A stretch of DNA of 64,000 nucleotides from an uncultured Gemmatimonadales bacterium (GCA_963793205.1 CAWBZM010000001.1:2354-66353); one strand, 5' to 3'. Shown: positions 1 to 64,000, numbered from the stretch's first letter. The notes: generated by a model from the sequence alone, not told the origin. A program made the numbers and translations.

Positions 1-145
1 TGGTCGGTGGGTTGAGCCATGAACTGAGGTACCGGGTAAGGAATCCGGGTGCGACTCGACCCGTTGCGAGGCCCGGAGTGTCGGGCGTGCCGCAATTATA
101 TGCACACAATGCGCCTCACCTTCAGGAGGCGGAGTGGCCACGGCA

Positions 146-163
146 TGTTGCGTTGATGCAACA
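146..163. promoter_or_regulatory. Palindrome TGTTGC-N6-GCAACA, candidate enhancer (UAS) for a sigma54 activator
   Basis: Reads TGTTGC GTTGAT GCAACA, about 125 bp upstream of a GG-N10-GC site; near-identical motif at 16826-16843. Confidence 0.5.
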
Positions 164-287
164 CATGTGGCGCCTCATTGTCAATTGAGGCCAGCAAGGC
201 ATTTTGGCTGTTCACTTTACTCCACAGCCCAAGGTGAACTCCCTTCCGCGATGCGGCGAGTGAGTTACACTGTTGCGCGCGGAACAT

Positions 288-303
288 GGGCATCATCTTT
301 GCC
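288..303 (+). promoter_or_regulatory. Putative sigma54 (-24/-12) promoter of the sugar-nucleotide operon
   Basis: GGGCATCATCTTTGCC = GG-N10-GC with GGCA and TTGC, about 55 bp before ATG 358. Confidence 0.6.
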
Positions 304-357
304 CATCAGACGGCGAGAGTTTTCACCCACCGACCTCCGAACTGGCTGGAGCCACGC

Positions 358-1620
358 ATGTCGCAGCAGGCCGCCGTCTCTTCGGGTCCCGAAGTCATTC
401 CCTGCCGCTTCTGCGCCGCTCCCCTCACCCAGGTGATGGTGGATCTCGGCATGTCACCGCTCTGCGAGAGCTTTCTGACCGCCGACCAGGTGAATGCCCG
501 CGAGTCGTTCTATCCCCTGACCACCCGGGTCTGCGGCACCTGCTACCTGGTGCAGCTCGAGGCCTACGTCGGCGGCGAAGAGATCTTCACCGAATACGCT
601 TACTTCAGTTCCTATTCCGATAGCTGGCTGGATCATGCCCGGCGCTACACCGAGCAGATGATCGAGCGCTGGAAGCTGGGCGCCAAGAGTCACGTGGTTG
701 AGGTGGCGAGTAACGATGGCTACCTGCTGCAGTATTTCGTGAAGAGCGGGGTGCCGGTCCTCGGCATCGAGCCCGCCGTCAATGTCGCCAAGGTCGCGGT
801 GGAGAAGGGGGTGCCCACCCTGGTGAAGTTCTTCGGCCGGGAGACCGCGCGGGAACTGGTGAAGGAGGGGAAGGGCGCCGACCTGCTGCTGGGTAACAAC
901 GTGCTTGCGCAGGTCCCCGACCTGAATGACTTCGTGGGTGGGCTCAAGATCCTGCTCAATGCGACCGGGGTCATCACCTTTGAGTTCCCCCACCTGATGC
1001 GGCTGGTGGCCGAGAACCAGTTCGACACCATCTACCACGAGCACTATTCCTATTTCTCGTGGCTGACCGCCGAGGCGATCTTCGCCGCCCACGGCCTGAC
1101 GCTGTTCGACGTCGAGGAGCTGCCGACCCATGGCGGCTCGCTCCGGATCTACGCCCGGCACAATGAGGACACCTCCAAGCCGGTGACCGATCGGGCCAGG
1201 GAACTGCGGGACCGGGAAGTCGCGGCCGGGGTCTGGACCCCGGAGTACTACCGGTCGTTCGATGAGCAGGTGAAGGAGACCAAGCGGAAGATTCTCTCCT
1301 TCCTCGTGGAAGCCAAGCGGGCCGGGAAGACGGTGGTGGGGTACGGGGCGCCGGGGAAGGGCAATACCCTGCTGAACTATTGCGCCATCCGGACCGATTT
1401 CATCGACTTTACGGTCGATCGCAATCCCTACAAGCATGGCCGGTTCCTGCCCGGGACCCACATCCCGATTCTCCCGCCGGATGCCCTGCGGGAAGCCCGG
1501 CCCGACTACGTTTTCATCCTGCCCTGGAACCTCAAGGACGAGATCATGAAGCAGCTCTCGTTCATTCGTGAGTGGGGCGGCAAGTTCGTGGTGCCGATTC
1601 CCGAGACCCGGGTGTACTGA
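358..1620 (+). CDS. SAM-dependent NDP-hexose C-methyltransferase family protein
   Basis: N-terminal CRFC...CGTC Zn motif, [15 protein letters not shown] motif, [29 protein letters not shown] 358 preferred to 286. Confidence 0.9.
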
Positions 1621-1666
1621 ACGCGACGGTGCTGCGGTTCACATTTGTCCTGACGGAGATCGCCAC

Positions 1667-2710
1667 ATGAAGGTCCTTATTACGGGGCACACCGGCTACA
1701 TCGGCTCGGTCATGACCCGGCAGTTCCTGGAAGCGGGGCACGAGGTCACCGGATTCGACCTCGGATTCTTTGAGGATTGCCTCCTCGGGCCGGCGCCGCG
1801 TGCGGTCCCCGGGATTCGGAAGGACCTCCGGGACGTCGAGCCGTCGGACCTCGAGGGGTTCGACGCGGTGGTGCACCTCGCCGCCCTGTCGAACGACCCC
1901 CTGGGCAACCTCAACGCCCAGGTCACCTACGATATCAACCACCTCGCCTCGGTGCGACTGGCGCAGGCCGCCAAGCAGGCGGGAGTGCCGCGGTATCTCT
2001 TTGCCTCGTCCTGCAGCCTGTACGGTCTGTCGGATGGATTGAGCTTTCTGGACGAGACGGCGGCGTTCAATCCAGTGACCCCCTACGGCGAGTCCAAGGT
2101 CCTCACCGAACGGGATGTCTCGCCCCTGGCCGACCAGCACTTCTGCCCGACGTACCTCCGCAATGCGACGGCCTACGGCTTCTCGCCCCGGCTGCGGGCC
2201 GACCTGGTCGTGAACAACCTGGTGGGCTACGCCTATACCACCGGCGATGTGTTCATCCAGAGCGATGGCACCCCCTGGCGCCCCTTGGTTCATGTCGAGG
2301 ATATCGGCCGGGCCTTCCTGGCGGTCCTGAACGCTCCGGCCGATACGGTGCGGAACCGGTCGTTCAACGTCGGTCGCACCTCGGAGAACTACCAGATCCG
2401 GGATCTCGCCGACATGGTCAAGGCACTCATCCCGACCAGCCAGATCCGCTACGCCGAAGGCGGCGGTCCCGATCCCCGCTGCTACAAGGTGAGCTGCGAT
2501 ACGATCGCCAAGGTGCTTCCGGCGTTCCAGCCGCAGTGGACGGTCAAGACCGGGATGGAGGATCTGCTGCAGAAGTTCCAGCAGTACAAGCTGGACAAGG
2601 ACAGCTTCCTCGGCACCAATTATCTGCGGATCAAGAAGATCCAGCAGTTGCAGGGCGCGGGCGAACTGAGCGGCGATCTGCGCCGGACGCCTGTCCCCGC
2701 CGGCCGCTGA
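1667..2710 (+). CDS. NAD-dependent epimerase/dehydratase (extended SDR)
   Basis: [26 protein letters not shown] catalytic YxxxK; GGAG upstream of ATG 1667. Confidence 0.9.
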
Positions 2711-2723
2711 GGCGACCCGACCT

Positions 2724-3521
2724 ATGAAGGTGGTGCTCTTCTGCGGCGGGTTGGGGCTGCGTCTCCGGGAGTTCTCGGAGAACATTCCCAAACCCATGGT
2801 GCCCATCGGCTCCCGGCCGATCATCTGGCACCTGATGAAGTATTACGCCCACTACGGGCACAAGGACTTCATCCTGTGCCTGGGACACGGTGCCGCCCAG
2901 TACAAGGAATATTTCCTCAAGTACGATGAGACCGTTTCCAACGATTTCATCCTGTCGGGCGGAGGTCGCAAGGTCGACCTGCTCAAGAGCGATATCGAAG
3001 ACTGGCGGATTACGTTCGTCGACACCGGGCTGCACAGCAACCTGGGACAGCGCCTGATGGCGGTGAAGCCGTACCTTGAGGGCGAGGAGATGTTTCTCGC
3101 CAATTACAGTGACGGCCTCAGCGATCTGCCGCTGCCGGAGATGTTGAGCCGGTTCGAGGCCAGCTCCGCCATCGCCAGCTTCCTCTGTGCCCGGCCGGCG
3201 CTCAGCTTTCACTTCGTGTCCCTGACCCCCGAGGGAAAGGTCACCGCGATCACCGACATCCAGGGCAGCGGCCTGCGGGTGAATGCCGGCTACTTCGCCT
3301 TCCGCAAGGAAGTCTTCAATTACATGCAGCCGGGCGAAGAGCTGGTGCTGCAACCCTTCGACCGCCTGCTGGCAGCCGGCAAACTGATCGCGCACCCCTA
3401 CGACGGCTTCTGGCGCGGCATGGATACGTTCAAGGACAAGCAGGGGCTCGACGATCTCTACGCCCGGGGCAATGCGCCCTGGGAAGTCTGGAAATCGAAG
3501 CCTGCCCCGGCAGGCAAGTAG
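2724..3521 (+). CDS. rfbF: Glucose-1-phosphate cytidylyltransferase family
   Basis: FCGGLGLRLRE..IPKPMV, HLMKYYAHYGHKDFILCLG, GFWRGMDTFKD. Confidence 0.85.
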   Translation: MKVVLFCGGLGLRLREFSENIPKPMVPIGSRPIIWHLMKYYAHYGHKDFILCLGHGAAQYKEYFLKYDETVSNDFILSGGGRKVDLLKSDIEDWRITFVDTGLHSNLGQRLMAVKPYLEGEEMFLANYSDGLSDLPLPEMLSRFEASSAIASFLCARPALSFHFVSLTPEGKVTAITDIQGSGLRVNAGYFAFRKEVFNYMQPGEELVLQPFDRLLAAGKLIAHPYDGFWRGMDTFKDKQGLDDLYARGNAPWEVWKSKPAPAGK

Positions 3522-4188
3522 TGGCCATACTGGAGACGCTGTTGCGCCCCCGGGGTCGCCGGCCCCTGCAGGTCTCCTGCTATGGGGCCCACAGCGACGA
3601 TATCGAGATCGGCCTGGGCGGCACCCTCCTCGCCCTGATGGACGCGGGGATCCGGCTGAACGTGCGGTGGGTCGTGATGACTGCTGCGGGACCGCGCGCG
3701 GCCGAGGCCCGTCGCGGCGCCCGCCGATTTCTCGCGGGGACCCACACCAACTGAGGTGACGCTCGGGAACCTTTCGGGATGGGTTTCTGCCCTTTGATGC
3801 CACGCCGGTGAAGGAATTTGTCGAGGCGCACCGGAAGAGTGGACCGGACCCCGACGTCATCTTCACCCACTTCCGCCAGGATCGGCATCAGGACCATCGT
3901 TTGATGTCCGACCTGATCTGGAACACCTACCGCAATCATCTGGTGCTGGAATATGAGATCCCCAAGTACGATGGGGACCTCGGCGTGCCCAATGCCTTTG
4001 TGCCGCTCACCCCGGTGCTCGCACGCCGGAAGGCGCGCTACCTCCAGCAGGTCTTCGCGAGCCAGCGCTCCAAGACCTGGTTCACCGACGACACCTTTCT
4101 CGGGCTGATGCGTCTGCGGGGCATCGAATGTGGCGCCCCGGGCGGGTACGCCGAGGCGTTCTACGCCCGCAAGCTCCGGCTGCTCTGA
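3521..4188 (+). CDS. PIG-L family deacetylase, split by frameshift(s) near 3750-3770
   Basis: AHSDDIEIG in ORF 3521-3754; FRDGFLP, DRHQDH, YEIPKYDGDLG and AEAF in the frame of ORF 3808-4188. Confidence 0.85.
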
Positions 4189-4199
4189 GTCGTCTGCCG

Positions 4200-5123
4200 A
4201 TGCCCGCCGCCCCTCGTGTGACCATCGGACTCCCGGTCTACAACGGGGCGGCGACGCTGGAAGCCGCGGTGGAGCCATTGCTGGCGCAGACCTTCACCGA
4301 CTTCGAGCTGCTGATCAGCGATAACGCCTCCACCGATGGGACCGCGGCCCTGGCGGAGCGGTTGGTCCGGCAGGATCCACGCGTCCGGTATGTGCGGCAG
4401 CCGGTGAATCTTGGTGCCAACGGCAATTACAGCTTTGTCGCCCGGGATGCGCGGGGTGAATACCTCAAGTGGGCCACCGCCAGCGACTGGTGTGCGCCGA
4501 CCTTCCTCGAGCGCTGTGTGGCAGCACTCGACGCCCATCCCGACGCCGTGCTGGCGGCGCCCAGGACCCGGCTGTTCGAACAGGACCGTGCGCTGGCGCG
4601 GGACTATGCCGAGGACGTGTCGATTCCCGAGACCACCCCGTTTGCCAGGCTGAAGGCGATGGATGCGCGGTTGCGGCTCAACAACGCCTTCAATGGTGTC
4701 ATCCGGCTCTCCGCCCTTCGCCGGACCCGGCTGGTCGAACCATATCTCCTCGCGGATATCGTCCTGATGGGACACCTGGCGCTGCTCGGTCCCTTTCTGC
4801 TGGTGGAGGAACCGCTCTTCTTCCGTCGCATGGAGGTGGAGACCTCGACCACCCTCCAGAGTCGCGACCAGCAGCTACGACATCTCTTCCCCGTGCCCAC
4901 CGCCCGTACCCTGCTGCAGTGCTGGAAGCGGCACCGGGGGTGGCTGCGCGCCGGCTGGTCAGCGCCGATGCCGTTTGCCGAGCGGTTGCGCGTGCTCGGG
5001 TACCTGACGCGCCGGGTCGTATGGGACCGCTGGGTCCTCCTTGGGGAACTGGTCGGCGCGATGCGCTATGCTGGACGTCGGGTCACTGACAGCCGGCCCA
5101 AGCCGGCGCCAGGCGGCCGATGA
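4200..5123 (+). CDS. GT2 family glycosyltransferase
   Basis: VTIGLPVYNG, ELLISDNASTDGT, NLGANGN, ARGEYLKW. Confidence 0.9.
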   Translation: MPAAPRVTIGLPVYNGAATLEAAVEPLLAQTFTDFELLISDNASTDGTAALAERLVRQDPRVRYVRQPVNLGANGNYSFVARDARGEYLKWATASDWCAPTFLERCVAALDAHPDAVLAAPRTRLFEQDRALARDYAEDVSIPETTPFARLKAMDARLRLNNAFNGVIRLSALRRTRLVEPYLLADIVLMGHLALLGPFLLVEEPLFFRRMEVETSTTLQSRDQQLRHLFPVPTARTLLQCWKRHRGWLRAGWSAPMPFAERLRVLGYLTRRVVWDRWVLLGELVGAMRYAGRRVTDSRPKPAPGGR

Positions 5124-6448
5124 CCAGGGCTGGCTTTAGCGACGCCCCATCACTGGCCTCGTCACAGGGGGAATCGATCCATGCCCTGGTACGAGCGCTG
5201 TACCCGCTGGGGCGCAGCATCACCGGCGCCGGCGTTCGCGAGACGCTTGCGCGCCTGAGCGAGATCGTGCCCCTGCAGGTGACCGAGGTCGCCAGTGGTA
5301 CACCGGTCTTCGACTGGACGGTGCCAGACGAATGGTCAATCGACGAGGCGTACCTCGAGGACAGCCAGGGCAACCGGGTGGTGAACCTCCGGGACTCGAC
5401 GCTGCACGTGGTGGGGTACAGTACGCCCATCGACGCCACGATGAGCCTGGCGGAGCTGCAGCCGCACCTGCATTCCCTGCCGGAACATCCGGACTGGATT
5501 CCGTATCGGACCTCCTACTACGCGCCGAACTGGGGGTTCTGCCTCACCGATCGTCTGCGTCAGTCACTGAAATCAGGGAATTACCGTGCGGTCATCCGCT
5601 CGCGGCTCGCCCCCGGCAGCCTGACCCTCGGGGAGTACGTGCATCGGGGGGCGACGGCGGAGGAGGTGCTGGTGTTCGCTCACGACTGTCACCCCTCGCT
5701 GGCCAACGACAACCTCTCCGGGGTGGCGGTCGCCACCCACCTTGCGGCCTTCCTGCGCCAGCAGCAGACGCGCTACACCTACCGCTTCCTGTTTGCCCCG
5801 GCGACCATCGGGTCCATCACCTGGCTGGCTCGACATCAGGCGGACCTCGGGCGGATCAAGCATGGGCTGGTCCTCTCGCTCCTCGGCGGTGGTGGCCCGT
5901 TCCACTACAAGCAGTCCCGGACCGGCAATGCGGTGATCGATCGGGCGGCGGGGCAGGTGTTGCGCACCGAGTTCCCCGACGCCCGGTTCCTCGACTTCAT
6001 CCCCTGGGGCTACGACGAACGGCAGTTCTGCTCGCCGGGGATCAACCTGCCGATGGGCCGGCTGACCCGAACGCCCAACGGGGAATTCCCCGAGTACCAC
6101 ACCTCGGGCGACAACCCCGATTTTCTCTCGCCGGCGGAACTGGGCGAGGCGTGGCTGGCCTGTCTGCGGATCTTCGCCGTGCTGGAGGGCGACCGGCGGT
6201 GCCGGAACCTCGCTCCCTTCGGCGAGCCCCAGCTCGGGCGGCGCGGCCTCTACCGCATGACCGGGGGCCACCAGGACGTCCCGGAGCGGCAGTTGGCGCT
6301 GCTCTGGGTGCTGAATCAGTCTGACGGGGCGCACTCCCTGCTGGACATCGCGGAGCGTGCCGGACTTCCATTTCGCGTGATTGAAGCGGCTGCCACCGAT
6401 CTGGAGTCGGTGGGACTGCTGGGACCCGTGCCGGGAGTTGAAGCGTGA
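5120..6448 (+). CDS. DUF4910/DUF2172 aminopeptidase-like protein with C-terminal winged helix, polysaccharide-cluster associated
   Basis: RSITGAGVRETL, VFDWTVPDEW, IPYRTSYY, CHPSLANDNLSG, GYDERQF, EYHTSGD, GEPQLGRRGLY. Confidence 0.85.
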   Translation: MTRAGFSDAPSLASSQGESIHALVRALYPLGRSITGAGVRETLARLSEIVPLQVTEVASGTPVFDWTVPDEWSIDEAYLEDSQGNRVVNLRDSTLHVVGYSTPIDATMSLAELQPHLHSLPEHPDWIPYRTSYYAPNWGFCLTDRLRQSLKSGNYRAVIRSRLAPGSLTLGEYVHRGATAEEVLVFAHDCHPSLANDNLSGVAVATHLAAFLRQQQTRYTYRFLFAPATIGSITWLARHQADLGRIKHGLVLSLLGGGGPFHYKQSRTGNAVIDRAAGQVLRTEFPDARFLDFIPWGYDERQFCSPGINLPMGRLTRTPNGEFPEYHTSGDNPDFLSPAELGEAWLACLRIFAVLEGDRRCRNLAPFGEPQLGRRGLYRMTGGHQDVPERQLALLWVLNQSDGAHSLLDIAERAGLPFRVIEAAATDLESVGLLGPVPGVEA

Positions 6449-6494
6449 GCTCGCGTCGCGCGAGGGACCGTACCACGGCAGGCAAGGAGCGGGC

Positions 6495-7555
6495 ATGATC
6501 GAGAGTGATATCAGCATCGCCGGGGCGCTCGGGCTCCACGCGGGCGACTGGGTGATCGTCCGCTCGCAGGAGGAGATCCTCGCGAGTCTGGATGCCCGCG
6601 GCCGGCTGGAGGAGCTTCCCTTTCAGCCGGAGATGCTGGCCTACTGCGGCCGGCGGATGCGGGTGGCCAAGGTGGCGCACAAGACCTGTGACAACATCAC
6701 CAAGACCGGTGGCCGCCGCCTGCTGCGCTCGGTCCACCTCGAGGGTGCCCGGTGCGATGGGTCCTTTCACGGTGGGTGTCAGGCGGACTGCGTCTTCTAC
6801 TGGAAGGAAGCCTGGCTGCGCCGGGCTGATGCCCCCGCGGCGGTACTGCCGACGGCATCCGGCGGGATCAGCGAGGCGCAGTTGCTCGAGGCCGTGCATG
6901 CCCCCGGGGATGCCGACCCCGAGGATCCCACCTGGGTCTGCCAGGTGACCACCGTGGTTGAGGCGACGACGTGGCTGCCCTGGTGGGACCTCCGGCAGTA
7001 TGTGCAGGATGTCACCAGCGGCAATCATACGGCCTGGCACATGATCAAGCTGCTGACGGCGGCCAGCTACCGCCGGTTCGTCGCGCTTGGCCCGGGGTAC
7101 AATTTCAAGATCAAACTCTACAACTCTGGCAGCGGCTCCTCGGCGGCAAGCCGTTTCCGCTGGTCCGGGCCAGGATCGTCCGGGGCCAGCCAACGCCCAC
7201 CGCCAGCCTCAACCTGCAGCCGGGCGAATGGGTGGAGGTGCGGCCGGGGGAGGAAATTGACGAAACAATTACTCCGGATGGCATGAACCGTGGGATGCGG
7301 TATGACATGGAGATGCGCAAATACTCGGGGCATCGGTATCGGGTGGAGATGCGGGTCAATCGGCTGATCAACGAAAAGACCGGCAAGATGACGGTGATGA
7401 AGAACCCCTGCATCCAGCTGGAGAACGTCTACTGTCGGGCAGAGTGCACCGATCGGCGGCTGGGCTGTCCTCGCGCCTCCAATACCTACTGGCGGGAGAT
7501 CTGGCTGAAGCGGGTCGAAGGACCGACAGTTCCCGCTGGGGCCGATCGCTCCTGA
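6495..7555 (+). CDS. Hypothetical Cys-containing protein with two homologous domains; frameshift near 7125
   Basis: ORFs 6381-7286 and 6971-7555 join if one C is restored (TAC AAC [C]TC TGG); AAGGAG precedes ATG 6495; repeated GxWVxVR.EEI...YW(K/R)ExWL motif. Confidence 0.75.
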
Positions 7556-8724
7556 TGGGGCTGTTCAGCGTGGCGGAGGCCCTGCCCGCTGTCGCCGGCG
7601 CCGGTCCCATGAGGATTGTCCATCTCCTCTCCCCCGCACCGTTCGGTGGGCTCGAGCGGGTGGTCGAGATGCTGGCGGCGGGTCAGCAGGGCCGCGGCGA
7701 TACGGTGCATGTGCTGGGCAGCGTGGGGCCGGGAGGCGAGGATCATCCCTTCCTCACCACCCTGCGACAGCGCGGCATATCCTGTACCGCCATCACCAAC
7801 CCCTCTCGCGCTTACCTGACGGAGTACCGCGACCTCCGCCACCGGCTCAGCCAGCTCGCCCCCGATATCGCCCACAGCCACGGTTACCGATCGGATGCCC
7901 TGACGGTCGCCAGCAGCAGACCTCTCGGCATTCCTGTTGTCAGCACGGCCCATGGCTTCGTTGGGGGCAGCCTGCGCAACCTGGTCTACGAACAGGTCCA
8001 GCGGCAGGCCTGGAAACGCTGCGCCGCCGTGGTCGCCGTCTCCCGCCCGCTGGTGGGGGCGTTGTCCCGGGCCGGGATCAGGCACCCGATTCTGATTCCG
8101 AATGCCTGGAGTCCCGCATCGCGCCCGCACTCGCAAACCGAAGCGCGGCAGCTGCTCGCGGTGCCTGCCGACGTGCCGTTGATCGGCTGGGTCGGCCGCT
8201 TCAGCAAGGAGAAAGGCGCCGACATCATGCTGGAGGCGTTCGGACGGATGGCGACCAACAGGGCGCACCTGGTCTTCATCGGCGACGGTGGTGCACGACC
8301 GGAGCTCGAGGCCCGCGCCGCGCAGCTCGGGCTGCAGGATCGGGTGCACTTCGCCGGTGTTGTGCCGGAGGCCGGCCGACTCTTTACGGCCTTTGACTGC
8401 TTTGCCCTGAGTTCGCGGAGCGAAGGTACCCCGATCGCGCTGCTTGAAGCGATGTCGGCCGGGGTCCCGATCGTCGCCACGACGGTGGGAGGTGTGCCTG
8501 ATGTAGTTGGGCCCGGTGAGGCTGGGCTCGTGCCGCCGGAGGATCCGGGTGCGCTCGCCGTGGCCCTGGATGATCTGCTCCGCAATCCTCAGCAGGCGGC
8601 GATACGGGTTCGCGCAGCAACGGATCGGCTCACCCTGGAGTTCGGGCCTGAGCGCTGGCTCGATGCCTACGAGGCGGTCTATCGTCGGGTGGGAGGCGCG
8701 AGGGCTCCCGGGCCAACGCAGTGA
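7555..8724 (+). CDS. GT4 (GT-B) glycosyltransferase
   Basis: GGLER, HSHGYRS, VGRFSKEKG, SRSEGTPIALLEAM, VGGVPDV; start at 7555 or 7609. Confidence 0.9.
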   Translation: MGLFSVAEALPAVAGAGPMRIVHLLSPAPFGGLERVVEMLAAGQQGRGDTVHVLGSVGPGGEDHPFLTTLRQRGISCTAITNPSRAYLTEYRDLRHRLSQLAPDIAHSHGYRSDALTVASSRPLGIPVVSTAHGFVGGSLRNLVYEQVQRQAWKRCAAVVAVSRPLVGALSRAGIRHPILIPNAWSPASRPHSQTEARQLLAVPADVPLIGWVGRFSKEKGADIMLEAFGRMATNRAHLVFIGDGGARPELEARAAQLGLQDRVHFAGVVPEAGRLFTAFDCFALSSRSEGTPIALLEAMSAGVPIVATTVGGVPDVVGPGEAGLVPPEDPGALAVALDDLLRNPQQAAIRVRAATDRLTLEFGPERWLDAYEAVYRRVGGARAPGPTQ

Positions 8725-8730
8725 AGTCCT

Positions 8731-9918
8731 TTACACCGCCATGACCCGTTTCGCGACACTTTCCCCGATGGCGAGCGACGCGGTTGCGGCGGGCGATGGT
8801 GCATTCAGCACGTGGACCATCCCCGGCGCCTCCTGCAGGTAGAAGTCGTCCAGCAGCTTCCCGGTGCGGTCCACCGCCTGCGCCCGTACCCCGCTGCCCC
8901 CTGGCGCAATATCGGCGTCAGTGAGATTGGGCAGCAGCGTCTGCAGGGAGCGGAGGAATCGGGGCCGGCTCAGCGACCGGCGGATCTCGGTGAGGCCATT
9001 GCGCCACTGGCGACGGCTCATGCGCCAGAACCCGGGAAAGACTGCCCAGTCGGCCATATCTCGGAGTGACACATCACTCCAGCGATAACCTTCGCGCTTG
9101 AGCGCAAGGACGGCATTGGGTCCCGCTTCGACCACGTCGTTGAATCCGCGGGTGAAGTGGACGCCGAGGAAGGGGAGAGCGGGGTCGGGAACGGGGTAGA
9201 TGAGTCCCCGGACAAGATGCGCCCGTTCTGGCCGGAGGGTGTAATACTCGCCCCGGAAGGGGACGATGCGGACCTCCGGATCGAGCCCCGCCATTCGGGT
9301 GATCCGGTCGCATTGCAGACCGGCGCAGTTGACCATGCGTGGGGCGGTGAACTCGCCCGCTCCGGTTTCGACCACAATCTGCTGGCCATCCCGCCGGATG
9401 CCCGAGACCCGATGGCCGGTGCGCACCTCACCGCCCGCCGCCCGGATTCGCCGGGCCATGGCTTCGGCCACCATCGGATAGTCCGCCACCCCGGTCTCCT
9501 CCACCCACAACCCGGCGATGCCAGCGACCTCGGGTTCGCGTTCCTTGATTTCTGCGGCGGAGATCCGGTGGAAGACCACTCCGTTCGCAGTACCACGCTC
9601 GGCCAGGGTGTCGAGTCGGGGCAGTTCACTCGGATGCGTGGCCACCACAAGCTTCCCGCAGCGGCGATGCGACACCTGCTCGCGGGCGCAGAACTCGTAC
9701 ATGTCCTGGAGCCCCTGCCGGCACAGCGTCGCCTTGAGGGAGCCTGGCTTGTAGTACAACCCGGCGTGGATCACCCCGCTGTTGTGACCAGTCTGGTGAG
9801 TAGCCAGCTTGTCCTCCGCTTCGAGCACCACCGGACGCTGGCCATGCTGCTCGGCCAGCTTCATGGCTGTCGCCAGCCCGACGATGCCGCCGCCAATCAC
9901 CACCACATCACTCCGCAT
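8731..9918 (-). CDS. lhgO: L-2-hydroxyglutarate oxidase family FAD oxidoreductase
   Basis: IGGGIVG, HQTGHNSGVIHAGLYYKPGSLKA, IYPVPDP..PFLGVHFT, NAPSPAATASL. Confidence 0.9.
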   Translation of the reverse strand: MRSDVVVIGGGIVGLATAMKLAEQHGQRPVVLEAEDKLATHQTGHNSGVIHAGLYYKPGSLKATLCRQGLQDMYEFCAREQVSHRRCGKLVVATHPSELPRLDTLAERGTANGVVFHRISAAEIKEREPEVAGIAGLWVEETGVADYPMVAEAMARRIRAAGGEVRTGHRVSGIRRDGQQIVVETGAGEFTAPRMVNCAGLQCDRITRMAGLDPEVRIVPFRGEYYTLRPERAHLVRGLIYPVPDPALPFLGVHFTRGFNDVVEAGPNAVLALKREGYRWSDVSLRDMADWAVFPGFWRMSRRQWRNGLTEIRRSLSRPRFLRSLQTLLPNLTDADIAPGGSGVRAQAVDRTGKLLDDFYLQEAPGMVHVLNAPSPAATASLAIGESVAKRVMAV

Positions 9919-10072
9919 GCCTGTTGCCTCGCAGAAAAATTGGATTGCTCACTCGCCCCGGGGCCATGGCGTGGCGTCCCATGGTTGGGCATCTTTCGAC
10001 GTCGGTGCCGGGGAGTCCTCGCCGCGCTCCCGACCGCTTCACGCCGTTCAGCCTACCTTCTGAACCGAGTCC

Positions 10073-11236
10073 ATGACGCACGCCCTCGGCATCATCCTGC
10101 TGTTGCTGCCGCTGTTCCTGGCCCTGTACGCGTTCGGGCTCTACCCGCTCCTGCTGCGGCTGCTGGCGCGTGCCGGCTCCACATCGTCAGGGGACGCCGA
10201 TCCCGTCGAGTGGCCCTCCATCACGATTGCCGTGCCGGCGTACAATGAGGAGCGGTCCATCGCTGCCACGATCGAAGCGTTGCTGGCGCTCGAGTATCCC
10301 GCCGACCGCCGGCAGATCGTGATTATGTCTGACGCGTCCACCGATCGCACCGACGACATCGTCCGTGGCTTCGCCGACCGCGGGGTCGAACTGGTCCGCA
10401 TGCCGGAACGGATCGGGAAGAGTGGCATGGAGAATGTCGGCGCCGCCTCGTTCCGGGGCAGCATTGTCGTGAACACCGATGCCACGATCCGCATCCCCCC
10501 CGCCACCCTGAAGGCACTCATCCGGGTCTTCACCGATCCCACCATTGGGTGCGCCTCCGGCCGGGACATCAGCGTCAGCAATATCGCCGACACCACGAAT
10601 GTGGGCGAGTCGGGGTATGTTGGCGCGGAAATGCAGCTGCGGGCGCTCGAGACCCGGGCGGGAGGCATCATCGGCGCCAGCGGGTGTTACTACGCCATCC
10701 GCCGGGAACTGGTCAACGCCTCATTCCCTCCGACGCTCAGCCGCGATTTCTCCGCCCCCCTCGGGACCCGGTTGGCGGGGCTGCGCACCGTCTCGGTGGA
10801 TGAGGCGGTCTGCCTGGTGCCCCGGGCGCGATCGCTCAGCACCGAGTACCAGCGGAAGATCCGGACGATGTCCCGGGGGCTCCGCACGCTGTGGCACTTC
10901 CGGCGACTGCTCAACCCCGTCACCCATGGCCGCTTCGCCTGGATGCTGTGGAGTCACAAGGTGGCGCGCTGGCTGATCTTTCTCTTCCTGCCGTTCGCCG
11001 CGCTCGGGGCGCTCCTGCTGGTGCCGCACTGGGTGACCCTGGCGCTGGTCATCCTCGGCGCCCTGGGAGCCTTCGCCGCGGCGCGGACCGCCCTGCGCTG
11101 GCCCGAGGGCCAGCCCATGCCCCGACTCATCTCCCTGCCTGGTTTCACCGTGCTGACCTGCGCGGCGGGGTTCCAAAGCTGGATGCGCGCGTTGCTCGGG
11201 GAAGGGCAGGCGATCTGGGAACCGACCCGCCGTTGA
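10073..11236 (+). CDS. Membrane-anchored GT2 glycosyltransferase
   Basis: N-terminal TM helix, VPAYNEE, SDASTDRT, SHKVARW and C-terminal TM helices, WEPTRR end. Confidence 0.88.
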   Translation: MTHALGIILLLLPLFLALYAFGLYPLLLRLLARAGSTSSGDADPVEWPSITIAVPAYNEERSIAATIEALLALEYPADRRQIVIMSDASTDRTDDIVRGFADRGVELVRMPERIGKSGMENVGAASFRGSIVVNTDATIRIPPATLKALIRVFTDPTIGCASGRDISVSNIADTTNVGESGYVGAEMQLRALETRAGGIIGASGCYYAIRRELVNASFPPTLSRDFSAPLGTRLAGLRTVSVDEAVCLVPRARSLSTEYQRKIRTMSRGLRTLWHFRRLLNPVTHGRFAWMLWSHKVARWLIFLFLPFAALGALLLVPHWVTLALVILGALGAFAAARTALRWPEGQPMPRLISLPGFTVLTCAAGFQSWMRALLGEGQAIWEPTRR

Positions 11237-11268
11237 TCGGCACCAGCTCGGCGGACTGACCAAATACG

Positions 11269-11298
11269 CAGCGGGCGGCTCCGAGGAGCCGCCCGCTG
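11269..11298. terminator. Hairpin between convergent genes, likely bidirectional terminator
   Basis: CAGCGGGCGGCTC-CGAG-GAGCCGCCCGCTG, perfect 13-bp stem. Confidence 0.7.
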
Positions 11299-11322
11299 TT
11301 CATGGTACCACCGTCCTGGGTC

Positions 11323-12105
11323 TTACCAGCCGCCCTTGCCGAAGAGAATCACCGGGACCGTCTTCGCCATGATACGGACGTCTTCCACCAGGCTCTGCTG
11401 CTTGATGTAGGTCAGGTCGAACTGGACCTTGCGCTTCACGTCTTCGACGTTGGTGTCGTAGTTCTGGCTCACCTGGGCCAGTCCGGTGATGCCCGGCCGG
11501 GCCAGCTGCCGGCACTCGTAGTCGGTGATCGTCTGGCGCAGTTCCTGGAAGATGGCGGGCCGCTCGGGGCGCGGACCCACGATGTTCATCTCGCCTTTGA
11601 TCACGTTCACCAGCTGCGGCAGTTCGTCCAGCCGGTACTTCCGCAGGAATCGGCCGATCGGGGTGATCCGGGGATCGTTCTGGGTGGCCCAGACCGCACC
11701 GGAAAGCTTCTCGGCATCCACCCGCATCGTCCGGAACTTGTAGATCCGAAACGGCTTCCCGCCAAGGTCGTTGGCCCGGCGCTTGTCGCCCGCCTTGCCA
11801 AACCGGCGCCGCCGGTCCTGACCGATGCGTACCTGGGAGTAGATGGCCGGACCACGGGAAGTGAGCTTCACCGCGATCGCAACGGCCAGCATGATCGGGG
11901 CGGCGAGGACCAGCCCGATGGAGGCCACCACCACGTTGACCGCCCGCCGAGCCACTTCGTGACCCAGAGAGAGTTCTGGGGCCGAGTGCGCCAGTTCCCG
12001 GGGAGGCGCCTCGACCAGCCGGAGCCGGGACGGCCGCCGGACGTCACTGGCCGAGGGGACGAAGGCCGGGGAACTCGATCGGGAAACTGATGCGGTCATG
12101 CTCAT
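11323..12105 (-). CDS. Priming (undecaprenyl-phosphate) sugar transferase
   Basis: YKFRTM, DPRITPIGRFLRKYRLDELPQL.NVIKGEMNIVGPRPERP, PGITGLAQV; AGGAG before ATG 12105. Confidence 0.92.
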   Translation of the reverse strand: MSMTASVSRSSSPAFVPSASDVRRPSRLRLVEAPPRELAHSAPELSLGHEVARRAVNVVVASIGLVLAAPIMLAVAIAVKLTSRGPAIYSQVRIGQDRRRRFGKAGDKRRANDLGGKPFRIYKFRTMRVDAEKLSGAVWATQNDPRITPIGRFLRKYRLDELPQLVNVIKGEMNIVGPRPERPAIFQELRQTITDYECRQLARPGITGLAQVSQNYDTNVEDVKRKVQFDLTYIKQQSLVEDVRIMAKTVPVILFGKGGW

Positions 12106-12119
12106 GTGCCTTCTCCTGT

Positions 12120-12861
12120 TCAGATTGCGCTGGCGATTCCAACAATGGCGAGGACGGTGGCGGCGAGGGCACCGATAGATGGGGACTGCTCCGCTGAATC
12201 CTCCGCTGCGACGTCCGACGACGATTTCATCGCCGCCCTGCAACCCCAGTTGATCAAGAGACATGCCAGCGGCCATGGCCTTCCGGATCTCCTCTTTGGA
12301 GTGCAATTCTTCTGTTCCGCGTTGTGCCTTGGTTTTCGTGAAGTCAGCATCGCCGGGGCCATCCGCCCCGCAATCATGACGACTTCGCTCAGCGGGCACG
12401 TCGCCCGGACATTGTAGTAGCCTGGCTTCGCCACCAGCCCCAGCAGGCCGAGGCGGATCAGCGGCTCCACCTCGATCTGGGGTGAACGCACATACTGGGA
12501 AATGACGCCGAGCAGCTTGGCCTGAATTTCCGACCGCAAGGACCCCCTTGAGGTCGATCGGGGGAATGTTCGGGTAGCACCAACACCTGTCCGGTCCGGA
12601 CCGCGAAGGTGTCGCTCAGGGCGCTGTCTCCCGGACCCGCAGCAGGATGCGATCCCCAGCCTGGAAGTCACCCTGCTCCAAGCGGGCTTGTACCAACTGG
12701 CGTTCCCCGCTCGAGAGCGCCTGCTTGCCCTGCGGTCCGAGCAGGTCCTGAAGGTCGGTGCGGGTCGCAAGTGCATGGTTTTCCTTGTCTTGCGCAGCAG
12801 ATTCCCGCCCGGCAATCCCCAGCAGCAGTAGCACAAGCCAGAGGATCTTACGGTGAGTCAT
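12120..12861 (-). CDS. Polysaccharide export/SLBB-domain (Wza-like) protein, multiple frameshifts
   Basis: Signal peptide and GDFQAGDRILLRV in ORF 12616-12861; LRSEIQ...PLIRLGLLGLVAKPGYY in 12120-12836; LGLQGGDEIVV in a third frame; C-terminal hydrophobic helix. Confidence 0.7.
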
Positions 12862-13344
12862 TTCAGTCCTGACCGTCGGACATGTTGTCCGTGTCGAGGT
12901 AGTTCCTGGGGACGCTCGGGGCGCCCCATGGGGTCGGGATGTGATCGACCAGCCCGAACCGAGCCATCCGCTGGAGGTGATCTGACTGAAGCGATCCGAG
13001 CGCTGGATCAGTGCCGGCAGGCATGGAGTTATTGGAGCCGATTGGCATCAGATCTTCCACTCACAGGCGTTGGCAGTAGGTCGTCGGGCGGTGGAAATTT
13101 CCATTCGCTCGTCTTGCTTGAACACAACCCTTGCATAGTCAAGAACAGCGCCGACTGGACTGGTCGCCCCGGGAGTGCTTCATGACTGCCGTGATATCGG
13201 CTTAACCTATTATTGGACATAGACTTAGCGTGACTTCTTGTCATGTGATTGATTTTCGGTCGCTGCGCGGAGTCTGCCGCAGTGTTGCGCTGAACCATCA
13301 GCATTCGTTGGACAGGTGCGGCAGAACCACAGAGGAAGACAACG

Positions 13345-14279
13345 ATGAATGCCTTGGGAGTGAATAGCGGGCTGGATGGTCGTCCGGCGGTGGTCCTGAT
13401 CGCCAATGACCAGGAGTGGTCTGCCCGATCCATGGACAGCATCCTCTCACCGCAGGGATTTACGGTGATTCGGGCCTACACCGGGCTGCAGGCGATTGAG
13501 CGGGCCCTGATTTCCCGGCCTGACCTGATCATCCTGGACGCCCAGCTGCCAGACATCCATGGAATGGACGTCTGCCGCCAGCTGCGGGAGGATCCGCGTA
13601 TCGGAAACATGACCCCGATCGTGATCACCACCGCCGGACCTTCCGGCAGGGTGCAGCGCCTCGCCGCGTACGCGGCGGGGGCGTGGGAATTCCTCGGTCA
13701 ACCACTGGATGGGGAAGCGCTATTGGCGCGACTTGGGACATTTCTGAGTGTCAAACGAGAGGCGGATCTGTTGCGGGGAGCGGCATTGATCGATGCCAGC
13801 GGTCTCTACACCCTGCCGGGCCTCGCCCGGCGGATAGAGGAAATTGGATCTGAGGCCTATCGCCATGGGCGCCCGCTCAGTTGTGTCGCCCTCGGGATTG
13901 CCGGTTTGAAGACGGCGACTGAGGCGGTCACGGTCCCGCACCCCCTTCGCCTGGGCCAACTCCTGAAGGAGTTCGGCCGGTCGTCCGATGCCATCGCCCA
14001 TCTGGGGGGTGGGGAGTATCTGGTGGTGACGCCCGATACGGCGGCGAGTGGGGTGGTGAGCTGGTGGATCGCCTGAACGCGGCCATCCATCAGGGGGGAG
14101 AGCCCCATGAGATCCCCCTCATGGCGGGATACAGTGCGGTCGACGATGTGCGAAGCGCCGCGATTGAACCCGCGGCGCTCCTGGACCGTGCCACCACCGC
14201 CCTGCGCTATTTGCTTGGTCAGGAGACCGGCCCGCACATCGTCGCCTACGAAGGGTTGCCGGCTGTCGTGCCGGCGTAG
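13345..14279 (+). CDS. Atypical response regulator: REC domain plus degenerate GGDEF-like domain; frameshift near 14060
   Basis: VLIANDQEW, PDLIILDAQLPD, SGLYT..GL, RSSDAIAHLGGGEY; continues in ORF 14064-14279 (MAGYSAV...LLDRATTAL). Confidence 0.8.
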
Positions 14280-14287
14280 CGCCTGGG

Positions 14288-16695
14288 TTACCCGCGATCC
14301 TCTTCCGCACCACCCGCCGGCAGGAACGCAGGCTCCGGCTCTTCTTCCGCCGAATAACCATACAGGTAGCTGTAGTAGCGATAGGCATTGTCGTTGGCCC
14401 GGACATCGTTCAGGACCGCCCCCAGGACGCGGATCGGCAGTCGATCCACCAGGCTCAACTTCGCCTCCGCCAGGAGCCGGTCGGTTTCCCCGGCGCGCAG
14501 CACCAGCATCAAGTTGCCCGTCGCGATCCAAGGACGAACGGGTCGACGCCCGCGGCAAGGGGTGGACTATCCACCAGGACGGCGTTGTAGCGCAGCCGCA
14601 GATCCTCGAGTAGCCGTTGCATCGCCTGGAGCCCAGTAGTTCGGGGCCGTGCTGACGACGGGTCCCGCATGGGACCACCCACAGGCCCGGCTGGTTGGTG
14701 GGGCGGACGATCTCGTCCAGTGTCGCCTCGCCCTGCAGGTAATCCAGTAACCCCGGTTTGCGGTCCAGCGAAAACATCCGATGGAGTTCGCCTCGGCGGA
14801 TATCGCCATCGATCAGGATGGTGCGGTAACCGGCGACGCGAAGCTGACGGCAAGGTTGGACGAGGTCAGGGACTTTCCATCGCCGGCGCTCGGACTCGAG
14901 ATGGTCATGGTGATGTGGCCGGTGGTGTTGAACAAATGCGCCAGGTTCACTCGGATGGTCCGAAACGCCTCGATGAATTGGGCGGCCATGTTCCGTTGGC
15001 AATTCGCCCGCCCGGTTCCGCTTGATGGCCGGGATCGCGCCGAGAATGCGAGCCCAAGCGAGTGGCTGACTTGCTCGGGATACAGGACCCGCTTATCCAG
15101 ACTGGTCAAGCAAGACCGCGAGGGCAAGGGAGGCGCCGAGCGAAAACAGGAATGCCAGAATCACAGCCGAGAGGCGTTATCGTTCGATGGATAGTTGCGG
15201 CTGGGCCGCCCGGTCCAGCACCTTGACGTCGGGGATGGCGGTCGACTCGGCGAGCCGGGCCTGCTGGTACCGGGCCTGAAGGTCAGTTGTAGATCGATTG
15301 CAGGCTCAGCATTTCCCGGGTAAGCCGCTGCTCGGTGATCATTCGGGTCGGGATGCGCTTGAGTTCTTCCGAGGCCGACGCCAGGTGGCTGTTCAGCTCG
15401 TGCAGCTGGCGTTCATCGCGGCGATCGTAACGCCGATTTGCCGGGGACGACCGGTTGCGCAGGTTGTCGATGCGCTCCTGCGGCCTCGATGACCTGGCGG
15501 GCCGAATCCGTATAGCGCGTCTGAAGTGCGCGAAGATCGGTCTCCGCCTGGGTCAGGTCAGAGATGGCTCGTAACCAGCTGCGGTGACTGGGACACGCTG
15601 GGAATCGCCTGCAGCCCGGCAACATTGAGCGGGCCCGGTCCGGGCGCCGCCAGGACCCGCTGGAGCGCATCGCGTTCCCGGGTTAACTGCTCGGTCTGGA
15701 CCTTCTCGTTGAAATATTCGCCCGTCACGGTCGCCTGGGTGGCTTGGACGCCGGCTGCGACCGAGGTCCCCTCGGTGGGCAAGGTGATGATCTGGGTCTT
15801 GTAGTTCTCAAGGCGGGTTTCGGCATCCCGCAACTCGCGGCCAACCGAATTCAACTGCTGCTCGACCATCCTCGAGGTTTCGCGCAACTTGAAGGCTTTG
15901 AGTTCTCCCGCGACCGAAATGAACTGGTCGACGATCCCATTCAGCGTGCTCGTGACCCGAGCCGGGTCATCGTCCGTCAGGGTGAGACGCATGAAGTTGC
16001 CCTGCTCCGGCAGTACAACCGGAGGCGCGAATAGAGCTTGCCTGCAGCGTCGCGCGGGGAGGACCACCGTGAACGGGGTTTCTCCAGGCCGGAGTGGCGT
16101 GGGGTCCGGGTGCCAGCGCATGCCAAGGGTGCGACCGATGGAATCGCCGAGGCTGCCGGCCTCCAGGGTGGAGTCGTGGACGGTGGTCAGGCGATAGGTC
16201 TTCAGGTCCGGAGACACGACCAGCTTGAAATTGCCGAGCCGATACTCATTCGCGAGCTCGAAGTTCGCGAACGCCTTCGGGTTCTTGGAACGCACATAGA
16301 GGTGCTCCTGCTGTACCACCGCCTCCAGCACGTTGAATGACTTGACCAGTTCGGCCCATCCCGCCTGGTCCAGGACTTCCTGCGCCGCGGACCGGCCCAC
16401 CCTGTCCGGAGCTACCCGCAACCCAGATGGTCGCTGCCGTCGTGTATTCACCTGGTAGGTGCCGTGCCGCGAAGATCCCCAGCGCCGTACCGGCGACAGT
16501 GACCGCGGCAGATCATCCACTTGTATCGCTTGACCGAGGCGATCACCCGGTGCCACTGGATCCCGCCCTCCCCCCGCCGTCCGACGCTGGGGGCGGGCCC
16601 CGGAATTCAGCCGGCTCCGGATAGGACAGGGCGGCTTCCACCGGGAGGTGGGAGTCTTCGTTTGCATTCATTGGCGGAAGAAAACGGTCGGCCAT
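14288..16695 (-). CDS. wzc: Wzc-like polysaccharide co-polymerase/tyrosine autokinase, heavily frameshifted
   Basis: Fragments: coiled-coil region (ORF 15558-16667), EAFRTIRVNL and Walker A SSPSAGDGKS, LIDGDIRRG, VLVDSPP, LGAVLND and Tyr cluster YRYYSYLYGY. Confidence 0.85.
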
Positions 16696-16778
16696 GGGCG
16701 GGCACTCGACCTGGGATGCGAACTTCAGTAGGCCAGCAGAGCAATCCGGCCGACGGGCCGGGACAATCCTCATACATC

Positions 16779-16794
16779 AGCAAGGAAAATACCG
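16779..16794 (-). promoter_or_regulatory. Putative sigma54 promoter for wzc
   Basis: Minus strand CGGTATTTTCCTTGCT = GG-N10-GC with TTGCT, about 85 bp upstream of ATG 16695. Confidence 0.55.
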
Positions 16795-16825
16795 CCTTTC
16801 CGGCGCGGGCGGAGAAGGCGAATCT

Positions 16826-16843
16826 TGTTGCCTACAGGCAACT
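16826..16843. promoter_or_regulatory. Palindrome TGTTGC-N6-GCAACT
   Basis: TGTTGCCTACAGGCAACT in the wzc/activator divergent region; matches 146-163. Confidence 0.5.
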
Positions 16844-17065
16844 TGCGTCGGGTCCATCGGTCCGATTCTCGTCCGTTCACCACGACTCCTCCCAGAATCG
16901 GGCCTGATCCTGTAGCCTCAAGTCTATGGTTGTTGCTAACTTACCGCACAATGTAGGGTCGCACCCACGCCGTGTTGAGCTAATGACACGAAACTTGCCC
17001 TCTATAGCTGCATCGATGCGGCACGTACCACGATGGAACGCAACACATCACCGGAAGGGCACAAT

Positions 17066-18590
17066 ATGGGGACAGCGGCAACCAGCGGTAGCGGCGGGGG
17101 CCGGGCGGAACACGGCGAACGCCCGCGATCCCCTCGCCATCCCCGACGATATCAAGGCCAGCATCCGGATCGTCATCATTGACGATGAGCGGACCCTCCG
17201 GGAGAGTTGCGCCACGGTGCTCCAGGCCGACGGCTTCAGCGTCACGACGATCGGTCGCGGCGAAGAGGCGCTCGAAACGGTCCGCCGCAAGAAGTTCGAT
17301 ATCGTCCTGGTCGACCTGTACATGTCGCAGATCTCCGGGCTCGACATCCTCAAGGCCGCGCTGGAGAACCAGAAGGAAGCGATCGTCGTCGTCATGACCG
17401 GTAACCCCAGCGTGGCCAGCAGCATCGAAGCGCTGCGCCAGGGCGCCTGGGACTACCTCCCCAAGCCATTCTCCGCGACCCACCTCCAGGTGCTGATCGG
17501 ACGCGCCTCCCATGCCGTCATGGTCGGGCGGGAAACCCGCGATCTCAAGCTGCAACTGGCCCAGCAGGGCGGGCACAGCGACAAAGTGTCCCTCATCGGC
17601 ATTTCGCCCACCTTCCGACAGGCGGTGGAACTGGCCCGCAAGGTGGCGGCGACCGATGCCTCGGTCTTCATCTCGGGGGAAAGCGGGACCGGCAAGGAAG
17701 TCATCGCCCAGTTCATTCATCAACACAGCCGGCGGAGTACCAAAGTCATGGTGGCGCTCAATTGCGCCGCCCTGCCTGAGCAGTTGCTCGAGTCTGAATT
17801 GTTCGGGCACCGCAAAGGCGCCTTTACCGGTGCCGACCGGGAGAAGCCCGGTCTGCTGGAAACAGCGAACGGCGGGACATTCTTCCTCGACGAACTGACG
17901 GAGATGTCGCTCCCGCTCCAGGCCAAGATGCTGCGGGTGCTGCAGGACGGCGCGGTCCGGCGGGTGGGCAGCGAGACCCAGGACGCCACTGTTGATGTGC
18001 GCTACATCGCGGCGACCAACCGGGATCCTCAGGATGCGGTCAATCAGGGGATCCTGCGCGGTGACCTGTTCTACCGGCTTCGGGTCGTGCCGATCCGGCT
18101 TCCCCCCCTGCGCCAGCGGCCGGAGGATATTCCTCTCCTCGCCAATCACTTCCTCACTCACTACTGGCAGCGCCATCGGCAGATGGGCGAGCGGACCCCG
18201 CGTCTCTCCGAGGCGGGGATCGCGTTTCTGCGCAGCCGCCCGTGGCGTGGCAACGTCCGTGAGCTGCAGAACGTGATTGAGCACGTAGCGGTCCTGGCGG
18301 AGCCGGATCAGGTGATCAACCCGAATGACATCCCGATCTATGAGGATGCATCCGAAACGCCGGTCGTCACCAGCGCGATCAGCGCTCCGGTCCTGGATGA
18401 GGCGTATCATCCCGCCAAAGAGCGGGTCGTGGCCGAATTCGAGCGTGAGTATCTTTCCCGCCTCGTCGCACGGGCTGGCGGCAATATGTCCAAGGCCGCC
18501 CGACTGGCCAGCATCGATCGCACTACACTCTATCGACTCATGGACAAACACAGCTTTCAGCGAGATGACCAGGCGGGGACGCCCGAGTGA
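17066..18590 (+). CDS. NtrC-family sigma54-dependent response regulator (REC-AAA+-Fis HTH)
   Basis: IIDDE, LVDLYM, GESGTGKE, ESELFGH.KGAFTGA, FFLDE, WRGNVREL, GNMSKAARLASIDRTTLYRL; start uncertain (ATG 17066 needs one G fewer in the G-run near 17100; open frame from 16926). Confidence 0.93.
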
Positions 18591-19693
18591 CGAAATCCGA
18601 ACGACCCGCCCGGGCCGGTACCACAGGCCTCCGGGCGGTCCCCATGGAGCTCTGGCCGGTGCTGGATCGCGCCGTGCAGGCCGCGGAAGCCGGGTGGCGC
18701 CAGGTGGCCGAGGATGCCCCCTCACAGGAAGAAGTGCGAAGCCAGTTGTCGCTGCTGCGGGTGGCCATTGAACAGGCCGCCGCCGATGGCACGCGCCCGG
18801 ACGACCGGCTTCCCCGCACAGTCCTCGGCCGCCGGCTGGTGGAACTGGTCCGGCGCTCCCTGCTACAGGAGATCGACCGACTCGCGCCCCTGCCTGGTGT
18901 CGAGGGAGTGCTGGCCCTGCTCTCCGCATTGGAAGTGGTGCAGCACGCCCTGGAGCCCGACTGGGCCCAGCACTTCGCCGACCGGCTCTCCGGTCCCGAC
19001 GGCATGGACCTCGTGGTCGAGGTGGCGCACGACCTCCGCTCGCCCCTCACGTCGATTCTCTTCCTCTCCGAAACGCTGCAGCGCGCCCGCTCCGGTCCGA
19101 TTAACGCGGTACAGGAACGCCAGCTCGGGCTGATCTATTCTGCCGCCTTCGGGCTCTCCTCGATGGCGAGCGACGTGATCGAGCTGGCACGGGGTGGCGA
19201 CCGGCTGGTGGATCTCGATCCGCTGCCGTTCTCGGTGGCCGACATTTTCGAGTCGGTCCGCGACATCGTCCAGCCGATTGCAGAAGAGAAGGGGCTCCAG
19301 GTCAAACTGGAATTTCCGGCGCTCGATTTCCGGGTCGGCTATCCAGTGGCCCTCTCCCGGGTCCTGCTCAACCTGACGACCAACGCCCTCAAGTTCACCT
19401 CCGAGGGCGTGGTCGAGGTGCGGGCCGACCAGGGGGAGGACAACAAGGTCACCTTCTCGGTACAAGACACCGGTCGGGGCATCTCACCGACGGCGATGCT
19501 GACCCTGTTCGAGCCATTCCGCCGACGTCAGAAACAGGGCGAGTACGCCTTTTCCGGCGCCGGCCTTGGCCTGTCGATCTGCCGCAAGCTGGTCGAGGCG
19601 ATGCATGCGACCCTCCGGGTGGAAACCGGGGCAGAATCGGGGACCCGCTTCTTCTTCGAGCTTGATCTGCCGTCGGCGGCGGAGCATCCGTAG
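18587..19693 (+). CDS. Soluble histidine kinase (HisKA + HATPase_c, no TM segment)
   Basis: VAHDLRSPLTSI, NLTTNALKF, DTGRGI, FEPF, GAGLGL; GTGA overlap with the upstream regulator. Confidence 0.9.
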   Translation: MTKSERPARAGTTGLRAVPMELWPVLDRAVQAAEAGWRQVAEDAPSQEEVRSQLSLLRVAIEQAAADGTRPDDRLPRTVLGRRLVELVRRSLLQEIDRLAPLPGVEGVLALLSALEVVQHALEPDWAQHFADRLSGPDGMDLVVEVAHDLRSPLTSILFLSETLQRARSGPINAVQERQLGLIYSAAFGLSSMASDVIELARGGDRLVDLDPLPFSVADIFESVRDIVQPIAEEKGLQVKLEFPALDFRVGYPVALSRVLLNLTTNALKFTSEGVVEVRADQGEDNKVTFSVQDTGRGISPTAMLTLFEPFRRRQKQGEYAFSGAGLGLSICRKLVEAMHATLRVETGAESGTRFFFELDLPSAAEHP

Positions 19694-20030
19694 CCGCCCC
19701 CCTACCCGTATCTCCTGCCCGGACATACCTTTCCGTCGCTGTATCGCGCGGCCCGCCGCGTTTCTCTCAATCCTTCTGCTGCGAGCGACCCGGTTCGCGG
19801 CTGATGCCTGGATGTCCGACCGACGGTGAATGGTCACCGCGACGGACGTGCTCGAGAGAGGCGCTGGAGTGGCCCGCGCTCCGAATCCCGCGGTGTGCCG
19901 ACTGGCTACCGCATTCCTCTGTGGTGTACGGCCTCGCCTGGTCGCCACCCGCATGATTTCCCGGCACCGGGTCCGGGCAGATCAGCGGAAGTGACGGGCG
20001 CACCGCCGTGCGCGGAGCTGTTAGACACCT

Positions 20031-21566
20031 GTGACCTCACCGCACCTTCGTCATCTGCGCGCGGGCGAATTGCCCGTGCACGCCCCCAATGCTGCCCTGC
20101 TGATCGATTTTGACAACGTCACGCTGGGCATCCGGTCCGACCTCACCAAGGAGCTGAAGCAGCTCCTCAGCAGCGACATCATCAAGGGCAAGGTTGCGGT
20201 CTCCCGCGCCTACGCCGACTGGCGGCGGTACCACCAGTACATCGTGCCGCTGTCCGAGTCCTCGATCGACCTGATTTTCGCCCCGGCGCACGGCAACAAC
20301 AAGAAGAACGCCACCGACATCCGCCTCGCGATCGATGCGATGGAGCTGGTGTTCACCCGCCCCGAGATCGGCACCTTCATCCTGCTGTCGGGCGACAGCG
20401 ACTTCTCGATGCTGGTGATCAAACTGAAGGAGTACGGCAAGTACGTCATCGGGGTTGGGATTCGCGAGTCCGCCAGCGACCTGCTGATCCAGAACTGCGA
20501 CGAGTACTACTCCTATTCCGATCTGGCCGGCCTGACCAAGGAAACCGACCTCCCCAGCGCCCAGAAGGATCCCTGGGTGCTGGTGCGCGAGGCGGTGGAC
20601 CAGATGGCGCGGGAAGGCGACGTCATGCGGTCCGATCGGCTGAAGCAGGTGATGCAGCAGATCGATCCCAACTTCGACGAGAAGAACGCCGGCTATAGTC
20701 GCTTCAGCAAATTTGTGATGGAGGCAGGGCACAAGGGCCACATCCGGATTACCCGGATGGACAATGGCCAGTACGAAGTCGCCCCGCTTGAGCCGGGGTC
20801 GACGACCTCCGCGACCGCCGCAGCTCCGGCAGCCGAGGCCGCACCAGCGGAGCGGCCCGAAGGTCGCGGCCGGAGTCGTGGCCGGGGTCGGGGGCGGGGT
20901 CGTGGTGGACGGGGTGAGCCGAGGGAGGCCGAGGCGGTCGCCGTCCCGGGCGAGGTGGACGAAGCCGCTGCTCCACCGCCGCCCCGTCGGAGTACCCCGC
21001 GGGAAGAGGGACTCACTCTGGCGCGGGCGTTCGAGCTGGTGCGCCGGGCCCTGGGTGAGCTGCCCAGCCCGGTGAGCAACGAGGCGCTCCGGCTGCGGAT
21101 GTCGGTGCTCCATGGTCGACAGGATCCGTTGCTCGAGCCGGCGCGGTTCAGCCAGCTGCTCCGGCAGGTGCATGACGCCGAGATTGCCGACGTCCGCAAG
21201 CTGGGCGACGACGAATTTGAGATTCTGGCCCGTGGACTCGATGGTCCGCCGGTGCCTTCCTCGGTGGGCAGCGTGGGGAGTCCCGAGGGTGAGACGCCCG
21301 CGGTCACCGCTGACAACGGCACGGCCCGTGGCGGGGTTCGCTTCCGGCGCGGGTCGCGTGGAGCCTCGGCGCCACCGGCGATCGCGATGGTCGGGGTGGT
21401 GAGTCTCGATGATGAGCCAGCCAAGCCCGAAGCGGCCCCAGCGGCCAAGCCAGCACGGGGCCGCAAGAAGGCGGCGAAGGCGGCGGATCCCGCTCCTGCG
21501 GGCGAGGCTGAGCCGCCCAAGAAAAAGCGGGCCGCCCGTCCTCGGGCCAAGAAGAAGGCAGAGTAA
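20031..21566 (+). CDS. NYN-domain (PIN-like) protein with LOTUS/OST-HTH domain and low-complexity tail
   Basis: LLIDFDNV, RAYADW, KNATDIRLAID, LLSGDSDF, NCDEY; FDEKNAGYSRFSKF (LOTUS-like). Confidence 0.88.
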   Translation: MTSPHLRHLRAGELPVHAPNAALLIDFDNVTLGIRSDLTKELKQLLSSDIIKGKVAVSRAYADWRRYHQYIVPLSESSIDLIFAPAHGNNKKNATDIRLAIDAMELVFTRPEIGTFILLSGDSDFSMLVIKLKEYGKYVIGVGIRESASDLLIQNCDEYYSYSDLAGLTKETDLPSAQKDPWVLVREAVDQMAREGDVMRSDRLKQVMQQIDPNFDEKNAGYSRFSKFVMEAGHKGHIRITRMDNGQYEVAPLEPGSTTSATAAAPAAEAAPAERPEGRGRSRGRGRGRGRGGRGEPREAEAVAVPGEVDEAAAPPPPRRSTPREEGLTLARAFELVRRALGELPSPVSNEALRLRMSVLHGRQDPLLEPARFSQLLRQVHDAEIADVRKLGDDEFEILARGLDGPPVPSSVGSVGSPEGETPAVTADNGTARGGVRFRRGSRGASAPPAIAMVGVVSLDDEPAKPEAAPAAKPARGRKKAAKAADPAPAGEAEPPKKKRAARPRAKKKAE

Positions 21567-21569
21567 GGC

Positions 21570-22178
21570 ATGCGACAGGGACGACGGGCAGCGACGCTGC
21601 CCGTTTCCTTTTTCCGGCAGGATGCGCCGACGGTGGCGCGAGAACTGATTGGGCGTACCCTGGTCTCAGTCTGGCGCGGGGTGAGCACGGCAGGCCGGAT
21701 TGTGGAGACAGAAGCCTATCTGGGTGCGGTCGATCCCGCCTCGCATGCCTACCGGTATCGGCGACACGCCCAGAACCAGGCGCTGTACGGCTCCAACGGC
21801 GACTGGTATGTGTACCTCTCATACGGCGTGCACTGGTGCGCCAACCTCGTGGTGGGTACTCCGGGTCAGGGGGAGGCGGTCCTGTTGCGCGCGCTTGAGC
21901 CGCTGGTCGGTCTGCCCGCCATGCACCGCCGTCGGCGCACCAAACTGGTGCGGGCGTTGTGTGCCGGCCCGGGGCGGCTGACCGAGGCGTTGGGGATGAC
22001 CCGGGCAGGATTGGACGGGAAGGGGATGGCGGAGTCGTCGGCGGTGGTGCTCGCGACTCGATCCGAGGTGCACGGCGAGGTGATCGGGGTGCCTCGGATC
22101 GGTATCAGCGTGGCGAAAGAGCTGCCGCTCCGGTTCGTTGAGCGAGGTTCACCCTGGCTGTCACGACCAGTCCCCTGA
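21570..22178 (+). CDS. mpg: DNA-3-methyladenine glycosylase (AAG/MPG family)
   Basis: VARELIG, GRIVETEAY, YVYLSYGVHWCAN, VLLRALEP, GPGRL, PRIGIS. Confidence 0.92.
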   Translation: MRQGRRAATLPVSFFRQDAPTVARELIGRTLVSVWRGVSTAGRIVETEAYLGAVDPASHAYRYRRHAQNQALYGSNGDWYVYLSYGVHWCANLVVGTPGQGEAVLLRALEPLVGLPAMHRRRRTKLVRALCAGPGRLTEALGMTRAGLDGKGMAESSAVVLATRSEVHGEVIGVPRIGISVAKELPLRFVERGSPWLSRPVP

Positions 22179-22183
22179 TGCAC

Positions 22184-22217
22184 AATGGGCGACCCCGAAA
22201 GGTCGCCCATTTGTTTT
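22184..22217 (+). terminator. Intrinsic terminator
   Basis: AATGGGCGACC-CCGAAA-GGTCGCCCATT followed by TGTTTT, between convergent genes. Confidence 0.75.
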
Positions 22218-22236
22218 CAGAACGTCGTTCGCGCGA

Positions 22237-22911
22237 TCAATCGGCGACCGATGTCACATCCCCTTCGCGGGAGTTTCCGAGGCTGATCCGGAGACCACCG
22301 GTGAAGGTGTGGGTCGGGCCGATCAGCAGCGAGCCAAACTCCGGGCTGCTGGTGATCTGGTACTGACCGAACACGGCGAAGTTGGCCACCCGGATCTGCA
22401 CGCCACCGGTGAACATGCCGAAGGTGTACGAGCCTGCCCGGTTGGCATCTTCCTTCACGAGAGCTTCCTCCAGGGCGGTCCCGAAGGGACCCTGAGGATA
22501 CTCGTTCACCGTCTGCATCAGGCCAACGCCGACACCGAAATAGGGCTGTGCGATGGTCTTGAACGGGAAGACCAGAAGGGAGGCCGAATAGCGCCGGAGG
22601 TCATTGAAGTCCGTCCGGCGCGTCCCGGTGGCCGTGCTCAGGTCCGGATAGGACGATACCTGGTTGCTCTTGAAGCCTTCCTGCACCTCAATCAGCAGCC
22701 CGGTGCGGCGTGCCGTCACCAGGAAGTGCCCACCACCCGTGATGATCCCGCCCTTGGTCTGGTTCGGGGTCTCGAAGATCGTCACGCCTCCCTGTCCTCC
22801 GATATACCACTTGAAGGAGTCGAAGCCGATGATCGACTGTGCCGCGAGCGATGGCGCCTGGCTGAGGCAAGCCAGCCCGAGCACCATGGCGGTGCGGCCT
22901 AGCATGCGCAT
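22237..22911 (-). CDS. Exported protein, probable outer-membrane beta-barrel
   Basis: GGAGG RBS, signal peptide ending SLAA-Q, amphipathic strands (QPYFGVGVG, AVFGQYQI, TFTGGLRISL). Confidence 0.65.
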   Translation of the reverse strand: MRMLGRTAMVLGLACLSQAPSLAAQSIIGFDSFKWYIGGQGGVTIFETPNQTKGGIITGGGHFLVTARRTGLLIEVQEGFKSNQVSSYPDLSTATGTRRTDFNDLRRYSASLLVFPFKTIAQPYFGVGVGLMQTVNEYPQGPFGTALEEALVKEDANRAGSYTFGMFTGGVQIRVANFAVFGQYQITSSPEFGSLLIGPTHTFTGGLRISLGNSREGDVTSVAD

Positions 22912-23053
22912 CGGATGCCTCCAGAAGAGAGTGCGTGGTGGCCGTATGGCCTTGGACAGCTTTTGCTTGGAGCGGTGAGCTTCCAAACTACTTTAAGTCT
23001 TCAAATCCCACAAGAACCCGATTGCCGAATAAAGACCGAAGTGGTGAGGCTGG

Positions 23054-24247
23054 TCACACCAATTGCAGGCGCTGGCCCACTTTTCGGATCGCCCGCAGGG
23101 CCTGATCGAGGTCGTCCCGGGTATGGGCGGCCGAAATCTGGCACCGGATCCTGGCCTCCCCCTTGGGCACCACCGGGAAGCCGAACCCGGTGACGAACAC
23201 CCCCTCCTCCAGCAGCAGCCGGCTCATTTCAATTGCCTTCGATGTCTCACCGAGGATGACGGGCACGATTGGGGTCTCGCCGGGGATCGGCTTGAACCCG
23301 AATCCCAGCAGCTGATCCCGGAAGTATCGGGTATTCTGGCGGAGCGCCTCTACCCGTTCCGGGTGGTGTTCGAGGTACTCGATACTCGCCAGCGAGGTCG
23401 CCGCGACGGTGGGAGGCAGCCCGTTGGAAAAGAGCTGGGGCCGAGCTCGCTGGGTGAGGTAATCGCACACCGCTTCGCTACCGGCGACGAACCCGCCAGC
23501 GGCGCCGCCCAGTGCTTTCCCCAGCGTGGACGTGATGATGTCGATCTCTCCCACCATGCCAAAATGCTCCGCCGTGCCTCGGCCATTGGTGCCCAGGACG
23601 CCGGTCGCATGGCTGTCGTCAACGACCAGGACGGCGTCGTGGGCCCGGCAGATCTCGGCGATCTGCGGGAGCTTGGCGATCGCGCCCTCCATGGAGAAGA
23701 CGCCGTCGGTAATCACCATCCGGACCCGTCGGTCCTTCGCCGCGATCAGTTTCTCGCGCAGGTCATCCAGGTCGGCATGCTTGTAGACCGCGGTCTGGCA
23801 CTTGGTGCTCGCCTTGGCCAGCCGGATACCGTCGATGATCGACGCATGATTGAGCTGGTCACTGATGACGATGTCTTCCGGTCCCAGCAGCGTCCCCGGC
23901 ACTGCTTCATTCGCGTTCCAGCAGCTCACGAAACTCAGCGCGTGCGAGGTGCCCACCAGCCGGGCGCAGGCGGCCTCCAGCGCCCGGTGGATCGTGAAGG
24001 TGCCGCAGATGAATCGGACCGACGCGGTCCCGGCGCCAAACTGATCCAGTGCCGCCTTACCGGCCGAGACGACCTCGGGAACGTTGCAGAGGCCGAGGTA
24101 GTTGTTCGAGGACAGGACGATGACCTCGCCCCGACCTTCCATCTGGACTCGCGGCCCCTGGGGGCTGTTGAGGTAGAGGAGGTGTTTGTAGACGCCGTCC
24201 TGTTTGAATTGGGCGAGATCGGCGGTGAGGCGGGCGTTGAGGGACAT
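23054..24247 (-). CDS. kbl: 2-amino-3-ketobutyrate CoA ligase (glycine C-acetyltransferase)
   Basis: SNNYLGL, ASVRFICGT, SDQLNHASIIDG, TDGVFSMEG, DDSHATG, TLGKALGG; adjacent to tdh. Confidence 0.93.
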   Translation of the reverse strand: MSLNARLTADLAQFKQDGVYKHLLYLNSPQGPRVQMEGRGEVIVLSSNNYLGLCNVPEVVSAGKAALDQFGAGTASVRFICGTFTIHRALEAACARLVGTSHALSFVSCWNANEAVPGTLLGPEDIVISDQLNHASIIDGIRLAKASTKCQTAVYKHADLDDLREKLIAAKDRRVRMVITDGVFSMEGAIAKLPQIAEICRAHDAVLVVDDSHATGVLGTNGRGTAEHFGMVGEIDIITSTLGKALGGAAGGFVAGSEAVCDYLTQRARPQLFSNGLPPTVAATSLASIEYLEHHPERVEALRQNTRYFRDQLLGFGFKPIPGETPIVPVILGETSKAIEMSRLLLEEGVFVTGFGFPVVPKGEARIRCQISAAHTRDDLDQALRAIRKVGQRLQLV

Positions 24248-24255
24248 GGGCGGTC

Positions 24256-24322
24256 GGGTCGAGGGTCGAGGGTCGAGGGTCGGGGAGTCGGGATCGAGGC
24301 CACGACCCACGACCCTCGACCA
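24256..24322. repeat. Heptamer tandem repeat (GGGTCGA)n followed by inverted copies
   Basis: GGGTCGA x3 plus GGGTCGG, then ACGACCC ACGACCC TCGACCA, filling the tdh-kbl gap. Confidence 0.85.
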
Positions 24323-25369
24323 TCAGTTACCGGCAATATCCAGAATCACCTTCCCCGCCTGGCCATCCTTGATGACCTGGATGGCATCGGCCATCCGTTC
24401 CAGCGGAAAGCGGTGGGTAATCACCGGCCGGGGATCGATCTGGCCGCCCCGGAGCAGGCGGAACATCTGCTGCCAGGTATCGTACATGCGCCGGCCGGTC
24501 ACGCCGTAGAGGGTCAGGCCCTTGAAAATGACATCGCGGGCGAAGTTGACCTCGGTGTGCTTGCTCGGGGTGCCCAGGAAGTTCACCCGTCCGCCCAGGC
24601 GCGCGGCGGCAAAGGCGACCTGGTGGCCGGAGGGATGCCCGCTCATCTCGCAGACGAGGTCCACCCCTTCCCCTCCCGTCAGCTCCCGTGCCCGGGCCAC
24701 GACATCGTCCTTGGCCGCATGCAGCACGTGGTGCGCACCCATCTTCCGGGCAAGCTCGAGCCGCATGGGATTGAGGTCGCTGGCGATGACGAGCGATGCG
24801 CCGGCCGCCCGCGCGATCCCCACGGCAAAGATGCCGATCGGCCCGCAGCCGAGCACGAGGACCGCGCTCCCCGGTACGTTGCCCCCCTCGAGTACCGTGT
24901 GCACCGCGTTGCCGATCGGGTCCATGATGGCCCCGATATCCGTCGGGATGCCATCCAGCTTCATCACATTCGACGCCGGCATGGCAATGTATTCGGCGAA
25001 GGCGCCGTCGCGATCGACGCCGATGATCCGGGTGCGTCGGCACACATGCGCATCACCGGTACGGCACGGCAGGCAGTGGCCACAGACGATGTGTCCTTCC
25101 GCGGTGACCGCGTCGCCCACAGCGAGCAGCCCCTCAGCAGCCGCCTCCGACCCCAGTTCGACGATCTCACCGGCGAACTCGTGGCCGATGATCAGCGGCG
25201 GCTTCAGCCGGCCCGCGGCCCACGCATCCCATTCCCAGATATGCAGGTCCGTGCCGCACACACCGGCATGATGCACCTTGATGAGGGTATCGCTGGGGCC
25301 GTACGATGGGATGGGCACGTCCCGGACTTCCATGCCGGGACCAGGAGCTGTCTTGACAAGAGCGCGCAT
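24323..25369 (-). CDS. tdh: L-threonine 3-dehydrogenase
   Basis: MRALVK, CGTDLHI, GHEFAG, EGHIVCGHCLPCRTG..HVC, GCGPIG, GVTGRRMYDTW. Confidence 0.93.
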   Translation of the reverse strand: MRALVKTAPGPGMEVRDVPIPSYGPSDTLIKVHHAGVCGTDLHIWEWDAWAAGRLKPPLIIGHEFAGEIVELGSEAAAEGLLAVGDAVTAEGHIVCGHCLPCRTGDAHVCRRTRIIGVDRDGAFAEYIAMPASNVMKLDGIPTDIGAIMDPIGNAVHTVLEGGNVPGSAVLVLGCGPIGIFAVGIARAAGASLVIASDLNPMRLELARKMGAHHVLHAAKDDVVARARELTGGEGVDLVCEMSGHPSGHQVAFAAARLGGRVNFLGTPSKHTEVNFARDVIFKGLTLYGVTGRRMYDTWQQMFRLLRGGQIDPRPVITHRFPLERMADAIQVIKDGQAGKVILDIAGN

Positions 25370-25446
25370 TGCAGCCGGGACGAGGGTCGGAGAGGTGTAT
25401 CGCGAGCCGTAGAAGCTAATAAGGCGGCGGCCTGGCGGCTCGGCGG

Positions 25447-25794
25447 CTACAGGATACTGCGGGTCAGGCCGCCGTCGACATTCAGGGCGACCCCGGTGAT
25501 ATAGCGCGCCGGTTCGGAGGCCAGAAAGACCGCGGCGGCGGCGAATTCCTCCGGCGTGCCGATCCGGCGAATCGGGACCGCCGCCCCCATTTCCGCGAGG
25601 ACCGTCTCCGCCGGTTTTCCGGGTGGTTTCCCCCGAGTCTCGGCCAGGTGCACCAGGCGATCGGTGGCGAAGTAGCCGGGACAGAGCGCATTCACCGTGA
25701 TGCCCTCGGCCAGCAGCCCCGCGGCCACGGCATAGCCGAGCCCCGAGGAGCCCCCGCACACCAACGCGACTTTGTCGGTGAGTCCAAGATCCAT
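25447..25794 (-). pseudogene. SDR oxidoreductase with a large in-frame internal deletion
   Basis: N-terminus MDLGLTDKVALVCGGSSGLG...AEG joined directly to the C-terminal ITVNALCPG...FLASEPARYITG...VDGG; catalytic core absent; only 115 aa. Confidence 0.75.
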
Positions 25795-25818
25795 GCGGAA
25801 AAACTAACCCCGCCTGAG

Positions 25819-26079
25819 CTAGCGCGGGGTGGGGAGTGGAGCGGCTGGTGGAGGGGTGAGCTCGGTTCGGAAGGCGGCAATGGCCTCCAGGACCATCGGC
25901 TCAAGGCCCGCCCCCGCCTCCGGTCCGTCGATATGCGCGAAGAGGGCGCGGCGCATGCGCGGCTCCCAGCTGCGGCGGATGTGCATGGCGGTGCCCTTCA
26001 GCGCCTCCGCGTGCACCGGGAAGGAGCGATAAAAAGCGCCGATCTGATTGGCCATCTCGACCAGGTGATGATTATCCAC
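25819..26079 (-). CDS. fdsD: NAD-dependent formate dehydrogenase delta subunit
   Basis: LVEMANQIGAFY...HIRRSWEPRMR; overlaps the fdsA stop. Confidence 0.9.
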   Translation of the reverse strand: MDNHHLVEMANQIGAFYRSFPVHAEALKGTAMHIRRSWEPRMRRALFAHIDGPEAGAGLEPMVLEAIAAFRTELTPPPAAPLPTPR

Positions 26080-28930
26080 GGGCTTCGGTCTCCTGCGCCT
26101 GATCCAGCAACGCGAGCTGCTCCTGGGTGAACTTGCGGAAGCGATCCTGCCACTCGGAGGTGTGGAAGACGGGCGAGACCTGCACGGCGGTCACCTTGTA
26201 CTCGGGACAGTTGGTCGCCCAGTCGGAATTTTCGGTGGTGATGACGTTGGCGCCCGACTCCGGATGGTGGAACGTGGTGTAGACGACGCCCGGCTGCACT
26301 CGCTCGGTGATCAGCGCCCGCAGCGTGGTCTCACCGGCCCGGCTCACGATGCCCACCCACTCGCCGTCCTTGATGCCACGGTCCTCGGCATCGTGCGGAT
26401 GGATTTCGAGCCGGTCCTCTTCGTGCCAATCCACATTGGCGGTACGCCGGGTCTGGGCGCCGACGTTGTACTGCGACAGGATCCGCCCGGTGGTGAGGAT
26501 CAGCGGGTACTTGCCATTGACCCGCTCCGACGTGGCCACGTATTCGGTGACGAAGAACTTGCCCTTGCCGCGGACGAAATGTCCCCCTTCGTGCATCGTC
26601 GGTGTGCCGTCCGGGGCCTCGGCGTTGCAGGGCCACTGGATGCTGCCCAGTTCATCGATCCGATCGTAGCTCACCCCGGTGAAGGTCGGCATGAGCCGGG
26701 CGATCTCGTCCATGATCTCGGACGGATGGGTGTAGTTCATCGGATAGCCGAGGGCGTTGGAGAGGGCGACCGTGACTTCCCAGTCCTCCTTACCGGCCAA
26801 CGGTGGCATCACCTTGCGCACCATGGAGATGCGGCGCTCGGCGTTGGTGAAGGTGCCGTTCTTCTCGAGGAACGATGAACCCGGCAGGAAGACGTGGGCG
26901 AACTTCGCGGTCTCGTTCAGGAACAGATCCTGGACCACGATGCACTCCATCGATTCGAGCGCGGCGGTGACATGCTGTGTGTTCGGATCCGACTGGGCGA
27001 TGTCTTCGCCTTCGCAATACAGGCCCTTGAAGCTGCCTTCGATGGCCGCCTCGAACATGTTGGGGATCCGCAGGCCAGGCTCGCGCTCCAGCGTGACGCC
27101 CCAGACGCTTTCGAACTCGTGCCGTGTGTCATCGTCGAGGACATGGCGATAACCGGGCAACTCATGCGGGAAGGATCCCATGTCGCAGGAGCCCTGGACG
27201 TTGTTCTGCCCGCGGAGCGGATTCACGCCCACCCCCTCGCGACCGATGTTGCCGGTGGCCATGGCGAGGTTCGCGATGCCGAGGACTGCGGTAGAGCCCT
27301 GGCTGTGTTCAGTGACCCCGAGTCCGTAGTAGATGGCCGCGTTGCCTCCGGTGGCATAGAGCCGCGCCGCCCCCCGCAGGACCTCGGCCGGGACCCCGGT
27401 CACCGACGCCATCGCTTCGGGAGAATTTTCCGGCTGCGAGACGAACGTCTTCCACTGCTGGTAGCTCGTTTCCTCCGTGTACGCCTGGGCGAAGGCGTCG
27501 TCTGCCAACCCTTCGGTGACGATCGCGTGCGCCATCGACGTGAGCAGGGCCACATTGGTGCCGGGCCGCAGCTTCAGGTGATAATCCGCCTTCACATGGG
27601 GCGACTCGACCAGGTCGATCTTGCGCGGGTCGGCCACAATCAGCCGGGCGCCCTCCCGCAGGCGGCGCTTCATGTGCGAGGCGAAGACCGGGTGGCCGTC
27701 AGTGGGGTTCGCACCGATCACGAAGATCACGTCGCAGTGCTGCACCGAGTCGAAGTTCTGGGTGCCGGCCGATTCGCCCAGTGTCGCCTTGAGTCCGTAT
27801 CCCGTCGGCGAGTGACAGACGCGGGCGCAGGTATCAATGTTGTTGTTGCCGAAGGCGGCCCGCACCAGCTTCTGGACCAGGTAGGTCTCTTCGTTGCTGC
27901 AGCGGGAGGAGTTGATCGCGCCGACCGATTCGCGGCCGTAGGTCGCCTGCAGCCGCTTGAACTCGGAGGCGGCATAGTTGATCGCCTCGTCCCAGGACAC
28001 CACCTGCCAGGGATCGGTGATCTTCTTCCGGATCATCGGGGTGGTGATGCGGTCCTGGTGGGTGGCATAGCCCCAGGCGAACCGCCCCTTCACGCAGGAA
28101 TGGCCGTGGTTGGCATGGCCATCCTTGTTCGGCATCATCCGGACCACCTGGCTGCCCTTCATCTCCGCCTTGAACGAACAGCCGACGCCGCAGTAGGCGC
28201 AGGTGGTGATCACGCTGCGGTCCGGGGTGCCGGCCTCGATGACTGAGTTGTCCATCAGGGTGGCGGTAGGGCAGGCCTGTACACAGGCGCCGCAGGAGAC
28301 GCACTCGGAGTCCATGAAGGACTCCATCTGTCCCGGCGCGACCTTGGAGTCGAAGCCGCGGCCGTCGATGGTCAGCGCGAATGTGCCCTGGACTTCTTCA
28401 CAGGCACGGACGCAGCGGGAGCAGACGATGCACTTGCTGGCATCGAAGGTGAAGTACGGATTGGAGGTGTCCTTCTCCGCCTTCAGGTGATTCTCCCCGT
28501 CGTAGCCGTAGCGGACTTCCCGCAGGCCCACAGCGCCCGCCATGTCCTGCAACTCGCAGTCGCCATTGGCGGAGCAGGTGAGGCAATCGAGCGGGTGGTC
28601 GGAGATGTAGAGCTCCATCACCCCGCGTCGCAGGTTGCCCAGCTTTTCATTCTGGGTGGTGACCTTCATCCCCGCTTCGGCCGGGGTGGTGCAGGAGGCG
28701 GGGAATCCGCGCCGGCCGTCGATCTGCACCAGGCAGAGGCGGCAGGAGCCAAACGCCTCGAGGTTGTCGGTAGCGCACAGCTTGGGAATCCCGATGCCAG
28801 CGGTGATCGCCGCTCGCATCACCGAGGTACCCTCGGGGACGGTGACCGGCACCCCGTCGATGGTCAGGGAGACCGTCCGGGTGGAGTCGGGCAGCGGGGT
28901 GCCGTAGTCGAGGTCGGCGATGGCAGTCAT
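26072..28930 (-). CDS. fdsA: NAD-dependent formate dehydrogenase alpha subunit (bis-PGD, Cys ligand)
   Basis: Fe-S motifs (GSCRLC, HPLDCLTC, CIVCSRC, CVSCGAC, CAYCGVGC), active site CARVCH, RGQNNVQG. Confidence 0.95.
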   Translation of the reverse strand: MTAIADLDYGTPLPDSTRTVSLTIDGVPVTVPEGTSVMRAAITAGIGIPKLCATDNLEAFGSCRLCLVQIDGRRGFPASCTTPAEAGMKVTTQNEKLGNLRRGVMELYISDHPLDCLTCSANGDCELQDMAGAVGLREVRYGYDGENHLKAEKDTSNPYFTFDASKCIVCSRCVRACEEVQGTFALTIDGRGFDSKVAPGQMESFMDSECVSCGACVQACPTATLMDNSVIEAGTPDRSVITTCAYCGVGCSFKAEMKGSQVVRMMPNKDGHANHGHSCVKGRFAWGYATHQDRITTPMIRKKITDPWQVVSWDEAINYAASEFKRLQATYGRESVGAINSSRCSNEETYLVQKLVRAAFGNNNIDTCARVCHSPTGYGLKATLGESAGTQNFDSVQHCDVIFVIGANPTDGHPVFASHMKRRLREGARLIVADPRKIDLVESPHVKADYHLKLRPGTNVALLTSMAHAIVTEGLADDAFAQAYTEETSYQQWKTFVSQPENSPEAMASVTGVPAEVLRGAARLYATGGNAAIYYGLGVTEHSQGSTAVLGIANLAMATGNIGREGVGVNPLRGQNNVQGSCDMGSFPHELPGYRHVLDDDTRHEFESVWGVTLEREPGLRIPNMFEAAIEGSFKGLYCEGEDIAQSDPNTQHVTAALESMECIVVQDLFLNETAKFAHVFLPGSSFLEKNGTFTNAERRISMVRKVMPPLAGKEDWEVTVALSNALGYPMNYTHPSEIMDEIARLMPTFTGVSYDRIDELGSIQWPCNAEAPDGTPTMHEGGHFVRGKGKFFVTEYVATSERVNGKYPLILTTGRILSQYNVGAQTRRTANVDWHEEDRLEIHPHDAEDRGIKDGEWVGIVSRAGETTLRALITERVQPGVVYTTFHHPESGANVITTENSDWATNCPEYKVTAVQVSPVFHTSEWQDRFRKFTQEQLALLDQAQETEARG

Positions 28931-28948
28931 AGCGGACTCCTTGAGTAC

Positions 28949-30508
28949 TCAGGCCGAGGCAGACGCAGGAGCGGCTGCCGGCAGGCCAAAATCTTCCGGG
29001 AAGTGATTGAGAGCGCTCAGGACCGGGAAGGGAGTCATCCCTCCCAGGGCGCAGAGCGAGCCGGCCAGCATTGTGTCGCACAGATCGCGCACCAGGGCCA
29101 CGTTGGCTTCGCGGTTGGTACCGGCGACGATCTTGTCGATCGTCTCCACGCCCCGGGTCGAACCGATCCGGCAGGGGGTGCACTTGCCACAGGATTCGAT
29201 GGCGCAGAACTCCATGGCGTAGCGCGCCAGGCCGGCAAGGTCCGCGGTGTCGTCGAACGCGACCAGCCCACCATGCCCGAGCATCGCATTGATGGCGATG
29301 AACGCCTCGTAGTCGATCGGGGTGTCGAACTGCGATTCGGGCAGGTAGGCGCCGAGTGGTCCCCCGACCTGTACCGCACGGATGGGCCGGCCCGACCGCG
29401 AACCGCCCCCGTAATCATAGAGCAGTTCACGCAGGGTGACGCCGAACGCCTTTTCCACCAGCCCGCCCTGCTTCAGGTTGCCGGCCAGCTGGAGCGGGAG
29501 GGTGCCGCGTGAGCGGCCCATGCCGAAGTCACGGTAAAACTCGCCACCCTTGTCCAGAATGATCGGGACTGAGGCGAGTGAGATGACGTTGTTGATGACC
29601 GTGGGTTTGCCGAACAGCCCTTCGATGGCGGGCAGCGGCGGCTTGAACCGGACCATGCCCCGCTTGCCCTCCAGGCTTTCCAGGAGAGCGGTTTCCTCAC
29701 CACAGATGTACGCGCCGGCACCGATCCGCACCTCGAGCCCGAACGGCTTGCCGCTGCCCAGGATGTTGTTTCCCAGGAAGCCCCTGGCCGTCGCCGCGGC
29801 GATGGCCTGATTCAGTGTCTGGGCAGCATGGGGGTACTCGGAGCGCAGGTAGATGTAGCCCATCGTGGCCCCGACCGCGAGGCCGGCAATGGTCATCCCC
29901 TCGATCAGCACCAGCGGATCGCCCTCCATGATCATCCGGTCGGAGAAGGTGCCACTGTCGCCTTCATCCGCATTGCAGACGATGTATTTCTGGTCGGCGG
30001 TCGTGCCGAGGACGGTTTTCCACTTGATGCCGGTGGGGAAGGCGGCGCCACCGCGGCCGCGCAACCCGGAGGTGGTCACCGCCTCCACGATCGCCGCGCC
30101 GCTCATGGTGAGGGCGCGGCGCAGGCCGCGGAAGCCGGCCAGCCGCTCGTAGTCGTCGATCGAGATCGGATCGGTGATCCCGACGCGCGCGAAGGTCAGC
30201 CGTTCCTGCCGCTTGAGAAAGGGGATCTCTTCCGTCAGCCCGAGGCGGAGCGGGTGATCGCCACCCGTCAGGAGGCCGGCGGCGAGGAGGCCAGGGACAT
30301 CGTCCGCCCGCACCGGTCCATAGGCGACACGTCCTTCAGGAGTCTCGACCTCGACCATGGGCTCCAGCCAGTACATCCCGCGGGAGCCGTTGCGAGTGAT
30401 CGTTACAGGGAGATCCCGGATCGCCGCTTCCGTCGCGAGGGCACGAGCCACCTGTTCGGCCCCGACGCTGAGCGCGCCGGAGTCGCGCGGCACGAAGAGC
30501 CGGGTCAT
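28949..30508 (-). CDS. fdsB: Formate dehydrogenase beta subunit (NuoF-like, FMN/NADH)
   Basis: GLRGRGGAAFPTGIKW, CNADEGD, GAGAYICGEETAL, ESCGKCTPCR. Confidence 0.95.
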   Translation of the reverse strand: MTRLFVPRDSGALSVGAEQVARALATEAAIRDLPVTITRNGSRGMYWLEPMVEVETPEGRVAYGPVRADDVPGLLAAGLLTGGDHPLRLGLTEEIPFLKRQERLTFARVGITDPISIDDYERLAGFRGLRRALTMSGAAIVEAVTTSGLRGRGGAAFPTGIKWKTVLGTTADQKYIVCNADEGDSGTFSDRMIMEGDPLVLIEGMTIAGLAVGATMGYIYLRSEYPHAAQTLNQAIAAATARGFLGNNILGSGKPFGLEVRIGAGAYICGEETALLESLEGKRGMVRFKPPLPAIEGLFGKPTVINNVISLASVPIILDKGGEFYRDFGMGRSRGTLPLQLAGNLKQGGLVEKAFGVTLRELLYDYGGGSRSGRPIRAVQVGGPLGAYLPESQFDTPIDYEAFIAINAMLGHGGLVAFDDTADLAGLARYAMEFCAIESCGKCTPCRIGSTRGVETIDKIVAGTNREANVALVRDLCDTMLAGSLCALGGMTPFPVLSALNHFPEDFGLPAAAPASASA

Positions 30509-30993
30509 GACCGATCCTCCAGGTCACGCACCACCGCATCGAAGCGATCAGGGGTCATGAGGCCGTGAATGTCGTGGCCCGCCATGAGGGCGGGGGAGAG
30601 GGCGCAGTTGCCCAGGCAGTAGACCGGTTCCAGCGTGAAGCGGCCGTCCGCGGTGGTTTCGTGGAGCGCCACACCCAGCCGCTGTTCGGCGTGCGCAATC
30701 AGCGCATCCGCCCCCACCGCCTTGCACGATTCCGCCCGGCACAGCTTGAGCACATGCCGTCCGGGCGGAGTGGACCGGAAGTCGTGGTAGAAGGTGACGA
30801 CACCATGGACTTCGGCGCGCGACAGGTTCAACGTTTTCGCGATGGTTTCGACGCTCTCCGGCGGCACATAGCCCACCGCGGCCTGGATGGCATGGAGAAT
30901 CGGCAGCAGCGCGCCGGGGCGATCGCGGTGCTGTTCCAGCACCGTCTGCACCGCCTCGGTCCACACTGCGTGATCGGTCGTGCTTTTAACCAT
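30505..30993 (-). CDS. fdsG: Formate dehydrogenase gamma subunit (NuoE-like 2Fe-2S)
   Basis: ALLPILHAIQ, SRAEVHGVVTFYHDF, CRAESC, YCLGNC. Confidence 0.93.
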   Translation of the reverse strand: MVKSTTDHAVWTEAVQTVLEQHRDRPGALLPILHAIQAAVGYVPPESVETIAKTLNLSRAEVHGVVTFYHDFRSTPPGRHVLKLCRAESCKAVGADALIAHAEQRLGVALHETTADGRFTLEPVYCLGNCALSPALMAGHDIHGLMTPDRFDAVVRDLEDRS

Positions 30994-31130
30994 GAAGGCT
31001 TTCGGTCGCGAGGGACACTGGCGATACCTCGACGAAAGGGGGGACCCGCAACTGCTGGTATATAGTCGTAAGGGCCCTCTAAAATCATCGGCCACTCAGG
31101 CCTCCAGCGCAAATCGAGGCAACCGATTGG

Positions 31131-31151
31131 ACGATAGGCTGGTCCTATCGT
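31131..31151. promoter_or_regulatory. LysR-type operator between divergent fdsG and fdhD
   Basis: Perfect ACGATAGG-N5-CCTATCGT containing ATAG-N7-CTAT (T-N11-A); LysR gene about 1 kb away. Confidence 0.7.
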
Positions 31152-31224
31152 ATCGGCACAATGGCAGGGTTGGTTCAATGGTGGGACGTCAGAGTAGTAT
31201 TGTCCGGTCGGTCTCTGGAGGCAT

Positions 31225-32085
31225 ATGGACGACAAATTGGAAGCAATCCGCGACCCCCTGAGCCTGCTGCGCCTGGGTTACCTGCCCCCGCTGCTGGAGC
31301 ATCCGGCGGTCCGCTGGGATGGTGACCGCGTCGAACAGCGTCACGAGCGGATCGCTGAGGAGGTGCCGGTCGCGCTGGTGTACAACGGCCTTTCCCATGT
31401 CGTGATGATGGCGACGCCAGCCGATCTGGAGGATTTCGTCCTGGGGTTCAGTCTGACCGAGGAACTGGTCACTGCGCCGGAGGACCTGCTGGGTGTGGAG
31501 GTCGTACGGTATGGCCAGGGGATCGAGGTCCAGGTCCAGGTCTCGCCAGCCCAGGCCACCGCGATCGGGGACCGGGGGAGAAACCTTACCGGGCGCACCG
31601 GCTGCGGCATCTGCGGGAGCGACAGCATTGCGGGGGTGCTCAAGCAACTGCATCCGGTCCGCGATGGAGCGCCGGTGCTGGCCGCGGTCCTCACGCGGGC
31701 CATGGAGAGCCTGACGAGTCACCAGGTCCTGAACGCCGAGTCAGGCGCGGTGCATGCGGCGGGGTGGGCGAGCAACGCCGGCGACATCCTCGTGGTGCGG
31801 GAGGATGTGGGCCGCCACAATGCACTCGACAAGCTGATTGGCGCCCTCGCCCGCCAGCGGGTCGATCCGGCCAGCGGATTCGTATTGGTCACCAGTCGCG
31901 CCAGCTTCGAGATGGTCCAGAAGACGACGGTTCTGGGGGCCCGGATCCTGGTGGCGATCTCGGGACCGACGGGACTGGCTGTTCGGGTGGCACAGCAGTC
32001 GGGACTGACGCTGGCGGGATTTGCCCGGAAGGGGCGACTGACGGTGTATACGAGGCCGGAGCGGGTAGGCGGCTCGGCGGGCTAA
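31225..32085 (+). CDS. fdhD: Formate dehydrogenase sulfurtransferase FdhD/FdsC
   Basis: EEVPVAL, MATPADLEDF, GRTGCGICG, REDVGRHNALDKLIG, SRASFEMVQK; GGAGG RBS. Confidence 0.95.
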   Translation: MDDKLEAIRDPLSLLRLGYLPPLLEHPAVRWDGDRVEQRHERIAEEVPVALVYNGLSHVVMMATPADLEDFVLGFSLTEELVTAPEDLLGVEVVRYGQGIEVQVQVSPAQATAIGDRGRNLTGRTGCGICGSDSIAGVLKQLHPVRDGAPVLAAVLTRAMESLTSHQVLNAESGAVHAAGWASNAGDILVVREDVGRHNALDKLIGALARQRVDPASGFVLVTSRASFEMVQKTTVLGARILVAISGPTGLAVRVAQQSGLTLAGFARKGRLTVYTRPERVGGSAG

Positions 32086-32984
32086 CGATTGAGCAACTGC
32101 TCGATGTCGATCTCGCTTGCCACCCGGACCAGCTCGCGGGCGGATGGAGTCGCGGGATCCCGGTCGGGGATGGCCAGGCCGATGGCCGGCGGGTGCTCCG
32201 GCGGGGTGAGGGGAACGGCCTTGATGCCGGCCGGCTCGCCAAAGAGATACAGGAAGGCGTGCGAGAGGACCGTGCACCAGGTGCCGCTCCGCACGTGGGA
32301 CCAGAGGGCCAGGATGGAATTGGTCTCGACGATGGCGCCCGGGCTGCTCGACGCGGCGGCGAAGAGCCCGTTGAGGATTCGCCGATTCTGCATTTCCGGG
32401 CTCAGCAGGGCCAGCGGCAGGGCAGCGGCCTCGGCCCAGGTCGCGCTGCGCTGCTTCGCGATGGGACTGTCCGACGGGGCAAAGAGGTAGTACCGCTCGT
32501 GGTAAATCGGCGTCGTGCGGACATGCGACAGTGGTTCGTTGTCGAGGTAGGTGAGCGCCGCATCCAGGGTGAAGTCATCGAGCCCGCGCTGAATCTCCAG
32601 CGAACTCATCGAGGTAATGGTGATGTTCACCTGGGGGTGGCGGGCGGCGAATGGCCCGGTCAGCAGCGCCACTATCGGCAGGGTGGTCGGTATCGCGCCG
32701 ATCCGCAGTCGCCCCACCAGCCCCGCGCGCAACTCGCTCGCCTCCTGCCGCAGGCTCTCACAGTCGGCCAGGATCCGGCGGCTCCACTCCAGCATGCGCT
32801 GGCCCTCGGGCGTGAACCCCTCGAAGCGCTGTCCCCGCTGGACGATCAGCAGGCCCAGTTCCTCCTCGAGCTGCTTGATCCCGGCGGAGAGGGTGGGCTG
32901 GGTGACATTGCAGGTCTTCGCCGCGCGAGCAAAATGCCGCTCGCGCGCGAGGGCATCGAGGTACCTGAGATTGCGCAGAAGCAT
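32082..32984 (-). CDS. LysR-family transcriptional regulator
   Basis: LRYLDALARERHFARAAKTCNVTQPTLSAGIKQLEEELG HTH; LRIGAIPT. Confidence 0.93.
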   Translation of the reverse strand: MLLRNLRYLDALARERHFARAAKTCNVTQPTLSAGIKQLEEELGLLIVQRGQRFEGFTPEGQRMLEWSRRILADCESLRQEASELRAGLVGRLRIGAIPTTLPIVALLTGPFAARHPQVNITITSMSSLEIQRGLDDFTLDAALTYLDNEPLSHVRTTPIYHERYYLFAPSDSPIAKQRSATWAEAAALPLALLSPEMQNRRILNGLFAAASSSPGAIVETNSILALWSHVRSGTWCTVLSHAFLYLFGEPAGIKAVPLTPPEHPPAIGLAIPDRDPATPSARELVRVASEIDIEQLLNR

Positions 32985-32998
32985 GGCGGCTTCGCCGT

Positions 32999-33868
32999 TC
33001 AGGCGGGAATGTGCTGGCTCTCCAGCGTGCTGCTGACCGGCAGAGGCAGCGGTGGCTTGCCGACCATGACCCCGCAGGAGGGGGCCGGCTTGTTCCGCTT
33101 GTCGATCGGGCGATCCTCCCGGATCCACTCGCCATAGTGCGACAGGAACGCCTCCGGCGCCAGCGCATGGGCGCTGGGCATGAGGAGGTGGACCCCACCC
33201 GGCGCGGTGCGCTCCATGAGTCGCTCCAGGATCGTCCGCCGCTGATTCGAGGTTTCCGGATCCAGCACCCCGGTGTCGATCACGACGATGCTGACCTGCT
33301 CCGGCAGGTCAGGGGGGAATTGCCCCGTCGGCGCGACGTAGGTGCCGCAGCAGTGCCCCAGCGCCTCATCCGCCACGCGAGACTCGACCTGGTCGACATG
33401 GGTCATGTCGTTGCCGCAGAAGGTCACATTCACTTCGTGGGCGGCGAGCAGGTAGGCCAGCGGCGCCGCCTCCACACCCATCACCAGGGCGGTGTCGCCG
33501 GGTTCGAGGCGCGGCAGCAGCTGGGTCACCGGATTCCGCCGCTCGATGCCCCACCGGTTGGGCTCGCGCTGCGCCGAGCGAAGCTCGCGGAACCCCTTGG
33601 ACCACCGACGGTAGGGCTGCAGGGCGAGCCGCTTGTGAATCAGGCGATCCACCGAGTCGGCAATCAGCACTTCCGTCAGCAGGAACTGCTCCGACTGGGC
33701 CGCACCAAGTTCTCCCACCGCCTCGTCACCGAGCGTGAGCAGCTCGCGGCGCGACAGGCTGTTCTTGTAGGCCTCGATGCGCTGGAGCAGGTATTCCTGA
33801 TACTGTTGCTTCAGCGAAGGCATGGCGCGGCGGCGGCGCTGCTGCTGAAGCTGGATCGCGGTCAGCAT
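32999..33868 (-). CDS. Hypothetical protein: helical N-terminus plus degenerate class I SAM-methyltransferase-like fold
   Basis: PGDTALVMG...AYLLAAHEVNVTF...RRTILERLMERTAPGGVHLL resembles TehB-like MTases but lacks GxGxG; alternative start 33823. Confidence 0.7.
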   Translation of the reverse strand: MLTAIQLQQQRRRRAMPSLKQQYQEYLLQRIEAYKNSLSRRELLTLGDEAVGELGAAQSEQFLLTEVLIADSVDRLIHKRLALQPYRRWSKGFRELRSAQREPNRWGIERRNPVTQLLPRLEPGDTALVMGVEAAPLAYLLAAHEVNVTFCGNDMTHVDQVESRVADEALGHCCGTYVAPTGQFPPDLPEQVSIVVIDTGVLDPETSNQRRTILERLMERTAPGGVHLLMPSAHALAPEAFLSHYGEWIREDRPIDKRNKPAPSCGVMVGKPPLPLPVSSTLESQHIPA

Positions 33869-33896
33869 GTCTGGGTCGAGTGCCCGATTTTCCGCG

Positions 33897-33975
33897 GTGG
33901 GGAGAAACGGTGTAACGTCTTGCCGTACAAAGTGGTAGAATGTGGAGAAGTCGTCAAGTGCTGGGCGGGATGTGG
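33897..33975. promoter_or_regulatory. 10-bp-phased GTGG repeats (MraZ-box-like) overlapping a minus-strand TTGACG -35 element
   Basis: GTGG at 33932, 33942 and 33972, TGGG at 33962, GTGGGG at 33897; CGTCAA at 33952-33957. Confidence 0.55.
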
Positions 33976-33995
33976 ATTGTTTTGGGGGGAGGGGC

Positions 33996-34033
33996 GGGGG
34001 AACAGGGAAGAGGGAGCCCCGTTCCCCGTTCCC

Positions 34034-34036
<3 letters not shown>
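33996..34036. repeat. Short heptamer direct-plus-inverted repeat hairpin at the rlmI stop
   Basis: GGGGAAC AGGGAAG AGGGAGC then CCCGTTC CCCGTTC CCCTA. Confidence 0.6.
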
Positions 34037-35193
<1,157 letters not shown>

Positions 35194-35197
<4 letters not shown>

Positions 35198-35580
35198 GCG
35201 TCGGCGGCGCGATCCGGCCGGAGCACCGTGGCGCCCCGCAGGTATACATGACGGATCTCGGCGCGGCTCCGGGTGGTGTACGCATGGACCAGCAACCGGA
35301 TGCACCGCGGCAGCGAGCCGGGGACGGGGATTTCCGTCGAGTGCAGGATGGCGACGATCTTCCAGCCGTGGACCTCCGCGGCCCGCGCGGGAAAGGCGGC
35401 ATCGAGGTCGCTGGTCATCGTAAACATGGCGCTCACGATATCATCCGCCTGGAGTCCATTGGCCTCGTGCAGGAGCCGCAGCAACTCGTCGGTAGCTTCG
35501 ATGATCTGTTCCGCGGTGTTGGCCTCCACCGTGGTCGCCCCGCGTATTCCCTGGAGCCGATAGGAGGGTTCGTCGCTCAT
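35194..35580 (-). CDS. aroH: AroH-class chorismate mutase
   Basis: GIRGATTV, FTMTSDLDAAFPA, EIPVPGSLPRCIRLL, HVYLRGA..LRPD. Confidence 0.92.
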
Positions 35581-36202
35581 GGCGACTAATCTAGCGCAGC
35601 ACCTTCGCCTTATGCTGGTTACCGATGACCGTCTGCTGGCCGGTCGCGATCTGGTGGTGGTGGCTGAGCAGGCGGTCCGCGGGGGCGTGACGGCGATCCA
35701 GGTGCGCCTCAAGGTGCACCCGCCGAGGGCGCTGGTAGAGCTGGTTCGGCGACTCCGTACCACGATCCCGGTACCGGTGTTCGTCAATGATCGGCCCGAT
35801 GTGGCTGCGGCCGCAGGATGTGGTGTGCATCTGGGCCCCGACGATCTCCCGATCGACCTCGCGCGGCGCATCCTCCCGCCGGGGACGGTGATCGGTGCCA
35901 GTGTCGGCGGGGAGACGGAGGCGCGGCGGGGAGGGGTGGAGCTGGCTGATTACTGGGGTGTTGGGCCCTGGCGGGTCACCAGTACCAAGCCGGATGCCGG
36001 CACAGCGATCGGGGTCTCTGGCTTCGCCGCGGTGGTTGCCCTGGCGGGCGGTCGACCCTGCGTCGCCATTGGCGGGGTCCGCCCGGAGGATTGCGCCTTG
36101 ATCCGGGAACGTGGCGGTGCGGGTGTGGCGGTGGTGTCCGGGATCCTGGGTGAGCCGGATATTGAAGCGGCGGCTCGACGGTACGCCCTAGCGCTGGCGT
36201 AA
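35579..36202 (+). CDS. thiE: Thiamine-phosphate synthase
   Basis: LRLMLVTD, GGVTAIQVRLK, VNDRPD, GVHLGPDD, TSTKPDA, AIGGV, GVAVVS. Confidence 0.9.
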   Translation: MATNLAQHLRLMLVTDDRLLAGRDLVVVAEQAVRGGVTAIQVRLKVHPPRALVELVRRLRTTIPVPVFVNDRPDVAAAAGCGVHLGPDDLPIDLARRILPPGTVIGASVGGETEARRGGVELADYWGVGPWRVTSTKPDAGTAIGVSGFAAVVALAGGRPCVAIGGVRPEDCALIRERGGAGVAVVSGILGEPDIEAAARRYALALA

Positions 36203-37166
36203 GGCGGTCGGGCGGCGCACCAGGGCGATGTTGCGATTGTGCTCCACCAGTGTCCTGCTGAACAGGTGATGGCCGTCGGACTGAGCGACGAAATACAGAA
36301 ATGGAACGTCGGCCGGGTACAACGCGGCCTCGATGCTGGAGAGGCCGGGCGAGTTGACCGGCCCGGGCGGCAGCCCGGGATTCAAATAGGTGTTGTACGG
36401 CGAGGGGAACGCGTAGTCCTTGAAGTACAACCGGGTCTTTCGCTCGCCGGTCTTCTGCTGAATGGCGTACTGCACCGTCGGATCGGCCTGCAGGGGCATC
36501 CCGATCCGGAGTCGATTGGTGTAGACCCCCGCAATGGTCGCCCGCTCGTCGTCGTGCCGCGCTTCTCCCTCGACAATCGATGCCAGGGTCAGGATCTGGG
36601 TCCGGCTGAGCTTGAGTGCGTCCAGCCGTGCGTCCCACGCGGGGTTCCACTGCTGCTCGAACATCTGGACCATCGCCCGGACCAGTTCGTTGGCGGTGGC
36701 GGGGACCGGCAGGTTGTAGGTCTCGGGCAGGAGGTAGCCTTCAAGACTTGGCGCGTCAGGCGCGACGGCATTGCACCCGGCCCCGGTCCCTGGCCCGGAC
36801 CAGTACCGACTCGGCGGGGATCCCGAGACGCTGCTCCGCAAGGTCACACAGTTGGAGCAGGGTCAGCCCTTCGGGGACTGTGAAGCGGACGGTGGCCACT
36901 CTGCCTTTCTCCAGGGCCGCCAGCAGCTGCCATGCGCTCGCGTGGGGCGGAAGATCGTAGACGCCCGCTTTCACCGACCGGTCGGTGCCGCGCAGTCGTG
37001 CCGCGAAGCGGAAGAGCGAGGGGGAGCGGAGCAGCCCCCGGGCCATGAGCGAGTCAGTCACCTGCCCGAAGCTGGCGCCCACCGGCACGGTCACCCGGAC
37101 CGGCGCCCCTTCGGGGACACCGCCACAGGCGGCGAGCAACAGGAGAAATGGCAGGGCCCGTCTCAC
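36188..37166 (-). CDS. mltG: Endolytic transglycosylase MltG, frameshifted near 36790
   Basis: VKAGVY and TVPEGLT in ORF 36756-37166; LEGYLLPETY, LASIVEGE, LQADPTV, SPYNTY..PGLPPGP in ORF 36188-36847. Confidence 0.9.
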
Positions 37167-37606
37167 ACGCCACTCCCGCGGCGGCGGTCCAGCCAGCCCT
37201 GGAGCAGGACGGCGGCGGCGTGGGCGTCCACCTCCTCCTTGCGACCACGGGCGCTGGCGCCCTGCTCCCGCAGGACGCCGAGTACCCGGGCGGTGGTCAT
37301 CCGTTCGTCCGTCAGGTCCACGGGCAGTCCGGTCCGTCGTCCGACCAGCTCGGCCAATTCGCGGGCGGCGGCGGCACTCGGCCCCTCGGTCCCCTCCAGC
37401 GTGAGCGGCAGCCCCACGACCAGTCCGACCGGCTGATGGTCCGCCACGAGCGCGAGGAACTCGGTCATGGGGAAACGTTTCCCTTCGCGGCGGGTGAGCG
37501 TCTGGGTGGGGGAGGCGAGGATCTGGCCTTCATCCGACCGGGCGAACACCGATGCGCCGTTCGCCCCAATCGAGAGCGAGGATGCGACCGACGGGGGGAT
37601 CACCAT
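37163..37606 (-). CDS. ruvX: RuvX/YqgF pre-16S rRNA nuclease, frameshifted at the 5' end
   Basis: [14 protein letters not shown] in one frame; [24 protein letters not shown] in ORF 37163-37702. Confidence 0.9.
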
Positions 37607-37707
37607 AGGGGAAAGGTGAAAGGTGGCGGCTGAAAGGAGAAGGGCGGGGGGGAACGATGAGGACGGTGAAGGGGGCCGGTCGGGGGACCAGGCACCATTC
37701 ACCGTCC
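37607..37707. repeat. Degenerate purine-rich heptamer repeats with inverted copies in the rho-ruvX gap
   Basis: GGGAAAG GTGAAAG ... CTGAAAG GAGAAGG ... GGACGGTGAA, then CACCATTCACCGTCC. Confidence 0.5.
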
Positions 37708-37732
37708 GGGGTGGCGCGCCGCGACGGGCGGC

Positions 37733-38986
37733 CTACTGCGCCATCGTGCGCGAAGAACTCCTTGTTGGTCTTGGTGCGCTTCATCCGCTCCAGCAGGAAC
37801 TCCAGCGCCTCGACCGGCGGCATGTCGGCCAGGAAGTTGCGCAGCAGGTACACCCGGTTGAGCTCGTCCTTGTCCATGAGGAGCTCTTCCTTGCGGGTGC
37901 TGGTCCGCTGGATGTCGATGGCGGGGTAGATCCGGCGGTCGGCCAGGCGGCGGTCGAGCACCAGTTCCATGTTGCCGGTGCCCTTGAACTCCTCGAAGAT
38001 GACCTCGTCCATCCGGCTGCCGGTGTCGATCAGGGCGGTGGCGATGATGGTCAGGCAGCCGCCGCCGTCGATGTTGCGGGCGGCGCCGAAGAACCGCTTG
38101 GGCTTCTGCAGGGCGTTGGCGTCCACGCCGCCGGAGAGGATCTTGCCGGAGTGGGGCACCACGACGTTGTGGGCCCGGGCCAGGCGGGTGATCGAGTCGA
38201 GCAGGATGACCACGTCGCGGCCGTGCTCCACCAGCCGCTTGGACTTCTCGATGACCATGTCGGCCACCTGCACGTGGCGGTCGGCCGGCTCGTCGAAGGT
38301 GGAGGAGATGACCTCCGCCTTCACGTTCTCCTGCATGTCGGTGACTTCTTCGGGCCGCTCGTCGATCAGCAGCACGATCAGCACGACTTCCGGGTGGTTC
38401 TCGCTGATGGCGTTGGCCAGCTTCTGCATCAGGATCGTCTTGCCCGCCTTGGGCGGGGCGACGATCAGGCCGCGCTGGCCCTTGCCGATCGGGGAGAGGA
38501 GGTCCACCACCCGCATCGAGAGGTCGCTGGTGGTCTTCCGCTCGAGGCCGGATCCGCTGGTCGGGATAGCGGGGCCGGAGGTTGTCGAAGGCGATCCGGT
38601 GCTTGGTCTTTTCCGGCTCCTCGAAGTTGACGCTCTCGACCTTGAGCAGGGCCAGGTACCGCTCCCCCTCCTTGGGCGGGCGCACCTGGCCCATGACGGT
38701 GTCGCCGGTGCGCAGGTCGAACCGCTTGATCTGGCTCGGGCGAGACGTAGATGTCGTCGGGGCCGTAGAGGTAGTTCCAGTCCTGGCTGCGGAGGAAGCC
38801 GTAGCCTTCGGGGAGGATTTCCAGGACGCCCTCGCCGCGGATGACCGTGTCCTGGTCGAGCAGCGACTGCTCGATGCGGAAGATCAGGTCCTGCTTGCGG
38901 AGGCCGGAGTAGTTGGTGATGTTCAGCTGCTCGGCCAGCGCGTGCAGCTCGGCGACGGACTTCTGCTTCAGCTCGGCGATATCCAC
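37733..38986 (-). CDS. rho: Transcription termination factor Rho, several frameshifts
   Basis: [71 protein letters not shown] spread over three frames; GTG start 38986 (frame open to 39181). Confidence 0.95.
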
Positions 38987-39201
38987 AGGCGCAGTACTCC
39001 GCTCGGTGGTCGGACTGGGACTGGGACTCGGTGCTCCGGTCGGGAGCTGGCCTCCGGTCAATCGAGGGCGGGCCTTTGGGGCGGGCAAATGTCGTTGGGG
39101 TCGGAATTGAGCAACGGACCGGGGTGGTCCGAGTAGCGATCGCTGAAATTGTCTGAAGGGACGTCTGGGGCGAGCACTCAAAGTACCTAGGGAGCGCTCG
39201 A

Positions 39202-39230
39202 TATATAGGACGCCGGGTATCCACCGTCAA
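39202..39230 (-). promoter_or_regulatory. sigma70-type promoter of rho
   Basis: Minus strand TTGACG-17 bp-TATATA. Confidence 0.6.
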
Positions 39231-39238
39231 GGGCGAAC

Positions 39239-40380
39239 ATGGAATCACTGACGGCTGCTTCTCCGCCTGGCGGGTCATCCAGGCCGGGCCGCGCGAGGTG
39301 GTCGAGGGGCTCGTGCCGCCGGAGCACCGGGGTCCCTCCCCCGCGCTGGCGGCCGCCCTCGCGGCGTGGCCGCACCCGCACTACTGGGGCACCCCGGATC
39401 GGTCCGAACTGGTCCTGATCCGGCCCATCGCCCGGCCCCGTCCGGTGGCCTGGGTGCTTCATGCGGGCCTCTTGCTGGTGACGGTGATCTGCTGCCCTGG
39501 GGGCCGGAGCGGCGTTACGGGGCGCTTTCTCCAGACTCCAGGGCAGCGGCCCTGCCGGGTGGCTCTGGGCCGCCCTGGCATTCTTCCCCGAGTTCCTGTC
39601 CCAGCCGGCGGCGGTGTCTCTGGAGTGGATGGAGCTTCGCCCTGCCGCTGCTGCGGATCCTGCTGGTCCACGAGCTGGGGCATTATGTCGTGGCCCACCG
39701 CTACGCGATCGATGCCTCGCCCCCCTATTTCCTCCCGATCCCTCCCTCCCTCTCCCCGATCGGCAGCCTCGGCGCCTTCCTCCGGCTGCGCTCGGCGGTG
39801 GTCGACCGCCGGCAGCTGCTCGATGTGGGAGCGGCCGGTCCGCTGGCCGGATTCGTGGTGGTGCTGGTGGTGCTGGCCTGGGGCTATGCCACGTCCACTC
39901 CGGTGCCGCACGAGGTGGGCCGGCCCGACAGCTTCATCCGGTTCGCCGGGGGGCACGATTGGCCTGGGCGACTCGCTGCTGACGATGGCCTTCCGACAGT
40001 GGTTCCTGCCCCAGGCGGCCGCGGTACACCTGAGCCCGGCGGCCTTTGCCGGGTGGGCCGGGGCCCTGATCACCGGGCTCAACCTGTTGCCGCTCTCACA
40101 GCTCGACGGTGGGCACGTGGCCTACGGGCTGCTGGGGAAGCGGCAGACGGTGCTGGGATTACTCACGCTGCTGGCCCTGGTCGGGCTCTCCAAGGGGTGG
40201 TCCGCATGGCTGATCTGGGTGGTCCTCACGCTGATGCTCGGCGGCTGGCGCTGGAGTCACCCGTCGGTGCTCTGTCCGGAGCGTCCGGCACCGGCGCAGC
40301 GGCACATTCTTGGCTGGCTCTGCGTTGCCATTCTGATCCTCACCTTTGTCGCGGTGCCTTTCCCCCCGCCTCCTCGCTAG
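39239..40380 (+). CDS. Site-2 protease (M50) family membrane metalloprotease, frameshifted
   Basis: LLVHELGHY and AAGPLAG in ORF 39366-40466; [12 protein letters not shown] in ORF 39298-40380. Confidence 0.88.
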
Positions 40381-40462
40381 GCGGTCTCGCTTCCGCCCAG
40401 CCCGCTTCCGGGCCATACTTAGGCCAACGGCTGTTCCCCCCCCTCCAGCCCGGCATGTATCC

Positions 40463-40645
40463 GTGAGTGAAAGCGAACGCTACCACAAGCTGCGTCACGA
40501 CCTGGCCAATCCCCTCTCTGCGCTCCTGGCGGAGACTCAGCTGCTGCTCCTCAACGAATCGAAGCTGGACCCCGAAACCCTGACCAGCCTGCGGGAGATG
40601 GAAGCACTCGCGGTGCGCATGCGATCGATTTTGCGGGAAGGATGA
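40463..40645 (+). CDS. Stand-alone HisKA (DHp) miniprotein, about 60 aa
   Basis: KLRHDLANPLSALLAETQLL H-box helix plus second helix LREMEALAVRMRSILR; no ATPase domain follows. Confidence 0.7.
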   Translation: MSESERYHKLRHDLANPLSALLAETQLLLLNESKLDPETLTSLREMEALAVRMRSILREG

Positions 40646-40650
40646 GCACT

Positions 40651-40822
40651 GCGGGTGAGAACAGCAGGTGAGAAATGCAGGTGAGAAATGCAGGTGAGAA
40701 CTGCGGGTGAAAGAGGCGGGTGAGAACGGCAGGTGAGGACGGCAGGTGAGAACGGCAGGTGAGGACGGCGCCGCTCTCACCTGCGTTCTCACCCGCTTCT
40801 TTCACCTGCCGTTCTCAGCTGC
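40651..40822. repeat. Nine tandem 13-bp repeats (GCRGGTGAGAACG) followed by about four inverted copies
   Basis: Units start at 40651, 40664, 40677, 40690, 40703, 40716, 40729, 40742 and 40755; inverted (GTTCTCACCTGC-like) units at 40773-40822. Confidence 0.95.
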
Positions 40823-42588
40823 TGCCGATACCGCCAGCCATTTCCGAGATAGGCCAGCAGCAGCACCACGCTGGCGCCGCTGATGCCCAGCCGGTAGGCC
40901 AGCGGCCCGGTCCCGGCGGAGACAAATCCCTCGATCACTCCCGCCACGATCAGCAGCAGGATCACCGCCGTGATCATGCGCATGGCCAGCCGACCGGCCA
41001 GGGTGAGCGCTTCGCTCCGGGTCAGGTTGCCGGGCGCGATCACCGCTTTGCCGAGCAGGAAGCCCGCCGCGCCCGCCACCCAGATCGCGAACAGTTCGAG
41101 GACTCCGTGCCCGATGATGAAGGTCCAGAGGTAGCCTAACAATCCGACATTGGCGAAGTGCCCGGAGATGGTGCCGACGGAGAGCCCGTTGAAGGCGAGC
41201 AGGACCAGGGAGCCCACGCCGAGGAAGATCCCGCCGGCGAAACAGAAGAATGCCACCTGGATGTTGTTGGTCATGATGGCTGAGGCCATGCCGGGCTGAT
41301 CGGTATCTCCCGCCTCGTAGTACCCCTGGCCGGCCGCGCTCCGGAGGTGTCCCGCCTGGGCCCGCTCCAGCATCCCCTGGGGAATCACATCCTCCGCCAG
41401 GGACGGGCGCTCCCGCAGCAGCAGAAAGCCCCCTGCGGCCGGCACGATGAAGACCAGGAAGGCGAGGAGCACCGCACGCCAGGCTTCCACGATGCCGGCT
41501 GGCGCCTCGCGCAGCAGGTATGTCCAGATCCGCCCACCGACCCGTGGCTCGTCGCGGTAGAGCGCATTGTGTCCGGCGGCCACCAGCCGCCCCAGTCGCA
41601 AGAGGACCGGGGGCTGGGCCTGGTAGGTGCGTGCCCGCGCGAGATCGGCGGCCACCTCGCGATAGCGGGCGGCAAAGTCGGGGAGTTCCTCCGCCGCGAA
41701 GCTGTCGAGCCCATCGCGGGTGGCCCGGGTCGCCATCACCTCGAATGCGTCCCATCGGCCCGACTGCCGGGTGACCAGCCGTTCGGCCACCCCGCCCCCG
41801 GCCGCGCGCCGGGTCTCGCCGCCGGCCGCCCGTGATCCGAAGCGTCCCCGTCGGCGGCCCAGCTCCTCCTGATATATCGCGGCGAGAAAGGCTTCGGGGT
41901 CGGGTTCCCGCACCGGGAAACGGGCGGCCAGTCGTTCGGTCAGGCGAGCCGCGACGCGGCCACGCACCTCGGCCGGCAGGGTGGCGGCCCGCTCGGTGAA
42001 TTCGCGCAGCAGTCGGAATTCCTCGTCGGCCAGCTCGGGGACACCCGTCAGCTCGTCGCCATCGGTCGCGGCTGTCGTGAGGGCCGCCGCCGTCGGTTGC
42101 AAGGCCTCGGCCGGCCGGTCGCGGACGACCACGGTGCCCGCGACCAGATCGCCGAGCCGGCGGGCCCGCGGGTGGATCGCGACGAAGAGGGCCCCAATCA
42201 GATACGGCGGCGGGAGGAAGTCGGCGACCCGGACGAGGTTCCGGGTGGCGGCAGCGCCGAAGGTGATGGCATGCCCGGTCTCGCTGACCACCCGGATTCC
42301 GGCCCGCCGTTTCCCGGGCGTCTGGCCACCCCGGAACCCTTCGAAGAAGGTGAAATAGCCCCACCACGAGACGAACACGATGATGCCGAGGAGGGCACCG
42401 GTCCAGCCCGACCCGGGGAGGAGCCAGGACACGAGCAGCAGGATGGCGACCATCCAGGCCGCCAGGATCAGGAGGTCGAGCAGGGCGGCAAACGCCCGCG
42501 ACCCGAGGCCCGCCACCTCGTAGTCGAGGACGACGTGCTCGGGGGTTTCGACCTCGAGATGCTGACGGTAATCAGGAGTCGTGCTCAT
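40789..42588 (-). CDS. RDD domain - SpoIIM (DUF95) fusion membrane protein
   Basis: ETPEHV..AGLGSRAFAALLD, GQTPGKR, RRLGDLVAGT (RDD); IMTNNIQVAF, HGVLELFAI, AGVIEGFVS (SpoIIM). Confidence 0.9.
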   Translation of the reverse strand: MSTTPDYRQHLEVETPEHVVLDYEVAGLGSRAFAALLDLLILAAWMVAILLLVSWLLPGSGWTGALLGIIVFVSWWGYFTFFEGFRGGQTPGKRRAGIRVVSETGHAITFGAAATRNLVRVADFLPPPYLIGALFVAIHPRARRLGDLVAGTVVVRDRPAEALQPTAAALTTAATDGDELTGVPELADEEFRLLREFTERAATLPAEVRGRVAARLTERLAARFPVREPDPEAFLAAIYQEELGRRRGRFGSRAAGGETRRAAGGGVAERLVTRQSGRWDAFEVMATRATRDGLDSFAAEELPDFAARYREVAADLARARTYQAQPPVLLRLGRLVAAGHNALYRDEPRVGGRIWTYLLREAPAGIVEAWRAVLLAFLVFIVPAAGGFLLLRERPSLAEDVIPQGMLERAQAGHLRSAAGQGYYEAGDTDQPGMASAIMTNNIQVAFFCFAGGIFLGVGSLVLLAFNGLSVGTISGHFANVGLLGYLWTFIIGHGVLELFAIWVAGAAGFLLGKAVIAPGNLTRSEALTLAGRLAMRMITAVILLLIVAGVIEGFVSAGTGPLAYRLGISGASVVLLLAYLGNGWRYRQQLRTAGERSG

Positions 42589-42691
42589 GTCGCGCGGGTC
42601 GGGGACAGCTTCAATAGTAGTCGTAACGGTTCACTTCCCAACCTCCGTCGGGGTGGGCATCTTCCACGCCTCACCCGCTTCGGAGCCCTGC

Positions 42692-43465
42692 ATGACTGCA
42701 CCGGTATTGCGACCGCTCTCGCTGGGGGAAATCCTGGACGTGGCCTTCGGGCTGTACCGCGCGCTGTTCGTCCCGCTGTTGCTGGTGACCATCGGGACGC
42801 AGGGCCTGCCGATGATCCTGTCGATCTATATCACGGCGGAGGGTGGCCCACTGATCAACCTCCCGCTGTACCTCCTCGTGCTGGTGGGCAGTGTGATCGC
42901 GAGTGCCATGGCATCGGCGGCCAGTACGTTCATTCTGTCTGAGAACTATATGGGGCGTCGGCTGACGGCCGGGGAGGCGCTTGGCCGGGCGATGCCGTTT
43001 CTCGGCCGGGTCATCACCCTGGCGTTGCTGACGAGCCTGCTGGTCGGACTGGGCGTGCTGCTGTTCATCGTGCCGGGTCTCATCCTTCTCGCGGGGCTGG
43101 TGCTGGCGACGCCCGCCCTGGTGATCGAAGGACGGCCGCACGCGACCGATGCCATGGGCCGGGCCTGGGCGCTGTCGCGGGGCCACCGCTGGAAGGTATT
43201 CGGCTGCCTGGTGGTGACCATGCTGCTGGTGATTCTGCCGGTCTTCGCTCTGGGAGCCGCGACCTCGGTCGCCAGCTTCAAGAGCGGGAATGTGGTGATG
43301 ACCCCGTCCGTCATGGGGATCCTACTGCTCACGGTCGCCCAGGGGCTCCAGCTGATGATCTATCCACTGCTGTACTGCGTCCTCACCGTGGCCTACTACG
43401 ATCTCCGGGTCCGCAAGGAAGCGTTTGACCTGGAGGTGCTGGCCGCGGGTCTCGTCCAGGCGTGA
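42692..43465 (+). CDS. Multi-pass membrane protein of the type found in MoxR/DUF58 clusters
   Basis: LRPLSLGEILD N-terminus, several TM helices, YYDLRVRKEAFDL C-terminus. Confidence 0.8.
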   Translation: MTAPVLRPLSLGEILDVAFGLYRALFVPLLLVTIGTQGLPMILSIYITAEGGPLINLPLYLLVLVGSVIASAMASAASTFILSENYMGRRLTAGEALGRAMPFLGRVITLALLTSLLVGLGVLLFIVPGLILLAGLVLATPALVIEGRPHATDAMGRAWALSRGHRWKVFGCLVVTMLLVILPVFALGAATSVASFKSGNVVMTPSVMGILLLTVAQGLQLMIYPLLYCVLTVAYYDLRVRKEAFDLEVLAAGLVQA

Positions 43466-44091
43466 TCGCGCAGGCCTCTTCGCCGCCGGTGATCCCCGCT
43501 GATTCGCTGCAGCGGGTAGTCGATTCCATCTTCGCCCAGCCCGCCTATCAGTGGGTGGAGCGCCGCAACCCACTGGCGTTTCTCCGGCGCTGGTTTCTGG
43601 CGCTGCTCGACTGGCTCCGGGGCCTCGAGTCCACCCAGCCCGCGCTGTACTGGTTTCTGTTCAGCGTGCTGGTGGCGCTGCTCGTCGCGATCGTGGTGCA
43701 CGCCGTGGTGGTGATGAGCCGGACGCTGCGGGCCGCCCGCCTCCCGGCGGAGGCGGCCGCCACGCCGCTCGCCCGTACCCGTGGTGCGGCGTGGTACCGC
43801 GCTGAGGCGGTGCGGCTCGCGGCGGCCGGCCGCTATCCCGACGCGATGCAGGCGGACTTCCTGGGTCTGGTGCTGGAACTCGATCAGCGCCATCTACTGC
43901 GGTTCCATCCGAGCAAAACCCCGCGCGAATATTCGCTGGAGTTGCACGCGGGAGAAGGGGGGCGCGACACCTTCCGTGGCCTGGTCGGCACCCTCTACCG
44001 CTGCGCCTTCGCGCGGGCCCCGTGTGGTCCGGCTGAATTTGCCCAGTGGCAGGGCGCGACCCAGGCGGAGCGGTATGCGGCCCCGGTCTGA
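43462..44091 (+). CDS. DUF4129-like membrane protein
   Basis: One TM, then AVRLAAAGRY.DAM...SKTPREY...YRCAFA; position in cluster. Confidence 0.7.
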   Translation: MIAQASSPPVIPADSLQRVVDSIFAQPAYQWVERRNPLAFLRRWFLALLDWLRGLESTQPALYWFLFSVLVALLVAIVVHAVVVMSRTLRAARLPAEAAATPLARTRGAAWYRAEAVRLAAAGRYPDAMQADFLGLVLELDQRHLLRFHPSKTPREYSLELHAGEGGRDTFRGLVGTLYRCAFARAPCGPAEFAQWQGATQAERYAAPV

Positions 44092-45289
44092 GGCGGCCTT
44101 CGCCCTTGGGGCGGTGATGGTCCTGATCGCGCTCGCGGCCGCGGCCGGGGCCCGGGGTCGGTCGGGGACCGAGCAGGATCCCCGGGCCTCGACTTTTCTG
44201 AGCGGGCCGGACGGGGCTCAGGGTCTGGCGGATGGCCTGCGCCGAATGGGCGTGACGGTGGTGTCCTCCCGCCGGTTGCTTCCGGAACTGCGCCGGGATA
44301 CGACGGTGGTCCCCCGGACCCTGGTGGCGTTGCTCAATCCCGCGGTGGGCTATTCCGGGGCGGAGCGGCAGGAGCTGCTGACGTGGGTGGAGGCGCGCAA
44401 GGGGCGGGACCTGCTCCTGGCGGGCCCGATGACCGCCAGCTTCATGCGGTGCTTCGGCTTTGTGCCGGAGCGCCGGCCCCATGGCAGCGTGGAGCTGGAT
44501 CAGACCGGGGTGCGCGCCTGGCCTGCCATGAGCACGGTGCTGGGCACCTCACGCGAGGTCATTGTCGTGGACTCGAGTCGGCAGGCGGATGCCACCGTCA
44601 CCCGATGCGTGGTGCCGCCGGTGGCACGGGTCGACACCCTCCTCACCACTCGCACGGGCCGGGTGGTCGCGGTCCGGTTGTGGCGGGACGACCTGGACCA
44701 GCGCATCCTGCTGGTGGCGGACGACCTCCTCCTGCGGAACCGCGCCCTGCGCGAGACGCCGGCGGGGCCGTTTGCACTCGGCCTCTTCGTCGGCCGCTAC
44801 GACCGGGTCATCTTCGACGAGGAGCACCAGGGATTCGGCCAGGGTGGCTCGCTGCTGGGGGCGATGCTCGACTGGAGTGCCCGTTCGCCCTGGGGGTGGG
44901 CGGTCTGGCAACTGCTGGTGGTCGGATTGCTGGCCCTGCTGGCCGGGGCGGTTCGTTTCGGCCCGGTCCGGCAGGTGCTCGTCCGCCGTCGGCGCTCGCC
45001 GCTGGAGCACGTGCGTGCCCTCGCCACCGCGCTGGCCGCTGCCCGCGGCCATGACGTCGCCATCGGCGCGATCGTCCAGGGTCTGCATCGGCGGCTGCAC
45101 CTCGGTGCCCGGCGCGGCCGAGTCGAGTGGCGGACGTGGGTGGATCGTCTGGCAGGGCAGCTTCGCAGTCCCCGCGCGCAGGACGCCGCGCGCACCTTGC
45201 AGTCCCTGACCCGGCCCGGTCAACCGCCTGAGGGCGTGCTCCGGGCCGCCAACGCCGTGGAGGATGTGTGGCAGGAATTACGCCCCTGA
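44075..45289 (+). CDS. DUF4350-like membrane protein
   Basis: N-terminal TM, STFLSGPDGAQGL, VIFDEEHQG, second TM followed by RFGP, EHVRALA. Confidence 0.72.
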   Translation: MRPRSEAAFALGAVMVLIALAAAAGARGRSGTEQDPRASTFLSGPDGAQGLADGLRRMGVTVVSSRRLLPELRRDTTVVPRTLVALLNPAVGYSGAERQELLTWVEARKGRDLLLAGPMTASFMRCFGFVPERRPHGSVELDQTGVRAWPAMSTVLGTSREVIVVDSSRQADATVTRCVVPPVARVDTLLTTRTGRVVAVRLWRDDLDQRILLVADDLLLRNRALRETPAGPFALGLFVGRYDRVIFDEEHQGFGQGGSLLGAMLDWSARSPWGWAVWQLLVVGLLALLAGAVRFGPVRQVLVRRRRSPLEHVRALATALAAARGHDVAIGAIVQGLHRRLHLGARRGRVEWRTWVDRLAGQLRSPRAQDAARTLQSLTRPGQPPEGVLRAANAVEDVWQELRP

Positions 45290-46248
45290 GTCCCGAGGAA
45301 GTCCGGACCGAGGCCGAGGCCGCGGGCCGGATCATCGACCAGTTGGGTCGTGTCATCCTGGGCCAGGGCCCGGTCCTGCGGGAAGCGGTGCTGGCCCTGA
45401 TGGCGCGGGGGCACGTCCTGTTCGAGGGCGCACCCGGGACGGCCAAGACGCTGCTGGTACGCACTCTCAGCCGCACCCTGGGACTGGTCTTCCGCCGCAT
45501 CCAGTTCACGCCGGACCTGATGCCGAGTGACATCACCGGCGTCAACCTGCTCACCCCCGCCGGGGAGTTCAGCTTTCGGCCCGGCCCGCTGTTCGGGGAC
45601 CTGGTGCTGGGCGACGAGATCAACCGCGCCCCGGCCAAGACCCAGGCGGCGCTGCTGGAGGCGATGCAGGAGCGGCATGTCACCGTCGACGGGACGAGTC
45701 ACGCCCTCTCCGACAGCTTCACGGTGTTCGCCACCCAGAATCCGATCGAGTTCGAAGGGACCTATCCGCTGCCCGAGGCGGAGCTGGACCGGTTCCTGAT
45801 CAAGAGCCTGCTGAGCTATCCCGATGCCGACGCGGAGCAGGGGGTGCTCACCCGCGTCCTGGCGGGATTCGATTCCGCCGAGCCCGAGAGCTTCGGGATC
45901 GCGACGGTCATGGACGCGGCCGGACTGGCCCGGCTGCGGGGCGCGGTCCGCCGGGTGCGGGTCGAGCCGAGCCTGGTGGCCTATATCACCACGCTGGTGC
46001 GCGCGACCCGCGACGCCCCGGCTCTCACCCTGGGCGCTTCGCCCCGGGCGAGTGTGGCGCTGCTCAAGCTGGCGCAGGCGGCGGCGCTCCTCGATGGGCG
46101 GGACTTCGTGATTCCCGATGACGTGAAGCTGCTTGCTCCCCCCGTGCTGCGGCATCGCATCGCCGTCGCCCCCGAACTGGAACTGGAAGGTGTGACGCCG
46201 GACCAGGCGCTGCGCACCATCCTCGAACGCATTGAGGCCCCCCGATGA
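45268..46248 (+). CDS. moxR: MoxR-family AAA+ ATPase
   Basis: GHVLFEGAPGTAKT, RIQFTPDLMPSDITG, DEINRAPAKTQAALLEAM, ATQNPIEFEGTYPLPEAELDRF, GASPRA. Confidence 0.95.
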   Translation: MAGITPLSPEEVRTEAEAAGRIIDQLGRVILGQGPVLREAVLALMARGHVLFEGAPGTAKTLLVRTLSRTLGLVFRRIQFTPDLMPSDITGVNLLTPAGEFSFRPGPLFGDLVLGDEINRAPAKTQAALLEAMQERHVTVDGTSHALSDSFTVFATQNPIEFEGTYPLPEAELDRFLIKSLLSYPDADAEQGVLTRVLAGFDSAEPESFGIATVMDAAGLARLRGAVRRVRVEPSLVAYITTLVRATRDAPALTLGASPRASVALLKLAQAAALLDGRDFVIPDDVKLLAPPVLRHRIAVAPELELEGVTPDQALRTILERIEAPR

Positions 46249-48182
46249 ACCGACCCCTTCGTCTCCTGCTGCTGGTCCTCGGTCTCACCTCCCCGCTGCT
46301 GGCGCAGGAGCCGCCGCGCGGGGTGCGGCGGACCATTCCGATCACCCGGGCCTTCGCGCATGGGCTCCAGCTGGGGACCCGCGACTCGACCGGACTGCCC
46401 GGCCCCAGGTACTGGCAGATCCGGACCGACTACACCCTGACCGCCAGCTATGCGCCAGCGACCGGGATGATCGAAGGGAGCGGAACGGTGGTGCTGCACA
46501 ACCTGTCGGACACCGCACTGTCGCAGATCGTGGTGCAGCTCGACCAGAACCGGTTCACCGCGACCGGTACGCGCACCCGCAATCCGCCGACGGTGTCCCG
46601 CGGCATCACGGTCACTCGGCTGGTGGTCAACGGCGCGGTGATTGACGTCGGGCCACTGCAGCCGGCGTGGGCGGCGCCCACGACAATACGAGTGCCGCTC
46701 CCGGTGCCGATTGCTGCGCAGGCCGACGCCACCATTGCCATGGACTGGGTGGCCGAGGTGGTGGATGTGCCCCTGCGACGCGGCGGCGCCCGGGGCGGGC
46801 GCCGGGGTGCCCAGGTGGTGCAGGCGACGCAATGGTATCCTGCGATCGCAGTGTACGATGATCTACGGGGGTGGGACCAGGAGCCACACCTGGGGGGCAG
46901 CGAGTTCTATCACAACTTCGGCTCCTATGATGTCACCCTTGATCTGCCCGCCGGCTGGCTGGTCGGCGCAACGGGAGGCCTGGTGAACGCCGGGGAGGTA
47001 CTGACGCCGACGGTGCGGGACCGGCTGACGGCGGTGTTGGCCAGCGACACCCAGATGACCATCGTCGCGGCCGACGAGCGGGGCGCCGGTCTGGCCACGC
47101 TGGGAGGCGAGCGGCTGCGCTGGCATTTCGTGGCGGACTCGGTGAACGACTTCGCCTGGGCGGCCTCGGCCGACTACGTGTGGGAAGCGACCCGCGCCAT
47201 GATTCCCCAGCGCGGTGCCATTCCGATCCATCTCCTGTATTTGCCGGAGCACGACCGGTATCGACAGACGGGGGCGATGGCGCGCCACGCGCTCGAGTTC
47301 TATTCGGCCCTCTGGTTTCCCTATGCCTGGCCGCAGTTCACCCAGGCCGATGGTCCCGAAGGGGGCATGGAATATCCGATGCTCACGCTGAGCGGCCCCG
47401 GGTTTGGCGTCACCGACCACGAGATCGGGCACCAGTGGTGGCCCATGATGGTGGGCACCAATGAGACCTGGTACGGCTGGATGGATGAAGGGTTCAATCA
47501 GTACATGAACCTCCTCAGTGAGGCGGACTGGAAGCACCAGGCGGTCCAGCTGGACAGCCTCGGCGGCAGCGCGGGGCTGACGGCGGGCGAGGAGGCCCAG
47601 GCGCCGATGATGTGGAACAACAACTACGGCGGGCCCTTTACCAGTTACGTCACCTACCGGCGAGCCCCGATGATGCTGTCGATGCTGGGCGCCATGGTGG
47701 GCGATAGTGTTGTGGTGCAGGCCATGCGGAACTACGCGATACTCTGGCGATTCAAGCATCCCTCGCCGTGGGATTTCATGTTCGGCATGAACCGGTTCCT
47801 GCGGCAGGACCTGGGATGGTTCTGGTACTACTGGCTCTTCACCACCGAATCGAGTGACGGCAGCATCAGTAGCGTGACGACGAAGGGCGGCCGCACGACG
47901 GTGATGGTACGCCAGAACGGCGAGATGCCCGCGCCGATCGTCCTGCAGGTCGAGTTCGCACCCGATGGTCCGGCCCCCCGACCGATGAAGAACGCGGAGA
48001 TCACCGGGCGAACCGCCGTGGTGCGCTGGCCGGTCGACGTGTGGTTCAGCGGCCAGCGCACCTTCGCGGCGGAGCTCAACTTCGGCAGCGCGAAGATTGC
48101 CCGCATCACGCTGGATCCCGGCGTGCGCTTTCCCGATCAGGACCGAAGTGACAACGTGTGGCCCCGTGAGGCCGCACCCTGA
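46245..48182 (+). CDS. Secreted M1-family zinc aminopeptidase
   Basis: Signal peptide, GGMEYP, HEIGH...WMDEG (HEXXH-18-E), WRFKHPSPWDF. Confidence 0.88.
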   Translation: MNRPLRLLLLVLGLTSPLLAQEPPRGVRRTIPITRAFAHGLQLGTRDSTGLPGPRYWQIRTDYTLTASYAPATGMIEGSGTVVLHNLSDTALSQIVVQLDQNRFTATGTRTRNPPTVSRGITVTRLVVNGAVIDVGPLQPAWAAPTTIRVPLPVPIAAQADATIAMDWVAEVVDVPLRRGGARGGRRGAQVVQATQWYPAIAVYDDLRGWDQEPHLGGSEFYHNFGSYDVTLDLPAGWLVGATGGLVNAGEVLTPTVRDRLTAVLASDTQMTIVAADERGAGLATLGGERLRWHFVADSVNDFAWAASADYVWEATRAMIPQRGAIPIHLLYLPEHDRYRQTGAMARHALEFYSALWFPYAWPQFTQADGPEGGMEYPMLTLSGPGFGVTDHEIGHQWWPMMVGTNETWYGWMDEGFNQYMNLLSEADWKHQAVQLDSLGGSAGLTAGEEAQAPMMWNNNYGGPFTSYVTYRRAPMMLSMLGAMVGDSVVVQAMRNYAILWRFKHPSPWDFMFGMNRFLRQDLGWFWYYWLFTTESSDGSISSVTTKGGRTTVMVRQNGEMPAPIVLQVEFAPDGPAPRPMKNAEITGRTAVVRWPVDVWFSGQRTFAAELNFGSAKIARITLDPGVRFPDQDRSDNVWPREAAP

Positions 48183-49516
48183 TGTACCTGCCGGATCGCC
48201 GCTGGTACCTCGGCGCCGCGCTCCTGGCACTGGTGGCGCCCTTCGCGCTGGTGTGGCCGGGGGTCGCCGCGGTCCTGATTGTGCTCGATCTGCTCTGGAT
48301 CGGGGCGGCGGTGGTGGACGGGTGGCGGATCGACGGCACTCGCGGGGGTGAGGCGCCGTCCACCCTGGTGGGGGTGGAACGCGAGCCGCCGGCCGCGTTC
48401 TCCGTGGGCCGGCCGCTGCCCATTGTCTATCGCTGGACCAACCCCACCGGGCGGCCACTGGAGCTTGAGGTGCGGGAGCAGTTCCCCGTGACGCTGACGG
48501 AGCCTCCGGGCGCCCGGCGGCTGGTCCTCCCGGCGACCGGCACGCTGGTGGAGCGGGTGCTGGTGCAGCCCGCCGCCCGTGGCAAGGCCTCCGCCGGGCG
48601 GCTGTCGCTTCGGGCGCGGGCACCGTGGGGGCTGGTATGGCACCAGTTCCGGCTGGATCGGCCGTGGCAGGCGACCGTGTACCCGAACCTGGTGGGTGCC
48701 TCGCTCCGGTCGCTGCCCACCCAGACGCAGCGCCGGCGGGAGGCGGGTTTCCGCAGCGTTCGCACGCTCGGGGAAGGGCGGATGTTCGAGAGCCTGCGGG
48801 AATGGGTACCGGGGGAGGACACCCGGCTGATCGACTGGAAGGCCACCGGGCGCCGCGGCAAGGTGATGGCACGGCAGTACGAGGATGAGCGACGGCAGCA
48901 GGTGCTGATCGTGATCGATGCGGGGCGGATGCTGACGCCCGAGATCGACGGCCGGGCGCGGCTGGAGTCGGTGATCGAAGCCGCGCTGCACCTGGCCCAC
49001 AGCGCGATCGATCACGATGATAACGTCGGGTTGATGGTCTTCGCTGACACCATCCAGCACTATCTCGCCCCGGCGCGTGGCCGCCGGGCGCTGCGTGCAG
49101 TGGTGGACGCGCTCGCCTCGGTGGAGGGGCGGCTGGTGGAGCCGGACTATCCCGCAGCGTTCGCCCAGCTGGCGATGCGCAACCGGAAGCGGGCGCTCAC
49201 CGTGTTCTTCACCGATGTGGTCGATCGCACGGCCAGCGAAGCGCTGGTGGGTCAGCTCGGGACGCTGCGGCCTCGGCATCTGCCGCTGGCGGTCACGCTG
49301 CGGGATCCTGCCCTTGAGCGGCTGGCGGTCACCCGGCCCGCGACCACCGGCGCCGCTTTCGAACGGGCGGCGGCGGAGGAGCTGCTGCAGTCCCGCGAAG
49401 AGGCGCTGGGGGAGATGCGACGGCGGGGGGTCCTGGTGCTGGATGTATCGCCCGCCGGCGCGAGTGCGGCGGTGGTGGACCAGTACAACCGACTGAAACG
49501 ACGCGGCGCCCTGTAA
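48182..49516 (+). CDS. DUF58 / vWA-like protein
   Basis: N-terminal TMs, FESLREWVPGED.R.IDWKAT.R, DAGRM MIDAS-like motif, FTD. Confidence 0.9.
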   Translation: MYLPDRRWYLGAALLALVAPFALVWPGVAAVLIVLDLLWIGAAVVDGWRIDGTRGGEAPSTLVGVEREPPAAFSVGRPLPIVYRWTNPTGRPLELEVREQFPVTLTEPPGARRLVLPATGTLVERVLVQPAARGKASAGRLSLRARAPWGLVWHQFRLDRPWQATVYPNLVGASLRSLPTQTQRRREAGFRSVRTLGEGRMFESLREWVPGEDTRLIDWKATGRRGKVMARQYEDERRQQVLIVIDAGRMLTPEIDGRARLESVIEAALHLAHSAIDHDDNVGLMVFADTIQHYLAPARGRRALRAVVDALASVEGRLVEPDYPAAFAQLAMRNRKRALTVFFTDVVDRTASEALVGQLGTLRPRHLPLAVTLRDPALERLAVTRPATTGAAFERAAAEELLQSREEALGEMRRRGVLVLDVSPAGASAAVVDQYNRLKRRGAL

Positions 49517-49534
49517 CACGAGCCTGCGGGCAGG

Positions 49535-51445
49535 TCAGGCGGCGCTGCGCTCGACGCGATCGAGCCAGTCGCGATCCCGGTCGATAAAGAGCCGGAACCA
49601 CAGCTCCACGCTCATGGCGGTCCACAGCCCGGCGCTGCCATGCCAGCCGCTCTGGAGCTCGACCGGATCGAAGATGCCCCGGTCTACCGCCCGGCGGCTC
49701 TGCGTCAACTCCTTCACCATCGGTGCCAGCGGGCCGGCGAACCATTGCTGGAGCGGCACACCGAACGCCCCCTTGTCCCGCCGGGCCGTGATGGCCGGCG
49801 GCAGCTTCTCGCGCACCGCCTGACGGAGGAGCGCTTTCGGGATCAGCCCATTGACCTTCTGGTCCGGCGGCACAGTCGCGAGGAACTCCACGAGTCGATA
49901 GTCCAGCAGGGGGACGCGCGATTCGATGGACAGCGCCATGCTGGCGCGATCCTCCTGATGGAGCAGGCTGGGGAGGTAGCTGCGCAGGTCGTGGTACAGG
50001 CACCGATCGAGGGTCTGGTCGGTGCGGGCGCGGAAGAGGGGCGCGAGATACTCTGGCCGGGGATCGTATCCCTGCAGCGCCGCACGGAACGCCGGCAGCA
50101 GCAACGGGCTTTCCACGGGTGGGGCACCGCAGTGGAGGTGCAACCAGCGCTGGTCGAGGTCGTCTGCCGCCGGGGCATGATTGCGCGCCAGGACCCGCCG
50201 GGCCAGACCGGCCAACCCGTGACGGCGGAGCGCCATCCGGGTGCGGGTCAGCAGGGGGACGTGGGCCACCGGCCGCTGGGAGAGATCGAACATCCGGGTG
50301 TGGCCATAGGTCGCTTCAAACTGCGCCGGGTACCCCGCGAAGATCTCGTCACCGCCATGTCCGGTCATCGCCACTTTCACGTGCGAGGCGGCGAGTTGCG
50401 CGGCGGTAAAGTACGAGTAGCTGGAGTGATCCGGCATGGGGATGTCGGCGTGCCACGCCAGGCGGCTCAAGCGGTTGGCGAGTCCATCAGCGGATGGGAC
50501 GGCCTCGAAATGCTCGGTCCCGAGATGCGCCGCGACCTGCCGGGCATAGCTTGACTCATCGAAATAGGCACCGCCATCAAACCGGATGGAGAAGGTGCGC
50601 AACGGGTCCCGATGCGGCGCGGAGAACGCGGCAATGGCACTCGAATCGAGCCCGCCGCTCAGGTGACTGCCCAGGGGCGCATCACTCCGGCAGTGGATCC
50701 GGATGGCATCTTCCAGCAGGTCGGTTACCTCCCCGACGGTATTCTCCAGCGATCGTGACTGGTTGTAGTTGAATTCGAGATCCCAATATTGCCAGGTGCG
50801 AAGCTCGCCAGCACGGACTGTCAGGGCGCACCCCGGCGGGAGCTGACGGATGCCGGCGAAGCAGGATTTCTCGCCGAGTGGGAATCCGGTCATCAGGCAG
50901 TCGGAGAGGCCCTCATAGTCCGGCTGGGCGGAGACGGCAGGGTCGGCCAGGATCGCCTTGATTTCCGAGGCGGCACTGAAGCGCTGACCGTCCTTGTAGT
51001 AGTGGAACGGTTTGATGCCGCCCCGGTCCCGGGCCCCGAACAGCAGCTGCTGGCGGCTGTCCCAGAGGGCAAAGGCAAACATGCCGTTGAGTCGCTCGAC
51101 ACAGCGTTCGCCCATCTCCTCCCAGAGATGCACAATGACTTCGGTGTCGGTGTGGGACTTGAACTGGTGGCCCCGGGCCTCGAGTTCCCGGGTCAGCTCC
51201 ACGTAGTTGTAGATCTCGCCGTTAAAGGTCAGCCAGATGGTCTGATCTTCGTTGCTCATCGGCTGGTGCCCCGCCGAGGACTGATCGATGATGGACAGCC
51301 GCCGGTGCCCGAGCGCGATCGGACCCTCGATGTGCAGGCCGGCACCATCGGGGCCACGGTGCACCATCTGGTCGCGCATCTCCTCGACCAGCGCGCGTGA
51401 CGGCGAACGGCCGTGCAGCATCAGCAGGGCGACAAAACCACACAT
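49535..51445 (-). CDS. asnB: Asparagine synthase (glutamine-hydrolysing)-like amidotransferase
   Basis: MCG N-terminus, HRGPD, HRRLSIID, FNGEIYN, LSGGLDSS, GHGGDEIFAGY, ESRVPLLD. Confidence 0.93.
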   Translation of the reverse strand: MCGFVALLMLHGRSPSRALVEEMRDQMVHRGPDGAGLHIEGPIALGHRRLSIIDQSSAGHQPMSNEDQTIWLTFNGEIYNYVELTRELEARGHQFKSHTDTEVIVHLWEEMGERCVERLNGMFAFALWDSRQQLLFGARDRGGIKPFHYYKDGQRFSAASEIKAILADPAVSAQPDYEGLSDCLMTGFPLGEKSCFAGIRQLPPGCALTVRAGELRTWQYWDLEFNYNQSRSLENTVGEVTDLLEDAIRIHCRSDAPLGSHLSGGLDSSAIAAFSAPHRDPLRTFSIRFDGGAYFDESSYARQVAAHLGTEHFEAVPSADGLANRLSRLAWHADIPMPDHSSYSYFTAAQLAASHVKVAMTGHGGDEIFAGYPAQFEATYGHTRMFDLSQRPVAHVPLLTRTRMALRRHGLAGLARRVLARNHAPAADDLDQRWLHLHCGAPPVESPLLLPAFRAALQGYDPRPEYLAPLFRARTDQTLDRCLYHDLRSYLPSLLHQEDRASMALSIESRVPLLDYRLVEFLATVPPDQKVNGLIPKALLRQAVREKLPPAITARRDKGAFGVPLQQWFAGPLAPMVKELTQSRRAVDRGIFDPVELQSGWHGSAGLWTAMSVELWFRLFIDRDRDWLDRVERSAA

Positions 51446-51749
51446 GGTGCCTGGTCCGCCTTTCGATCGGGAATCGGGCGTGTCCTGCGATGCTTCCGAA
51501 AATCGGTCACACCGTCGGCGGGCGCGCCGGCGGATAGCGAGAGGGTGGTGATCGAGGTAACGTGGGCGGCCCGCCCACAGGGCTGCGCGATCGCGCAAAA
51601 TCAGCAGCCGCAGGGTCCGAGCGCAAGGTGCGGCGATGCCGCACTTTCGTCTGTGTGGTGCGACACTCCGGTCGCCCGTCCTGTAGCCGAGGCCAGATGC
51701 GGTGGAATCACCTGTCCATGCGCGGAGATACAGGCCTCTGACCCCACGC

Positions 51750-51765
51750 TGGCCTCATTCTTGCT
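51750..51765 (+). promoter_or_regulatory. Putative sigma54 promoter of the flippase gene
   Basis: TGGCCTCATTCTTGCT = TGGC-N7-TTGCT, about 45 bp before ATG 51811. Confidence 0.65.
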
Positions 51766-51810
51766 TTCGTGCCATGCGTTCCCCAGCGCGAAACAGATCT
51801 CCGGACTTGA

Positions 51811-53336
51811 ATGGCCCACACTGATCACACGCGAGCGACGATCACTCGATCGGGCGCTGATGAAGGGCCTCACCTGGACCAGCCTTGGCAGCTGGACGGC
51901 CCAGCTAGTGACCTGGGGCTCCACCCTGGTGGTGGTGCACCTGCTGTCCCCCGACGATTACGGGCTGGTGGCGCTCGCCACGGTGTACCTCGGCCTGGTG
52001 ACGATGCTCAGCGAGTTCGGCATTGGCACCACGGTGGTGACCCTGCGGGAGCTCAGTCCCCGCCATGTCGCCGAGCTGAATACCGTGGCCATGCTGTTTG
52101 CGCTCAGCGCGGTGGCGGCCTCTTTGCTGTTGGCGCATCCGATCAGCGTGTTCTTCGTCTCCCCGCGCCTCACACAAGTCATCTGGATCATGAGCAGCGC
52201 GCTGATCCTCGGCGCGCTCCACACAGTGCCGACGGCCCTGCTCCAGCAGGGCCTGGAGTTCAGGTACCTGGCCACCGTCCAGATGATCCAATCCATCTGC
52301 GCCGGGGTCGTCACCCTCGCCATCGCGTTGTTGGGGGGAGGCTACTGGGCCCTGGCCTTCGGGCCACTCGCCGGCCAGGCCGTGACCACGGTGCTGGTGC
52401 TGCTGCGTCGGCGTCCCGGATACGCCTGGCCGGAATGGGTGGTCCTCGCCCCGGTGCTGCGATTCAGCCGCCACGTGATCACGGAACGGGCATCATGGTA
52501 CGGCTATACCTCCGCCGACAAGCTGGTGATCGGCCGCTGGCTGAGTGAATCGGCCGTGGGCCTCTACTCGATCGCCTCGACGTTCGGGCTGGTGGCGGTG
52601 GAAAAGGTGACCGTGCTGATGCTCCGGGTCGCGCCGGCAGTGTTCTCGATGGTGCAGCACGATGCCGCCGCCCTGCGCCGCTACCTCCTCTCGATGACCG
52701 AGGGGCTGTCGATTATCACCTTTCCAATCTGTATCGGGATGGCGCTGACGGCGGGTGACTTCGTGGCGCTGGTGCTTGGCGACCAGTGGATGGGGGCGGT
52801 CGCCGCGCTGCAGGTGCTCAGTGTGTATGGGGCCTTCCAGTCGGTCTCACCCCTGCCGCATCGGGTCCTGGTCGCGATCGGGGAAACCCGGTTCAACATG
52901 CGGCTGTCGATCGCCACGCTCGTGGTCCTTCCGCTGGTCTTTATTGCCGGCAGCCGCTGGGGGCTGGTCGGAGTGGCAGCGGGCTGGATGGTGGTACCGC
53001 TCGTTCACTCGCCGATGTATTTCCGCCTGCACCGTCGTATCGGGCTGACGGCGTCGGGGTACCTCGGGGTCGCTCTGGCCTGCCGCCAGCTCCGTCCTTG
53101 TCATGACCGTGGGTCTCCTCCTCCTGGCGGCCGTGCCCGGGCTGAGCGCGCTGCCTCACGCGGCGGTCTACCTGCTCAAGGTCCTGGTCGGTGCCTGCCT
53201 CTATTCCGGTGCTCTCCTGGGGCTGCATGGCCAGCGGGTGCGGCTGTTCCGTCAGCTCCTCAGCGAGCTGCGGCATCGCCCGGATGATACGGCCCCGATG
53301 CTCCCTGACGGTTCCGTCGTCACAGCGGGTGCCTAG
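51811..53336 (+). CDS. wzx: Wzx/PST-family polysaccharide flippase, frameshifted
   Basis: LLSPDDYGLVA, DKLVIGRWL...VGLYS, many TM helices; C-terminus continues in ORF 53103-53336; start 51811 (with a frameshift) or 51860. Confidence 0.88.
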
Positions 53337-53337
53337 C

Positions 53338-53376
53338 GACAGGGCCGGCGACTCCCGAGGAGTCGCCGGCCCTGTC
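53338..53376. terminator. Perfect 18-bp hairpin between convergent genes
   Basis: GACAGGGCCGGCGACTCC-CGA-GGAGTCGCCGGCCCTGTC. Confidence 0.75.
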
Positions 53377-53391
53377 TGCAGGTGCCGCGGC

Positions 53392-54543
53392 CTACCGCTT
53401 TGGAAAGATCGTCTCCACCGCGTGCCCCATGGAGCGGATGTAGTCTCGGTCGAACGCCGCGGACACCGTCTCCCGCCGCGAATACGGTCCGGAGGTGTAC
53501 GCCCGCGAGGCGATGCCCTGCTGGCTCAGCTCGCACACGTGCCAGTCCTCCCGGTTGGTCATGTCCCAGAAGGCCACCCCGTCCTCGATGTTGAAGCTGG
53601 GATCCGTGAGTGTGTGCGGATTGAACAGCCAGTGGCAGAAGATCCGCGTGCGCCCGACCGCCTCCGGCCAGAGGACGTGGAACATCACGTAATCCGGGTG
53701 CAGGCTGAGCAGCATGTTGGGCATGATCGAGTAGTAGTACACCCGGGTGTGGTCTTCCGGGGGTAGCGCGTCGCTGACCGGCAGCCCGCAAACCCGCCCC
53801 GTCATGGTCATGCTGTCGGCGTCGTCGCTCAGGATCATGTACCCGCCGAGGTAGGGTCCGTCGGTCAGGTCGTTCTCGCCCTTGGTGGGCGGGGTCCGTT
53901 TGGTCAGCGTCGGATGGACCAGCGGGCAGTGGTAGCACTCCGAGTAGTTCTGCACCACCAGTTTCCAGTTCGCCTGGACCTCGTACTCGACCGTCTTGCC
54001 CGTGACCAGATTGGGCAGATTGAAGCGACGAAAGCGATCGATCAACTCCGCATGGGTTTCCTCGAACGATGCCGCAGCCGGGTCGAGGTTCACGAAGAGA
54101 AACCCTTCCCACACCGCGACGTGGGCCCGGTGCAGCGGATAGTCGGATTTCTGGAAGCCCTCGAGATCCTGGGTGGCCGGGGCCCCGATCAACCGGCCAT
54201 CCAGTCCATAGGTCCAGGCATGGTACGGGCACTGAATGGTCTCGGAGAGCTGACCCTGATGCGCTTCGCACAGCTTGCTGCCGCGATGGCGGCAGACGTT
54301 ATAAAAAGCGCGCACCACCCCCTGCTGGTCCCGCAGAAAGATGATGCTCTCCCCGCCAATGTCCTGGACGAAGAAATCGCCGGGCCGGGCAATGCGTTCT
54401 TCCCGCGCGACACAGAGCCACTGCCGGCCGAACAGCTTCTCCTGCTCCTCCGCCAGCAACGCTGGATCGGTGAAGTAGCGCTGCGGCAGGGTCATTTGCC
54501 CATGGGTTGGAAGTTCGCGCGGCTTCCAGGCAATGGCAGTCAT
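53392..54543 (-). CDS. Rieske non-heme iron oxygenase alpha subunit (glycine-betaine/choline-oxidising-like group)
   Basis: CRHRG...CPYHAW Rieske motif; ANWKL..NYSECYHC.LVH and NRED mononuclear Fe ligands. Confidence 0.88.
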   Translation of the reverse strand: MTAIAWKPRELPTHGQMTLPQRYFTDPALLAEEQEKLFGRQWLCVAREERIARPGDFFVQDIGGESIIFLRDQQGVVRAFYNVCRHRGSKLCEAHQGQLSETIQCPYHAWTYGLDGRLIGAPATQDLEGFQKSDYPLHRAHVAVWEGFLFVNLDPAAASFEETHAELIDRFRRFNLPNLVTGKTVEYEVQANWKLVVQNYSECYHCPLVHPTLTKRTPPTKGENDLTDGPYLGGYMILSDDADSMTMTGRVCGLPVSDALPPEDHTRVYYYSIMPNMLLSLHPDYVMFHVLWPEAVGRTRIFCHWLFNPHTLTDPSFNIEDGVAFWDMTNREDWHVCELSQQGIASRAYTSGPYSRRETVSAAFDRDYIRSMGHAVETIFPKR

Positions 54544-54640
54544 GGCGGGTCACCGGTAAGGGTCCAGATGCTGTACTCTCCGCGAAATGTGCCACCCTGC
54601 CGGATGGCGCGGAAGAGCCGGCTGATTACCCTTCGCCCCC

Positions 54641-57313
54641 ATGGCCTCCCCGATCATCCATCTGATCGCGCATACCCACTGGGATCGCGAGTGGTACCTC
54701 CCGCTCGGGGGGTTCCGCGGTCGGCTGATCCCCGTCGTCGACCAGTTGCTGGACGGCGCGCCGGTCGGCGGATCACTCCCTCCATTCTTTCTCGACGGCC
54801 AGACCGCGCTGCTCCGCGACTACCTCGCCCTGCGTCCCGAACGCCAGCCCGACCTCGTCGATGCGGTCACCCGTGGCCGTGTCCGTACCGGACCCTGGTC
54901 CATCCTGGCGGATGAACAGATCCCCGCCGGCGAGGCGCTGTTGCGGAACCTCCAGCTGGGGCATCAGGACCTGGACATGTGGCGTGGCTCCGCCGGTGTG
55001 CTCTACAGCCCCGATGCGTTTGGCCATCCCGCCGCGCTCCCCACGATTGGTGCGGAGTACGGGCTGGCGAATGCAGTCGTCTGGCGGGGGCTGGATGACC
55101 ACCGGACGGCGGGCAGGGACCTGGCCTGGTGGCGTGGGCCTGACGGGCAGCAGGTCCTGGTGTACCACCTTCCCCCCGAGGGATACGAGATTGGGTCCAA
55201 CCTCCTGGTGACGGAGGAGGAGCTTCCGGCGGCGTGGAAGCGGGTCGCCGCAGCGGTGCTTCCCCGCGCCGCCACGCCCCATGTCGCGGTCCTGGTCGGG
55301 GCCGATCATCACGCGCCCGATCCCAGGCTCGCCTCCCTCGCTGACCGGCTGACGGCCATCGACCCGGGCTGCACATTCCGCTGGTCCACCCTGGAGCAGT
55401 TCTTCGCGGAGGTGCGGCAGTCGTTACCCGACCTCGCCGTCATCGATGGCGAACTCCGCGGCAGCTACGGCTACACCTGGACGCTGCAGGGTGTGCATGG
55501 GACCCGGGCACCCCTGAAGCGGCGCTACAGCGCGCTCGAACTCACCCTGCTGCGCCGAGTGGAGCCGCTCCTGGCATTGGCCGAGGGCGCGGCGGCCGGC
55601 GCCCGCCGGGCGGTGCTGCAACAGGGATGGCGGGATCTGGTCGCCTGCCAATTCCACGACACGCTGGGCGGTTGTGCGGCGGACAGTGTGGCGCGCGCCA
55701 TGGCGGTGCGGCTGGACGATGTTGCTGTCGCGGCGGCAGACCTTGAGCGCGACGCGCTGCATCTGCTCGTGGGACATGATCCCGATGCGGCCAGGGCGGG
55801 TGTGCCGTCGTCCACCCGGTTACTGGTATGGAACGGCGCCGCGCGACCGCGCGGCGGCGTGCTGGTCGCGGAAGGCACGTTCTTCCAGCACGACATCCTC
55901 ATCGGACCTCCGGGCACTCGTCGACCCAGCACTGGACCCGGCTTTCAGCCATTCGTGCTGACGACGGCGGATCGACGGGGAGGTGTGGCGCCACAACTCC
56001 TCGCACTGGCGCCCGCCGAAGAGCGCCGGGACGCCCGCAGGCACTACCCCGATCAGGATGCGGTGGAGGCGGTCCGCTTCGCGATTCCCCTGCTGGATGC
56101 CGTCCCCGGACTGTCGCTGCAGGCGTTCGATGTCCAGACGGGAGCGGCCCCGGCACTGGAGCCGTTTGTCGCCGGCAACAGGCACTCCATCTGGAACGGA
56201 CGGATGACGGCGACGGTGGACGCCCGTGGCCGGCTGGAGCTGCAGGACCCCGCCAGCCGCGCGCCGTTCCCGGGGTTGCTGGCACTGGAAAGCGAACGGG
56301 ATACTGGCGACTGCTATACCTTCGCCCCGCTGCGCGGTGACCGACGGATCGAGGCGGTGCGGGCGACCAGGCCGCAGCTCTTCGCCGGTGGCCCGCTGGT
56401 CGCCAGCCTCGGGTGGGGCGTAAAGCTGACGGGTGGCCTGACTGCGGCGGGCCGCACGGGGCCCGTCCGCCTCACCACGGATATTGAGCTGGTGGGCGAT
56501 GCCCCCGTCCTGCGATGCCGCCTCCGGCTGGATAATGGCGCCGAGCACCATCGCCTACGCCTGCGCTTTCCGACCGGATTACGAAAAGTGCCCGCGCTGG
56601 CCGGCGCCCAGTTCGGCCAGGTCGCCAGGCTGCCCGTCGTCGCCTCGCGGGCGACCTCCATGGAGCGCCCGGTCGCCACGGCGCCGGCCCACCGGTGGGT
56701 GGCCGTCGCGAAAGGCGCTCGCGGACTGGCCATTTTCGCCCCCGGATTCTTTGAGTACGAATGGACCCGGAGCGGTGACCTGCTGGTGACCCTGCTCCGC
56801 AGCGTGGGTCAGCTCTCGCTGCCCGACCTGGCGACTCGACCCGGCCACGCCGGCTGGCCCACCGCCACGCCGGAGGCCCAATGCCTTGGCAACTGGGCCA
56901 TCGAACTCGGCCTGGCGCTCGTTGCGGAGGATGACCTGGCGGCGCCGGAGCGGCTGGACGCATGGTGGGAAGACACCTTCGTACCGCCGGTGACCCGGTG
57001 GGAACGGGATTGCACCGGTACGATCACGGCGACGCCGCGGATAGAGCTGTCGGGAGACGGGCTGGTCTTCTCCGCCTGTCTCCCCGCGGACGACGGCGAC
57101 GGGTTTGTACTGCGCTGTTACAACACGCGGGAGACACCGGTGGACGGTCTATGGAGCTTCGGTGTTCCCATCGCCGGGGCAGAGCGGATCCGGGCGGATG
57201 GCACGGTGGTGGGGCCGCTCCCGCTGTCGCCGGGGGGACTTGGCGTGGTCTTTCCGGTCGCCAGGCGGGGGATCACCTCGGTCCGGGTCCGGGGAATGGC
57301 AGCCGGGGGCTGA
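54641..57313 (+). CDS. GH38 alpha-mannosidase-like glycoside hydrolase
   Basis: HTHWDREWY, LDGQT, PDAFGH, FHDTLGGC, TLLRSVG. Confidence 0.9.
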   Translation: MASPIIHLIAHTHWDREWYLPLGGFRGRLIPVVDQLLDGAPVGGSLPPFFLDGQTALLRDYLALRPERQPDLVDAVTRGRVRTGPWSILADEQIPAGEALLRNLQLGHQDLDMWRGSAGVLYSPDAFGHPAALPTIGAEYGLANAVVWRGLDDHRTAGRDLAWWRGPDGQQVLVYHLPPEGYEIGSNLLVTEEELPAAWKRVAAAVLPRAATPHVAVLVGADHHAPDPRLASLADRLTAIDPGCTFRWSTLEQFFAEVRQSLPDLAVIDGELRGSYGYTWTLQGVHGTRAPLKRRYSALELTLLRRVEPLLALAEGAAAGARRAVLQQGWRDLVACQFHDTLGGCAADSVARAMAVRLDDVAVAAADLERDALHLLVGHDPDAARAGVPSSTRLLVWNGAARPRGGVLVAEGTFFQHDILIGPPGTRRPSTGPGFQPFVLTTADRRGGVAPQLLALAPAEERRDARRHYPDQDAVEAVRFAIPLLDAVPGLSLQAFDVQTGAAPALEPFVAGNRHSIWNGRMTATVDARGRLELQDPASRAPFPGLLALESERDTGDCYTFAPLRGDRRIEAVRATRPQLFAGGPLVASLGWGVKLTGGLTAAGRTGPVRLTTDIELVGDAPVLRCRLRLDNGAEHHRLRLRFPTGLRKVPALAGAQFGQVARLPVVASRATSMERPVATAPAHRWVAVAKGARGLAIFAPGFFEYEWTRSGDLLVTLLRSVGQLSLPDLATRPGHAGWPTATPEAQCLGNWAIELGLALVAEDDLAAPERLDAWWEDTFVPPVTRWERDCTGTITATPRIELSGDGLVFSACLPADDGDGFVLRCYNTRETPVDGLWSFGVPIAGAERIRADGTVVGPLPLSPGGLGVVFPVARRGITSVRVRGMAAGG

Positions 57314-57334
57314 GTCTGCGCCCAGCGCTGCAGC

Positions 57335-58702
57335 TTACTCGCCCAATCCCTTCACGATCTGGTCCCAGATGGTCGGGATCCACGACAGGTGCTCCGGCTT
57401 CATCAGCACACTGCGGAGGCAGGTGACGGTTGGCTGGTCGCGCGGCAAGATCCTGGTCGGGTCCACCAGGTCCGCTGGCAGCTCCGCCAGCGCCAGGTGG
57501 AGCCCGGCGTTCCCCGCAGCGGCAAAGAGCTGACGGGCCGCTGCCGAGGCTGCACTGGCCGAGGGTTGGCGTACCGCCCAGACCACGATGTCGAGTTCGG
57601 GGCGCAGGCCGGCGATAAACCGCGGGTCGGCCGCCAGCCGTCGGTGAAGTGCGAGCGCGGCGGCCCGCCCCGCGTCGAGGCCGGCGGCAAACTCACCTCC
57701 GCGCGCCAGCGGCAGCAGGCGCTGGGTGGCCCACAGTGCCACGGCGGCCGCCCCTGGCCGGGAGCATTCCAGGCTGATCTCGCCGAGATGGAGCTCGGTG
57801 GAACTGAAATAGGTGTACGGGGAGTCGTGGTGGTAGAAGCGCCCGACTGTGGGATCCCGGAACAGCACGCAGCCGCAGCCATACGGCTGCAGACCATGCT
57901 TGTGCGGATCGATGACCAGTGAGTCGACCTCGGTCAGTGCCTCGAATGCGGCCGCGGTCTCCCGGTCGAGGTTGCTGGCGAGCCGGAAGTAGCCACCGTA
58001 CGCTGTATCCGCATGCAAACGGAAACCGTGACGCTCGCGCAGCCGGAGCAGTGCGGGGAGCGGGTCCACCGATCCGATGGCGGTCGTGCCCAGCGTCGCG
58101 ACCACGGTTCCAACCTCCCCGGCATCCACCATCCGGGCCAGGTCGTCGAGGTCCATCCGGCCACGGGCGTCCACCCCCACCGATCGAAACGGAAGTCCCA
58201 ACACCCCGCTGATCCGGTTGTGGGTGTAGTGCGCCTGGGACGAAGCGACCACGGCGGCCCCAGGACGGACCTGTCCCGCCACCCAGAGCGCCTCGAGGTT
58301 GGCCATGGTGCCGCCACCGGTGAGGTGCCCCAGATGCGCAGTCCACCCCATCATGGCAGCGAGCGCCGCCACCGCTTCCTTCTCCAGCGCCGAGCTGGCT
58401 CGCCCGCCATCCAGCGCATGATTGTTGGGATTGATCCAGAGGGCGAGCGCGTACGCGAGACGAGCCACCGGATGGGGTGGCTTGATCATCTGACCGGCGT
58501 ACATCGGGTGGAAGTAGGGGTAGTTGTCCTGCATCCGGTCCGCCACCTCCGCGAGAACCTCGCGGAGGCGGGCGGTATCGGTGGCGGGTACGATTCCCGG
58601 CATCAGGGTATCGAAGCCACTCCCCAGCCGATCAAGTGCCTCCGCCAGCAGCGGAAGCGTCGCCGTATCGAGGGGAACAGTTGCCACCGGGTCGCGGGTC
58701 AC
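57335..58702 (-). CDS. Group II PLP-dependent decarboxylase
   Basis: GGTMANL, GTTAIGSVD, HADTAYGG, DPHK (PLP lysine), ECSR. Confidence 0.88.
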   Translation of the reverse strand: MTRDPVATVPLDTATLPLLAEALDRLGSGFDTLMPGIVPATDTARLREVLAEVADRMQDNYPYFHPMYAGQMIKPPHPVARLAYALALWINPNNHALDGGRASSALEKEAVAALAAMMGWTAHLGHLTGGGTMANLEALWVAGQVRPGAAVVASSQAHYTHNRISGVLGLPFRSVGVDARGRMDLDDLARMVDAGEVGTVVATLGTTAIGSVDPLPALLRLRERHGFRLHADTAYGGYFRLASNLDRETAAAFEALTEVDSLVIDPHKHGLQPYGCGCVLFRDPTVGRFYHHDSPYTYFSSTELHLGEISLECSRPGAAAVALWATQRLLPLARGGEFAAGLDAGRAAALALHRRLAADPRFIAGLRPELDIVVWAVRQPSASAASAAARQLFAAAGNAGLHLALAELPADLVDPTRILPRDQPTVTCLRSVLMKPEHLSWIPTIWDQIVKGLGE

Positions 58703-59100
58703 GCCTTCTTACGCATGGCGTCCACGCTCCACATCCCCGAACCATGCGCCGCCACATACAGGAAGAAGAAGCAGAAGGCCACGGCCAGCTCGCCCCGGTT
58801 CTGAATCGGCAGCCCGCCATTTGGCTGGTGCACCTTGAAATAGGCCACCGCCATCTCACCGCTCGCGAGGAAGGCGGCCCAGCTGCCGAAGAGACCGAGG
58901 AGGATCATGGAACCGCCGACCAGCTCGATGACACCGGCCACCTGAAAAAGCGGAGCACCAGCAACCTGACCTCCGAGCACGCCGAACATCTTCTGCGCAC
59001 CATGACAGGCGAGGAGAAACCCGAAGATGATGCGGGTCAGGGCAAAGATCTGTCCGGAGAATTTGCCGAGATACTTTTCCATTGCAGGGCTCCACGCCAT
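58699..59100 (-). CDS. DoxX family membrane protein
   Basis: RIIFGFLLACHGAQK, AGVIELVGG, GEMAVAYF, GSGMWSVD; alternative start 59082. Confidence 0.9.
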   Translation of the reverse strand: MAWSPAMEKYLGKFSGQIFALTRIIFGFLLACHGAQKMFGVLGGQVAGAPLFQVAGVIELVGGSMILLGLFGSWAAFLASGEMAVAYFKVHQPNGGLPIQNRGELAVAFCFFFLYVAAHGSGMWSVDAMRKKA

Positions 59101-59216
59101 GAGAGGGGTCCGACGGGGTATCGCGAAGGGGGACAATGTCACGTGCGCCGGTGCGCGGCGCAACTCACCCAAAGAGGTATACGACGGATGGTCGCGAAAC
59201 GCTGACGTCGACGAGG

Positions 59217-60089
59217 TCAGCCGCGTCCCGCTGCCCGGTCCCGCAGCGCATCACCGACCAGGGTGCAGGCCACGACCGTCAGGACCAGCGCGGCCCCCGG
59301 GGCAATCGCCACCCAGGGGGCATTCACGATGGTATCACGTCCCGAGGCGATCATCCCACCCCAGGAGGGCGCCGGCGGCTGGACGCCGAGTCCCAGAAAG
59401 GAGAGGCCGGCCTCCAGGGTGATGGCATTGCCGACACCGAGGGCAGCGGCCACCGTCACCGGCGTCCAGACATTCGGGAGGACATGGTGCAGGGCGATCC
59501 GCCAGCGCCCCGCGCCGAGGGCGCCGGCAGCAGTGGTGAACGGTCGGGCCATGATGGCGCGACTCTCCGCGTAGACCAGTCGTGCGATGCCCATCCACCC
59601 GGTCACGCCCAGGACGATGACGACCAGCAGGGCGCTCGGTTGCCACAGCGCTGCCAGCAGGAGCAGCAGCACGACGCGCGGCAGCGCAAGGGCGAAGTCG
59701 GTCACCCCCAGCAGGAGCAGGCCGATCCGGCCGCGCCACACGCCCGCCACCGTACCAACCAGAACGCCGAGCAGCACGGCGATGAGGGTCGCGGCCGTCC
59801 CAGTCGCGAGGCTGATGCGGGCACCATACACCAGCCGAGTCCACACATCCCGTCCGAACCGGTCGGTGCCCAGGAGGTGAAAGTTCCCGTCGGCATCGGT
59901 AGCGCCGGGCGCCTGAAAGCGGGTGCGGACGACGTCGTCCTGACGGGCGGGATCGTAGCGGGTCACGATCGGCGCGAAGGCGGCCAGCAGCAGCAGGACG
60001 GCAATGATGCCCAGGCCGACCTGGGCGGAGGTCCGCTGCCACCAGGCGCGGGGGCCGAAGCCAGTGAGTCGCAGGGTGGCGTCAGCCAT
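59217..60089 (-). CDS. Peptide/nickel ABC permease (DppC/OppC-like)
   Basis: HLLGTDRFGRDV..RLVYGARISL, HVLPN, EAGLSFLGLG..PP.PSWG. Confidence 0.92.
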   Translation of the reverse strand: MADATLRLTGFGPRAWWQRTSAQVGLGIIAVLLLLAAFAPIVTRYDPARQDDVVRTRFQAPGATDADGNFHLLGTDRFGRDVWTRLVYGARISLATGTAATLIAVLLGVLVGTVAGVWRGRIGLLLLGVTDFALALPRVVLLLLLAALWQPSALLVVIVLGVTGWMGIARLVYAESRAIMARPFTTAAGALGAGRWRIALHHVLPNVWTPVTVAAALGVGNAITLEAGLSFLGLGVQPPAPSWGGMIASGRDTIVNAPWVAIAPGAALVLTVVACTLVGDALRDRAAGRG

Positions 60090-61044
60090 ACCGCACCCGC
60101 GGGTCGACCCAGGCGGCCAGCATATCGGCGAGCAGGTTGCCCAGGACGACAAGGATCGCACTGACCGTCGCCGCAGCCATGACCACGGGGTAGTCGCGAC
60201 CCTGGACTGCCTCGATCAGGATTCGTCCCACACCTGGCCAGGCGAAGATCCCTTCGACAAACACCGCACCGGAGAAGAGCGCAGGCAGTGAAAGCCCGAG
60301 CAGGACCACCACCGGCCCAAGGGCATTCGCCAGCAGGTACCGTCGCGTGACAGTCGCCTGCGGGAGGCCGCGCCCCTCCGCGGCGGCAAGAAATGGTGCT
60401 CCACTCACGTCGAGCAGCGATCCGCGGACAAAGCGCGCCGCACCGCCGATCCCGATCAGCGTCAGGGTGAGCCAGGGAAGCAGCAGATGGCGCAGACGAT
60501 CGAGCCAGCGCGCTCCCGGGGAAAGGAAATCGCTATCCAGGCCACTGGCACCGAACGCGGGCAGCCACTGCAGCTTGTACGCGAAGCCCCAGACCAGGAG
60601 CAGCCCGAGCCAGTAGCCCGGCATGGCAAACAGGGTCACAGAGGCGGTGGACAACGCGGTGTCAGTCCGTGGACCGCTCCGCACCTGGAGAATCCCAAGG
60701 AGGATGCCAAGCAGGTAGCTTGCACCAAGGGAGAGCAGCACCAGCACCGCGGTCGCCGGCCAGGCCTCGGCCAGCATCCGAAGGACCGGGCGCCCGGTGG
60801 CGAGGCTGGTGCCCCAGTCTCCCCGCGCCGCGTGACTGACCCAGGTGCCGAACTGGATGGGCCACGGCCGATCGAGTCCCAGTTGGCTGCGTAACGCATC
60901 GAGCTGCGCTGGAGTCGCCGTCGGGCCTGCGAGGTGGACGGCGGGGTCGCCTGGGGCCAGGTGCAGCAGGAGAAACGTCAGCGTGATGACGCCGACGATG
61001 ACCGCGAGACTGGCGGCGATCCGACCGAGCAGGTGACGCAGCAT
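60082..61044 (-). CDS. Peptide/nickel ABC permease (DppB/OppB-like)
   Basis: LAPGDPA, LGLDRP, GDWGTSL, VEGIFAWPGVG, RDYPVV. Confidence 0.92.
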   Translation of the reverse strand: MLRHLLGRIAASLAVIVGVITLTFLLLHLAPGDPAVHLAGPTATPAQLDALRSQLGLDRPWPIQFGTWVSHAARGDWGTSLATGRPVLRMLAEAWPATAVLVLLSLGASYLLGILLGILQVRSGPRTDTALSTASVTLFAMPGYWLGLLLVWGFAYKLQWLPAFGASGLDSDFLSPGARWLDRLRHLLLPWLTLTLIGIGGAARFVRGSLLDVSGAPFLAAAEGRGLPQATVTRRYLLANALGPVVVLLGLSLPALFSGAVFVEGIFAWPGVGRILIEAVQGRDYPVVMAAATVSAILVVLGNLLADMLAAWVDPRVRYG

Positions 61045-61139
61045 CGGCGGAATGTGCCGCGTTCGGGGACCGGTGAGAAGGGTCACAGTGCAGATCCGGG
61101 CCCCCTGTCACTATAGAAGGCCTACATCTTGGAGGGACT

Positions 61140-62057
61140 ATGCGTATACCTGTTCGCCCGGCCCATGCCGGTGCTCTGCTGGCTTCCCTGGTACTGATTG
61201 TCGCCGGCTGCGGCGACTCGACCAATGCTCCGACCGACGATACATCCGCCATCACCCAGACCGAGGCCCAGGCGGTAGGGGCCGAAGTCGTGGGTGAAAT
61301 TGCCGGGCTCAGCGCGACCAGCAGCCTCGGTGACCTGCTGAATCCCGGTGGCGATCTTCCGGCCACCGCCAACCCCCGCACTCCCGGGCTGGCCCGGATC
61401 GAAGGATGCCCGGCGTTGAGTGAGACGCCGCCGACCGACGCGGATGAAGACGGGATTCCGGATGATCTGACGCTCACCTACGATCCGACGATCTGCATCC
61501 TGACCAGCCGGGGCGGCCAGGCGGAACTGACAGTGCGTGGCGCGATCCGGATCCAGGATCTATCGGTCAGTGACCTGGCGGCCCGGGTGACGTTTGATGC
61601 CTTCCGGGCGCAGTTCACCTACAACGACCGGGTGGTCAGCCGTCAGGTGGATGGCAAAGTCCAGCTGGAGACCTCCAGTGCGGGGTTCGTCGGGTCCGAC
61701 AGCACCCGCGTCGTCCAGCGGGCCACCGGCCATCCCAACGCCAGCCTGACCAAGCGCTGGGCGGTGACCTTCGCCGCCGATGGCAATGACTTCGTGGTCG
61801 CGGAGCCGCTGCCGGATGGCGAATTCACCCTCATCGGGACCCTGGAACGGACAGCGGGCGATCGGCGCCGGAGCTTCGATGTCCAGCCGGTGGAGCCGCT
61901 GGTGTATGACGCGTCCTGTGTTGCGGATAATCGGATCGTGGCGGGTGAGCTGAACGTCATCTTCGACAGCAACACCAACTACGCCAATATCAATATCGTG
62001 TGGAACGGATGCGGAGTGGATCCCACCATCACCCTGGTCACGGGGCCGGTGACCTGA
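61140..62057 (+). CDS. Hypothetical beta-rich lipoprotein
   Basis: GGAGG RBS, lipobox IVAG-C, DADEDGIPD motif, additional Cys residues. Confidence 0.75.
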   Translation: MRIPVRPAHAGALLASLVLIVAGCGDSTNAPTDDTSAITQTEAQAVGAEVVGEIAGLSATSSLGDLLNPGGDLPATANPRTPGLARIEGCPALSETPPTDADEDGIPDDLTLTYDPTICILTSRGGQAELTVRGAIRIQDLSVSDLAARVTFDAFRAQFTYNDRVVSRQVDGKVQLETSSAGFVGSDSTRVVQRATGHPNASLTKRWAVTFAADGNDFVVAEPLPDGEFTLIGTLERTAGDRRRSFDVQPVEPLVYDASCVADNRIVAGELNVIFDSNTNYANINIVWNGCGVDPTITLVTGPVT

Positions 62058-62162
62058 ACCGGCGCAGCGGGAGGCCGGTCCCCGGTCTCCCGTTTCCCGC
62101 GGGGCGCGCGACAGGTACGCTCCGGTGTTGGCAATCCCGCCGCGGTACCCCAGCTTTCCATC

Positions 62163-63590
62163 ATGCGATTACCTGTATGGCCGCTCCTGCCCCTGGCACT
62201 GCTGGTGGCGTGCGGACCGATGGCGCAACGCCGAGGCGCGACCGTCCTGTTCGCCTCCGGGGCCGATCTCCAGAGTATCAATCCCCTGTTCACGGTGCAT
62301 CCGCTGGCGCGGCAGGTGCAACGGTACGTCCTGCTGACGACGCTGGTGCAGCGGGACAGCGCCATGGCGATCGTGCCGGCGCTGGCACGACACTGGGACT
62401 GGAGTCAGGGAGGGACCACCCTGCGGCTGCACCTCTTTCCCCGGCTGCGCTGGCACGATGGCGTTCTGACGACGGCGCGCGACGTGGCCTGGACCCTCGA
62501 CCGGGCCCGCGATCCCGCCACCGGCTACCCCCGCGCGAACGATCTGTCCGGCGTCCGTGCGGTGCGGGCCGTCGACGACAGCACGCTTGATATTGACTTC
62601 ACGGCCGCGACGTCCACCATTCCCGATGTGCTCACCGATCTCGCGATTCTGCCCAGCCACCTGCTCGACACCATTCCGGTGGATCGCCTGCGCCGAGCCG
62701 ACTGGCAGCAGCACCCGATCGGCAACGGGCCGTTCCGCTTCGTCTCCCACCTGCCGAACCGGCGCTGGGTCTTTGCCCGGAACCCGGACTACCCCATCGA
62801 ACTCGGCGGGCCGCCACGGCTGAACCGCCTGGTGATTGCGGTGGTCGACGAGCCGATGACCAAGCTCGCCGGCCTGACCTCGGGCGAACTGGATTTCGCG
62901 TCGGTGCAGCCGGCCCACGCCTCCTTTGTGCGCCAGAATCCCGCGCTCATGGTGCGCGACTATCCGGTGCTATTCACCACCGGCATCGTCTTCAACACCC
63001 GCCGACCACCGTTCGATGACCTCGCGGCCCGTCGCCGGATCGACGCCGCGCTCGATCGCCCGGCGCTGGTGGAGGGATTCGCCTACGGGTTCGCCACCGC
63101 CGCCTATGGCCCGCTCCCGCCCGAACTGCAGACCGCGGCGTTGCCCGCCGCACCCGCGGTTCGCCCCGTGGCACCCACCACCGGGCCGCCGCTCCGCTTC
63201 GAGCTGCTGACGGTCGGCAGCGGGGAGGCGGCGCTGGAGCAGATGATCCAGGCGCAGCTTGCCCGCCACGGGATCACGATGACCATCCGTCAGCTCGAAC
63301 TCTCCGCCTATCTCGAACGGATCTATACTACCCACGACTTTCAGGCCGCCGTGGTCGGGACGCCGGGCGATCTGGGATTGGGCTATCTTGCGCCGCTTGC
63401 GCGGCTCTCCGGCCTCGAGCCGCCGGGAGATACCCCCGAGCGTGTCCTCCCCTTCTTTCCCAAGGAAGTGCCGGTGGCGTTCCTCTACCACGCTCGCGGG
63501 GTCCAGGGCATCAACCGCCGGGTGCGCGGGGTCGAGCTCGGCCTGCGGGGGGAACTGGCGACCGTGAGTCGCTGGACGGTCGCGCCGTGA
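62163..63590 (+). CDS. ABC substrate-binding lipoprotein, family 5 (peptide/nickel)
   Basis: Lipobox LVA-C, PALARHW, WHDG..TARDV, PIGNGPFRF, FNTRRPPFDD. Confidence 0.9.
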   Translation: MRLPVWPLLPLALLVACGPMAQRRGATVLFASGADLQSINPLFTVHPLARQVQRYVLLTTLVQRDSAMAIVPALARHWDWSQGGTTLRLHLFPRLRWHDGVLTTARDVAWTLDRARDPATGYPRANDLSGVRAVRAVDDSTLDIDFTAATSTIPDVLTDLAILPSHLLDTIPVDRLRRADWQQHPIGNGPFRFVSHLPNRRWVFARNPDYPIELGGPPRLNRLVIAVVDEPMTKLAGLTSGELDFASVQPAHASFVRQNPALMVRDYPVLFTTGIVFNTRRPPFDDLAARRRIDAALDRPALVEGFAYGFATAAYGPLPPELQTAALPAAPAVRPVAPTTGPPLRFELLTVGSGEAALEQMIQAQLARHGITMTIRQLELSAYLERIYTTHDFQAAVVGTPGDLGLGYLAPLARLSGLEPPGDTPERVLPFFPKEVPVAFLYHARGVQGINRRVRGVELGLRGELATVSRWTVAP

Positions 63591-64000
63591 GCGGCCCGGT
63601 CTCGGTGAGTGGCGCACACCGCACGGCCCAGCCCAGCTATCACGCGTCGGCTCCGGTCCGGGTGGATCTGGCGGGCGGCTGGACCGACGTCGCCCCGTTC
63701 AGCGAGCGCGAAGGGGGGCTGGTGGTCAACGCCGCCCTCACGCTGCAGGTCCATGCCCGGCTCGAGCCAGGGAAGGATGGCCTGCTCATCTACGCCGAGG
63801 ACCTGCGGCAGGCCGCCAAGGTGAATCGTGCCAGTGAGCTGGATGTCCTGGGCGACCTGCAACTGCATCGTGCAGCGCTCCGGATGTATCCCGTCGGCCC
63901 CGGCACATTGCGGACCCGTTCCGATGTGCCGCCTGGCTCGGGGCTCGGCAGCTCCGGCGCGCTCGATGTCGCACTGATTGCTCTGCTGAGCACCGCGCGC
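63587..64000 (+). CDS. GHMP-family sugar kinase (HddA/fucokinase-like), truncated by the window end
   Basis: Read directly from the sequence: GTG 63587, SAPVRVDLAGGWTD and DVPPGSGLGSSG; not in the ORF track because it has no stop. Confidence 0.88.
   Translation, partial: MSGPVSVSGAHRTAQPSYHASAPVRVDLAGGWTDVAPFSEREGGLVVNAALTLQVHARLEPGKDGLLIYAEDLRQAAKVNRASELDVLGDLQLHRAALRMYPVGPGTLRTRSDVPPGSGLGSSGALDVALIALLSTAR

Follow-up and report, generated by a model that had tools for sequence, protein, structure and literature searches.

A 13-bp tandem array that folds back on inverted copies of itself occupies the junction of two convergent genes in the window analyzed here, that is, the whole 64,000-nucleotide stretch corresponding to C1:2354-66353 of the genome of an uncultured soil bacterium of the Gemmatimonadales. 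It belongs to a family of elements for which architecture, genome-wide recurrence, stop-codon position, and purine-first polarity are established below, as are the absence of its 13-mer unit from the searched congeners and the mostly empty state of the equivalent site in relatives. We propose, with a probability of about one-half, that it represents a cargo-less, lineage-restricted fold-back element which was copied into this site and grew by slippage, and whose RNA hairpin likely ends transcription arriving from both sides.

Architecture of the focal element and its flanking genes

The element and the two genes between which it lies are composed as follows.

40463 to 40645, plus strand: small HisKA-like gene of 60 aa (Pfam HisKA E value of 1.3e-5, just under the cut-off), convergent with the RDD-SpoIIM gene
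40643 to 40769, no strand assigned: purine-rich arm, 9.8 tandem copies of the 13-bp unit GCRGGTGAGAACN (TRF 84% matches, score 142)
40770 to 40774, no strand assigned: apical loop GCCGC, 5 bases separating both arms
40775 to 40822, no strand assigned: pyrimidine-rich arm, 3.8 inverted copies of the 13-bp unit (TRF 71% matches, score 50)
40789 to 42588, minus strand: RDD and SpoIIM domain membrane protein of 599 aa (Pfam E values of 1.6e-21 for RDD and 3.4e-34 for SpoIIM)

The copy numbers and loop returned by TRF agree with a preliminary description of this DNA, made from sequence alone, in which nine 13-mers, a 5-bp spacer, and approximately four inverted copies had been recognized. The first three bases of the purine-rich arm constitute the TGA stop of the small upstream gene. 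At the opposite end, the inverted arm contains the stop of the RDD-SpoIIM gene (40789-40791) together with its last 11 codons (QQLRTAGERSG in translation), and the claim that the inverted copies provide the final codons and stop of this gene is, therefore, upheld. C-terminal alignment places the limit of RDD-SpoIIM conservation at ...YLGNGWRY, beyond which each of 18 relatives has its own short tail; in the present genome, this variable tail is replaced by array-encoded residues. The 60-aa HisKA-like gene is present in 67 of 80 related loci, where it has equal length and 65 to 91% identity, and its C terminus is intact in comparison with that of its relatives, its TGA abutting the array. It is a conserved resident of the locus, and the suggestion of a small gene inserted behind a housekeeping gene was not borne out for it.

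The most extensive pairing between the two arms joins positions 40690-40728 with 40784-40822 over 39 nt at 90% complementarity and mirrors even the variant unit GTGAAAGAG / CTTCTTTCAC. Folded as RNA, the region reaches -113.4 kcal/mol (z -7.9) on the plus strand and -102.1 kcal/mol (z -8.4) on the minus strand, with none of 200 shuffles folding equally well on either strand. The plus strand of the array presents TGA at ten positions with a 13-nt spacing, cycling through the three frames, and the inverted arm contains TCA (that is, TGA on the minus strand) at positions 40777, 40789, 40802, and 40815, which likewise cover all three frames. No Rfam family reached its gathering score across the whole 64-kb window. 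An assembly artefact is an unlikely source of the array, because an independent metagenome contig, detailed below, shows this 13-mer family in a matching arrangement.

A genome-wide family of inverted tandem arrays

The complete set of contigs (3,999,592 bp in 8 contigs, 67% G+C, assembly 83% complete) was screened with TRF for arrays of period 5 to 16 with at least three copies, and a periodic reverse-complement match was sought within 100 bp of each array, the control being the unit reversed without complementing. A reverse-complement partner was found for 199 of the 641 arrays, compared with 4 of 641 in the control. Partners were present for 88 of 216 arrays of period 7, 38 of 128 arrays of period 8, and 67 of 92 arrays of period 13, the corresponding figures for periods 6 and 9 being 0 of 95 and 3 of 63. 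Partnered arrays merge into 128 elements with periods of chiefly 7, 8, and 13, which together occupy 23,004 bp of the 4.0-Mb genome and whose arms are tandem arrays of 20 to 525 bp. GGGGAAC, GACTCGT, ACGTGGGT, AACAGGG, GGGTCGA, and the 13-mer are among their mutually unrelated units, and the reported recurrence of one architecture with unrelated units is evident not only in this genome but also at 28 of 80 loci of other Gemmatimonadales.

The accompanying idea of a shared structure without shared sequence is accurate between families but fails within the 13-mer family, whose unit itself recurs at 39 loci or more. These 13-mer elements (39 of the 128) are 116 to 633 bp long (median, 308 bp) with loops of 0 to 59 nt, and the 13-mer dimer pattern has 645 matches in the genome. 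The presence of one unit at so many loci implies copying between loci, beyond a mere common generating process. Signs of slippage are also apparent, in the form of locus-specific higher-order units and of a 24-copy arm, 98% self-identical, which faces an arm of 64 bp.

Inspection by eye of the junctions of the 39 13-mer copies revealed neither a conserved end nor an obvious target-site duplication, and no transposase was found in association with the elements. Retroelement or DGR-type templated synthesis was rejected, as no reverse transcriptase (RVT_1) domain was found in the 83%-complete genome. Nor does a missing repair system offer a simple explanation of repeat growth, since MutS, MutL, and an SbcCD-like pair are all present. 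A wider search for partner arrays 100 to 2000 bp apart yielded 49 pairs, mostly long arms of known elements or two neighboring elements, which left a PF05635 cassette (see below) and a few non-coding inserts as the only cargo in the loops of other elements.

Elements are positioned at stop codons

Gene contexts were assigned with a crude caller based on ORFs and codon usage (3679 genes, 86% coding), and the elements are distributed among them as follows.

Convergent spacers (458 in the genome): 44 of 128 elements; 24 of 39 13-mer elements
Co-directional spacers (2755 in the genome): 70 of 128 elements; 15 of 39 13-mer elements
Divergent spacers (458 in the genome): 9 of 128 elements; 0 of 39 13-mer elements
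Inside genes: 5 of 128 elements; 0 of 39 13-mer elements

Convergent spacers are favored over divergent ones with an odds ratio of 5.3 (P = 6e-7) for all elements and with P = 9e-8 for the 13-mers. Element sides which face a gene 3' end lie at a median distance of 4 bp from the stop codon (n = 158), 108 of these 158 sides being within 10 bp and 51 having the stop inside the array; the median is 53.5 bp for sides which face a start codon (n = 88). The existence of a stop-codon-anchored family, first suspected from the window, is confirmed by these distances at the scale of the genome. Within the 13-mer family, the stop lies inside the array at 37 of 63 stop-facing sides, and 30 of these 37 stops are TGA.

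Three further elements had been reported in the window, at the 3' ends of tdh, rlmI, and rho.

24256 to 24321, no strand assigned, downstream of the tdh stop and upstream of the kbl start: 6.3 copies of GGGTCGA, then complementary CCACGAC-type units (TRF)
33983 to 34033, minus strand, rlmI: TAG stop, GGGGAAC x2.4, and a degenerate GTTCCCC-like pyrimidine run; short and degenerate
37608 to 37703, minus strand, beyond the conserved rho end: units of GGTGAAT/GGTGCCT followed by units of CCTTCAC/CCTTTCA; degenerate

The first of these is clear, whereas those of rlmI and rho are short and weak and were missed by the automatic screen, so that the reported recurrence stands firmly for tdh and less so for the other two genes. 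The tdh and kbl genes are on the same strand, and the tdh element is situated inside an operon. Elements within operons, of which tdh-kbl provides an instance, and the nine elements between divergent genes run counter to a terminator role.

Filled and empty sites in related genomes

A search with the RDD-SpoIIM protein returned 80 loci (640 kb together; best identity, 70%), nearly all from Gemmatimonadota or Gemmatimonadales. The 28 loci with elements contain 35 between them, all with other units and 30 of the 35 purine-first. In the 67 loci which possess both convergent genes, the spacer between the two stops has a median length of 1 bp, with 33 overlapping, 17 of 0 to 30 bp, 12 of 31 to 80 bp, and 5 longer. 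A tandem array is present in or at this spacer in 8 of these 67 relatives (5 clear), with units of AGCTAAG, GTGAGAA/TCACTTC, CGTGATC, or 8-mers beginning with a stop codon, and in none of them with the 13-mer. Because the spacer is usually empty in relatives and its 143 bp consist of array throughout in the present genome, the focal element is best interpreted as a gain at a usually empty site, and the filled and empty alleles anticipated in the preliminary description do, indeed, occur there.

The 13-mer dimer had no match in 60 related genomes, 36 of which belong to the same genus, and a looser GGTGAR-N7 trimer, with 927 matches in the present genome, had none in the 36 congeners and a single one elsewhere. 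GGGGAAC trimers, on the other hand, were found in 28 of the 36 congeners (1 to 504 matches each) and in 2 of 24 genomes of other families. Judged from such counts, unit families come and go at the species level. The 13-mer family was encountered, in the same architecture, on a metagenome contig (L192; 1122 bp, ending inside the array) whose flank is 83% identical to C4:1027107-1027804, where the present genome has a 39-bp spacer without an element. This contig represents an independent assembly of a 13-mer element as well as a second contrast between a filled and an empty site.

Polarity and its relation to ordinary gene-end hairpins

The purine-rich arm is 5' and the pyrimidine-rich arm 3', whichever strand is read, in 122 of the 128 elements; none shows the reverse order, and the remaining 6 have unbiased units. 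The earlier depiction of purine units followed by a longer pyrimidine run is, therefore, correct as to order and not as to length, since either arm can be the longer. The polarity persists in elements with equal arms. Lone arrays near gene 3' ends are purine-rich on the sense strand in 43 cases versus 15, and those near gene 5' ends are pyrimidine-rich on the sense strand in 32 cases versus 4.

Hairpins which contain no array (stems of at least 10 bp) were counted by spacer type: convergent spacers have them in 75 of 235 cases, co-directional ones in 148 of 1495, and divergent ones in 11 of 352. Of such stems at gene 3' ends, 140 have a purine-rich 5' arm versus 67 with a pyrimidine-rich one, the equivalent counts being 6 versus 5 in divergent spacers (at least 10 bp) and 35 versus 43 in a coding-window control (at least 8 bp). 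Ordinary gene-end hairpins show, in other words, a weaker form of the purine-first bias. Directly after the rho stop, a stem of at least 10 pairs is present in 38 of the 46 relatives with enough downstream sequence (33 purine-first, 5 reverse), and approximately half of the rho-site hairpins in relatives begin at the stop codon itself. These hairpins form a continuum, ranging from plain GC-rich stem-loops to a similar GC core flanked by 7- to 9-bp repeat arms, and their repeat units are related in related genomes (for example, GGTGAAG versus AGTGAAG). The degenerate element at 37608-37703 is their positional equivalent and represents the local version of this conserved rho-site hairpin. It is mainly because of the gene-end polarity and the rho-site continuum that the elements are read here as enlarged gene-end hairpins of the terminator type.

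A scan of window positions 30001-50000 found 6 canonical hairpin-plus-T-run sites, against 6.0 +/- 3.0 expected in shuffles, and no consensus terminator site with a U run right after the stem at the outer ends of the focal element, whose U-rich pieces are short and located within each unit. Among the 70 co-directional elements, sense RNA folded better than antisense in 38 cases versus 32 (Wilcoxon P = 0.47), with G-U pairs amounting to 288 of 4030 in the sense and 316 of 4099 in the antisense orientation. As sense RNA folds no better than antisense RNA, the elements display no signature of RNA-level selection beyond that of a DNA palindrome.

PF05635 genes are carried between similar arms

Two PF05635 (four-helix-bundle) genes are encoded by the present genome, one without arrays and one with 8-mer arms, the latter being organized as follows.

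C2:418426-418982: PF05635 cassette with 8-mer arms
C2:418519-418887: PF05635 gene of 122 aa, with GGCGGTCG x8.4 on one side and the complementary GACCGCCC x3.9 on the other

Across the genus, 1 to 12 PF05635 copies were found in 35 of 39 genomes, many of them 50 to 350 bp from contig ends in short-read assemblies. At each of the 30 loci examined, the gene, in either orientation, is located in a loop of 404 to 499 bp between a tandem array and its inverted copy, with units which differ by locus and a polarity that is purine-first in 18, reverse in 2, and ambiguous in 10. The statement in the preliminary description that four-helix-bundle or bAvd-like genes are often flanked by short repeats is, accordingly, borne out strikingly well in this genus. 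The cassette gene of the present genome is missing from the orthologous site in all 29 congeners, and most of these also lack arrays there (one or two contigs end approximately 110 nt downstream), so that the arms evidently travel with the gene. No description of PF05635 genes inside repeat hairpins was found among open-access papers and bioRxiv.

Because similar arms flank these mobile-looking cassettes, the 13-mer elements are probably their cargo-less relatives; the focal element itself contains no PF05635 ORF and has a loop of 5 nt. A further-reaching alternative, which we consider unlikely though not negligible, is that it is a non-autonomous or relic PF05635 cassette, the arms of which are the terminal inverted repeats of a transposase-less element that was mobilized in trans or has lost its cargo, with any terminator effect being secondary. 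The inverted arrays around the gene at all 30 genus loci, the absence of this genome's own cassette, and mostly of arrays, from the orthologous site in congeners, the accumulation of PF05635 matches near contig ends, and the polarity common to cassettes and cargo-less elements would all be in keeping with such an origin, as would the burst-like, lineage-restricted nature of the 13-mer family. Nevertheless, no PF05635 gene with 13-mer arms is present in the 83%-complete assembly, the 13-mer loops hold no cargo remnant, and the PF05635 protein is not a known recombinase; moreover, the repeat arms after rho appear to grow around plain, cargo-less hairpins.

Proposed mechanism and alternative explanations

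In the reading preferred here, that of a copied and slippage-grown fold-back element, the array is believed to have arrived by copying between loci, lodging between the stop codons of the two convergent genes, and to have been enlarged by replication slippage. Arm lengths would drift by such slippage, thus producing unequal arms and locus-specific unit variants. The TGA present in every frame of the purine units would stop read-through translation within 39 nt, and because the TGA of each unit thereby caps all frames, the element can presumably sit on, or inside, the ends of genes.

A purely local origin, in which the stem of a gene-end hairpin expanded where it stood through slippage and template switching from one arm to the other, nothing being transferred among loci, is improbable. 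The rho-stop continuum with its related units in related genomes and the locus-specific variants within arrays would suit growth in place, as would loci L016 and L078, in which an 8-mer array begins at the gene's own stop codon. The recurrence of one 13-mer unit at no fewer than 39 scattered loci, combined with its absence from all 36 congeners searched, disfavors this explanation for the 13-mer family, and at the focal site the stops overlap or abut in most relatives, which leaves no hairpin from which an array could have grown.

As for function, the proposed fold-back element is likely to serve as a terminator working in both directions or as a hairpin at mRNA 3' ends. RNA polymerase arriving from either gene would meet purine-rich units first and complementary pyrimidine-rich units next. 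Owing to the tandem build of the arms, any 13-nt unit that emerges would find an upstream unit with which to pair, whatever the register, and the hairpin would, therefore, close right behind the polymerase; a register-shifting hairpin, as named in the preliminary description, is thus possible. Each unit of the 3' arm comprises C-rich CACCCGC followed by U-rich UGUUCU or UUUUCU. In a genome of 67% G+C, such a series would imitate, weakly and many times over, the intrinsic terminator with its stem and ensuing U-rich tract, each unit offering another chance to terminate. Pyrimidine-RNA:purine-DNA hybrids are the less stable ones, and it is this weaker hybrid that purine-first polarity would place under the polymerase. 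The hairpin likely also shields both mRNA 3' ends. Elements of up to 633 bp with very unequal arms are far larger than a terminator requires, a finding which points to neutral or selfish growth. We put forward only tentatively the broader possibility that the 13-mers are a non-autonomous, transposase-less class of fold-back mobile elements with a PF05635 cargo form, which, in a burst within a single lineage, came to occupy at least 39 sites at stop codons and donated all-frame stops and two-way terminators to them.

The preliminary description had listed a Rho-loading site among the conceivable functions. In such a case, the surplus unpaired, C-rich pyrimidine units would serve as an unstructured rut-like tract. 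The RDD-SpoIIM mRNA has 4 purine units followed by approximately 10 pyrimidine units, unequal arms occur in the focal element as well as at many further loci, the 3' arm is rich in C and poor in G, and a rho gene itself is located in the window. This function is, however, very doubtful, given that the purine arm is the longer in many elements, leaving no free C-rich tract, and that the polarity is present even where the arms are equal.

There is little to recommend another structure-specific DNA or RNA element, be it a G-quadruplex switch, a site of RNase III processing, or a series of sites bound by a roadblock protein. The G-rich first arms do resemble the GGGAATC arrays of Xanthomonas, described as quadruplex-forming (PMC4692102), and long double-stranded RNA would suit RNase III. 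The G runs of the 13-mer, however, are at most 3 long, have a 10-nt spacing, and are missing in the GCAGGTG variants, and the several unit families per genome, with their turnover at the species level, would each need a co-evolving binding protein. A processing site was another of the earlier suggestions, and one of the RNase III type is unlikely here, because searches for the RNase III domain (PF14622, PF00636) gave no match in the present genome, in five good congeners, or in any of 45 genomes of the same class; the domain was found in 14 of 15 genomes from other classes of the phylum. Loss of RNase III was also rejected as a permissive cause, as two complete same-class genomes lacking the enzyme had no element in 200 kb each. 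Seven genomes of other classes that do have RNase III yielded 1 element in 380 kb. The enzyme and the elements are, then, not correlated in any simple way, and absence of the enzyme alone does not predict elements.

Mobilization as REP/REPIN-like elements by a RAYT (Y1 HUH transposase), which dispersed extragenic palindromes at gene 3' ends and the single PF01797 gene (E value of 8.7e-15) might suggest, is scarcely credible and is largely refuted by the missing flanking association of that gene, whose 3.3-kb locus contains neither arrays nor inverted repeats of at least 14 bp (arms at most 60 bp apart), while several unrelated unit families stand against one candidate enzyme and the arms consist of tandem arrays that differ in length, in place of a fixed 20- to 40-bp palindrome.

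Significance

If the elements terminate transcription, then a lineage of high G+C content builds two-way stop signals from repeats, not U runs, in a context where U-tract terminators occur at chance level in one 20-kb stretch and searches of the class revealed no RNase III. The strict purine-first polarity constitutes a directly testable design rule. The arms which flank all 30 examined PF05635 copies in the genus provide a handle on a widespread orphan four-helix-bundle family of unknown function, and this link bears on the origin of the abundant 7- to 13-bp repeats of many bacterial genomes. In practical terms, such arrays break short-read assemblies and may mislead gene callers at C termini.

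Comparison with known systems

No description of these elements in Gemmatimonadota was found among open-access papers and bioRxiv. Bidirectional intrinsic terminators consist of a hairpin between convergent genes, transcribed from either side, with a purine-rich (A-rich) 5' flank and a pyrimidine-rich (U-rich) 3' flank on both strands. The elements resemble them in placing a stable hairpin right downstream of a gene and between convergent genes, and differ in having no canonical U run and a stem of tens to hundreds of base pairs of repeats instead of 5 to 15 bp.

The REP, BIME, and REPIN sequences of enterobacteria and pseudomonads are extragenic palindromes particular to each genome which occur at gene 3' ends, frequently where genes converge, and for which roles in termination and mRNA 3' stabilization have been proposed. 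A 2026 preprint (10.64898/2026.03.23.713779) reportedly calls REPs dual 3'UTR regulators. Dispersal, genome specificity, and location at gene 3' ends are common to both. REPs are fixed palindromes of approximately 35 bp, and their cognate RAYT gene is flanked by REPs, whereas variable tandem arrays form the arms described here, and no association links these to the only Y1-transposase gene. MITEs likewise share many dispersed copies, inverted termini, and presence/absence differences among relatives; unlike the case of MITEs, no target-site duplication, conserved ends, or transposase-bearing autonomous relative was found for the present elements. The Foldback (FB) elements of Drosophila have long inverted terminal repeats made of tandem subrepeats, with unequal and variable arms; the loop is small or missing in most copies and coding in a minority, some copies encode a transposase, and target-site duplications are made. 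The likeness is one of build only, FB being eukaryotic and neither transposase nor duplications having been found here.

The intervening sequence (IVS) of the Coxiella burnetii 23S rRNA (PMC4990558) is a long stem whose loop holds a small ORF of the S23p/PF05635 family, and it behaves as a selfish element. This ORF-in-loop build recurs in the PF05635 cassettes of the present genus; the focal element, by contrast, lacks an ORF and is situated between protein-coding genes instead of within rRNA, and excision of the IVS uses RNase III, a domain not found in this class. REP/BIME/REPIN sequences, MITEs, Drosophila Foldback, and the 23S IVS each share features with the elements, and each has at least one defining feature that the elements lack.

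The nearest published counterpart is provided by the paired, convergent GGGAATC heptamer arrays of Xanthomonas (Rehm et al. 2015, PMC4692102). In that paper, 70 to 75 pairs are reported, with one array per strand in convergent arrangement, located within 50 bp of, or overlapping, sense-strand stop codons, under-represented between divergent genes, and widely variable in copy number among close relatives. The arrays are interpreted there as quadruplex-forming, with four units preferred, and a reanalysis of RNA-seq data indicated that transcripts begin or end within the repeats at a higher frequency than within a control set. Xanthomonas has one heptamer family, whereas the present genome, which belongs to a different phylum, combines a 13-bp unit with several co-existing 7- and 8-mer families, its 13-mer is unsuited to quadruplex formation and has a stop codon in every frame, its arms reach 525 bp, and its elements are strongly biased to convergent gene pairs. 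Common to both are short G-rich tandem units, convergent pairs on opposite strands, purine-first polarity, proximity to or overlap with stop codons, and rarity between divergent genes.

Gene context of the fold-back element and related arrays

The focal 13-mer element (window 40643-40822) lies between RDD-SpoIIM (40789-42588, minus strand) and a gene for a 60-amino-acid HisKA-like protein (40463-40645, plus strand), which is conserved across the Gemmatimonadales at 67 of 80 related loci, with 65 to 91% identity. The two genes are convergent in the window and in all 67 of these loci, and their ends often overlap. The HisKA-like protein consists of the phospho-acceptor helix only.

At two loci (L016 and L078), a one-armed array of 8 to 9 copies of the 8-mer TGACCGYC lies directly 3' of the RDD-SpoIIM stop codon. 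Because the first unit includes the gene's own TGA stop, these loci suggest that some arrays originated through duplication of the stop codon region.

Elsewhere in the same genome, a 6-kb region (C4:245300-251400) carries four 13-mer elements, which flank each minus-strand gene or operon on both sides, one of them spanning approximately 680 bp with 26.5 and 24.8 copies. In a related lineage, a 1,122-bp metagenome contig, whose flank is 83% identical to C4:1027107-1027804, harbors a 13-mer fold-back element at a position where our genome has none; this contig ends inside the array. At C4:244114-244390, CAGGGAA and GTTCCCC arms enclose approximately 210 bp of A+T-richer, nonrepeat sequence with a promoter-like TTGACC motif, and such arms are therefore able to bracket regulatory sequence and not only a tight loop.

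Possible frameshifts in rho and mutS

The rho frame (window 37530-37760, minus strand) overruns by approximately 70 codons the usual Rho terminus, which lies 18 nt after the KEFF motif in 43 of 46 relatives. A conserved TAG (window 37733-37735) sits one base out of this frame, and the overrun reflects either a genuine frameshift or an indel introduced during assembly. The match to MutS domain V (C4:924961-925522) is likewise broken across two neighboring frames at 925428/925430, possibly representing another such event of either kind.

Distribution of RNase III

Whole genomes (G000 to G110) were surveyed for the RNase III domain PF14622, with PF00636 applied to our genome only. Neither domain was detected in our genome, and PF14622 was found in none of 45 same-class genomes, each at least 90% complete; an RNase III domain was present in 14 of 15 genomes from other classes of the phylum. 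This absence looks like a clade-wide loss.

PF05635 cassettes

PF05635 loci were inspected in our genome (C2:418426-418982; L088 and L115) and in congeners (L093 to L122). The copy in our genome is missing at the orthologous site in all 29 congeners. In each of the 30 loci examined in this genus, the PF05635 gene, of the 23S-IVS/Avd-like four-helix-bundle family, has a short tandem array on one side and an inverted copy of that array on the other, and the loop that holds the gene measures 404 to 499 bp.
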